Counted from the first letter of the stretch, positions 1 through 64,000 are shown. The stretch: DNA of 64,000 nucleotides from an uncultured Nitrososphaeraceae archaeon (GCA_963779615.1 CAVZZA010000003.1:544001-608000); one strand, 5' to 3'. Numbers and translations are program-made. The notes: generated by a model from the letters alone, not told the origin.

Positions 1-176
1 TTTTGCCATCTCCTTATCATAAATGTCATCAAACTCCTTTACCGTCAGATCGGGGAATGATTTGAAAAGCAATGGTTGTTTGGTCAACATCTCATAAGAG
101 AGTAAAGAAAGGATAGTGAATTAATGAGAAACTGATGGTCATAATGCTGTTTAGGAACAATTATGCAAGAGATTTA
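1..176 (-). mobile_element. Left end of an IS5-family (ISL2-like, DDE_Tnp_4) element, running off the window edge
   Basis: Minus strand translates LLSYEMLTKQPLLFKSFPDLTVKEFDDIYDKEMAK, homologous to the transposase N-terminus at 31200. AATTATGCAAGAGATTTA at 159-176 nearly matches the TIR of element 31165-32208. Confidence 0.85.
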
Positions 177-560
177 ATATGTACATTTGTTTCCATGTTA
201 TTGCGCATCCTAATTAAAAATAAAATTCAACGATACACCTTTCTATTTCTTCTAGTAATACAATGCTCTTTCTCTTTTTCATAGACTGGAATGATACTGT
301 AGTTGTATGTTAGAAGATTGAACCTGGTTACACATTTAACAAATTTAATAAAGGGCCATGTTCAGAAAGAAACTTCTAATATAATCTCACAAACAGCAAT
401 AACTGCATGTAGGAAGAATGTTTTTAACGAAATAGACATGGCATTATACATGCAAATATTTCAGCATATTTATTGTGTGTCTAATAATTGAGGCACCATA
501 GAGTTAGAGAACAGTTAACTACACCCTTAAATAGGAAATTGATAGTAGTAGTGCAGTTTA

Positions 561-758
561 ATGCAATCAAATGCCAATAGTTACAAGTTCTATTTCACCA
601 ACAAAGTAAATCGATATCAGACTATAGAAATTTCCCCAGGCAAAAAAACACTAAAAAAAACACCCGAGACAGTAAAACTGGATTGGGACAACTGCACTTT
701 GGATGTGGTTGGGCAGTTACCAGACGGCAAAACAAGAATCGTTTTTTGCAGCAAATAA
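561..758 (+). CDS. Small hypothetical protein (65 aa)
   Basis: ATG start with a TATA-like CTTAAATA about 30 bp upstream; co-oriented with the next gene; no recognisable motif. Confidence 0.45.
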   Translation: MQSNANSYKFYFTNKVNRYQTIEISPGKKTLKKTPETVKLDWDNCTLDVVGQLPDGKTRIVFCSK

Positions 759-806
759 AAAAAAATAAGCAAGTATATAGGTGATAAGCCTGTCGGCATA
801 AGATAC

Positions 807-1511
807 ATGCTTGGGGTCGACATCACAAAAACATCTTTACCAAAAATAGAGCAATATGAACTGTCAGAAGATAACTCAAAGGTGAGAGACAATTTTGATG
901 CCGGCAAAGAACAAATGAACAACAACCAAAGGGTGGTTTTTCAGCTTGACGATAAATATTGGGTTTGGGATTGGTATGATGGCAAGGAGGGTATTGAGAA
1001 AAGTGAAATATACAGAATTTACCAATTGGTGTCATCTCAAATTGAATCGTCAAAACCATTCACCGTGGGTTTGTTTAGCATAGACATGGAAAATGAAATA
1101 GAAGAAGCAAAGACCAAAACAAGCCCAATAATACAGATAATTACCAACCCGCAATGGACTCTGAAAAATCATGTTCGAGAGGTTCATTGCGCATGGATAA
1201 AGCCAAACATAATCGAGGTATCAATCATATTTAATAACGAACAGTTAAGAAAATTTAAGATTGCCAACAACCTTTATGAAAAATTTAGGCTTTTAAAATA
1301 CGGCAGAACATTTGACATAGAAACGTTTAGAATTTGCAATGATGGTAGTAATCTTAAAGATACTGACAAGAACTACTTTATTTTTGAGAACATCTATTCG
1401 GATACATATGACATAGAATATGACACCATCCATCACGATCCCAAGATAGCACCACATAGGGAAATAAAATACATGTCTAAAAAAAATTTTTCAACCCCAT
1501 TGTTTTTATAA
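807..1511 (+). CDS. Hypothetical protein (234 aa)
   Basis: Long ORF with normal composition; no family recognised. Confidence 0.7.
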   Translation: MLGVDITKTSLPKIEQYELSEDNSKVRDNFDAGKEQMNNNQRVVFQLDDKYWVWDWYDGKEGIEKSEIYRIYQLVSSQIESSKPFTVGLFSIDMENEIEEAKTKTSPIIQIITNPQWTLKNHVREVHCAWIKPNIIEVSIIFNNEQLRKFKIANNLYEKFRLLKYGRTFDIETFRICNDGSNLKDTDKNYFIFENIYSDTYDIEYDTIHHDPKIAPHREIKYMSKKNFSTPLFL

Positions 1512-2360
1512 ATACGTCCAATCATGCGCTGTCTGAGAGTGACAACAATCATGATCAGTGGAAATGGGAATACATTCCGTTCACAAAAGACTCACCGTTA
1601 AAGTTTGGCACAAAATCCAGGTCAGAAATAGACAGTGCATTTACTTCTATTCTCTCAAAGATTTCAGCCTTTTTCATAAAGTGACCATCCAAACCTTGCC
1701 AAGGGCACATGAAAAAAATGGGCGGTCAGTTCATTTATGCATATGACCGTATCACCATTGGCTGCAACATGGTAGCGCACCTAGCATCCTTTAATGTGGA
1801 TACTTGGTTTGTTTTTTTAATAATCAGGGTTGGCGACTTTCCACACAAAACGCATAAAGATATCTTTTATCTTCTACATCATATTTGCTCAATGAATCAG
1901 AAAGGTGTTACACCACACTCCTTTTACCTCCCCTTATTTTTAGTTAGCATTTGCATCCCTCAAGGCAAATATGGGGATACAAGGCAACAGGTAACAGCAT
2001 CTCTCCCAACCCAAAAGCCAGGTAAAGCAACATTGTCACGGAAAAGGACAAACAATAATACTAACTTTTAGTAATCTGTTATTTTATAGAGTACATCAAT
2101 TTTTCAAAACCCAATTTCTGTCAGAACAATAAATACAACAAAGAGAATTGAATAGTTAAATCAAATACCATATGCATTTATAAAAGCAGACAAGACACAA
2201 CTGCGTTTTTTCAACCAAAAAAATATCCAAATGATACCGTATTGTAAACAGATAAGGAATTGAAGGTAAAAAAATTACTTTTTATAACCTAAAGGAGTTT
2301 AAGGGAAATAACATCCAATATCAACAAATATTTAATAACGACCCATCACCCAAAGCAGTT

Positions 2361-2990
2361 ATGGCTAATACCAACACTACATACATTATTAATGGAAAAA
2401 TAAAAGATTCGGAAGGAAACCCCGTGGGAAATGTAAAGGTCGAGGCAATGGATAGTGATCAGAACTGGTTTGAGGATCACAATGATGATTTGATTGATAG
2501 CAAATGGGTAAACAATGATGGAACTTTTCAAATTCCTTTTGAAAGAAAAAGGATTCAAGAAGGATGGCTGGAGGGCAACCCCGATATTTATTTAATGGTA
2601 AGAAACCCCTCGGGCCAGGTTATCCACAGGACTCAAACCAGAAGGGGGCTGGACATTTCCGACAGCAAGAGCCTACATTTTGAGATAATATTAAACTCCC
2701 TTGAAAGACAACAACAGCAATCAATACCGGATCCCTATTTATCAAACAACCAAAGGGTGATTGCGGCATTTGGAAGGCTTGCTGACGTCAGTGAGTTTCA
2801 GATAAGCGACATAGCAAGGGTACTAAGCCTATTGGGTCGCTCCATAAACGCATGGTCCCTTTACACAACAGAGTATATGTGGAATGCCACAGGATATGAT
2901 GGCCCCCAGGTTCCAAAATATCCTTGGAGGGAACCAGGCCACAGTCATGAATTGGGATGGGAGAGTGGACAACGTCAAAATGCCCAATAA
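2361..2990 (+). CDS. Putative small partner subunit of the GMC oxidoreductase (prealbumin/carboxypeptidase-regulatory-like N-domain)
   Basis: N-terminal GKIKDSEGNPVGNVKVEAMDSD beta-sandwich pattern. C-terminal YMWNATGYDGP resembles the W..IGY.GP tail of GMC small subunits. Stop overlaps the GMC start. Confidence 0.7.
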   Translation: MANTNTTYIINGKIKDSEGNPVGNVKVEAMDSDQNWFEDHNDDLIDSKWVNNDGTFQIPFERKRIQEGWLEGNPDIYLMVRNPSGQVIHRTQTRRGLDISDSKSLHFEIILNSLERQQQQSIPDPYLSNNQRVIAAFGRLADVSEFQISDIARVLSLLGRSINAWSLYTTEYMWNATGYDGPQVPKYPWREPGHSHELGWESGQRQNAQ

Positions 2991-5688
2991 CTGCATTTAC
3001 GGTACCGATATCTTTGAGAAGCGCGCTGAAAAATACAAAGTGATTACACAGGACATTGTTATCAATACGGATGTTTGTGTAATAGGCTCAGGCGCCGCTG
3101 GAGCCGTTTTGGCCACCAAATTGGCAGAAGAAGGCAAATCCGTAGTTTTGCTTGAGAGAGGAGGATACCATGACGGAGAGTCAATGAATCAGAGAGAGGC
3201 AGATATGGTTCCACTGCTGTGGAAAAACGCTGGTGCCAACTTCACTTCTAGTTTAAGAATAGCAGTAGCCCAAGGTTGCTGTCTTGGCGGCTCAACTGTC
3301 ATCAATGACGCTGTTTGCTTTAGGATTCCAGAACTTGTGATCAACCAATGGATTGAAAGCGGTGTATTGATTTCAAAAGACGAATGGGATGAGGCCAACA
3401 ATGAAGTATCAAAAAGAATCAACGTCACAAAAGTCACCGAAGAGGAGCTAAACACAAATGCCAAAAAACTTAGGGACGCATGCAGAACATACAAAATAAA
3501 CGGAGAGGAGATCAAGCACTGGGAAAACGAAAGAAACTGCGGCCAGTCTTTTTCCGATCCGAATCTTCATTCCTGCGTAAAATGCGGACTTTGCCACATG
3601 GGCTGCCATTACGATACAAAACAAAGCATGTTGGTTACGTACATTCATGATGCGCTCAGCAACGATAAACTAGACTACAACGTATACTGCAACTGTCAAG
3701 CAGAGAGAATCACCCATAATAACGGGATAGCAACCGGGGTAGACGCAATTTTTATAGATATCGATGGTAACGAAAAACAAAGACTACGCGTCAACTCAAA
3801 GGTCATAATCATTTCTTCTGGCGCCATTGCATCATCAAACCTGTTGCAAAAATCAGTAATTGGCGGAAACAATGTTGGAAAGGGGGTAGCACTCCACCCC
3901 GCACCTTTTGTCATGGGTCATTTCCATGAAAACATCTATGGCAATAGGGGGATACCCATGTCATATACATGTCACCAGTTTGGCGTAACGAACAATGTGC
4001 AAAAAGGGGGGTTTCTGATAGAAAGCATATTCTTACCAATTTTTCAAATGGCCATTGCGATCCCAACATTTGCCATGGACCATAAGAGAATGATGATGGA
4101 ATTCAACAGATACACCATGGCAGGAATTATGACCAGAGATGAGCCTAACGGCAATGTACTTGTATCATATAACGGAAATCCAAAACTGGACTACACCTTG
4201 TCGCCCCAAACAGTCAACGACATGGCAAGGGGAATGGCCATTGTTTCCAAGATGTGGTTTGACATTGGCGCAACAAGCGTAATCACATCGCATATGGATG
4301 TTCCAGAAATAAAAACGAGGGCAGATATTCCAAAGTTAAAAGAGGCAGTAAGAAACAACCCTAATGGTTTAATGGTTGGCTCAGCCCACCCCCAAGGCGG
4401 AAACAAAATGGGCAGCAGCAAGGAAGAATGCGTGGTGGACTCAGATTGCAAAGTATTTGGATTTGATAACCTGTATGTTTGCGACGCCAGTGTTTTTCCA
4501 ACCGCACTGGGCGTAAACCCCCAGCTTACGGTCATGGCCCTTGCAACCATTACAGCAAAAAAAATCATCAAAAATTGGAATAGATATCCAGCAGAAACAA
4601 GGCCTAACTTGGGCAAAACATGCAGAATTTCACAGCCAAGGTTCTGTAGATCCGAGCCAATCGGACAAATGTTTGCAATTGCCGATCATAAAACCAATCT
4701 ATTCTCGAAACTAGGCAACTCAAATGATATAAAACCAATAGTGGGAAAGAATTGGAGGTTTGACCCTGAAAACCAGATCATCCACAATGATTTGTTTTGG
4801 AAGGGAATGTACGGAACAGACAACAATCTTTTGACAAACTTGTTGCGATATTTTGGGGGATTCTATAAAAAATTTAAAAAGGTCGATGAAACAAGGTATA
4901 GCGGAATTACCCATCCTTTTGATTCCCAAATAATTGACGCAAAAAGCATTGCCGTTGAAAAAGAAATACCAGGATATGGTAAAGTAATTCACCTCGAATA
5001 TGAAGACTTTCCCTATTCCACCGCCTACGATTTGCTAAAGATGGTGGATGACAATACAATCCTCGGAAAGGCATTTATGGGACCCTTTGGAAGGGGACGG
5101 GAATTGTTTAACTTTAGTATGTCAAGGGCATATGACATTGACTATATGACAGAAGAGGATCTTTTTACACTATTCAATAGCAAAGAGATGAGTTATGTTC
5201 CCAACGAAAGTGAAATGCGAGGTGTCTGGGAAGGGATGCTGGTCTCCGATTCAGCTGTCACGCCTCGTGCGCAAATCTTTTATTTTGATTATGAGGATGG
5301 CCAAATAGATATGAGGTATTCCTTTGCAAACATGCTGCGTGGTAGATCGGATATAAGCATTACCGACAGGCTGTTTAGATTCGATGACCAAACCCCACTC
5401 CATGACGAAATACGGATGATAACACCAAATTTGATAGTGGGAAGATGGGTTACGGAATGGTCCTCGGAGGATTCGCTAAAACCGTACCTTGATGATTTCA
5501 AACGGCTCCTTGCTATTCCAGCACCCAAAGAAAAAGAATCAGCATATGAAAAGTTAGCCCAAATACTGCCAGTTCGTGGAATTAGACTACCCAAAGAATT
5601 AGGACTCAGTTTTTTGGGTGTCGAGGTGGATGAGGAACACAATAAATCCAGATTAGGCCTGTCCTATATGCTAAAGAAAATAGGGTAA
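2980..5688 (+). CDS. GMC family FAD oxidoreductase with a ~350-aa C-terminal extension
   Basis: GSGAAG FAD motif, LGGSTVIN, CVKCGLCHMGC, GSAHPQGG (catalytic His), DASVFPTALGVNP. Start set at ATG 2980, which overlaps the upstream gene end. Confidence 0.9.
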   Translation: MPNNCIYGTDIFEKRAEKYKVITQDIVINTDVCVIGSGAAGAVLATKLAEEGKSVVLLERGGYHDGESMNQREADMVPLLWKNAGANFTSSLRIAVAQGCCLGGSTVINDAVCFRIPELVINQWIESGVLISKDEWDEANNEVSKRINVTKVTEEELNTNAKKLRDACRTYKINGEEIKHWENERNCGQSFSDPNLHSCVKCGLCHMGCHYDTKQSMLVTYIHDALSNDKLDYNVYCNCQAERITHNNGIATGVDAIFIDIDGNEKQRLRVNSKVIIISSGAIASSNLLQKSVIGGNNVGKGVALHPAPFVMGHFHENIYGNRGIPMSYTCHQFGVTNNVQKGGFLIESIFLPIFQMAIAIPTFAMDHKRMMMEFNRYTMAGIMTRDEPNGNVLVSYNGNPKLDYTLSPQTVNDMARGMAIVSKMWFDIGATSVITSHMDVPEIKTRADIPKLKEAVRNNPNGLMVGSAHPQGGNKMGSSKEECVVDSDCKVFGFDNLYVCDASVFPTALGVNPQLTVMALATITAKKIIKNWNRYPAETRPNLGKTCRISQPRFCRSEPIGQMFAIADHKTNLFSKLGNSNDIKPIVGKNWRFDPENQIIHNDLFWKGMYGTDNNLLTNLLRYFGGFYKKFKKVDETRYSGITHPFDSQIIDAKSIAVEKEIPGYGKVIHLEYEDFPYSTAYDLLKMVDDNTILGKAFMGPFGRGRELFNFSMSRAYDIDYMTEEDLFTLFNSKEMSYVPNESEMRGVWEGMLVSDSAVTPRAQIFYFDYEDGQIDMRYSFANMLRGRSDISITDRLFRFDDQTPLHDEIRMITPNLIVGRWVTEWSSEDSLKPYLDDFKRLLAIPAPKEKESAYEKLAQILPVRGIRLPKELGLSFLGVEVDEEHNKSRLGLSYMLKKIG

Positions 5689-5916
5689 TTTCTTTCGTTC
5701 ACCTATTTTTATAATGTGACAAACCGGGCAATTAGGCAAATAGAATAAGTTATGGCCATAAAGCTGTTTGGGAGGAACTATGCATGATGTCTAGTGTGTT
5801 GATCAAGTTAAATCACTGATCGGTAAATACCATTGCTAAAATGAATGATGAACCAACATCATATAATTAGTGCACAACGACTCCATTGACAAATAACAGA
5901 TGTTTGCCTGAAACGG

Positions 5917-6294
5917 TTAAAGCAGCCTATCACCAACAAGGTTCTTGTATGCCTTTGTTTTTATGATGTCAATTTCCTTTTCCAATATCGAACGCCTTTC
6001 TTTGGTGATGCTCAATATCAAACCAATTGATTTGGCCTTTTCTTTGGAGCGTGTTTTGGAGGAATCGATTATTTTCCACAGTTCTTTTACAGTTTCATCA
6101 AGAGTCAACTTTATCTTCCCATATTCATCCAATAGTTGATCATCGGGATCAATATCTCTTTTGTTTATTTTGCTTTGCCAGTGATTAACGTCCCTGGAAA
6201 TAGTCAATTGGCTTATGTGGAGCATGTTTGATATCTCAAGTTAAGATTACCTTCTTGCGAATAGATCCCTTACTTTGTTTCGTCTCCAATCCAT
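5917..6294 (-). pseudogene. Helix-turn-helix protein with two in-frame stops
   Basis: Reads MDWRRNKVRDLFARR*S*LEISNMLHISQLTISRD, an HTH-type pattern, in frame with ORF 5917..6225. Confidence 0.6.
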
Positions 6295-6498
6295 TTGCCT
6301 TTTTAATTTTTCATGGTTGTTCCAGTGAAATGGGGTTTGTCTTCTTTCAAATGTCCTGTTATTCATATCGTTTTTGAATTAATAAAAATATCCATTTTTG
6401 AAAGTTATTCAATGTTTATTCATATGGTTTTCACAGTTATGCTCGAATTATCTGTTTCTCCATGTATAAAAAATATATAAAAAATAATTTTAGAATAT

Positions 6499-6515
6499 CC
6501 CGCTCAGTCCATCGA
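6499..6515 (+). repeat. att-like direct repeat copy 1 (CCCGCTCAGTCCATCGA; tRNA 3'-end-like)
   Basis: Identical 17-mer at 6499, 13172 and 16860; about 60 further bp are similar between copies 1 and 2. Confidence 0.85.
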
Positions 6516-6836
6516 CATCATTTTGAAAGGATTCGGTGAAATTTAGGTTTGGAAAACCGAATTGTTAACAAAAAACGATTTACAATAATCATGCAACAAG
6601 GCACTGCCAAAACCGATAATTAAATGTTTATTACCTTCATAACAAAGCATAACATAAACACAGGAGATTAAAATCGCGATTTACTTGGGGCTCATCCGAC
6701 CATAAGCCAAACATATATTACCATATAAGGGATATATATTTTTTAAATTAACGATAGAACTATTAAAAATTCACAAGTAATAGACAATTTTATAATATCA
6801 GCCGATTTGATTTGTAATCATAACATTCACAATACA

Positions 6837-7409
6837 TCAATTAATGTTCCTTTTAAAATAAGCACTGTTTTTAACTAATTCCATCAAAGATTTTGTTGCC
6901 ATCTCAAGTGAAATACTCTTGGATTTTGAATAATAGTTGGCCATTTTTTTCAAACCTTTTTCTGCTCGATATATTTTAACTGCGTCTTCCATAGATTTAA
7001 CCGGCCTATAAGAATTGAAACAGGAAGTAAGAATTTGGGTAAGAGTGTCTGCTTTAAAATTTTCATCGTGATGAGACAACAACTTCTCAAGTTCCTCAAA
7101 ATGGGGGTTTAACTGGCCAAAGACTCTCTTGATTTTAAGCTCGTCAACACCAGATTCAAAATTGGCATATTTGGAAAGCCACACATCAAAGATGTCATCT
7201 TTTGCTGTTGGTGGATGTGTTCGAAAATGTTTGAATTTCTTTCTATAAAACACATGTTTTGTTTTTGGCTCGAGTGCAGAAACAGGTTTGATTTTTTTAT
7301 TGTCGATAGTGGCTAAACCATCATGCATTCGCTCATTATGGCGCTCTGCATTATATTTTCTACCAAAACTTTGTTTGCATTCACTACAGGCATATGAATC
7401 TCCCTTCAC
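6837..7409 (-). CDS. C2H2 zinc-finger protein
   Basis: CSEC-x12-H-x4-H (CSECKQSFGRKYNAERHNERMH); paralog at 21760-22338. Confidence 0.8.
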   Translation of the reverse strand: MKGDSYACSECKQSFGRKYNAERHNERMHDGLATIDNKKIKPVSALEPKTKHVFYRKKFKHFRTHPPTAKDDIFDVWLSKYANFESGVDELKIKRVFGQLNPHFEELEKLLSHHDENFKADTLTQILTSCFNSYRPVKSMEDAVKIYRAEKGLKKMANYYSKSKSISLEMATKSLMELVKNSAYFKRNIN

Positions 7410-7439
7410 AAATATAATTATCCAAATTTGATATAAATT

Positions 7440-7456
7440 AGTTACTCCGAGTAACT
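7440..7456. promoter_or_regulatory. Inverted repeat AGTTACTC-C-GAGTAACT just upstream of the TATA box of the C2H2 gene
   Basis: 8-bp perfect arms with a 1-bp spacer, beside TTTATAT (minus strand) about 25 bp before the start. Confidence 0.4.
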
Positions 7457-7609
7457 TATCGTTAACTGCAATTCAGTTATGGTATTCTTAAAAATAATGG
7501 TTAATCAAAAACTTAATATTGAAATGAAACATTTACTAAAATAGGTATTTTTTCTACCGTATATAATTTACCAGAGAAAGAGAAGAGAACCTATTTGTTC
7601 CATATACAA

Positions 7610-9993
7610 TTAAAATTCATTATCATTTTGTAATTTTTCAAGAGCTTTATTTTTGTTATTCAATGCTAATTTGTAATTCGGATCAACGGCCAATGCCTTG
7701 TCAAAGTACAGTATGGCCTTGTCATACTCGCCAAGGCTGGAAAGAGCGACACCTTTTCCATTCAATGCTAATTTGTAATTCGGATCAACGGCCAATGCCT
7801 TGTCAAAGTACAGTATGGCCTTGTCATACTCGCCAAGGCTGGAAAGAGCGACACCTTTTCCATTCAATGCTAATTTGTAATTCGGATCAACGGCCAATGC
7901 CTTGTCAAAGTACAGTATGGCCTTGTCATACTCGCCAAAGTATCCAAGAGCAACACCTTTTCCATTCAATGCTAATTTGTAATTCGGATCAACGGCCAAT
8001 GCCTTGTCATATGACTTTATGGCCTTGTCATACTCGCCAAGGTATCTAAGAGCGCTACCTTTGTAATTCAATGCTAATTTGTCATTCGGATCAACGGCCA
8101 ATGCCTTGTCAAATACAGTATGGCCTTGTCATACTCGCCAAGGCTGGAAAGAGCGACACCTTTTCCATTCAATGCTAATTTGTAATTCGGATCAACTGCC
8201 AATGCCTTGTCAAAGTACAGTATGGCCTTGTCATACTCGCCAAGTCTGGAAAGAGCGACACCTTTGTTATACAATGCTAATTTGTAATTCGGATCAACGG
8301 CCAATGCCTTGTCAAAGTACAGTATGGCCTTGTCATACTCGCCAAAGTATCCAAGAGCAAAACCTTTTCCATTCAATGCTAATTTGTAATTCGGATCAAC
8401 TGCCAATGCCTTGTCATATGACTGTATGGCCTCGGCATACTCGCCAAGTCTGTAAAGAGCATTACCTTTGTCATTCAATGCTAATTTGTAATTCGGATCA
8501 ACGGCCAATGCCTTGTCAAAGTACTGTATGGCCTCGGCATACTTTCCCAAATTGTAAAGAGCAACACCTGTGACATAAGCAACACCTTTATCATTGAATA
8601 TAATTTTGGAGGAGTCAATGTTGACGGGGGGTGGAGAGCTTGATTTTGGTGGGGGTAAGGGAATATGCGTTACAGTAACTGCAACAAAAGCATCATTTGA
8701 GGAGTTTTTGGCATCTGTAACATTAAGCTCAAATCTCAAAACGGCATCTTTGGATATGTCTTCGGGGGCGGTGAATGTGACGACAGCAGTGTTAGCACTA
8801 TCCAATGTGACCGGTGTGCCGGAAATCTGTCTCCATGAGTATGTTATTGGGTCATTGTTGGGATCTGTGCTTTTGCTTCCGTCCAAAGTTACAATATCCC
8901 CAGCGTTCACGGTTTGGCCAGTTCCCGCATTGGCTATGGGCGGTTGGTTGGACTTGGCAAACACTACAATTCGATGATTACCGGTATCAGCCACATACAC
9001 ATTTCCCGATTCATCAACAGCAATACCCAGAGGGTTATTTAACTGTCCATTTCCACCACCTTTTGATCCGAATTGTGTAAGAAAATTGCCACTGCTGTCA
9101 AACTTTTGGACACGGTGACTACCAGTATCGGCTACATAGACGTTACCTATTGAATCAATGGCGATGCTTGCCTGTCCCCTAAACTGCTTTTCACCTGTGC
9201 CATGTGAACCCCATTTTGCAATGAATTTTATTGTATTACCATTGCCATCAAACTTTTGGATGCGGTGATTAAAGGCATCAAACACATAAACATTGTTTGA
9301 TCCATCCACTGCAATGCTTGTTGGGTTGTCAAATTGTCCTTCGCGTAGTCCACTTGAACCAGTTTTTGCAATTAGCGAGCCATCAACAGAATGAATCTCA
9401 AATGTGTTGTTCAAGGTTTGTGTGAAATAAACGTGTCCGCCAGTGTCTATGGATATATCAGGCAGATAAGTTGACCCTGAAAGAACTCCTGAACCAACAC
9501 TCCATGATGTAAGGAATGTTCCATCACTTGTGAATTTTTCTATTCGAGAGTTACCAGAATCAAATACATACACATTTCTCGAAGATGGATCTATTGCTAT
9601 GCCAGAGGGACTGCTAAACTGTCCATCACCGGTACCTTGAGATCCCGATCCCCATGGAGGGGTAATGTTTTTGCCAGTAGAATCGAACACCTGAACTCTA
9701 TGATTTTGCGAATCAACAACATAAATATCATTTGACGATGGATCAATGGCAATGTCAGTTGGTTTGTTAAACTGCCCGTCACCCGTACCTTGATTTCCCC
9801 ATTTAGTAACAAAAGTATAATTCTCGGTGTTTGCCGCATATGCTATACCGGGTGCATCAGCATCATTGTCTTTAACTACACTATAATAAACAGAAATGAA
9901 CATAAAAAGAAATGATAAGGCAAAAGCAGTCATCATAAAGTATGATTTTTTCCTTTCACCATCAATATTATAAAATAAATGATTGATTTCCAT
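7610..9993 (-). CDS. Membrane-anchored NHL beta-propeller + PKD + 9xTPR protein, frameshifted at ~8113
   Basis: N-terminal TM, NHL repeats (GQFNKPTDIAID, VYVADTGNHRI), PKD (NQPPIANAG...LDGSKS..DPITYSWRQ), nine 34-aa TPRs. One G is missing in CAAA[G]TACAG at ~8113 relative to sister repeats, which splits ORFs 8074..9993 and 7610..8101. Confidence 0.9.
7663..8590 (-). repeat. Near-identical 102-bp tandem repeats (TPR units, ~9 copies)
   Basis: AATGCTAATTTGTAATTCGGATCAACGGCCAATGCCTTGTC recurs about every 102 bp. Confidence 0.95.
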
Positions 9994-10161
9994 TACATTA
10001 AAAGCTCCGCATTATCCCTAACACTTGTACAACTGCTTGATATTTAATTATTGGGGAGATAATACAAATGCATCATAAATGATATGCTTTGTATGCGTTC
10101 CTATTTAAAGGAGTAACATGATATACCAAGTCCATGGCATTATCAAAGTCACAATAAGCAG

Positions 10162-11574
10162 TCAGCCTCCCTTGTCATTATTGTGAGTATCATCTCCTTT
10201 GGAGGACCTTCTACGAGCAATTACCGTAATAACAGTTGTCACGATTGTTCCAACTACACCAATTATCGCCACTAACACGGTCGGATCAATAAATGGTTTT
10301 TGTGAATTTGACGTGGAAGATTCTATGGAAGGAGGAGGCTTTACTTTTACGCTAAGTGACGAGGAGCCTATTTCTTTTCCATCCTTATTGAAAGCTGTTA
10401 ATTTTATTATGTATTGTTTAGCTTCATCATATGGATGCGAAAAAGGAAAACTACAATTATCTTCTAGTCCATCACCCCATTCGCAATGAACTCTGTCTAC
10501 ACTGCTATTTTTTATACCGTCAATTTTTATTTCTAAATTTTCATTTTCTGTTATGTATGCTTTAAAATTTGTATCTTTCGATGTTGGCTGGGCAGTTGGC
10601 TGGGCAGTTGGCTGGGCAGTTGGCTGGGCAGTTGGCTGGGCAGTTGGCTGGGCAGTTGGCTGGGCAGTTGGCTGGGCAGTTGGCTGGGCAGTTGGCTGGG
10701 CAGTTGGCTGGGCAGTTGGCTGGGCAGTTGGCTGGGCAGTTGGCTGGGCAGTTGGCTGGGCAGTTGGCTGGGCAGTTGGCTGGGCAGTTGGCTGCGATTT
10801 TATTACAAGTCCATTTTCGAATGCAATGTTGCCCCAAGAGGACGGGTTTACAACAGACATTGAGAGGGGAAAACCGGATTTTTTGCCTGACGGATAATCC
10901 TGCTGTTGGATTGCAAAGCCATATGATTTAGGTTGAGTGGAAAAATGAATTCGAAAGTCCCCTTCCCACTTATTACTTTGGCTAAATATGTTGAATGTCA
11001 TGTTTTTAAAATATTGCCCCAAACCAAGGGTATCGCCAATTGAGGATGTCATCAAGGCATACCCATTTTGCTCTTCGGTTCCTGTATAATATTGAGCTTT
11101 TTGATTTCTTAGTAACATAATGAATTGATCAGAGGGTTTGATGGCATTGTTGCCAGGATTATTGTTACTACTGGAGTCAAAAAGAAAAACTATAGAATCG
11201 GCATCGTCCTGACTGCTGTCAGGTATTGTAAACGTCCCGTATACAGAATTGTATTTTGTTTCATACTTTAGGTTCAGGGTAACATTTTGGTTTATTGAAT
11301 TTGCCGCTGGAAAGGTTATATTTGCATTTGACTCTGGTGCATACTGATTTGGAATGGATCCCTGTTGTTGAATGTAATCCAGAGAACCTTGGGCAATTGA
11401 GAAAACATCAAAATTACTGTTTCCCTTGATATGGGAAGCATGGCAAAAATAACAAATAGATGAAACAAGTAATGTGAACAGCACCACAGTTAGCACAACA
11501 ACAGGAATTCGACAAAGTCGTCTTGCCACGGGATTGAAAAAAATTGAACTAGTCATCATGTAACTTGAGCACAT
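10162..11574 (-). CDS. Surface protein with (QPTA)n linker, PKD domain and C-terminal membrane anchor
   Basis: N-terminal hydrophobic segment, 18 QPT(A) units, PKD motif WGDG...HPYDEAKQYIIKLTA, C-terminal TM followed by RRR. Confidence 0.85.
   Translation of the reverse strand: MCSSYMMTSSIFFNPVARRLCRIPVVVLTVVLFTLLVSSICYFCHASHIKGNSNFDVFSIAQGSLDYIQQQGSIPNQYAPESNANITFPAANSINQNVTLNLKYETKYNSVYGTFTIPDSSQDDADSIVFLFDSSSNNNPGNNAIKPSDQFIMLLRNQKAQYYTGTEEQNGYALMTSSIGDTLGLGQYFKNMTFNIFSQSNKWEGDFRIHFSTQPKSYGFAIQQQDYPSGKKSGFPLSMSVVNPSSWGNIAFENGLVIKSQPTAQPTAQPTAQPTAQPTAQPTAQPTAQPTAQPTAQPTAQPTAQPTAQPTAQPTAQPTAQPTAQPTAQPTSKDTNFKAYITENENLEIKIDGIKNSSVDRVHCEWGDGLEDNCSFPFSHPYDEAKQYIIKLTAFNKDGKEIGSSSLSVKVKPPPSIESSTSNSQKPFIDPTVLVAIIGVVGTIVTTVITVIARRRSSKGDDTHNNDKGG
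10583..10794. repeat. Perfect 12-bp minisatellite (GTTGGCTGGGCA)x17.7
   Basis: Read directly; encodes QPTA on the minus strand. Confidence 0.98.
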
Positions 11575-11631
11575 CTCCGCAAATTCACTACATTAACAAT
11601 TCTTGGTATTGTATGTGCAATTGACAAACTC

Positions 11632-12666
11632 TTATTTTTGAGAGTTAGCCATATTGGTGCTAGATAAATCAGATATTGGGGATGTTTGGGCAAAAACTTG
11701 GATTTTATGGGTTCCCATATCTGCTACATAAACGTTCCCAGACGAATCAGCAGCAATACCATATGGGCTTGTGAACTTTCCCTGACCCACACCTTTTTCT
11801 CCCCACTTGGTAATGAATGCACCATTAGTATCAAACTTTTGAACTCGGTTATTGCCAGTGTCGGCCACATAGACATTACCTACAGAGTCAACGTTAATGC
11901 CCCCTTGCCTAATAAATTGACCATCACCATTACCTTGTTTTCCCCATTTTGCAATGAATTTTATTGACGGACTAGAATCCCCCTCAGTGGTAACCCCAAA
12001 TTTTTGAACGCGGTGATTGTTGGTGTCAAACACATAGACATTGTTTGAGCCATCAACTGCAATGCTCGTTGGGGCACTGAACTGCCCATTGCCCAATCCA
12101 TTTGAACCAAAGTCAGTAAGCAGAGAACCATCAATGGTATCTATTTCAAACTTGTTGGGGGTTGTTTGGGCATAATAGACATTCCCAGAAGCATCTATAG
12201 ATATTCCAGATTGATAAACTGGTCCCGAAGTAACACCAGAAGCAGCCCATTTTGTAAGAAATGAGCCATCGCTTGTGAATTTTTCAATTCGCAAATTGCC
12301 TGAATCAAGCACATACACATTTCCTACTGGATCTATCGCTATGCCTGTTGGGCCACTAAATTGTCCATCGCCTGAGCCTTGTGCACCCCACTTTGAAATA
12401 AATTTACCATCTAAATCAAATACTTGTATCCTGTTGTTCCCGGAATCCACAATGTAAACATTATTGGATGATGGATCCATGGCAATGGCAGATGGTCTGT
12501 TAAACTGTCCATCACCTATACCTTGCGTCCCCCATTCTTTGACAAAGGAATAATTCTCTGAAGTAGTGGCATATGCAAATATCGAATAGGAATTCAAAAT
12601 GGAAATTGAAATAATTGTAGCGATAAAGAATATAATTATTTTAGAAGTCTTTTCTGCTATACTCAT
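11632..12666 (-). CDS. Secreted NHL-repeat beta-propeller protein
   Basis: Signal peptide and about six NHL blades; paralogous to the NHL part of 7610-9993. Confidence 0.9.
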   Translation of the reverse strand: MSIAEKTSKIIIFFIATIISISILNSYSIFAYATTSENYSFVKEWGTQGIGDGQFNRPSAIAMDPSSNNVYIVDSGNNRIQVFDLDGKFISKWGAQGSGDGQFSGPTGIAIDPVGNVYVLDSGNLRIEKFTSDGSFLTKWAASGVTSGPVYQSGISIDASGNVYYAQTTPNKFEIDTIDGSLLTDFGSNGLGNGQFSAPTSIAVDGSNNVYVFDTNNHRVQKFGVTTEGDSSPSIKFIAKWGKQGNGDGQFIRQGGINVDSVGNVYVADTGNNRVQKFDTNGAFITKWGEKGVGQGKFTSPYGIAADSSGNVYVADMGTHKIQVFAQTSPISDLSSTNMANSQK

Positions 12667-13171
12667 TATAACTTACTCATGATTTAAGCATATAAATATT
12701 TTTTTGGTTTTGTTGTTATTTGAAAATTGTTTTCATTTTATTCCTTATACTATATAAAGCAATAATGAATATACATGGCTCTACATTCAATGTATAGTTC
12801 CTTGTTATGCAAATCCGCAAATAGGTTCAACCAATTATTTACATGTTTGAGTTTACAGTTTGGCTTTTACAAAATGACTGTTATCCAATTGCATTAAATA
12901 CTAAAATCCGTTTGTCATTGACACAAAAGTCAAGTTTGGGATTGCAATCAAAACTACACTTGCCATGCAGAATAACACATTGTTGGTTTAGAAGTGGACA
13001 TTAGAAAATTCATCTATGCACCTATTGAATAAAATATTCATAATATAGATAGTATATGTTTAATGACTATCCTTTTTTTAAGGATAACATGCCAAAGCAC
13101 TATTCAGACATATCCACAATCATGTTTGTGTTCTCATTTAACAAACTATAAGAAATTAAAATATGAAAAGA

Positions 13172-13188
13172 CCCGCTCAGTCCATCGA
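13172..13188 (+). repeat. att-like direct repeat copy 2
   Basis: CCCGCTCAGTCCATCGA followed by several GTTAAC-like motifs. Confidence 0.85.
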
Positions 13189-13726
13189 CAATGATTCGGA
13201 AGGTTTTGGCGAATTTTATGCTCAAAAAATCAAGTTGTTAACAAAAAATCGGAAGTTTAGATCGGACATACTGTGAAATAGTTAACAAATTTGCTAACAC
13301 AAAATAAACCTACGATAAGGAAAAGCGGCAGATTTGTAAACATTTCAAAATATTTGTTAACACGGCGGTTTCCAATGCCAACATTCCAGATAGAACATTT
13401 TATATATGAAAAGTGATAGAAATCCCATTCTACTGATGTAATTTTAACATCAACTAGGAATATTATTCCAATATTTATATTGAATTATATTATCATAGAC
13501 ATGGAAAATTAATCTTTGTTAGACTGTGTTTTTTTAATGTAGATTTTGTCATTTTCAATCACGATTGTTATTTTATCTCTCAATGGGTTTTGACTATCTT
13601 CATTGCGCATTTTTTTTGTCAGTTGCCGAAAATCTTGCCCAAAAAATTATTCACTATAGGGCTTAAATCCAAATTGCTCGCTGATTAATATTCTTATTTA
13701 TTGGAATTCACTACCAATAATGTTAT

Positions 13727-15088
13727 ATGGCGAATATAATGAACTTTAGACCATATTATATGAGTACAAGAAAAAAATTGAGTCCCCCAGCCAATATTGC
13801 AGATTTCAATCCAGATTCACCTCTTTCAGAGAAATGGAGTGATAAGCTTTCAACACAATTCAGATCCGAAATTGAAACTATAACAAAAGAACAAAATGTT
13901 ACATCCAGTCAAATAAATTTTTTTAATCCACTGGTACCACCAGAAGGCCAAATTGGTGTATCTCATATAACATGGGGCGGTTTTCCCAATGTCTTAACAG
14001 CAGGACATGGAAGACAAGAAGCATTACGAATAGCAGATAGATTAGAATCTTTTACCGAAGTCCAGGATTCTGACGGAAATAAACTAACATTTAATTTTAG
14101 ACCCCAAGACGAATACCTTGAATGGGTTATAAAAAGGGATGAGCCAACAGGTAAAATAAAGGAAATTGTCTTCACATGTGAAGGACCAGAATATTGGGAA
14201 AACTTGTCTGTTGATTCTGAACTGCTCTTGAGTCTGTACCGAAAGTATGCAGGGCCAGAAGTAAAATTAGGTGATTTACAACATACACAAGATTTATACC
14301 CACTCAAAAGGGATGAGAGTTTAGAGCCGGTTATTAAAAAAGGGGACTATAACAGATGGAACAAATGGAATATATCTTCCGCAATACACCTTACTCATCC
14401 AAGTAACACTTTATTTGCCGAAATTAATTTGGCTGCACGCAGCACAATTTTAAGAAAAAGAGGAGAGACACCCATTACTGATGCCCATGATCTTATTTGT
14501 TGTTCGGGCTATGGAGCTCCGAACAGGGACAGCGACCCAACAATAGGATCTGGTGCAAATTTGGCAGTAAGAGATAGAAATTGGGTAAGCTTACACGATC
14601 CTGTTGGAATATATATAGATGGCATTGATCCATCGCAATTTACAAAACCCGATGGCTCGGCAATACTTGATTTTGCTAACAAGTATTGGAACATAATAAG
14701 GTCAAGTGACGACGGTAAAATGATTCTAAGAGCAAGTGTTAAGGTACCGGATAACGAGATGTTTGACGGTAAACCGTTATTGTTGGGAGACCTTTTGGTC
14801 AATGGAGAGGCTTTACAATATGGCGGGCAAGTGACAGATGCAATCACTGTTGGATTGTATGCTGACATAATACCAAATGGCCCAAAAGCGGTTGCTTTTG
14901 ACTGTCCTAATAAATGCTGCACCAACCCAGACAACCCAGACATAGACGAAGTCGTTCCAATAAATGAAGACTGCAAAACAGAAACTCAAGCATTGTCTCT
15001 TGGTGAAGCGGGAAGAAGTAATCGCTTAACACTTATGGATAAAGGTTATTCGCGAGGAACTGGAGTAAAATACAATGACGCAGTCTGA
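13727..15088 (+). CDS. Uncharacterised protein coupled to the DyP peroxidase
   Basis: 453 aa; motifs RPQDEYLEW, FTCEGPEYW, HLTHPSNTL, CCSGYG..NRDSDP; its stop overlaps the DyP start by 14 nt. Confidence 0.8.
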   Translation: MANIMNFRPYYMSTRKKLSPPANIADFNPDSPLSEKWSDKLSTQFRSEIETITKEQNVTSSQINFFNPLVPPEGQIGVSHITWGGFPNVLTAGHGRQEALRIADRLESFTEVQDSDGNKLTFNFRPQDEYLEWVIKRDEPTGKIKEIVFTCEGPEYWENLSVDSELLLSLYRKYAGPEVKLGDLQHTQDLYPLKRDESLEPVIKKGDYNRWNKWNISSAIHLTHPSNTLFAEINLAARSTILRKRGETPITDAHDLICCSGYGAPNRDSDPTIGSGANLAVRDRNWVSLHDPVGIYIDGIDPSQFTKPDGSAILDFANKYWNIIRSSDDGKMILRASVKVPDNEMFDGKPLLLGDLLVNGEALQYGGQVTDAITVGLYADIIPNGPKAVAFDCPNKCCTNPDNPDIDEVVPINEDCKTETQALSLGEAGRSNRLTLMDKGYSRGTGVKYNDAV

Positions 15089-16697
15089 CTTTGATCTTTT
15101 AGAACCTGTACTGGATGTCACCGACATTCAAGGAAACATAATACCTGGTTTTAAGAAAGATCACCGCACTTTACTAGGATTTACCTTTAATAACTCCAAT
15201 GAGGCAAAAAAGTGGGTTAAATTATTATCATCACATATTTCCACATTGTACAAAGTTCTCAATGTCAATAGAACATATAAATCTGAAAAAAAACGCTTGG
15301 GCGCTGAGCCAACCGACCTAACGGCCACATGGACAAATATTGCCTTTTCATATCCAGGGATAAGAAAATTAGTAAACGACATGGAAGAAATAGAACTGGA
15401 TTATGCCTTTGATAACACGTTTAAAAACGGCTTACCGAAATCATCCATTGGATTAGGGGATTCAACCGATCCAAACGCGGAAGGCAACATTTCCAATTGG
15501 GTGATAGGGATACCCGATAGAGAAGGAGAATCAGATGGCATACCGGACGTTATTTTGATTATAGATAGTGATACTCCTGAAGCTATGGAATCAAAGGTAC
15601 ATTTTATTGAAGGTTTGTCTCCCAGCTATGAAACAAAATTGCATTACAAAGAGGTAGGGCATGATTTGTCATACTACGGTAACGAGCATCTAAGAGGACA
15701 CGAACATTTTGGTTTTAAGGATGGTATTTCGCAGCCGGCTGTAAGAGGCAGATCTTCATCTAGCCCAACTGATTTTTTGACTGCAAGGTCTGCTGATGCA
15801 ACAGATGATCCTAATTCTCCGGAATTCAGCTCTGATGGCAATCCACTTGTAGCAGCCGGTGAATTCGTTATAGGCTATCCAGTTCAAAATTTAAACTATC
15901 CAAGAAGGGTTAATCCAGTAAATCAACCTCACAAACTTTTAAGAAATGGCTCTTATTTGGTTTACCGAAGACTTAAGCAAGATGTGGTGGGTTTTGAGAT
16001 TTTTGCCAATAGAGAAAGCCAAAGAATATCCACTTCATCTGGATTTCCCACCATTAGCCCTCTAAAGTTTAAAAGTCTCATTGTGGGTAGATGGCCTAGT
16101 GGCGCACCGGTCAGTAAATCCCCTGACCAAGACAGTCTTGAATTGGCCACAAGTAATCATAACAACACATTTGGTTATGCAGACGATCCTAATGGTTATA
16201 AAACACCCGTATTTAGCCACATAAGGAAGATAAATCCGAGAGATTTATCAACAGATGATGGTCCACCATCACAAACATTAAAAAGACGGATTCTTAGACG
16301 AGGGATACCATTTGGTCCCCCTTTAGAGATTGGAAAACCAGATACAGTTAATGGGGATAGAGGATTGTTATTTTTATCGTATCAGACATCCATTAGAGAA
16401 CAATTTGAATTTATAGTGAGAAGATGGGCAAATAGCACAGTTAATCCGTCTAATGGTTCCAGCCCAGGGGTTCACCAGGGTGGATTAGATCTTGTCATTG
16501 GCCAAAAATCAGAGACAGGAACATCAGGTAATCGCGTTCGTAGTAACTATTTGCGTGGCAAAGTGAACGATGAAACTATAGAGGTAAAAACAACTACAGA
16601 AGGTTTAAGCATGCTAGATTGGGTCATACCGACTGGAGGTGGATATTTCTTTTCTCCCTCAATCAGATCACTAACAGACATTCTAGGTGCGACATAA
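15075..16697 (+). CDS. Dye-decolourising (DyP-type) heme peroxidase
   Basis: EHFGFKDGISQP (GxxDG), SHIRKINPR (proximal His), RRILRRGIPFG (distal Arg), GGGYFFSPS. Confidence 0.93.
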   Translation: MTQSDFDLLEPVLDVTDIQGNIIPGFKKDHRTLLGFTFNNSNEAKKWVKLLSSHISTLYKVLNVNRTYKSEKKRLGAEPTDLTATWTNIAFSYPGIRKLVNDMEEIELDYAFDNTFKNGLPKSSIGLGDSTDPNAEGNISNWVIGIPDREGESDGIPDVILIIDSDTPEAMESKVHFIEGLSPSYETKLHYKEVGHDLSYYGNEHLRGHEHFGFKDGISQPAVRGRSSSSPTDFLTARSADATDDPNSPEFSSDGNPLVAAGEFVIGYPVQNLNYPRRVNPVNQPHKLLRNGSYLVYRRLKQDVVGFEIFANRESQRISTSSGFPTISPLKFKSLIVGRWPSGAPVSKSPDQDSLELATSNHNNTFGYADDPNGYKTPVFSHIRKINPRDLSTDDGPPSQTLKRRILRRGIPFGPPLEIGKPDTVNGDRGLLFLSYQTSIREQFEFIVRRWANSTVNPSNGSSPGVHQGGLDLVIGQKSETGTSGNRVRSNYLRGKVNDETIEVKTTTEGLSMLDWVIPTGGGYFFSPSIRSLTDILGAT

Positions 16698-16859
16698 TCG
16701 ATGTGTTATAACAGTTGTTTTGGATTTGCTTTATCATAACAAACGCTCAAACTACTTGCCATTTATAGGAATTTTAATCTTTTTTCAATTTACACAAAAA
16801 TAACTCACAGCAATGAAAACCGAATCACAATAGAACTTCTATGCCACATGGAATTCAAT

Positions 16860-16876
16860 CCCGCTCAGTCCATCGA
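16860..16876 (+). repeat. att-like direct repeat copy 3
   Basis: TTCAAT-CCCGCTCAGTCCATCGA; the upstream TTCAAT resembles a T-loop; followed by TGACCA-type motifs. Confidence 0.85.
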
Positions 16877-17277
16877 ACAGCATTCAGCAGATGTGCCCGC
16901 GTGTTTTTGTGCTCATTTTTGTAAAATAGGTGACCATCAAAGCAGATAATTTTGGATTGAAAATAGCAAAAAAGTTGACTATATGGTTGACCATCAAAAC
17001 ATGAAATTATAATTGTTGGTCAACTGTTAGTTGTTAATGGCCAACCATCAACTTATGATACTAACAATCCCCTTGCCTAAACAATTGGCTACCTTGCTGC
17101 AGATTTAAATAATTTCAGCTCAGAAATTTTTTATGCCACTGCACCTCCAAAAGAACCACAATTTCCTTTTCAGGGCCCGCACATATAAATTTGACCGAAT
17201 TTTTGACCGCTTTGACTGTTATATTGAACAATATGACCACAGTTAAATGCTAGTTGTCATATACTAATAATATAATA

Positions 17278-19243
17278 ATGTCAGGCCTAAAACAAACGAC
17301 TGAGTCGCTAGTGATACAGGGCTTCCTAAACGGCAAGTCGATGGACCAAATAGTCTCAGAAACCAATGTCTCAAAAGGCAAGGTGCATTACTTGATAAAT
17401 GACTGGAAAAATGAAATTGGGTTACCCTACATTGACGAGCTGAGGGAGTTTTCGGTCATAGTCAGGAAATCCGGGATATCGATTGGGCAATGCGCCCAGG
17501 GATTTAGGATGATAAGCATACTGAAAAACCTTGGCACACATGAAGGCGATGATAACGACGGTACAGACAACAAATATGAGGGCAACTACAACGAGTTCTC
17601 CTCCTTTATAGATGACATCTACAAAAACTGCAAAAGGGAAGGCGTTACGCCCTCAATCATACCAGTATGGGTTAAGGACCTGTTTGATTTTTACAATTCC
17701 ACCATCAAAGATCAAAAAGAATCATTTTTTCCCATGAATGAAGGACCTGATGGTGGTTTTGACAACAATATGGACAATAACAAAGATAGCAATGCGCGAC
17801 CGAAATCAATTGCAAAAAGATTTGACGAATCTATCTCCAGCCATCCGCATCAAGAGAACAGTCCAAGTTTCAGATCTCAACAAGAATACGATGATGTTGC
17901 TGGTGATGGTGGCGATCCCGATTCCTTCACACATACAAAGGAAAATTTAACAAATTCCAGCCTTAAACAAAACCCCCTCGCCCATACTCCAAATGATGAA
18001 ATCGAGATACCATTCGTTTCCCAAATATCCCTCTACATTCACCAAAAGAAAAGAGAATATTCAAAAGTTGAAAACCATAGAAAAAAGGCTAAAGCGGAAG
18101 TGGAAGACCTCGATTTCCAAAAGACGCTGTTGAAAAAGGTGCTTGACGGGTTAGTCAAAGAAAAAAAGGGCATGGTGTCCTATTTCCAAACATTTTTAGA
18201 ACTAAAAAAAGTGTTACTTGACAAATATGACATTGACATAGAAGAGGCGATAAAAGAGGTTGCCAGGATAATCCATGACTTTAAAGAGAACGGTTATGAT
18301 GCTGCCAGGATAATAGAGGAATATGAAAGAATCAAAATCCCTCAAGTGGCTGATAAGCGAAAATGAAGAAAGGGTCAAAGAAATTCAGGAACAAAGAAAT
18401 TACCTGCTCAGAGAGGTTTCATCCCTAGACTCGCAAGCAAGCATGCACAAGCAAACCATGAGTGTGTATTGGGAACTGGAGGCAATGGGATTTGGGCTTC
18501 CAGAGATAAAACAGATATGGAACACAATTTTGGAGATTGCCGGAACCAGAAAGGATTCAATATCACCACAAGAGGCAGTATCCCTATTCATAAGGGACAT
18601 TGAAGAGAACTACCACGACAAATTTTTACTGGAAGACAAGGTCAAAGAAAAAAGAAATGAGCTTTCTCAGATAAAGCAAGAACTGAACAACAGCAGACTG
18701 GCACTGCAGTTAACGCCATTTGTAGGCACAACCTTGCATTATCTCTTTCAACACGGAATAAGCGAAGGTGACATCATAAGCATCAGCCAATTGGTGACAG
18801 AATCTGCAAACGGCAAGTTACAGTTTGATCCTCAAGACGAGGACAGCAAAACCGTAAATGTCAGTAACAGCAATAACAATAACAATGGCAGTAACAGATC
18901 AGAACACTGGAAATCATTTTTGGGGAATTTGAGAAAATTAGGGGACATAAACTCTTTGATAAAGGAACAACAGGGAACACTGGAACTAATAAGGAAAGAA
19001 ATTGGTGATTTAGACAAGCAAAAACAGGATCTTTCTGCCCACTGCCAAAACGCAGTTTCTTTTATAGGTTTAATGGCCAAACAGATCCACCACTTTAACT
19101 GGTTAGTCGATCATTACTATAATACCACAACCAAAAAGATCAGGGCATCATCTCCCACATTATCCCCATTGCTCATAAATTTGGTATATCTTAATTTGGA
19201 CAACCCGCATAAATCCGACAAGGAGGCAGACGGGGATAAATAG
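17278..19243 (+). CDS. N-terminal HTH, long coiled-coil protein; split by a frameshift at ~18325
   Basis: GKSMDQIVSETNVSKGKVHYLINDW is HTH-like. ORFs 17254..18366 and 18323..19243 join if one base in TATgAAAGAA is removed. Confidence 0.7.
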
Positions 19244-19928
19244 TCTTTTGTTATATGACACACATATGCACATTGTCAACTCTGCTGGCATGCACTACCT
19301 TCGGTTGTCTGGATTTTAGTTTGTTACCATCTTTGTTTCTCGATGCCTAATCGTGTCATTGTTTACAGGTAGCCTATCGAAAAACCTCGAGTGGACCGAG
19401 AATGGCTTGCGGGCTCTACGCTGTTTGGTAGGCATAGGAGAGAAAGGGAATTTTAACCATTGAATCCACTCTGGCAATCACTACAAAGAATATGAAAAAG
19501 TGTCCGAAGGTATTGGTGTGATAGGAACCACAATACCTTACCTCAAGAGTTTAAAATCCAATTAATGGCAAAACATCAAGTATGCAATTACAGGTTTTTT
19601 ACGGTCTTGCCGGATCCACAACTGGTCCTGAATCTATCTCTGTTGAACTCTTGACACAGACGCCTGGACTCATTTGCTGCTAGAGGTTGCTGCTGCCACG
19701 CTTTCAGCGTCATGTGCATTGTTGTTCTCGCTGCTAGTGTTATCATTGACCTTCCATCCATACCTCTCGTATTCGCATAAAAACTCCCGACTCTTTCCAT
19801 AGATCTTTGGACAATGAATGATTGCCCACATCTTCGCAAATTATGTCTCTGCATGTTGAGCTGGTAGGAATGTGCTGTTGCAAGTCTAATCAAACGTTGA
19901 GGATTCTCTGAACATATTCTTTGACCCC

Positions 19929-20219
19929 TTAAAATTTATGGAAATCCGCCCTTTTCATCTTTGAGCCACATTTTGGACAGGCAATTTCATTATGTCTTGT
20001 TTCACAACTAATACAAGAGTAACTGCTTGAATTACGAAACACTGTATTCATTCTTTTAATAACTTTTTTTCTGAGATGAAAGTTTAACAGAATGAAGGCT
20101 GCTATCGCTAGTGGTATAGACAGAGGAAAAGGGGTATAAAACAAAATAGCGAAGACAACACCAAGGGAAATGCCTATCCACAACAACGGTCCGAAAAGGT
20201 ACTGCTCATTAGTATTCAT
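19929..20219 (-). CDS. Small membrane protein with C-terminal zinc ribbon
   Basis: Two TM helices, then CISC...CPKCG. Confidence 0.75.
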   Translation of the reverse strand: MNTNEQYLFGPLLWIGISLGVVFAILFYTPFPLSIPLAIAAFILLNFHLRKKVIKRMNTVFRNSSSYSCISCETRHNEIACPKCGSKMKRADFHKF

Positions 20220-20382
20220 AGGGTATGCTTTCTTAGAACCATAACAACTATTATTGCATTTTCATTCTTATTTTATTGTCTGACCTGTGGTATTTTATAT
20301 TCATATATATGAAGGTGACGGACCACCACCTCGATGCTGAATCCCTTTGACATCCCTAAAGCGTAATCCATCCAAGCAATAG

Positions 20383-20715
20383 CTATGACAGAGATTGGCT
20401 CGTCATTCTTTTATCATATGCCTCGATTATCTTTTGTAAACCATGTTCTTCTTCCTTTGCTGCATCGATAAATTCATCCAAAATGCCATATTCTTTCACG
20501 GTACTGACCTTATCAAAGAAATCCTGGTTATGTGATCTCTCAAGTTCCAGAATATCAGAAGGACATGATTCGTTATATGCAGACTTGATTAGATTTTTTT
20601 GAATCAGTAATCTGTTATAGCGACTGGCCGCAAAATAGCGTCTAAAGAGATTTAACCTCTCCCCCTTGCCAAGTCTCTCAAGTTCTCCCTTATCAGGGAA
20701 TTTAAAATCAATCAC
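20383..20715 (-). CDS. Conserved hypothetical helical protein (thaumarchaeal type)
   Basis: FRRYFAASRYNRLLIQ; GTG start at 20715 preferred. Confidence 0.7.
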   Translation of the reverse strand: MIDFKFPDKGELERLGKGERLNLFRRYFAASRYNRLLIQKNLIKSAYNESCPSDILELERSHNQDFFDKVSTVKEYGILDEFIDAAKEEEHGLQKIIEAYDKRMTSQSLS

Positions 20716-21052
20716 CTTATTGATCAACCATACGCAAATCGCACACAGATGTAAACACACTTATCACAAACCATGAATTGCAATGCAGAATCCGGCCCAA
20801 TATCCAACGTTAAAGAAAACCTTTAAAGCTTGGACACATTCTATCATTAGCAGGAAACTGCTTTTATTACCGATATGGTAACCAAGCCCACCGAATCCGC
20901 TACCTATTTATAGTAAAGACATAAGCAATAACCATAATTTCTCAAGTATCAAAAGTTGAGGCACATCAATGAATTTTCAACATGTCAGTGAATGTCGTTC
21001 CTACAATAATTTGAGGTTAGCCAGAGGAATTTTCTTCGCACCATACTTTAAA

Positions 21053-21427
21053 TCAGCCACGCGGAGGCAATTCCTGAAGGGTCCAAGAGTTGCCATCCGG
21101 ATCATTAAAACGAACTAACCTGCCCCAAACTTGTTGGTCAACATCAGTAACATTCACTCCGCGCTTTTTAAGTTCATCATGAGCGGCCTGTGCATCCTTG
21201 ACTACCATTTGTAAACCCTTAACGCTTCCAGGTTTCATGTTGTCGGCGATACCAATCCCGAAACAAATTGAACAGCCAGAACCTGGAGGTGTCATTTGAA
21301 CAAAACGTATCTTCTCGTTCACGGCATGATCATGGTCTAAACTAAAACCTACTTTATCTCTATAAAAGTCAAGTGCACGATCCACATCTACTACTGGAAT
21401 TGCAACCTATTCAAGTTTCATTTCCAT
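21053..21427 (-). pseudogene. VOC/glyoxalase family protein with an in-frame TAG at codon 7
   Basis: MEMKLE*VAIPVVDVDRALDFY...F.DPDGNSWTLQE; TAG at 21407-21409. Confidence 0.85.
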
Positions 21428-21602
21428 CAATAATCCACCCAACACTATATGTAAACGAGACAACACTCAAAGAATACTAATTGGACAGATGAGTTCCATG
21501 AATGAATATCCATGATTATCTATCATAAACCCATGAATAAAAAGATGCGGTAGTATTGATTGCTGAGGTGCATCCATCTTCATCGCATTTTGGGATTGTT
21601 GT

Positions 21603-21680
21603 GGCGGCGGCGGCGGCGGCGGAAGCGATGTCGGTGGCGGAAGCGATGTCGGTGGCGGAAGCGATGTCGGTGGCAGCGAC
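21603..21680. repeat. GC-rich (GGC)6 plus 18-bp tandem repeat (GGCGGAAGCGATGTCGGT)x3
   Basis: Read directly; strongly GC-rich against the background. Confidence 0.9.
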
Positions 21681-21759
21681 TAAGATATACATTAATTACT
21701 TCAAATCAACAACAATTTTTTGTAATATCCATAATTATAAAATTTAGATATGATAACAT

Positions 21760-22338
21760 ATGTCTTTAAATGTTTCAAGAAAGTACAATACGTAACGCCA
21801 CAATAAGGTGGTTCATAATGAGATGGCCATAGTTTATGACGATAGAACCGATTGGGTTTCAGGCAAAAGCATAACAACAGACAGGGAAGCAGCACAATTA
21901 TACAACGCCAACATCATGGATGCAGGCAAAGAGGGATGCAGATTCATCCCCAATGCCTTCAAAGCCAAAGATGTAGAGTCATCCACTGATGACGATAATG
22001 CCGATGAAGAGAAAATCCTAAAAATTTATGGCAAAATGCTGCCCTTAGTCGAGGAACTTGACAAACTACTGTTGGATGTAACCCCTGCAGAAAGAATAGA
22101 CACGGTTGCCAAAATAATCATTTCATCCCTGATGTTCTCAAACCCAATCAAGGCCATAAAGCATGCAATTGACTTTCAACACTCAATTAAAGGCATGAAA
22201 AAAGCTTCATATTTTGTGGCAGCATCAAATAAAATATCACCCGTTCAAGCTCAACAAATGTTAAGAACAGCTATTTTGAATGCACCCTACTTTAAAAAAA
22301 AACTAAACTACAGTATCAACGACAACAGCAACAACTAA
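21760..22338 (+). pseudogene. Paralog of the C2H2 protein 6837-7409 with a disrupted finger
   Basis: SRKYNT*RHNKVVHNEMA matches GRKYNAERHNERMHDGLA. C-termini align (EELDKLL...KGMKKASYF...NAPYFKKKLN vs EELEKLL...KGLKKMANYY...NSAYFKRNIN). TAA at 21793-21795. Confidence 0.75.
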
Positions 22339-22707
22339 GTTAAAAAGAATAGACCAGCCCATTCAATGAAAAAATCGGCTCATTCGGAATCTTGCGTTCA
22401 AAACGCATAGTGAAAGAAACAAAAACCACTTCAAATACACAAAGAACTGATTTTATTAAGATAAAGTTTATATCGTTTTCTAATTTTAGAAACTCATCAA
22501 ACTTGTAATTTAATATAAAATCCGCTATTTCAATAGCATTTTTAGGGTAAAGTTTTACAATTAGGGAACACATAGAATAAGGCATTTCATGAATATCAAC
22601 AAATTGCCTTATTATTGATGCTGGGATTACTTTTTATGAAAATGCATATCAATAAACACATGTACCAACTATGGCAATAAATATAAAAAAATGATTGATT
22701 ATACTGG

Positions 22708-23858
22708 TCACTCATTTCTCCAATTCATGGTCACAAACCCTATAGCGCCGTTATCATTAACCATCTGTTCGTTTATGCCGCTTCTATAACCCAGATATCC
22801 AAAATGATTGTCGCCTATGAATGCAATTGTGCATGACTCGTGACCTAAAAAGGTTATCCTTAAATCACATTTTCCATCCTTATCTGCATCAGCATCTGGT
22901 CTAATTTCACTGATAACATTGTGTTCTTCATAATTATCTGGTGTTCGTATAGAATCATCACCAACACAAGACGATGGATTGAAGATATTTTGTGGACCTC
23001 CCTTCACCCCACACCATCCAAGAGCATCGTCTCCTTCAGTTTCCCTATATGAAAATTGTAACATGTTGTCTTCCGGATTATACAGGTTGTAAAATCTTTC
23101 TACTTCGGATTTTATCGCTATTCCGTTGCATGGTAATGGAGGTTTATTAATACTACAATCATCTGAATTCATAGAAACTTGCTCATTATCAATGGCTGCT
23201 CCCAAAAGATGAGTAGACGTTATTTTTTTTGAGAGGGCATTATCCCTTTCATTATCATTATCATATATCCATTGGATGGCGGATAAGGTTACTCTTGAAC
23301 CAAGAGAATGTGCAATTAGTCGTAATTTGTCATTTGGGCACATGTCTTTGAAATGCACAATAAATTTTCCCAGTATCGGACCGTTTCCATTACTATATTT
23401 TTTGCTATAGTCCATCCACCCTCAGATATAGATGCATCAACAAAAGAAAAAGCAGTATTAGAGTCCCAGCTAAACCCAATAAGAGGAATGTTATATCCAC
23501 TATCCTGCAAAGATAAGGACACTCTATCAGTTTGTTCTTTTGCTTGTTTCTCATCAGCCCAAACACCATGGACATAAATTGCCAATTCTCCAGGACAACT
23601 GTTACTATTTAAAATGGATAGCGCAGAAGGTAAATTTGCCTGGTGAATCATGCTTCCGTTGGTTTTATCAAACGATCCACGAGTGGTTGCAATAAATGGA
23701 TGTTGCTGTGCAAAGACTTTATCAATCGAAAAACTAACTACCAGTAATAATACTAGAGCGATGGATAACACAGAAACAATTGATAAGGATCTACATATTT
23801 TATACTTTTGTAAAGGCTTTATTCTATTTGAATAATTACGGCTATCGTTATTGTTCAT
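22708..23858 (-). CDS. Secreted alpha/beta hydrolase (DUF900/DUF726-like), frameshifted at ~23393
   Basis: Signal/TM, YVHGVW, FSWDS, nucleophile AHSLGSR, HLLGAA, YNPEDNML; two overlapping ORFs. Confidence 0.8.
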
Positions 23859-24341
23859 ATTTGATTTCTATTCCATTAATATACATTCATTGTAGATAAT
23901 AAACCTTTAAAAAATGAAATTTTCATAGTAATGGTTAACAAGACACAAAATTACTGGCCTCTTTATATTAAATACAGTTAGATATAATTCCAAAACAATA
24001 TGTGGATTCCATTCATGCTGATGTAATGCCTAAATTCCACCATTAGATACAATCTTTGATTATACTACTAAACAGTAACTTGGAACTACGAATTAATTTT
24101 TTCTATAAATAACAAAATCTGCATAAAACAGATCAATTGTGTATTAAATTAGTTATGTGACAGAGCAGTATTCTAAATTGAATAAAATTGGTTTTTTTTA
24201 TACATGAGTTTTTGTTGTCCGGTATAGATCGTTAATGGCTTTATTATGGGTATGGAATATGTCTTGAGTGTTTTTGCAATAAATGGCATTTATTTCCAAG
24301 AAATAAAAAGTATAAATACATTCAAATAATCATAATTCACA

Positions 24342-24890
24342 ATGATAAATATTTATCCGATTATAATACTAGTTAGTGGAATCTTATTAGGAACATTTAG
24401 TGCGATGAACAATTCACCAAACGTCTTTGCACAGGGTACTCAAGCACCTAATGCAACAGAAACAACCATCAATTTTGGTTCTGATACTCCAGTCACTGTT
24501 TACCTGACTCAAGCAGGAGGATTCTGGGGGGGATACGAAAATACGATGTTTGATTCTAACTCCATGCAAAAAGTGACAATCGAATCTTCGAATTCACCCC
24601 CATTGTTTGAGAAAGTAAGTGAAAAAGTATATAATCAACTTGTAAACTATATAGCAAATACCACAAATTTCGAGTTTTTCTCTCTAGAATCATCTCCCTA
24701 TGAACCTTGCCCAGATTGCCAAAAAACCTTGTTAACTATATCTATGCCTACTCCCGGAGGAACAGTTAGTAACACTGTATATTACAATAATTACGATAGC
24801 AAGGAAGAAGTTCCAGTGCTTGTAAGGAATATTGTTGATCTTCTGAATTTAGAAAATTTTCCTCAAATTAACATTCCAAGTAACCAATAA
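24342..24890 (+). CDS. Secreted protein, weakly emfourin-like
   Basis: Signal peptide; TQAGGFWGG and CPDCQKTLLTIS echo the emfourin motifs SGGFAG and ADYFTYKITI. Confidence 0.7.
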   Translation: MINIYPIIILVSGILLGTFSAMNNSPNVFAQGTQAPNATETTINFGSDTPVTVYLTQAGGFWGGYENTMFDSNSMQKVTIESSNSPPLFEKVSEKVYNQLVNYIANTTNFEFFSLESSPYEPCPDCQKTLLTISMPTPGGTVSNTVYYNNYDSKEEVPVLVRNIVDLLNLENFPQINIPSNQ

Positions 24891-25447
24891 ACTGATTATA
24901 TGACAAGATGATGCAAACTGAGTGATTGTATCTAGATTTGAAATATGATCACCATATAAAAATTCAATATAGACTACTCTTCATTTCTTTTGAAAATAAT
25001 TATCATCATCGAAAAAGAGGAAATAAAAAGTGATGGTAATGCAACAAGAATAAAAAGTATCCTTTTTTTTAAATACTGATGGGTATTAATAATATTTCCT
25101 TTCATTTCTGATATATTATCGGTTTTATTTATTCGGTATTATTATATGATATAACTTTATCTAATAATGATTTAAGTTATTTTACCGACAAGATTAAATT
25201 TGATTTCTGTAACTATTAAGATTGACAATATGCAATTACTTAACATATTCCCCTTTTGTAAGATCCACAGATTTAATTTTATTACAGGTAATTTGTCTAA
25301 GGTGAACCAAAACAAACACCCAAGGTACACAAATTTGGATTACAGGTCCAGATGGGAAAAAGTTTCGTGTCAATAGGATCAGGGCAGTATTGCAGCATTT
25401 AGGAATACAACACAACCATGCAATCCATCCGCTTTACTTTCGGTAAA

Positions 25448-25708
25448 TTATGAATTTCCCTTTGCTACTTTGAGTACTGTAGCCAGAACCAGTATTGTTA
25501 CCGAAGTTAAATAGTTCCAATCTATCAGGGAAGGTGTGTCGCTGCCATCATGGTAATGAGGATTTTGCTCTTCATTTGCAGAACTATCGTAAGCTCCTAT
25601 GACAACATGCCCTTCTGCTTCAAATGGTTCATAATCGCTGTCAAAAATTGAGTCCAAATGGATTTGCAGGTCAGTATAAGAATGCATGTCAGCCATGACT
25701 TTTCCAAA
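25448..25708 (-). pseudogene. C-terminal remnant of an M28 peptidase
   Basis: FGKVMADM...SDYEPFEAEG...NPHYH...DTPSLIDW is nearly identical to the C-terminus of 56478-57452. Confidence 0.85.
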
Positions 25709-26033
25709 CCATTTCCAGATTGACATATGGCTTCTTTCCACAAATCGGTTTAACGCCTTTGCAATGCTTCCATAAGGGAAACCAAGGAAGTAAAGATATA
25801 GTGATTAGGCAATATCCTTTGGTTTGGTTCTCTGCCTTCGGTAGATCAATATTGCTTATGGCATAATCACAACTATAGCTTTGCCTTTTTTATTGTGAAT
25901 ATAGTAATTAAAAATATTTGAAGAGAATTCGGGTTAAACTGTCCTTAATTTATTAAAATTGAATTTTTTGGATTTCAAAAACCATTTCATTTAGACAAAT
26001 ATAAAACAGGTAAATGCTTAAGTGAACAGAGCC
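25709..26033 (-). mobile_element. IS6-family remnant (left end and transposase N-terminus)
   Basis: RTKPKDIA*SLYLYFLGFPYGSIAKALNRFVERSHMSIWKW; terminal GGCTCTGTTCACTTAAG (minus strand) at 26017-26033. Confidence 0.7.
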
Positions 26034-26656
26034 CTAGAAAGGGATGTCAACCTTTATATATTAAAAATGATATGATATTCAGAAATTTTCAATAATATTT
26101 GTTAATAGAAAAGGAGAAGACATACATCCAATGTTCCAAGATACAAAATTAATATAATGTAAATCCCGGAATATATTACCAGTGTATTTTACAAAATAGC
26201 ATTATTTTTTATTGTTGTTACGAATTAATAATATGAAGGCTATTCATTAGTTTTTTTATCGATATGACAATTAAACTTATTTTTACCCCCGTAAAATTAG
26301 AAATATTCAGATACTATAAATATTATGGGTAAGTCTTTGGTCCTGTTCAAAAAAGACAATACAGATTCTAATTATATAATTCGATATTATATCATTGTAA
26401 TAATTCGCCATTAATAAAAACTAGTCATCTCCATAACATTCATCGCACTCGCAATCTAAACAGTTATTTGAAGATAAACCAATGTCGATAAAGCGCATCA
26501 TAAATTCGGAACAACCTGTTACACTAAATGAACCCATATCAGTTTAATTAATTCACATTAGAACCCCTTTACTGCAAGGAACTTAATCCCCATGGCTGAG
26601 AACTACATATTCAGTTTCTCGAAACCTAGTCACTAAGGGACAACCTCATATTTTAA

Positions 26657-27601
26657 GAGCCTATCCCAAAACTATCTTTCTGTAGATAATGATACAACAT
26701 GAGAACTGTACCAACCCAAGATAGTTCTCTGCTTTCCTCTCATATCTTGTGTACAGTTTTCTGAATAGGTTATACCATGAGTTTGTTCTCTCCACAACCC
26801 ATCTTCTAGCAGGATGTTTTTTTCGATTTGACATCTTTTGTGTTTCTGTCTTGCCTTCCCCTCTTTTTCTCCTGTACGGTAAATGCGGTATATGTCCTCG
26901 GCTGATGATTTCCTGCTTCACCGTCTTGGAACTGTACGCTTTGTCAAGACACAGATGTTGTAGTTTTCTTTTTCTGGATAATTTACGTTTCGTTGATGAT
27001 GATGATGATGATCGTTTGATAATTGTATTATCCATTACATCTGTTACTAGTTTTGTATCATGAGTGCTTGCGGAGGATATGACAACTGAGAGTGGGATTC
27101 CTTTTGTATCCGTTAAAATATGCCTTTTTGTGCCCAGTTTGCTTCTGTCAGTGGGATTGCTTCCGGTCATTGCCCCCCTAAAGGAGACTTTATGGATATG
27201 CTGTCAAGCGATTGCCATGTCCACTTGATACCTTGTTTGTTATCATATGATTGCAACAACCTAATCCATGCCTTTTTGAAAATGTCTAACCCAACCCACT
27301 CCTGAAATCGCCTATGACATGTTGAACCTGAACCATACTCTGCAGGCAGCATCTTCCACTGGCACCCTGTTCTTAGGATGTATAGAATACCGTCCATCAC
27401 TTTTCTGTAGGGAGCAATTGGACGACCAATCGCATTATCGGGTTTTTCCTTTGGTAAAACTGAAACAATTTCATCCCATAATTCATCTGGAATATTGAGT
27501 ATAGTACAATTATCCTTTTTATCCTTCTCTTTCTGGATACAGGTCACATTTTAGCAGTGATTATAACAAGCTATAATCCTATCGAATTTTGGGATAGGCT
27601 C
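26657..27601 (-). mobile_element. IS5-family element (two ORFs, TWA target)
   Basis: TIR GAGCCTATCCCAAAA at both ends, TAA duplication. orfA 27167..27547 (LRTGCQW...STCHRRFQEW) and orfB 26661..27170 (DKAY, RWVVERTNSW) overlap at a G run. Confidence 0.95.
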
Positions 27602-27764
27602 TAAGCACAAGTAAGTCAAAATGTTTATCTCATTTGAAAGTCATCTTGCCATTCTTTAAGAATTGCTACTACTATACTTTACTCCCTTTCTGATTTTTAT
27701 ATCATACAGGGTATGGATACTTGATGAACAAACTGGGCGTAAACGAAATGGAGAGTCCATCTTA

Positions 27765-28244
27765 ATGCAAAACATACAGAGAATCAGCCCATTTCTGTGG
27801 TTTGACAACCAGGCTGAGGATGCGGCCAATTTTTATGTCTCGATTTTCAAAAATTCCAAAGTCAACAAAATCACGTATTATAATGAAGCAGGACCTGGGC
27901 CGAAAGGCAGCGTAATGACGGTGTCTTTTGAACTTGACGGCCAGGGATTCGTGGCATTAAATGGCGGGACCCGATCTGAATTCACAGAATCAATATCTTT
28001 TATGGTAAACTGTAATACCCAGCAAGAGGTAGATGAGTACTGGGAAAAACTATCTACGGGAGGACAAGAGATACAATGTGGTTGGCTGAAGGATAAATAT
28101 GGAGTGTCATGGCAAGTTACGCCAACTGTACTGATGGAGATGATTGGTGACCCTGATCCCAAAAAATCCGAACGTGTGATGGAGGCAATGTTTCAAATGA
28201 AGAAAATTGACATTGAAAAGATAGAGCAGGCCTATATCCAATAA
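27765..28244 (+). CDS. VOC family protein (PhnB / 3-demethylubiquinone-9 3-methyltransferase-like)
   Basis: ISPFLWFDNQAEDAANFY, ALNGG, CGWLKDKYGVSWQV. Confidence 0.9.
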   Translation: MQNIQRISPFLWFDNQAEDAANFYVSIFKNSKVNKITYYNEAGPGPKGSVMTVSFELDGQGFVALNGGTRSEFTESISFMVNCNTQQEVDEYWEKLSTGGQEIQCGWLKDKYGVSWQVTPTVLMEMIGDPDPKKSERVMEAMFQMKKIDIEKIEQAYIQ

Positions 28245-28358
28245 GTATATGCATAACAATTTTGCAACATTCATTTCTCCACAAACATTGATTTCATTGA
28301 GGAGGCAATAGGCAAAACAAAATCATTAAAAAACAGGGTATTAATTTAATTTTAGTGT

Positions 28359-28904
28359 ATGTCATCCACATAATCGCTAAGAAAAGATCATGCTTTAATT
28401 GAAAAAATGATAAACGCTTTAAAAACAATTTCATCATTGTTAAACAATGGAAAACAAATACCCGATTCCATTTTTAACCAGCCAATTGATTTTTCCATTA
28501 ACTTTACAAACACCTGTCACCACGGAAAGGAAGAGGAGTTTCTGTTTCCAGCTTTGGAAAGCAAAGGCATGCTTATAGAAGATGGTCCTATAGCAAGGAT
28601 GCTGTACGAGCATCAGATAACCAAAAATCTCGCAGAATCCATCATCAAGTCTACTAAAAATTATGTTGCTCATGGAGACTATAAAGATCTGGTAAAGGAC
28701 ATCGATAAATATGTTCAGCATGTATCTCTCCACCTATCAAAGGAAAACCAAAGGCTTTTTGCCATGGCCGACATAATACTCAAGGATCAGGAAAATCAAG
28801 TTAACAATAACTTGATTGAAGTAGAGCAGGAAAAACCGGATAGAATTGGAAGTTCGCGTGAGCATTATGAAAAATTAATAGACAACATCAATTTACATGA
28901 ATAA
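28359..28904 (+). pseudogene. Hemerythrin (HHE) domain protein with an in-frame TAA at codon 5
   Basis: MSST*SLRKDH, HHGKEEEFLFP, MLYEH, HLSKEN; TAA at 28371-28373. Confidence 0.85.
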
Positions 28905-29758
28905 CAGATTTTTTGTATGTATCTATACCTATTAGCATAAATACATAAACATCAATTTTCTTCCATGTCATTAATTTTTAATAATAGTTGTATATAGTAA
29001 GGTTGATGAAGATTTGAGATTAAAATACATCCTATTTTAGAATAAACAGATTTAACCTGAATATGAGAAACTATCTGTTAAGAAATGCATTTTAGGAAAC
29101 TTATGCTAATTTGTATAAATCATATAGGTATAAACTGACGTCAATTATTAGGAAAATGATTATTAATAATATCTGTAAAAAAGATCTACCTCTTATAATG
29201 TATTTTCTAAATGCTTTATTGCATGATTATTGTAAATTGTTTTTTGTTAGCTTTTTAGTTACTGTCCAAAGAGCAAACAGTCATAGTTTAATATTATTTG
29301 TTGACAAAGTAGCATAATTTTAGATGTATTTCGAATCATGCAACAAAGCAATTTCTAAAGACTTCTCTTGTCGAAAGTAGTAAGCATTGCGGCCTTATAG
29401 ATGAATGACTCGATTTGTATATCTATTGTTATAAAAAAAATTAATGATTTTTCTTTGGCTGTTTCTATTTTTTTGCTCATGTCATTCATAGTTTTAATCG
29501 ATACATTATCGTGTAATTCGAGCATCAATTTTATTTCGGGAATGGTCTGAGCATCACAATTCCTATGTAAGATTATTGTTTTTAACTTGGTCAATATTTT
29601 CAATTCATTAATTGAAAACTATGGTCAACACCATCAGCTCAAAGAAGGCTAATACAATTCCACACCAGACTACAATAGAATTAATATTTTGGATATAATT
29701 TATAAAGATAAAATAAATCTAACTAGAAAAAAACACTCGTTGGAGAAATATCAAAAAG

Positions 29759-31084
29759 TCAAGTTTTCCAGTTTCCTCTTGGTAAGAGAAGGTCCTTTAT
29801 CGAACCATCTTTGAAGAACACCTTTGCATTTAGATTGAAAAAGCCCCAATTTGTGAAAGAGATTTCAAACTGATTATCTAGCAATGAAGAAGTAACGACA
29901 TTTGGAGTAAATGTGGGATGTAAATAATAATCTACTTTATCAATTGTTGATAACACTGCATCTGTAGTATTTATCCAAATGCGAGTTGAAAACGGGTTTT
30001 GAGGATTATTTATTCTTATGCTAGACTGACCCAAATTTATCTCTGAAGCATTTTCTGCCAATGTTGATTCTTTTGGTTCTCCCAAACTATCTTCGAGGAC
30101 AAGATTTGATTTGTTATGTTCTAAAATGTTACTCAAATAAGAATCTGAATGATAATCCGTAAAGTTTGGAGTAGTAATCGCGGTACTATTTCCATACGAA
30201 AGCATCGATTTGTTGTTCAGAGCAATATTTTCTATACTCGGCTTAAACGAGGTATTGTTATCATCAGAATTTGTCACATTAAACGATGGGGGAACGCTAG
30301 AAGGAGACATATCATTAACATCAAAATCCAAGTTTAATACCTCCTGGCGTCCACCAGGGACAAAGAATAATGTTTCAAATGCACTGTCCTTAGAGTTTAA
30401 ATAAACCAAGAGTTTATGATTTCCCTGGCCGATTCCTTCTAATCTGAAAATACCTTTTGAATTAAGTGTCTGACCCGATGGACTTTTTTGACCATCAATC
30501 AAATAATCAATGTTGGGTATAACCGTTGAATTATTCTTAACAACACCCTTAACGGTAGCAGCAGTGATAGTCGTAAAATGGAATTCATCAGGCTCGGTAT
30601 CCACATTTCCCAAAATTCCACTAGAACGAACATGAAAAGTATGTCCTGCTTCGCTATTGAGATTAGAATAAGATTTTGGGGATACGCATGGTTCATATTC
30701 ATTCCCGTCAATACTGCATTCAAATTTAGGGTCATAATTCGGCTTTACATTAACCGATGCATCTTTTGGACTCAAATAGGAAGTAAAGTAAAATGTAATG
30801 GAATTTGATGCAATTGTATCACCTGAATTAACCTTTTTACTTACATTTTTGTTGAAGCTGTCAAAAGTCATTGCATTGGTAATATTGGTAACAGGATTGC
30901 CGGTAATGGAATTTTTGATTTGTTCACTTAATGGTGAAAAAACGGGAGAAAATACTGTTGCAAGCAATCCGCCAGTTAAGGTTATAGCAATTGTACCTAA
31001 CGAGGCCAAAATTACATTCTTCCTATTTACCATATCTAAATGTCGCGATGACATATTAATAAGGATTTTGTCTCTTATTGCCAA
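29759..31084 (-). CDS. Membrane-anchored Ig-like + carboxypeptidase-regulatory-like + prokaryotic YEATS-domain protein
   Basis: N-terminal TM; FECSIDG..CVSP..YSNL..HTFHVRS Ig-like unit; C-terminal IDKVDYYLHPTFTPN...FEISFTNWGFF..AKVFFKDG YEATS signature. Confidence 0.8.
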   Translation of the reverse strand: MAIRDKILINMSSRHLDMVNRKNVILASLGTIAITLTGGLLATVFSPVFSPLSEQIKNSITGNPVTNITNAMTFDSFNKNVSKKVNSGDTIASNSITFYFTSYLSPKDASVNVKPNYDPKFECSIDGNEYEPCVSPKSYSNLNSEAGHTFHVRSSGILGNVDTEPDEFHFTTITAATVKGVVKNNSTVIPNIDYLIDGQKSPSGQTLNSKGIFRLEGIGQGNHKLLVYLNSKDSAFETLFFVPGGRQEVLNLDFDVNDMSPSSVPPSFNVTNSDDNNTSFKPSIENIALNNKSMLSYGNSTAITTPNFTDYHSDSYLSNILEHNKSNLVLEDSLGEPKESTLAENASEINLGQSSIRINNPQNPFSTRIWINTTDAVLSTIDKVDYYLHPTFTPNVVTSSLLDNQFEISFTNWGFFNLNAKVFFKDGSIKDLLLPRGNWKT

Positions 31085-31164
31085 TTAATTTAAATTTCTA
31101 TCAATAATATCTATCCAAAACAATCCACCAAGAAAAAGTGAATCACACTAATAGGATTAATACG

Positions 31165-32208
31165 TAGATCTCTTGCATAATTAGCCCAAAATAGCTTTAT
31201 TGGCCTTTATCGCTTATCACTATGCCTTTCTTTTATTATCCTACGACAGGTTATCCACAAAACCATTACTTTTCAAGTCATTCACAGGCCTGACGGTAAA
31301 GGAGTTTGACGATATTTATGATAATGAGATATCAAAAAGATACCGCAGGCATGAGATCAAACGATTATCCAATAGAAAGGATAGGGAACGATCCATAGGC
31401 GCAGGCAGGCATTTCAAGTTGGATGTTAAAAACAGGTTTCTGATGCTTTTGGTGTATTACCGCCTTTACATAACCTACACGTTGGCTGGCTTTTTGTTTG
31501 GCTTGGACCAGAGCAGCATTTGCAGGGATATGCAGAAGATTGAGCCGCTGGTAAGAAAGTGCGTGCCACTTCCACAAAAGATGCACAAAACAACCAAAAG
31601 GCTGCGCACACCAGAAGAGGTTGAAAAGCACTTTCCTGGCTTTATTGCCTTCACCGATTGCACGGAACAGCCGATACCACGACCTGAAAACAGGAGGCGA
31701 GGAAAGACATACTATTCAGGCAAGAAGAAAAGGCATACCGTTAAGACACAGCTCATGGTCAACAACAAGGGTCTCATCATTCACAAAACAGGCCACAAGA
31801 AAGGAAAAAGGCATGACTATGACGTCTATAAAAAAATCACCCGGTAACCCCAAATCAGGTTGTCAGCGTGTTTGACCTTGGATGCCTTGGAGTTGAGAAA
31901 GACTATCCAGAACAAAAATCGTCTCTGCCAAACAAAAAGAAGCGAAACCACGAGTTCTCTCAAGGGGAAAAAGAGTACAACCAAAGCCATGCTAGAGAGA
32001 GGGAATAGTGATAGAGCACACCATTTGCAGGATGAAAAAGCACAGGATAATGAGTGATCTCTTCAGAAACAGATTGAGAAAATACAATAGGGTATCAGAT
32101 ATAGTATCGGGACTGGTAAACTACAAAATATTAGCATCATCTTTTTAGAAGAAATCAGTCATAGCCATGCTGATAGGGCATACTGTTTCTAATTATGCAA
32201 GAGATCTA
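31165..32208 (+). mobile_element. IS5-family (ISL2-like, HTH_Tnp_4 + DDE_Tnp_4) element with frameshifted transposase
   Basis: Perfect 20-bp inverted ends TAGATCTCTTGCATAATTAG. Transposase 31200..~32147 (DCTEQ, YSGKKKRHTVK) is broken at the A7 run near 31830 and again near 32000. Confidence 0.93.
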
Positions 32209-32576
32209 GTATACACTGGATAAAGAAAGTAATTCTTACAATGATCTTTTCGATGCTTTAAGATTGTCATTGAAAGCGTATAATATCAATTAAGTTGTCT
32301 TGGTTTAATTGAGGAAAACTTTTCTGGGTCTAAATGGAAATGAGAGGTAGAGCCAACTCATGGCCATCGTCTACAAATACAATGTCATTTCTCACTAGCC
32401 TTGCAATCCAATATTTGAAAATATGTATGTAATTTTTTGATATTATTATGAGAGTTATTATAAATTCATAAATTTTAGTGATCATATATGAAATTCTCAG
32501 GATACTATTTATATACCACATAGTTTGTGTAATTTCGTGAGGTTTCATTTATAACGGTCATTCAGTTATACTGGCA

Positions 32577-33125
32577 ATGACTCTTTTTCTCTTGTCGTTT
32601 GGTGTTATTGTTCTTGCAACAACTATCATTAATCAAGAACAGGATCGACAAGTAAATGCACAAAATCCACCAGCAGTACCGCACCCTCCTAGGCTAGTTA
32701 TTCAAAGTGCTACAGATATGCATGGTTATAATATTCCATACAACAAATTATTATACCAACCAAGTGAGTGTTTTCCAAATACTCCCGAATGTACTTTTAA
32801 AATGTTGCATGGACGTATGAAATTCACGTTATTATTGCAGGGAAATAATAATCCAATTGATCATTTGGAGTGTCGTCTAGATGGAAAATATGCATTTCAA
32901 GCAAACGAAGCATACGGCCCTTGTGACTACAACGGAAACTTTAACAGAGAGGGCAGAATGTTTGCCAGTACTCTCTATATACCATTTACGACATGGTCGC
33001 ATGTTTTAAATCCCGACGGAACACCATATCAGCACATCTTTACAATTATGGCAGTTGACGCGTATGGACAGCATTCAAATGTAGCAGACTGGAAGTGGAG
33101 AACAACCAACAGAGCGCTCGATTGA
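32577..33125 (+). CDS. Secreted protein with an Ig-like domain
   Basis: Signal peptide; LECRLDG...GPC...HIFTIMAVDAYG...WKW resembles the Ig unit in 29759-31084. Confidence 0.7.
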   Translation: MTLFLLSFGVIVLATTIINQEQDRQVNAQNPPAVPHPPRLVIQSATDMHGYNIPYNKLLYQPSECFPNTPECTFKMLHGRMKFTLLLQGNNNPIDHLECRLDGKYAFQANEAYGPCDYNGNFNREGRMFASTLYIPFTTWSHVLNPDGTPYQHIFTIMAVDAYGQHSNVADWKWRTTNRALD

Positions 33126-33223
33126 TATATTCACTATAGCGATACGTCAACTATTTATTTAATTATTTATTTAAATAAGAAAGTTTTCTGCAATCAAAAG
33201 ATCGCTTTGAATCCTACTTTTGG

Positions 33224-33248
33224 AAGTCCGGAAAAGTTTTCCGGACTT
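33224..33248. other. 25-bp inverted repeat AAGTCCGGAAAA-G-TTTTCCGGACTT between convergent genes
   Basis: 12-bp perfect arms, read directly. Confidence 0.7.
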
Positions 33249-33257
33249 AATAGATCT

Positions 33258-33554
33258 TTACGTAGGAATATCATTCTGATAACTGACTAACTCAAATCCG
33301 TCTTCAATCAGTCTTTGAACTTCAGCGTCAGGGTGTTTATTCCTTCTCTGCTTAAGTCTTTGATACCGGTGCTTTGAGTCATTGCCAAAAATAATACCCT
33401 TTTTAAAATCATTTGGATTCTCTACTGGACTAACGCCGTTAATACCAGATATTTTACCTATCATTTTAGCATCCCTTGTTGGAATTATATCCCCGCATTT
33501 CCAGCACTGAAGCCAGTTTTCTGCGTCAGGTGGTGGAGGTATACCAATTAGCAT
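33258..33554 (-). pseudogene. 5'-truncated zinc-ribbon-type hypothetical protein
   Basis: WLQCWKCG; no proper start; abuts the IS630 remnant. Confidence 0.5.
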
Positions 33555-33591
33555 AAGTTATCGAACATCCCTCAACAGATAGTTCCTCATA

Positions 33592-34058
33592 TTAAGATTG
33601 AATCTTTTTGAAATCATTCTTCTCTTCTGCAGATGCGGTGTTTACATGAACCTTCCTTGGTACTTTCTGTTTAAAGCCCCACCTGTGAAGTATACGGTAA
33701 ATGTAATTATGGCGATACCTTACTCCACTTTCCTGTATGATTATCTCTTCAACCTGCTTTGTGGTCCAGCCCTGGTTGCTTTCCTTTAGCATTGTTTTTA
33801 TTTTATATTCTGTCTGTCCAGATATTTGCGAATGTCTACCGCCTTTTGGTCTGTCCATCAACCTTCCAGTCCTTTTTCTTTGTATCTTTTTAACCATTGG
33901 CTGGCCCAACCCTTATTACTTTTGTGAATTTCTCTGGTCGCATGGGTTGCAATCTTACCGTAATATACAACGTTGAGTACAAACAGCATATTCTTTCCTT
34001 TAACCTTATCCTTTTGAGCCATGTAAATCCTTTCAAACGCTGTCCTGGTAATAGTCAA
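33592..34058 (-). mobile_element. IS630-family transposase remnant (HTH region, frameshifted)
   Basis: WASQWLKRYKEKGLEG, GWTTKQV...YIYRILHRWGFKQKVPRKVH...FKK; the DDE part is missing. Confidence 0.8.
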
Positions 34059-34628
34059 ATACCATGCAAAATGGGGATAGGATCATCACAGCTATAAACA
34101 TTTGGAGAAAAATAGAATAATGGACACTTGTGGTTTATGTAATTATGTTAATTGGTATACCCTGTTTTTTTTGACACCTCAGATTTTCATGTGATATTTG
34201 ATTCTAAAACAAAGTGATTGTTTGCTGGGAAATGCAATACAACCCCTCTGCCACAAGGAATTTAATCCCACTTAACCCATTAACTATACGACTGGAATAG
34301 TCCCTGTTGTTTTTAACCACAATTTAACAATTATATACCAATTTTCATACATTCCATTAGCTAATCCCTAAGAAGGTAATATCAATATTCAGACGAAATA
34401 TTTATCGTAAATAGTTATTAGTTTATTCACAAGTTTTCCCACCTTCATACACATTATTTTTAAAGTTTAGCGTTTGGTGATCGGGACATTGGCATAGAAT
34501 ACGAAACAGGGATTCGACAACTTTGATATATGTGGTTTTTGGTTAAAAATGGAACATGCACACCATTTATCTATATTTTTTTCCACCACTCCACAATTCT
34601 TATCAACGAGCAAAGATTACCAAAATTA

Positions 34629-35135
34629 ATGAAAATCATCCTGTTTGACTTAGGTGAAACTTTAGAATCCCATGGGCAACTAATAGACGGAGCTGAAAAT
34701 GTTATTTCAACAATAAAAGGAATGCATGATTCTAACGGAGAATCAGTTGCAGTATCCTTGGTTTCTAATTTTGATGACTTTGACAATAGCCGCAAATTAG
34801 AAGATGTAAAACCGATGCAGCTTGAATATTACCGACATCTAAAACAACTTGATATTGCCAAATATTTTGAACCATTGTATGAGCACGTAACCCTGTCTAT
34901 AGAGATAGGCGTTCGAAAACCAGATAAGAAAATATTTAGGTCTGCAATCGATTTGATAAAACCAGGTTTGCCTTTTTCCAATGTTCTTTTCGTTACCGAA
35001 GAATTTGATCACATAGATGCAGCACGACAAATAGGTATGAAAGTAATTCATTTCAAACCATCTGAGCAGACATCGGGAGATAAGATTAGAACATTAACAG
35101 AGCTTATTCCAAAAGTTGCAGGATTTTTAGGATAA
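34629..35135 (+). CDS. HAD-superfamily hydrolase
   Basis: ILFDLGETL (motif I), SN, KPD..IF, and FVTEE in place of the usual GD. Confidence 0.8.
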   Translation: MKIILFDLGETLESHGQLIDGAENVISTIKGMHDSNGESVAVSLVSNFDDFDNSRKLEDVKPMQLEYYRHLKQLDIAKYFEPLYEHVTLSIEIGVRKPDKKIFRSAIDLIKPGLPFSNVLFVTEEFDHIDAARQIGMKVIHFKPSEQTSGDKIRTLTELIPKVAGFLG

Positions 35136-35599
35136 TCCTATATGCAAATCCATTAACTCCTGACGGCTCTGTTAACAGACGGATAGGGAAACCAATCCGC
35201 ATCCTCGTAAAATAGTTACGCTTGGTCATCCCTACTATCTTTAGCTTGCTATTCAGTTATTATGCCTCTTACGTAATTGGATTGCTGATAAATACTTAAT
35301 AATACTTAATGATATCGAATAACATTGAATTTTTGTGTGCTAACCCAATTGTAATGATGAAATAATAGTCATTATCATGAATTTTTTAAATCTTTCAGGG
35401 TACACAAAAGATCTGATCAGATATCTATCTTAGAATGTTAAATCTAAAAGGAAAGTTACATTCAGATAGATACACTATTTTGATTTGAGACTCATGGCCG
35501 TACCGATAAAAGAAAAATTGGTTGGATGACACCTTATATGAATAATTAGGTAGCGAATTCTTTAATTGCAAGAGATATCAAGTAAAATAAAGGAATATA

Positions 35600-36394
35600 A
35601 TGACAAAAATGAAGATGCATCTCTTTTCCATGGTTTTCATTACAACTATTTTGTTTGCACCATCATTCACCACAGGGTATGCTCAAGCAAAACTACATCC
35701 TGTCTTGCTGATCCATGGGTATAATTCAACTGCAACCGTGTAGGAGGAAAACTGGGATAAACTTTTAACTAACGATGGAATACCCCATAAAGCCGTTACA
35801 TTTTCTGTTAATGACAAATGTGGATCCGCTAAGGATCATGCTACTCAACTGAAACAAATAGTAGCAGAGTATAAGAAGGACACAAATGCAGATAAAATAA
35901 ACATTGTTGCTCATTCCAAAGGAGGGTTAGACACCAGAGTTTACCTAACTAGCAATCTAACTAATGACGCTATAGCTAACTTCATAATGATTGGCACTCC
36001 AAACAAAGGATCACCTGTTGAAGACAAATATTATGAAGGTGATAAATGTACTCCCGCTGCATCTGATTTGAGAACAGGTTCAGATATAGCCAAATCAACA
36101 GAAATGGAAATACACAATCCACATACTGCATACTATACAATAGCTGGAAACTGGCAACATGATTTCATCCCCTTTACCACCATGGATAAAAACTGTTTGG
36201 AAGGGGACTTTAACTGGCTTTCCGCTCAATATGCCGGAAGGGATTTGATTAACGGTCCTGATGATGGTCTTGTTCCGGTTTGGAGTGCCGAAATAAAGAA
36301 TGAATACAAACCTTTGGGAGAAACAGATAACTGCCACACTCAACTTTTGAATGATGAAAGTTATAAGCTGGCAGGACAAATTCTAAAACAATAG
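35600..36394 (+). pseudogene. Secreted lipase/esterase (alpha/beta hydrolase) with an in-frame TAG
   Basis: Signal peptide, PVLLIHGY, TAG at 35741-35743 where Trp is expected, AHSKGG nucleophile, GTPNKGS, DDGLVP, H. Confidence 0.85.
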
Positions 36395-36550
36395 CATAAA
36401 ACGTTCCTATTTACTCTAACATTACTGTCATTTTTATAAAAAAACTAATAATTAGTTTCAAGTTCAATAACCAGTAATTTTTCATCCTTTAGGTAAGCCT
36501 CTTCCTCAATGGATTCTAAGAATATGCTAATGGCATCCCTGCATATTTTC

Positions 36551-37212
36551 GGCTCCGTTAACTCGATGATTTCGAACTCATTGTTATGATAGTCTGTGAA
36601 TGGACAACCAATTCCCTAAATTCCATGATTCGGATTTCTTCTTTTTTCTGCATTGAAAATAGTCATTAAGGCACTCTGCCCTGTCCTTTATTCGCTGCAT
36701 TGTTATCTCAACGGTGCTTTTATCATATGAAGGGCGGATATGATGCTTTAGTTTTTGGACATGCATGCTTGGGGACACCAAGGTCTATCACCGTCTGCTG
36801 ATACTGCGTGTTTTGCAGCGGTCATGACCAAACCTGCGACAAGCTATTCAGCAGCAAACATGTTTCTCCACTTGGATACAGTTAGTGCTGGAATCTCCTT
36901 GTTTTTTGGCCCAGTTGCAATCCATGACCAAACATGTTCCGGAATTGCCTTGATTGTCGTTTCACCCACAATAAATTCAGCCATCTTCTTTCTTTTTGGC
37001 AATGTCTTTTGGGGATGATGCTTTTTTAATCCAGTTCCAGGCTAAAACAGGGCCCCCTTAAAAACAAGAAAGCCCCTCAGACATTCTTCTTAATGACAGG
37101 CCTGAAAATTACAAATGCAATCCAAAACCAATAAACTGTAAAGGTGTTCTGTTTCTACGAATCATAAATGAGAAAGCATATTCAAGATAGCAACTCTTAA
37201 GTGAACAGGGCC
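36551..37212 (-). mobile_element. Decayed IS6-family element
   Basis: Ends GGCTCCGTTAACT and (minus strand) GGCCCTGTTCACTTAAG; fragment LKHHIRPSYDKSTVEITMQRIKDRAECLNDYF. Confidence 0.8.
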
Positions 37213-37260
37213 AGAAAAGTACATTGATAGATTTAAATACAATAGTGTTATTTCTATTTT

Positions 37261-38127
37261 ATGCAATTAAATGCCAAAGATAAGCAATTAAATGCACGAG
37301 AATACAAACCTATTCTAGATCCCAATAAATTTGCCGGAACGGATAGTGATAAAGATATTGTTACAGGCATAATTGAAAACCAAATCGATAAACAGAATAA
37401 CATAGGATTTAGAAAAACTAATGAAAAAAAGGTGAAAAATGTTTGGTATATGGATACTGATGACCAGGAACTACATAAAAAAAACCACTTTACAGTCAGG
37501 GTAAAACAAAAAACTGCTGGAAATATGAATTATGATGTAACTTTTAAGGTAAGACACGCAGATAAAAAAATAGTAACAAGTGTTGATCTTTACACCATTA
37601 AACACCAACCCGCCTTCAAACTAGAGAAACAGAAATATGAAGAAGACATAATTTCACCATTTGACAGCATATTCTCGGTTTCTACCGAATTAGAATATAA
37701 GGAAAATCCCAATCTGAAAACCTGTGATGACATCATATCCATTTTTCCAAATCTAAAATTGGATGGTTTGAAGGGCAAACAACTTGTAGAAGTAAACTGG
37801 TTTAAGGCAGAAGAAACAACATACAAAATGGGAGAAATAGTAACCGATGATGCAAAGAAAGCAGAAGTTGAATTTAGTTTATGGTCCGTATTTCATTTAC
37901 CAAAAGACAAGCCTAAATCACAGGGCATCAAATCACCTATCATAGGAGAGTTTGATATGGACGTAAGCGTAAAAGACTTGATCAAAACAGGTGAAAATGA
38001 TTTTGATGTGTTTACCGATCCTGCGATATCAGAGATAAACGATTTCTACAATCAAATGCAGAATCAAGACATAATAGGCAAAAAAAATAAGACAAAGACA
38101 GAATATGTTTATAATTGGAAGAAATAA
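37261..38127 (+). CDS. CYTH-like (triphosphate tunnel) domain protein
   Basis: REYK near the N-terminus, YMDT..L....VRVK, TFKVR, KYEED. Confidence 0.65.
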   Translation: MQLNAKDKQLNAREYKPILDPNKFAGTDSDKDIVTGIIENQIDKQNNIGFRKTNEKKVKNVWYMDTDDQELHKKNHFTVRVKQKTAGNMNYDVTFKVRHADKKIVTSVDLYTIKHQPAFKLEKQKYEEDIISPFDSIFSVSTELEYKENPNLKTCDDIISIFPNLKLDGLKGKQLVEVNWFKAEETTYKMGEIVTDDAKKAEVEFSLWSVFHLPKDKPKSQGIKSPIIGEFDMDVSVKDLIKTGENDFDVFTDPAISEINDFYNQMQNQDIIGKKNKTKTEYVYNWKK

Positions 38128-38344
38128 ATTCAATTACCTTTGTTTTGCCCATTAACAAGCAGTTTGACACCCCAGAACAAAAAAATTTTGGATTTAAATC
38201 TTAACACAACTAAGCTGAAACGAAACTATTTGACAACCATCCCTTATCAAAAAAAAACTATAATGTGAAGAAACGGGTTTCATTTGGAAAAATAATCCAT
38301 CAATAGTTTAAAGGCTATGATCTCGCATAATTAGAACAAAGTGA

Positions 38345-38870
38345 TCAATATGATACCATGCATATGATTATATGAGGCAAAAGGAATATGGGCCCATATT
38401 GCCACACCATCCACCTATCCACCCATGGATTCTATTATGGATATCTTCAGGTTCATCACTGAAATCTCCGTAATCCTTTGGAGACAGCAGATAATCAATT
38501 TCTTGTTCGGCAGGAAGTTGTGGGGGGATCCTGGTTCGCCATGTGTATCAAATTATCTAGTCTGGCGGCAACCCGTCTGTGAAATAAAACCGTCTATGTT
38601 TACCCAATATAGTGATTCAACGTGAAAACTGTTCAAATGGTTTGGCAAGTTATTTGCAGATTCATCCAAAAATGATCGTGGCATCCTCTCATTTTGAGGT
38701 TTCAGATGTCCGATCCCGATAAGGAACAGTCACAATAGGATCATGTTGGCATCCTGCAAATATTTTTCAAACCAATAAAGACATGCCCTATGCCATGGTA
38801 AAAAATTCATCAATAATTATATTTTACCAATATGGGTAATAAAGCTTGCAGGTTCACAGATACAAGCATG
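38345..38870 (-). pseudogene. Tyrosinase pseudogene (not in the ORF track)
   Basis: CuA FLPWHRACLYWFEKYLQ at ~38755-38810; VTVPYRDR (degenerate PYWDW); CuB EDIHNRIHGWIGG at ~38410-38450; several frameshifts and stops. Confidence 0.8.
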
Positions 38871-39012
38871 ATATCCATGATCTCGGTTAAAAAGTGCAAT
38901 CAGCATGTCAAGAAAGAAAAAAATGCTTTGGCGACTGCCTGCTTTAGAATAATGAATGAAAACCAAAGCACTTGGCGAAGCAATACAAAGATGGCATGTG
39001 GCATATCAAAGC

Positions 39013-40903
39013 TCAAGACCAATCAACATCTTCAAGTGTTTCCACTGGCTTTCGTTTATCAAGCATTACCTTTTGACGAATGAGACGTTGGCCTACAGAA
39101 TCCGCAGTCTTAAGGTTGTCAGGAAATATTATTCCGCATCTTGATTCGATTTCAGCAAGCGCAACCTGGTATATTTTAAATGGATCAAGATCAAACACCT
39201 CCAACTCATCCAAATTCTGTGTTAGCAAAAACCCTTTGGTTTTTAATACTTGGTTTTCGACAAAAACTATTACTTTCCAAAATTCACGAGGTATTTTTAT
39301 TTGTCTAAACTCACGATCATCATTACGTAAAACCGGTCCTGCGAAAAGACTAACCTTTAGATTTTCCACATCGGTTTCTTCAAAAACTGCGTCTTCCAAC
39401 CCTCCCCATAAGCCACCCTTTTGAGATTGATTGAAATTTTCCATTTGGGGAGTTATGTTGGTGAAAAAGAAAGAATCTTTGTTTGCTTTTTTTGCTTCTT
39501 CAAAATCTCCCCAAAGCAAATCAGCACGACGGGCAACATGGCCCCTGTCCAATCTGTTTCCCGAGTATAGTTCATCTCCCACCTGAAATTCAATTGGAAT
39601 GTTAGAATCATAAATGAATCTAGATCCACTGCGGCTAACCCTTTTGATGTTCCCACCATCCACATTCCAGCCTACCCAAAAAGGGAATCTTTTAACCTTA
39701 TTAAGAACAAGGGAGAAATGAGTATAGTCAATTATCCCCGATTGGTTTTGGGAGTACATTTGTTGCTTGTTTGAATCTGTTAGGTCTGGCATGGCAACTT
39801 GGTAAGAGAGGAAGTTTTGAGAGAACCCAGGTACTAGACTTGCGTTCTATACCGGCAGATTTGGACAATGAAATTTGCAATTTCTCAAATATAGATTTAG
39901 GATAGCAAGCTATTGCATATTCAGTAGGATTTGTAGAAGATTCCCCTGCAAAATGCAAACCTGCCATGATACTGTTGGGTTTTCCGTCACTGTTTTTGAA
40001 CATCCACATCGATCCTGAATCACCACCCATACTCACTTCTCCGTTGTCAGGAAGGTTGTCTGAATCCACCCCAATTTCAAAACCCCCAATTTCTTGCTCG
40101 CCAATGGATCCACCGTAATCTATTTTAGCTATAGTATCTGTACGGGTAACAATACCATGTGTTATCCCAGTTGTTCGTCCACTTTTTACCACTTTGTCAT
40201 CCAATTCTGGCTCACCCATTTTATCTACACCAACCTCAAGATCCATAATCTCTGAGACAAACCCACGTCCTTCAATGGTGGCAATGGCACAATCCCCCGC
40301 ATGTCCCAAGTGAGATCTAACAAGTTTCCCTAGTTTGTTTATATCAACGCGGTTATCATCAAATGGCCCAGGTTGAACAATTTCATCTCCAATTGAGCCT
40401 TCTGGTCCATGAAGCACATGCCAATTACTGAGAATATAAGGTGTTCCAAGTTCTGTGTCATAGACAATGCACCCTATCGTACCTGCTGTTACCTTAACAT
40501 TGGCAACACTAATTCCCGACTTTATTGGATCCATTCGCTTTTTACGTTCACTGGTCTGTATTTCTGCCACGATTTTATATTCTGCGGTAAATTTTCTTTG
40601 AATTACGTCTGTGGGTATCTTCTTACCATCAATGGTAAAGGATTCTGGTATGAGTGTTGTTTTTAAGATTTCTAATATCTCAGGCCTTGATTTTTGATCC
40701 ACTGTGAACTGTATTGCGATTTCTCCTGTTTTTTTACCATCCTTAATCTTGAATCCAATACCAATTGATGAAACATTAGGATCTTTGAGATATTCAGCAC
40801 CACGAGTCCTGACAAAATTTCTCAAAGAGGGCATTATCTCTTTTAAGTCATCCTTTTCGGTCTTCTTTGAAACGGAACCTGACTTTATTGTTTCGTTGAC
40901 CAT
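39013..40903 (-). CDS. Trypsin-like serine protease fused to a DNA/RNA non-specific endonuclease (NucA/EndoG-like), frameshifted at ~39843
   Basis: SNWHV / GDCA / GGDSGS triad. The alternative frame gives the GFSQNFL..VAMPDL linker, then DRGHVARR and TNITPQMENFNQ. Confidence 0.88.
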
Positions 40904-41166
40904 CCAAAGAATATAGTAGTCAAATATATAAGTATTTGATTTACTTTTTAATTAAGACCCAACATTAGGCAATACTGTTATTAAGGTTCGCAAGAAGGTA
41001 GTTGTAATCCATCATCAACACAAAACAGTTTTTTATATTTTTAAACCGTGATAATTTGTTCGGCATTGATGAATCATAACTATTTGATTTAACAAACATA
41101 TACAGAGCACAAAAATGTTAAAATAACCTACCGGATATAAATAATAACAAAACAAAAGACCATAAC

Positions 41167-41694
41167 ATGCCAATCAACAATGTCATTTGTTATTCTGTTT
41201 CTTTCTCACTTTTAATATTGTTTTTAAATATACATATTGCATTGGCCTATAACACACACAATATCCCAAGCATTTCAACAGCATCAAGAACAAATAATAT
41301 TAACACATCTACAGACAATATATTCATGCACATTGTCTTGGATATATTCAGTGGAAGGCCAAACCCTAATTTGATACTGACACCAGAACAAACCACGGAG
41401 TTTCTAAAAATAATATCATCATTAAAACCTATTGAAATAAACTACACCGATCAAGATGACGGGCTTGGATACAGGGGTTTTACGGCAGAGGAAAAATCAA
41501 ACAATGCAGGGTTGTCAAAAGAATTTAAAATCTATAACGGAAAAGTCAAGGTTGTAGCGGGTAACGACACAGTGTCAATCTTTGAAGACAAGGACTACCT
41601 TCTAGAACGATGGTTATTAAAAATAGCAGCAGACAATGTTGAAAATGATTTTATAAAAATTATCGAACAAGAAATTAAAAACCGATCAAGTTAA
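41167..41694 (+). CDS. Secreted stand-alone copy of the N-terminal domain of the adjacent papain-like protein
   Basis: Signal peptide; LDIFSGRPNP...GLGYRGF...FKIYNG...ERWLL aligns with LDIYSGNSNP...DLGYRGF...FRIYGS...EKWLL. Confidence 0.8.
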   Translation: MPINNVICYSVSFSLLILFLNIHIALAYNTHNIPSISTASRTNNINTSTDNIFMHIVLDIFSGRPNPNLILTPEQTTEFLKIISSLKPIEINYTDQDDGLGYRGFTAEEKSNNAGLSKEFKIYNGKVKVVAGNDTVSIFEDKDYLLERWLLKIAADNVENDFIKIIEQEIKNRSS

Positions 41695-41857
41695 ACAGCA
41701 ATAAAAATAATGATCGACATCAACGCAAAACATGTCTATCACCTATGAAGGGCAAGATTAAGATTTATTAAATTTTATATTGATTGTATTGATTTTATAA
41801 TGAAAGGCAAAGATCAAATACAAAATAACGGTTTATAACAAATTGTAAAGTAGAAAT

Positions 41858-42853
41858 TCATCTAATATACGCATCCTTAAGCCCATAGTAGTAGCCACAG
41901 AAGATGTCATAGGGACCCCGATTGCAATTGGAAGGATAAAGACCTTGATTTGGGGAAATAACTCTGCCGGAGTTGTCATAATTTCTTGCAGCCGTACCAC
42001 CGGGCTTGTGTCCCCAGAAACCCGAAAAATAATGCCAATGATACCAATGATAATCTTGCCACGTGGTTGAAACAACCATTGCAACAGAATAGTACGGAGT
42101 GCTACCACCACAACCATTAACAACACCATCACATCGAGCAGCAGCTGATACACTGCCGCAACTTATGTCAAAGTTGCAGCCATGTGCCCTACCTGGCTGG
42201 GCAAAGGTATTAGTACGCATGTTCATCGCGTAATTATAGCAGTTATTATAACCCATGTAGCGCGAATCGTTCCAAAATGAAGGATTATAATACGCACTCC
42301 AGATGTTGCATGATGCAAGAGCCTCTGGAGAGGGTTGTCGGGACTCTTCTTGAAGCGTTTCTGAAATATCCTGTTGAGGGTGTCCCCCATCATCGATGGC
42401 TTGCTCCACGAGTTGTTTAATTTTGTTATTATCTTTAAAAGTTTTTAGATCATGATCAACGCCTTCCGATAAACTAGGCGATGTATTCATTGTATTCAAT
42501 AACCATTTTTCCTTTTCTCGTATATCCTCCAAGCCAAGGGAAGGTTTGAAACTTTTGTTAAATTCGTCTAATTTTTTAGAACCGTATATACGGAAGGTAT
42601 TTGGCAATTTTGGATGGTACTGTGTTTTTTCAGCACCCACTTCAGACGAACCAATTTTTTCAGATTCCTCGGATATCACAGATAGAACGAATCCCCTATA
42701 TCCAAGATCCAGGCTTACTCCATGATCTTCAGGATTCATAATATCTATCCAACCTGGCATTTCGATGAATTCTTTGGCCTTATCCTCTGATAATTCCCAG
42801 GATGGATTTGAATTACCCGAATAGATATCCAATGTTGCTTCCAGCCTTACCAT
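41858..42853 (-). CDS. Putative papain/NlpC-P60-fold cysteine peptidase or amidase with an N-terminal (pro)domain
   Basis: NNCYNYA (Cys), DYHWY (His), WGHKPG; no signal peptide. Confidence 0.7.
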   Translation of the reverse strand: MVRLEATLDIYSGNSNPSWELSEDKAKEFIEMPGWIDIMNPEDHGVSLDLGYRGFVLSVISEESEKIGSSEVGAEKTQYHPKLPNTFRIYGSKKLDEFNKSFKPSLGLEDIREKEKWLLNTMNTSPSLSEGVDHDLKTFKDNNKIKQLVEQAIDDGGHPQQDISETLQEESRQPSPEALASCNIWSAYYNPSFWNDSRYMGYNNCYNYAMNMRTNTFAQPGRAHGCNFDISCGSVSAAARCDGVVNGCGGSTPYYSVAMVVSTTWQDYHWYHWHYFSGFWGHKPGGTAARNYDNSGRVISPNQGLYPSNCNRGPYDIFCGYYYGLKDAYIR

Positions 42854-43737
42854 TAAGTTAACATATACATGATGTTTATTAATATTTTGGTGTTATTCTA
42901 CAATATTCAATACTTCTGCCCATGAAACACACTTCTCAGAAATCCTGTCATATCCACATTTATACAAACAGCTTTTATTTTCTAGTCATGTTTATGGTAA
43001 AAACGGAATCTCAAAAGCCCAGATCTGTAACGACCTTTTAACGAAGACATAATGTTATTACGCATCCTTTGCTAACCAATGCGAGATTAATTTTTGATTG
43101 ATACTAACAAACGGTACTTTACTTCTTTAATTCGCAGTTTTGAAGTGCTTTTTAATTTTATGACCAAATAAACTGGGTTCAGATACATATCAATAACCAA
43201 TTGAATGCAAAATATTGGATTTATTTGTTATCAATGGCTTTGATTTTTTAGAAAATCGTCCATGTGCACAACGGCTTCAAGCCTTGAAAACAACAGTTTT
43301 TATGTTAGCACCATCATTTTAGCCGCAAGTTCAGTGCAACAGGATTGCAAAAGGAAAACCTAGGCTCGGAACAACAACCTTAAAGCAACAACAGTAACAA
43401 CCTGTGCCACAAATGCTCCATCAAGCGCCGTTTTCTCGGAAGGCTTTTCCTTTTCGGGTTTGCGTCAAAGGATAATATGGACATAGCATATTTGGTTCGT
43501 CCAAACTTCACAGAAAAGAAAATAAAAATGATTTTTGAAATTCAACGATAATGGGGATACAAATAAGGATTGGTTACTTTCGGAAACATGAGAACAGGGG
43601 TTATTTGCACTAAAGGAGAACCCATCTAAATGTTGTACGCAAGCGTAATTCAATGTACCTTATTGGATAATGATATTACTTTTGGATAAATATGTTTTTG
43701 AGGCATGATTATAACAGATATGGCACATTCCCAATTA

Positions 43738-44660
43738 GAGCCTATCCCAAAATTCGATAGAATTATAGCTTATTGTCCATTTCATTAAACTGTGGCGTCT
43801 GTCCATAATCCGCACAAGCATACAATCACAAAGATTCCAGATGAATTATGGGATAAAATTGTTACCGTTTTGCCAAAGGAAAAACCTGAAAATGCTGTTG
43901 GTCGTCCAATTGTACCATTTAGAAAAGTAATGGATGGCATCATGTATGTCCTTAGAACCGGATGCCAGTGGAAAATGCTGCCCAGAGAATATGGTTCCGG
44001 TTCCACCTGCCATAGGCGGTTTCAGGAATGGGTCAGGCTAGATGTTTTCAAAAAGATGTGGATCAGGCTGCTAAAAACATATGACAGCAAAAAGGGAATC
44101 AAGTGGACCTGGCAATCCATCGACAGCATATCAATAAAGTCACCCTTAGGGGGGCGATGACCGGATGTAATCCCACCGACAGAGGCAAACTGGGCACAAA
44201 AAGGCACATTTTAACGGATAAAAATGGCATACCCTGTCTGTTGTCATATCATCAGCAAACACTCATGACATAAAACTAGTAACAGATGTAATGGATAGCA
44301 TGCTTGTCAAGCGGTCATCACCATCAGCGAAATGCAAATCACCTAGAAAAAGAAAACTACAACACCTATGCCTTGACAAAGCGTACAATTCCAAGACAGT
44401 AAAACAGGCCATAATCAAACGCGGCTATGTTCCCCACATACCTTACAAGAGAAACAGGGGCCAGAAAATAGAGGCGGTATTCCAAAAGAAGCATCCTGCC
44501 GCTAAAAACAAGCGATGGGTTGTGGAGAGAACAAACTCATGGCACAGCAGGTTCAGGAAACTGTTCACAAGATATGAAAAGAAAGCAGAGAATTGTCTTG
44601 GTTTGGTGCAGCTGTCATGCAGTATCATTATCTACAGAAAGACAATTTTGGGATAGGCTC
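43738..44660 (+). mobile_element. IS5-family element, sister of 26657-27601
   Basis: TIR GAGCCTATCCCAAAA, TTA duplication; orfA 43792..44160; orfB from 44157 has an extra frameshift at ~44232. Confidence 0.95.
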
Positions 44661-44749
44661 TTAACCAACTTGGAATATATTGGATAGCAATGATTGTATG
44701 CTATTGATGCATTGTATCTGTCAATCATATTTGAGCATAATCGGACCTT

Positions 44750-56186: not shown

Positions 56187-56202
56187 TTTTCGACGTCGAA
56201 AA
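56187..56202. promoter_or_regulatory. Perfect 16-bp palindrome TTTTCGACGTCGAAAA, copy 2
   Basis: Identical to 50536-50551; intergenic. Confidence 0.6.
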
Positions 56203-56477
56203 CTAGGCTCAAGAATTATTTGTTTCAATGTCATGGATGTCTGCACGCTCATTACCAATAAACCACAAAAAAAGGTGATTTGTTGACTAAATATAAAATC
56301 GAGAATGCACCATAATCAATATAACAAAGACCATTTCACCACGCCATTTTAATATATAAGAACAATAAATTGCAGGATAACTGGAATTACTAATTATTTG
56401 ACAAGGTAAAAAAAAGGGGAATTTTTTTTCAAAAAAATTGTATCGTGCCACCTAAAGAATTTTTATAGAATGCAGTA

Positions 56478-57452
56478 TTATTGTTTCTTTGCTATTTTGT
56501 AGACTGTAGCTAGCGTCATTTTTGTAACAGATGTTAAATAATCCCAATCTATCAGAGATGGAGTATCCGTAATGTCGTGATAATGAGGATTTTTGTGTTC
56601 GTCTGCTGATCCATCATAAGCCCCTATAACAACGAATCCTTCTGCTTCAAAAGGTTCATAATCGCTATTCCAAATCGAATCCAAACTCACTTCTAGATCG
56701 GTATAAGTGGACATATCTGCCATAATTTTCCCAAATTCAATAGAAGCCTGATCGTTGTCTCTAACTTGATTATGGTCCGGGTTAGCATGGTTGTCCCTCT
56801 CAATTATTACAATCCCAGGGTTGAGTTGAGGATAACCTATCATGTCTAGGTTTATCAATCTGAATATACCAATATCATTTTCTTTGACAAATTTTGCGTA
56901 ATTCTTGGAGCCCAATAGCCCTTGCTCTTCACCTGAGAATAAAGCAAACAATAAGGTGTATTCTACTTCCTTTTTATTTAATATGCGAGCTATTTCCAAG
57001 ACAGCAGAAACTCCACTTGCATTATCATTAGCACCTGGAGAAAGAGATACAGAATCGCTAAGATTTTTTATTCTAGAATCATAATGGGCACAAATAAGAA
57101 TGCATTTACTATTAATACCGTTCTTTTTACAAATAACATTTCTTAAATCATAATTGTCTCCCTCTATTTTTTCCGTATAATTATGAAAATCCACATCATC
57201 ATATCCCAAATTTTTAAACTCATTTTTTAACCAATCTGATGCTTTGTTGATTTCTTTTGATTTACTATTCCTTGTATGAAAAGATGACAACTTCAATAGG
57301 GTAGATTTTAGAGCATCAGTTGAAATTTCTGCTACTATTTTACTAATCTCGTCATCTGTTTTTGTTAGCTTCTCTTTTACAATAGGAACTGGCTTTACAT
57401 ATATGGATTTTGTCTTATTTGGAGAGGGATAACACTTTGAATCTCTACACAT
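56478..57452 (-). CDS. M28 family aminopeptidase
   Basis: AHYDS, GANDNASG, GEEQGL.GS, NLDMIG, SDY, PHYH. Confidence 0.92.
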   Translation of the reverse strand: MCRDSKCYPSPNKTKSIYVKPVPIVKEKLTKTDDEISKIVAEISTDALKSTLLKLSSFHTRNSKSKEINKASDWLKNEFKNLGYDDVDFHNYTEKIEGDNYDLRNVICKKNGINSKCILICAHYDSRIKNLSDSVSLSPGANDNASGVSAVLEIARILNKKEVEYTLLFALFSGEEQGLLGSKNYAKFVKENDIGIFRLINLDMIGYPQLNPGIVIIERDNHANPDHNQVRDNDQASIEFGKIMADMSTYTDLEVSLDSIWNSDYEPFEAEGFVVIGAYDGSADEHKNPHYHDITDTPSLIDWDYLTSVTKMTLATVYKIAKKQ

Positions 57453-57893
57453 TGTTGTTTGCCATCAAAAATTTTATTTAAGCATTATGTTCCAAATACC
57501 GCTATTTTAGTTTAGAATCTGAATGTGTTTGGTATACCAAGAGGTCATAGTTTTAGATGATAAATAAAAAGTCCAATCACGTCTTTATCATCATACCTCG
57601 ATGTCCACCTTTAAACGAACTGATCAGAATCCATTATTAAATTGAGGAACATAATAACAAATCTGATGCTATATATAAAAATAAATAAAGATAATAAAAA
57701 TCCAAATAAACAAAACGAGCTTTCTATCCAATGCCAAACTGCAATTTCTTTTGAATTAGCCTGACTGAATTTATTGCTAAAATCGTCTATGATATGCAGA
57801 ACCAAATCCATTTGTTTGGCATTATTGTCCTTTGATATCCAATAATCAGTATAAACAACCTATTCTCGCCATATGCACCAAAATATTTATTAA

Positions 57894-60561
57894 TTGCACC
57901 AACCATACATTTTTGATTTTTCTTTGAATAACAGCGAATTAAAGACCAATAGCGAATCACTTCATTCAATAGAGGAAATTCCCACCAATTATCCCCCTAC
58001 ATTGTTTTTTAACATCGATCATATGTGGCTTTCCGTTGAACCGGACTTTAATACAAAAACAATCTCTTGCGAACAACAACTAAAAATAACATCCCTACAA
58101 GATTTAGATAAAATCGAATTAGATTGTTCTTATAATGATAAACACAAAATAAAAATAGATTCTATCGATTACTCCGATGCATTAACCGGCGCAAATAATA
58201 AAAATTTATTGTTCCAACAATATAATGACAGATTATTGATTGAACTTGGATCAAAATTACCTGAAGGCAGTAAATTCTACATCATAATTAATTATTCTGC
58301 AAATGGGACAAAACCACCAGATGGTTTTGTTTTTATAGACTCGGGGAATCAACTAACCTTTCAAGCTTGGACTCAAGGAGAAACTACCGCTTCTAAAAAG
58401 TGGTTTCCCTGTTTGGACCATCCGCAGATTAAATTCCCAAGACAAATATCTATAACAGTCCCTGAAAATTTTATTGTTATTTCTAACGGAGAAAGAAACA
58501 TAATAGATCAAGAAATTTCAGGCCAACATAAAAAAAAATTTGTGTGGGAAGAATCCCGTCCAATTACCACATATGTCACCTCCATAGTCATAGGAGATTT
58601 CGCAGAACTTCCGGCAGAAAATTATAAGAATAGGGTACCTCTCCTATACTATGTACCACATAAACGAGAGGAAGACGGAATCAGGCTTTTCAAGAATACC
58701 TCTAAAATGATGGAGTTTTTTGAAACATATTTGGGTGCAAAATATCCTTATGATAAATATTCGCAAGTAACAGTTGAAGAATTTCAATTTGGCGGAATGG
58801 AAAATTCAAGTTGTACAACTTTTACAACGCGTATTTTGCCTGATGAAAAAACCACCCAGGATTCCAATACCTATGATTATGTGGTTGTTCATGAACTTGC
58901 TCATCAATGGTTTGGTGACTTGGTGACCTGCAGGGACTGGCAGCATATCTGGATAAACGAATCTTTTGCCTCTTACTTTGAGGCAGTATATTACCAAAGT
59001 GTTCTTGGAAATGATGAGTTTTACTATTACATGCAAACAAAAGTCGACGACTATTTGAACGGGGACAAGGATACAGTACACAACATTCCCTTGGTAACCA
59101 AGCATTATAATTTACCAATTGACATGTTTGATTATTTCCGTACCTATCAAAAAGGAGCCTGTGTTGTTCATATGATCAGATCCCTGCTAGGTGAAGATGA
59201 CTTTAAGAAATCATTAAAAGAATATTTTAGTTCGTTTAATCACAGAACAGCTGAGACCGATGACTTAAGAAAAATTTTTGAGCAAAACTCAGGGGTCTCT
59301 TTATCAAAATTTTTCGATCAATGGCTGTATCAATCAGGACACCCTGAATTAAATATTGAATTTTCAATTAATAACCAAACATTAAAAATAAATATTGAAC
59401 AAGTTCAAAGCAATGAATTTGAATTCCCATTAGAGATTATTGTAATCTTAGCAATGGAGGACGGCAGTGAAAAAAGAATAGAGGACGTTCTCTTTCTATC
59501 AAATAAACAAATGGAGAAAGAATATGCTATACCCAATGGAGCCACTATTAAAAGACATGTTATTGATCCTTACTTGAAGATATTAAAAAAAATAAACATA
59601 GTTAATCCTAATCCAAACAAATCAATTTTATTAAACAGTTTAGAGAATGGTGAAACCATTATTGAGAAAATACAGGCTGCACGAGCTTTAAAAAACAATT
59701 CATCTAGCGAATCAATCACTCCTTTAAAAAAAATAATCTTACAACAAGACATCCCATGGAGCGTTAGGGTAGAGACAGTAAAAACGACCGAATCAATCAA
59801 ATCTGATGAATCATATAAATCACTTGAAGAAATTCTTATCTCTATTAATAACAATAGTAACAATAACAACAACAAGGTAAAAGAGGCGGTGATTCAGGCA
59901 TTAGGATCATTTTCTAAAAATGGTACTTTTGATTTGTTAAAACCAATTATAGAAAATGATACAGAAAGTGATTCAGTCCTATCTGCTGCAGCAATCGCCA
60001 TCTCTAAATCCGGCAAAGAAGAAGTTTTGCCTGTTTTGGCGCATCTGTTAGAAAAGAAATCTGTACAAGTCCATCGTTGCAAAAGGAGCCATAGAAGGGT
60101 TAAAGATAACGGCAATTGAATCAGGAAGTAGTAAAAAAGTGGACTACATTGTATCCATGTTACATGAAAAATGCAAGGTTGAAGAGGACCCCTTAATAAG
60201 ACAAAAGGCTATTTCTGTACTGGGATATATTGCTAAACTTTATAAGGATAAATCAAATACGATTGACCTTTTAAAGGGTTTGTTAAATGACGATTCCATT
60301 CATATAAGGAACACTGCCTATGCAGCAATAGGCAATATCTTTGAATATAGTAAAGACGATACAATAATTCGGGAAATAGAAAACAAAACTAAAGACGAGG
60401 ATAATGAATTTGTCAGGCAAACAGCAAAGAGGTCTTTGAACATCATAAACAAAAGTTTATCACCAGGCAGCATAAGGTCGGATGACAGGTCGTTGTTAAA
60501 GGAGAAAAACTACAAAACAAGAATAGTCGAGGATATGGAAAGATCCATTGTTTTATATTAA
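57894..60561 (+). CDS. M1 family aminopeptidase with C-terminal HEAT repeats; frameshift at ~60063
   Basis: GGMEN, HELAHQWFG, NESFA, YQKGA. ORF 60139..60561 continues in frame after removing one base from TCTgTAC. Confidence 0.9.
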
Positions 60562-61273
60562 TACATACTATCGCAAAACTATTTTTTTACAAACAACAAC
60601 ACATTACGACAACTGTTAAAAACAAAATTTTTTTTTGGTTTAATTTCACATCCTTTTCAATATTCTTATTGGAACCATTGTTGAAATCGTATGAAATTAA
60701 AAATCAGAATCACAACAATATTTATCAGGTATTTTTCACAGTTATACCCATTTTTAATAATATGCATAACACCATCAAATACAAAACTGTTCTTTTAACA
60801 ATGTAATTCTTATAGAGTAAAGTTTAACAATATTTTGTCTTCAAAGATATGCAGTGAAACATCTGAATATTAAATCAAGAATCAAAACTAGGATGAATCA
60901 AAAAGGCAAGAAATTTATCAAAATATTTTTTAGAGCAATTAGATGTAGGCCTTCATCCTAAATCCAAAATCTCCATCTATAGAGGAATCATTGATTTAAT
61001 TCATATAATTGCTTAAGAACAGAAAAGAGGACTGGTAACATTACTTTATTAGAATCACCATTGAGTCACACAAGATAAATTTTTAGTAGTACAGGTCCAT
61101 ACATGCAATGGATTAAGCCCAACGGTCAGGTCAAACAGAGTTTAGGACTTACATAGTTATTAGTAAAGACAATAGTTGTTTACTTATCGGTTTATCAAAT
61201 ACTTATATATTTACACAAATATTTACATTATTCCACAAAATTCTTAATAATAACCAATAGCAATCAGAACATT

Positions 61274-62896
61274 ATGGATATTCGGCAATTAACAGGTTAT
61301 TACACATACAGAATTTTTATCAACAATCCAATACCTGTGAATGATTTTAACCAAATCAAGTTTGCAGAAGCAGAACTTTATTTACATGTAAGGTTGGACG
61401 GAATCACAAGTGGAGCTTTATCGTTCCCAGCCCAATCTGGGACTCCAGATAAGGCAATTATGGACATAGTAGAGGGAACTGCCAAAAACTTTGCAGATCA
61501 GTTTATTGCGGAGTTTACCGCAAAGGGGCGTCCAAATACAGAAATTTCCGGTTATTTATATTCTTATTACGGCACTCTTGCCCATTCATGGAAAGATGGA
61601 AAAGAGCAAGGATTCGCATTGACTGGAACCGTTTTGCGAATACAAGATCATGGCTCTGGCGACCAAATTGCCAAGGCAGGTGCGACAGCCAGTTTCGTTG
61701 CGGTTCAAAGGGAGTTTATTGAACCCAGGGACATACCAGAAGTAGCCATAATCCCAACTGCTCTTAAAATGGTATCTTCAAAAAGCCATAGACTGATTCA
61801 TGCAGTTTGGCATACCCTGCGTGGCCGGTTACGGGTTCCCGATGGCTCAGGAAAAATTGTAACCACATGGTATATTTTAGATGATCAAAGCAAGAATAAA
61901 ATACGGGAACTTGGGTGGTTTTTGGAGCGACCTCCATTTACCAAAGACGCATCGCTTATTCTCGACAACGGGGCTGGAGAAGATTTTCTTTTTATGCACA
62001 GGAAGATGATAACCATGATTCGCAAGGAGTATGAATCAAAAGGGATACCCTATATTCAAAGCTGGAAAGCAACATCTTTACCTTCACCCAGCACACCACA
62101 ATTCGCATATTCAGAAAAAGACGATCCGGCAAACCCGGGAAAAAAGATTTTTCAACTCAATCCTTTGGAAACAGGAAACATGGTACCATTGCCGCCTTTT
62201 GATCCAGAAAATGAAGACAACAATGTTATTGATTTTATGAAAACATCAGAATTCTTTAGCAACGCAATGAGGCATATGGCCAGTATATTCACTAATCCCA
62301 GATACCTAGCTGCTCTTTCACTTGGAGCGTTAGGAAACTTGATTGAATTTACCATTCACGGTTGGATGCATAATCGATGGGCACACGACAAGGGAGCTTT
62401 TCTGCCAGATCCAAAAAACGGAGAACCAAAATTTCGAGACACTTTTGATTTTGACCCCATGTGGGATGACCCCAAATATGATTATTTAGGGGAGTTTTAT
62501 TCGTCCCACGTGAATCCCTTGTTTTGGAGACTGCATGGGTGGGTGGATGACAGAATAGAAGACTGGTTCAATGCACATGAGTCAACGCTTCCAGGAGAAA
62601 TTGAAAGACATGAGTATGATGGCGTTTCTTGGTTTAAACCAGGTAAATGGGTTCAAGTGGAAAAGCCATTTTATTGGCCAATTAACACGCATCATCATTC
62701 CCCGGAGCACCATGATGTTGATGATCATGAGGCGACAGGCAATATCTTGAAGGTTATGGATATAATCAAAGATGCATTGAATAAACAAGTGACTCAAAGA
62801 GGAATTGCTGAGGAGAGAGCAGCACCAGCAACCAAAGTTATCTCAAAACCAGGAGGCTCCATGAGCTTTACACTCACCTCAAATATAGAAAAATAG
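61274..62896 (+). CDS. PvdP-like tyrosinase (N-terminal beta-barrel + type-3 copper domain)
   Basis: HAVWH, GEDFLFMHR, IHGWMHNRW, SSHVNPLFWRLHGWVDDRIEDW; His-rich C-terminal patch. Confidence 0.85.
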   Translation: MDIRQLTGYYTYRIFINNPIPVNDFNQIKFAEAELYLHVRLDGITSGALSFPAQSGTPDKAIMDIVEGTAKNFADQFIAEFTAKGRPNTEISGYLYSYYGTLAHSWKDGKEQGFALTGTVLRIQDHGSGDQIAKAGATASFVAVQREFIEPRDIPEVAIIPTALKMVSSKSHRLIHAVWHTLRGRLRVPDGSGKIVTTWYILDDQSKNKIRELGWFLERPPFTKDASLILDNGAGEDFLFMHRKMITMIRKEYESKGIPYIQSWKATSLPSPSTPQFAYSEKDDPANPGKKIFQLNPLETGNMVPLPPFDPENEDNNVIDFMKTSEFFSNAMRHMASIFTNPRYLAALSLGALGNLIEFTIHGWMHNRWAHDKGAFLPDPKNGEPKFRDTFDFDPMWDDPKYDYLGEFYSSHVNPLFWRLHGWVDDRIEDWFNAHESTLPGEIERHEYDGVSWFKPGKWVQVEKPFYWPINTHHHSPEHHDVDDHEATGNILKVMDIIKDALNKQVTQRGIAEERAAPATKVISKPGGSMSFTLTSNIEK

Positions 62897-63056
62897 CGAG
62901 CAATCATCCAATCCATGTCTTTTGTTTTATAAAAGAATTTGGACCGCCGCATCTGGACAAAAAGTCAACCATTTGGTCCTATGGTTTGTCGATAAAAAAG
63001 ACACCTGGTAGAAGACAAAAAGAGATTGCCAAAGCGTCAGTATATGACAATAGCGG

Positions 63057-63272
63057 ATGGCAAAACAAGTCCTTAGAACTTATGCAGACTATATGCCTAC
63101 AACGCCGTTTAAAGAGGGCATAAAGGAACTGATTGTGCTCATGGCAAAGCTTGATGATCCTCTTGCCATCATGTGTTCAGAGGCAGTGCCATGGCGTTGC
63201 CCTAGAAAGATAATAGCAGATTACCTTGTCATGGTGGGAGGGTATATCTGTCTGCAACATTATATGGAATGA
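63057..63272 (+). pseudogene. DUF488-family fragment
   Basis: YADYM...F.EGI...AIMCSEAVPWRC.R.IIADYL; N-terminus absent. Confidence 0.7.
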
Positions 63273-63646
63273 CTTTGGTTTTAGTCCTCACAAGTTAACT
63301 TCATTCACTGTTCACCGTGCTTATGGTATAATCACCTAACCCAAACTACAGGTTGTGCCCGAGAAGGCGTAAAACATCTTTAGTGCGTGACTCCACATCA
63401 CAATTGGATTGCTGATGCCAAGTTGCAGTATGTTCCAGCGGCATTTCGCAATGCTTGCCTGAAGATCTAAACCTGTTGTGCGGCAAGTTTTGGCGTTATT
63501 TTCTGTGCCACACCATATTCCCTCTCCTGCTGCTGTTGGTTTTTGCAGTGGGGTGATGGTATCAATCGATGTGGTCAAAACACGCGTACTTTGGAATTTA
63601 TCACATTGATTTAAAAAAAGAATACCTAACCGCACCAACCAATTGT

Positions 63647-64000
63647 TTACAGCAACTTTAAACCGCCAATGACACAATCAACCTCGTCTCTTCTTATCGG
63701 TCCGAAACCCACAACTATGGTCATGTTTTCACTCCACTGCGTTGCCTGATCGTCTTTTACAATTTTGACCGGAAAATGCAAGTTATGGGCCAAGCCCACC
63801 AACTTTGAGTGCAGTTCATCAAGCTCCTTTTCCGAGTTTACCTTTAGCACCATTTTTTGGGAGTTGTGGAACCTTTTCCACGTCGTGTAGGTAGCGTGTT
63901 TTCTTTGGATGCATTCCTCTATGATGTATTGTGTGGCGTGCCCAACGTGAACCGCTATCTTTCCTTTGCCCATTTTTATGTCATTTCGCACCAAAAAAAC
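63647..64000 (-). CDS. Peptidyl-tRNA hydrolase 2 (Pth2)-like protein, 5' end outside the window
   Basis: VRNDIKMGKGKIA..GHA, KMVLKV, VKD...TQ, VVGFGP, GLKLL. Confidence 0.8.
   Translation of the reverse strand, partial: VFLVRNDIKMGKGKIAVHVGHATQYIIEECIQRKHATYTTWKRFHNSQKMVLKVNSEKELDELHSKLVGLAHNLHFPVKIVKDDQATQWSENMTIVVGFGPIRRDEVDCVIGGLKLL

Follow-up and report, generated by a model that had tools for sequence, protein, structure and literature searches.

Core repeats, units and cargo in the window

The window, by which we mean the whole analysed stretch of 64 kb from a Nitrososphaeraceae genome (G000, assembly 92.5% complete), contains the 17-mer CCCGCTCAGTCCATCGA exactly three times, at 6499, 13172 and 16860. 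All copies are on the plus strand and sit between ORFs (6225/6837, 12666/13727 and 16697/17254). No further match with up to two mismatches was found in the window, and none of 100 shuffles contained any match. An earlier note on this DNA had described three intergenic copies in the same orientation, the third preceded by TTCAAT; both statements proved correct, with GGAATTCAAT found in front of the third copy. Rfam searches of positions 6000-18000 with E up to 1 gave no matches. The organism is a soil ammonia-oxidising archaeon.

The gene content of the units between the copies (Table 1) matches its first description. The unit said to carry a C2H2 protein and surface proteins encodes, according to Pfam, zinc-ribbon, TPR, NHL, PKD and PT-repeat proteins, and the 3.7-kb unit indeed holds only the DyP operon, that is a DyP-type peroxidase and its partner. 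Nothing in the interior of the latter unit matches DNA of 33 other genomes of the genus. The DyP cargo recurs, at about 94% identity and within different flanks, on a 10-kb contig from a soil metagenome. Note that homology to this contig stops at the arm ends and not at the cores (90% threshold), which counts against integration. Soil-metagenome contigs (Logan) match parts of the stretch, the run shares being small (0.05-0.14); the sole skip listed relative to the window is a diverged stretch of the same length, 69 bp, spanning the core at 16860. These assembled contigs showed no joint from core to core, no excision product and no circle. The third unit, described as HTH/coiled-coil, starts with two proteins that match no Pfam family. 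For the 370-aa protein the best ESM Atlas score was 0.87, pointing weakly to HTH_23-like proteins of Nitrososphaerota. Both proteins occupy the place held by the integrase in relatives. Further on, Pfam identifies peptidase, LodA-like, ParB and response-regulator genes.

Table 1 Features of the window, with positions counted from its first nucleotide.
Feature	Position	Strand	Basis or remark
Tail of preceding unit (C3:533153-550498)	1-6498		GMC oxidoreductase at 2884-5688 (Pfam)
Putative att core, array copy 4	6499-6515	+	tRNA-Ala(CGC) 3' end + TCGA
Integrase-free 6.7-kb unit	6516-13171	genes all -	ORFs, Pfam
Class A left arm, interrupted after about 60 bp	6516-6576	+	nhmmer, profile positions 1-78
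Zinc-ribbon protein	6837-7409	-	Pfam
TPR protein	7610-8101	-	Pfam
NHL/PKD/TPR protein	8074-9993	-	Pfam
PT-repeat protein	10162-11574	-	Pfam
NHL protein	11632-12666	-	Pfam
R2-type right arm	12862-13171	-	81% identity to G016 junction
Putative att core, array copy 5	13172-13188	+	exact 17-mer
Class A left arm, about five GTTAACA-type iterons	13189-13446	+	nhmmer E 3.6e-70 (from core 13172)
Cargo of 3.7-kb unit	13727-16697	+	two genes, following rows
453-aa partner protein, no function assigned	13727-15088	+	
DyP-type peroxidase	15075-16697	+	Pfam DyP_N 9.9e-13, Dyp_perox_C 4.1e-7
R1-like right arm GCCACATGGAATTCAAT	16841-16859	+	compared with R1 arms
Putative att core, array copy 6	16860-16876	+	exact 17-mer
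Unit running past window end to next core, C3:612667	16877-64000		IS-rich
Class B left arm, GTTGACCATCAA iterons	16877-17063	+	nhmmer E 1.8e-56 (from core 16860)
Two proteins without known family, 370 and 306 aa	17254-19243	+	no Pfam match

The array downstream of tRNA-Ala(CGC) and its arm families

As the earlier note had predicted, a tRNA-Ala ends in the repeat. ARAGORN identified an intact tRNA-Ala(CGC) at C3:523250-523324 on the same contig, 20.7 kb upstream of the window, with the 3' end ...CCCGCTCAGTCCA and both G3:U70 and A73, and the 17-mer equals the final 13 nt of this tRNA plus four further nucleotides (TCGA). Downstream of the tRNA, nine out of nine core copies in C3:523-624 kb are direct repeats; the window contains three of these, and the array extends for 100 kb, about 3% of the genome. 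When the whole genome was searched with up to two mismatches, seven of ten matches lay in C3:523-613 kb as direct copies, against none for the reversed-pattern control. One of the cores, at C3:533136 with two mismatches, opens the unit that precedes the 6499 copy; two more degenerate direct cores lie at C3:618542 and C3:623446, beyond a ferritin gene that was hence rejected as the end of the array. The idea that contig C4 begins at a core was likewise discarded. The copies are not randomly oriented, just as had been claimed. However, three core copies outside the array (C5:840966, C3:901323, C3:968254) and an arm-only copy (C3:188528) are on the opposite strand, and these count against an integration reading. 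The C5 copy and the 6499 junction have 210 bp of upstream and about 1 kb of downstream sequence in common, so the former arose by segmental duplication and not by integration.

The cores are flanked by conserved arms, 150-400 bp long and 75-95% alike between species. The copies at 6499 and 13172 are followed by class A left arms with 74% pairwise identity over 103 bp, the former matching positions 1-78 and the latter positions 1-276 of the class A profile (nhmmer), so that the resemblance over about 60 bp pointed out before is real. The class B arm behind the copy at 16860 aligns with the tRNA-proximal arms of the related genomes G011, G018 and G016 and ends before the integrase gene. For the three class B arms of this genome, truncated copies that all lie in the array, the alignment to these tRNA-proximal arms ends after about 135-205 bp; in relatives, the class B arm leads into the integrase gene, and truncated class B arms are cut at 43-202 bp. 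Each arm class occurs several times per genome. Their iterons differ, which may count against the class B integrase acting on class A cassettes. Native tRNA flanks were rejected as the origin of either arm, because other sequence, without any profile match, is found at this position in G048, G020, G015, G007 and G041. Left modules (tRNA, R1, R2 and others) and right modules (A, B and C) are joined freely, the switch always occurring at the core. RNAalifold on eight class A arms returned no supported structure, the energy being -14.3 kcal/mol over 292 columns and the covariation term unfavourable; with support from neither RNAalifold nor Rfam, both an RNA and an attC-like folded site were dropped from consideration.

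Within the R2-type right arm, tblastn detected the first approximately 51 codons of GSDH (12862-13013). The segment 12862-13171 is accordingly what is left, at the right end, of a GSDH cassette that was truncated, and unit 6516-13171 has arisen from two or more units by fusion.

A GSDH cassette in three species and the integrase of relatives

Three species (G016, G021 and G023) share a single-gene GSDH unit of 1.73 kb with a class A arm at 95% identity or more, although their neighbouring chromosomal DNA is only 78-88% identical. Between core 1 and core 2, the G016 cassette shows 86-100% identity per 50-bp bin to those of G021 and G023. Upstream of core 1 identity amounts to 26-54%, the high block starting within 2 bp of the core; downstream of core 2 the next arm still has 66-86%, after which identity is random, the drop falling at core 2 and not within the arm. 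The unit has three different upstream neighbours, and the switch again occurs at the core. A comparison of related genomes for breaks at the repeats had been suggested, and in the relatives the breaks do coincide with them. These comparisons show that both the cassette boundaries and modular recombination are located at the core. G021 and G023, both 94%-complete drafts, contain the cassette and no PF16795 match.

The absence of an integrase, first noted for the units in the window, extends to the whole array: searches with PF00589, PF16795 and, by tblastn, seven integrases yielded no tyrosine recombinase in C3:520-625 kb. Nor was a tRNA-Ala-type integrase found anywhere in the assembly; as this is 92.5% complete, the gene could sit in the missing part. 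Pfam revealed no primase/helicase module in the array. In six related Nitrososphaeraceae genomes, tRNA-Ala(CGC) is directly followed by a conserved arm and then by a gene for a tyrosine integrase of about 400 aa. Seven of the 30 integrase loci in the genus, those in these six genomes, lie beside tRNA-Ala(CGC) and have 58-100% identity to the query, while 13 lie beside tRNA-Gly(CCC) with 27-42% identity. The integrase genes share the strand of the tRNA and form part of the first core-flanked unit; they start 260-440 bp past the core and are whole (369-403 aa). The proteins match PF16795 with 26.3-29.0 bits (cut-off 27 bits), their R, K, R, H and Y residues are invariant, and the best Foldseek matches are XerA, the SSV1 integrase (TM 0.65), lambda Int and Cre. 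The integrase has a ribbon-helix-helix-like region at its N-terminus, besides a catalytic domain that is SSV/Xer-like. Sequence searches of the PDB with the integrase alone or with a 15-sequence profile returned nothing significant (NikR-like, E 0.36-0.81).

The situation is different for class A. Among 19 class A junctions (9 of 34 genomes), none has a PF16795 match in its unit and none adjoins an integrase gene, and PF00589 found no match on class A junction contigs in five genomes. In G016, one class A unit contains a 60-aa remnant of an integrase C-terminus, which indicates that at least some class A units are decayed autonomous elements. An integrase pseudogene follows an arm of the same type in the tRNA-Gly(CCC) array.

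Origin of the array and comparison with known systems

The tRNA identity of the repeat, the geometry of the array, the absence of an integrase here and its presence beside the tRNA in relatives are direct observations. From these we propose, with a probability of about 0.75, that the 17-mer is the att core of elements integrating into the 3' end of tRNA-Ala(CGC), and that the locus is an accretion array of decayed integrase-type elements and integrase-free cassettes which is now itself decaying. In the genus, the class B element encodes its integrase of about 400 aa right beside the tRNA. This integrase presumably recombines the 14-17-bp core on a DNA circle with the identical one in the tRNA, and every integration would restore the tRNA and leave the displaced core behind the new unit. 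Repeated integrations, each leaving such a core, would produce a head-to-tail array. The assignment of an integrase to the class A cassettes is inferred, as is the entry of new units at the core nearest the tRNA. Two kinds of unit may be distinguished, decayed integrase-type elements that kept the class B arm and lost the integrase gene, and integrase-free cassettes with a class A left arm and an R1 or R2 right arm, which could move only with an integrase from another unit or an incoming element. Since the cognate integrase is absent from the genome, the array studied here is probably static and eroding, with degenerate distal cores, inserted IS elements and short repeats, and deletions that fused units as likely signs of erosion. 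The accreting array claimed at the outset is thus supported and the lack of integrases confirmed, with mobilisation in trans as a putative mechanism. The third unit does not belong among the cassettes: it starts with a truncated arm of the integrase-bearing element and is a decayed autonomous element rather than a cassette by design.

Three other explanations were weighed. Decay could account for everything if each unit had once been autonomous and later lost its integrase gene by deletion, integrase-free units never having moved. The different cut points of the class B arms (135-205 bp here, 43-202 bp in relatives), the 60-aa remnant in G016, the pseudogene in the tRNA-Gly(CCC) array and the GSDH remnant, which shows that deletions fuse units, all point this way. 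Yet the 1.73-kb GSDH unit is too small for an integrase and is nevertheless at least 95% identical in three species with 78-88% identical flanks, it has three different upstream neighbours with the switch at the core, and an integrase gene adjoins none of the 19 class A junctions, so that we consider decay alone unlikely.

Less probable still is homologous recombination, in which the host would swap units after DNA uptake with the 150-400-bp arms as anchors, the core being a relic. Long arms with 75-95% likeness between species would suit this, as would the end of homology at the arm ends in the soil contig and the C5 copy, a junction copied without site-specific integration. It is difficult to reconcile with a GSDH block that opens no more than 2 bp from core 1, shares nothing upstream and drops at core 2, with all left/right module combinations switching at the core, or with the integrase gene at the tRNA in six relatives. 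That the repeat is dispersed and MITE-like, or resembles a tRNA end by chance, and has no role in integration, we regard as highly improbable. The three to four off-array copies on the opposite strand are in its favour; against it stand the identity with the 3' end of the intact tRNA heading the array, the direct orientation of nine out of nine array copies, zero matches in 100 shuffles and with the reversed pattern, and the lack of an Rfam match and of a supported fold. A MITE or dispersed repeat in the strict sense, with inverted repeats, random orientation and no tRNA identity, is ruled out by the copy map and the tRNA match.

The proposed accretion array has counterparts elsewhere. It shares with tDNA-island arrays a direct repeat that matches the tRNA and displaced copies in the same orientation downstream, while the integrase beside att is missing from C3:520-625 kb and present in the six relatives. 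CIMEs, as treated in the available part of a review on streptococcal ICEs and IMEs (PMC5704250), are att-flanked units at tRNA 3' ends that accrete via re-use of att. Units 6516-13171 and 13189-16859 similarly have att on both sides and no integration or transfer genes, and many units without integration genes, att re-use and decay followed by new integration resemble what that part of the review describes. Decay in the CIME sense is evident for class B units; for class A there is the one 60-aa remnant among 19 junctions. Unlike CIMEs, the array is archaeal, with a PF16795/SSV-like integrase carrying a ribbon-helix-helix-like N-terminus; it has at least nine cores and cassettes with conserved arm families of their own, possibly with a single gene, and no conjugation genes were seen in it.

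The array had also been likened to integrons and tycheposons. The likeness to tycheposon islands persists: the accessible text on Prochlorococcus (bioRxiv 10.1101/2020.12.28.424599) describes variable, tRNA-anchored islands whose elements are split by partial tRNAs, in which newcomers push older elements inward, with fragmented integrases, extra partial tRNAs and niche-adaptive cargo. However, according to the same text, tycheposons are bacterial and defined by their own integrase clade and a replication module; neither was found here, and class A units lack an integrase. The likeness to integrons, which have been reported in Archaea (bioRxiv 10.1101/2022.02.06.479319, as far as available), is architectural only, and the array is not an integron. 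Common features in the portion consulted are an integrase gene next to the primary site and, downstream, small units arrayed in one orientation, some with a single gene and no recombinase; by comparison, the site here is a tRNA 3' end with long arms, and the integrase is of an archaeal SSV-type family and resides in the first excisable unit. An integron attC is rejected on the grounds that the repeat is a tRNA 3' end and not a folded palindrome and has neither an Rfam match nor a supported fold; an IntI-type integrase outside the cassettes is not supported by the position, family and strand of the relatives' gene, and an SSV-type 'suicidal' integrase is ruled out by the relatives' whole ORFs starting well past the core. 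For cryptic integrated elements of Thaumarchaeota, the phylum to which this archaeon also belongs, the accessible sections of Krupovic et al. 2019 (PMC6563490) give tRNA targets, a median att length of 17 bp and tyrosine-recombinase elements that can form arrays re-using one site. Those elements were found via, and defined by, the integrase gene, and the same sections do not describe integrase-free cassettes with conserved arms or long arrays. A literature search of limited scope yielded no description of the present array.

Soil ammonia-oxidising archaea have large, variable genomes. How they gain genes is, to our knowledge, poorly known. Surveys of their mobile DNA looked for integrase genes, so that integrase-free units would be missed, and more such DNA could be found by mapping tRNA 3'-end repeats and the two arm families. 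A core-bounded single-gene cassette common to three species offers a concrete, testable route of gene flow in this group. Cell-surface traits are suggested by the cargo, which comprises the DyP peroxidase, GSDH and GMC oxidoreductases, peptidases and NHL/TPR surface proteins. We put forward, tentatively and with somewhat more doubt than conviction, that the genus runs an integron-like, tRNA-anchored gene capture, in which the ribbon-helix-helix integrase beside tRNA-Ala(CGC) would insert and excise small integrase-free cassettes, some of them single-gene and each with a dedicated arm pair, in trans, so that secreted oxidoreductases, peroxidases and surface proteins circulate between species. 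If this is true, comparable arrays next to tRNA-Gly(CCC) and tRNA-Val(TAC) of the same genome would point to a general mode of genome flux across the lineage.

Direct copies of the tRNA-Ala(CGC) 3' end

The 17-mer CCCGCTCAGTCCATCGA lies between open reading frames at all three of its window positions, always on the + strand; searches at up to two mismatches gave no further match in the window, and 100 shuffles gave none. The window contains no tRNA gene. In the G000 assembly, the Nitrososphaeraceae genome studied here (3.17 Mb, 36% G+C, five contigs, 92.5% complete), the window corresponds to C3:544001-608000, and ARAGORN places a tRNA-Ala(CGC) gene 20.7 kb upstream of it. This gene ends in CCCGCTCAGTCCA (its final 13 nt), is followed by TCGA and has the acceptor stem GGGCTGA/TCAGTCC. 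The earlier note had predicted a tRNA-Ala with this repeat as its 3' end, and the prediction is borne out because the tRNA ends in the repeat and possesses both G3:U70 and A73.

At up to two mismatches the genome holds ten copies of this core, seven on the + strand of contig C3 and three on the opposite strand, and a control search with the reversed pattern returned none. Profiles of the flanking arms added two degenerate direct copies, so that nine direct cores are spread across 100 kb downstream of the tRNA. Those from 612 kb onward deviate from the tRNA sequence at 2 to 5 bases, and the five displaced cores nearer to the tRNA are exact except for 533136. IS fragments occur frequently along the array. 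The 6.7-kb unit between the first two window cores ends in a truncated GSDH cassette, since a GSDH gene remnant (first ~51 codons) is joined there to an R2 arm. The C5 copy and the junction at window 6499 share 210 bp on the upstream side and about 1 kb on the downstream side; the C5 copy is a duplicated junction and not an integration.

Cores of the tRNA-Ala(CGC) array and further features of G000
Feature	Location	Strand	Right-hand arm	Remarks
tRNA-Ala(CGC) gene	C3:523250-523324
Core	C3:523312	+	A	tRNA copy
Core	C3:528528	+	B
Core	C3:533136	+	C	2 mismatches, left part
Core	C3:550499 (window 6499)	+	A
Core	C3:557172 (window 13172)	+	A
Core	C3:560860 (window 16860)	+	B
Core	C3:612667	+	B
Degenerate core	C3:618542	direct	A	5 mismatches; arm profiles
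Degenerate core	C3:623446	direct	A	3 mismatches; R1 arm; arm profiles
Core	C5:840966	opposite	A
Core	C3:901323	opposite	C
Core	C3:968254	opposite
Arm-only copy	C3:188528	minus		arm profiles
GSDH remnant	window 12862-13013
Dispersed repeat	window 6567-6605; C3:623536-623674
pYEATS protein	window 29759-31084
Flavoprotein and LodA-like oxidase	window 44750-47584			oxidase ORFs 45937-46881, 46826-47584
Response regulator, ParB-like protein	window 48869-50353
M4 peptidase, emfourin-family protein	window 50850-52913
M35, M28, M1 peptidases	window 54812-60119
PTH2	window 63647-64045 (C3:607647-608045)
tRNA-Gly(CCC) array	C3:1108462-1138846	minus		outside window
tRNA-Val(TAC) repeat	C1:489829-518647			outside window
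tRNA-Ala(TGC) repeat	C3:386331-425581			outside window

Module switching and the possible movement of units

The right-hand flanks of the core fall into three classes: A (250-400 bp, GTTAACA-type iterons), B (GTTGACCATCAA iterons) and C. To its left recur two element right arms, R1 (CCCCTTTACCACAAGGAATTTAAT) and R2 (90 bp or more). Nearly all pairings of left modules (tRNA, R1, R2 and others) with right modules are seen across ten genomes, and in these the switch point is the core. Such shuffling would be the pattern expected from exchange at the core. A dispersed short repeat (~40-140 bp, copies 74-97% alike, found at 15 or more further places in G000) is inserted in two class A arms.

The GSDH unit (1.73 kb, one GSDH gene, PF07995, 4.8e-29) is flanked by a core on each side in G016, G005, G021 and G023 and has three different upstream neighbours. 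Compared with G016, G021 and G023 show 26-54% identity upstream of core 1, 86-100% in each of the 50-bp bins between core 1 and core 2, except for three bins at the site of an insertion in G005, and 66-86% in the next arm past core 2, followed by random similarity. DNA upstream of the tRNA is 83-87% identical between G016 and G023 and 78-88% between G016 and G021. G005 adds little because it is close to G016 throughout.

The DyP unit, used as DNA query, found matches in 12 of the 34 genus genomes; outside G000 all of them lay within query positions 1-478 or 3691-3850, the junction modules, and none in the DyP cargo. A soil-metagenome contig of 10,003 bp carries this cargo (window 13609-16834) with 184 differences, is diverged across 69 bp spanning the core and matches again at 16904-17013; its flanks are unrelated.

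An integrase beside the tRNA in relatives

The earlier note had described the units as integrase-free, and they proved so throughout the array: Pfam searches of the 141 ORFs of C3:515-640 kb detected no recombinase, the three PF00589 loci of G000 each adjoin another tRNA, none of its four PF16795 loci falls inside the array, and tblastn with seven integrases against C3:520-625 kb gave only two chance-level matches of 25-29 aa. Across the genus, 19 class A junctions (core plus class A arm start) occur in 9 of 34 genomes. None of their units contains a PF16795 match (0/19), and PF00589 is absent from the junction contigs, many of them short, in five of the nine genomes. In G016, one class A unit retains a 60-aa remnant of an integrase C-terminus.

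In G011, G018 and G016 the same tRNA and core are followed by a class B arm, an ORF of 348-403 aa and a PadR-like protein. The ORF scores 26.3-29.0 bits against PF16795 (cut-off 27 bits), and R, K, R, H and Y are invariant in the alignment of this family. An AlphaFold model (mean pLDDT 70) gave XerA, the SSV1 integrase catalytic domain (TM 0.65), lambda Int, XerH and Cre as best Foldseek matches, and the N-terminus only weak NikR-like (ribbon-helix-helix) ones (E 0.36-0.81). Among 30 loci of the integrase family surveyed across the genus, seven (6 genomes, 58-100% identity to the query) adjoin tRNA-Ala(CGC) and 13 (27-42%) tRNA-Gly(CCC); the others are on contigs without a tRNA in the locus. 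G000 has a Gly-type paralogue only (C3:1137587-1138633, 40% identical). Its three class B arms align to the relatives' tRNA-proximal arms over 135-205 bp and then diverge, and the integrase genes that followed them have evidently been deleted.

A response regulator and a ParB-like protein are encoded 32 kb into the long unit that starts at the third window core. Because their homologues in G012 (C1:517057-518709, 43-48% identity) directly follow the tRNA-Ala integrase, both may belong to the core gene set of the element that carries the integrase. In G048, G020 and G015 (L071-L073) what follows tRNA-Ala(CGC) is another conserved sequence, opening an ORF (...FYQFMK...) that may represent another integrase family using this tRNA. 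In G015, moreover, the 5' part of the tRNA is present a second time 5 kb away (C1:1320128-1320183).

Further genes, other tRNAs and known systems

Within the window, a Trp-halogenase-like flavoprotein adjoins a LodA-like L-lysine epsilon-oxidase. Two overlapping ORFs encode the N and C domains of this oxidase separately, a layout suggestive of a frameshift or of a split gene. A thermolysin-type M4 peptidase has an emfourin-family protein, its probable inhibitor, two ORFs away, and further peptidases follow this pair. A 441-aa protein carries a C-terminal prokaryotic YEATS domain (pYEATS, 4e-15). The PTH2 peptidyl-tRNA hydrolase within the array is a divergent second copy: a relative's orthologue is 36% identical to it and 69% to C4:199826-200173.

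A second array is headed by tRNA-Gly(CCC), whose 3' end occurs in five direct copies over 30 kb. An arm like that of the tRNA, with TTGTTGAC iterons, follows three of the four displaced copies; the PF16795 integrase adjoining the tRNA is intact, whereas the integrase gene behind the copy at 1116679 is a pseudogene with stops. Repeats anchored in tRNAs seem to be general in G000, since tRNA-Val(TAC) and tRNA-Ala(TGC) likewise have their 3' ends repeated 28-39 kb downstream, each tRNA being adjoined by a PF00589-type integrase.

Thaumarchaeal att sites are reported to have a median of 17 bp, and tRNA genes to take 57% of integrations; arrays, it is noted, can arise when a site is re-used (Krupovic et al., PMC6563490). 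For the cryptic elements described there an integrase is the defining feature. The logic of the array is that of the bacterial CIME/accretion scheme, as outlined in PMC5704250, and of the bacterial tycheposon islands reported in bioRxiv 2020.12.28.424599. Integrons have been reported in Archaea (bioRxiv 10.1101/2022.02.06.479319), but the array lacks their defining attC and IntI features.

The feature is real, and the earlier reading of a tRNA-Ala source, a direct array and units without integrase was correct. The array is best classed among the tRNA-anchored accretion arrays with integrase-free cassettes, as a new archaeal variant that in G000 is without its integrase and eroding.
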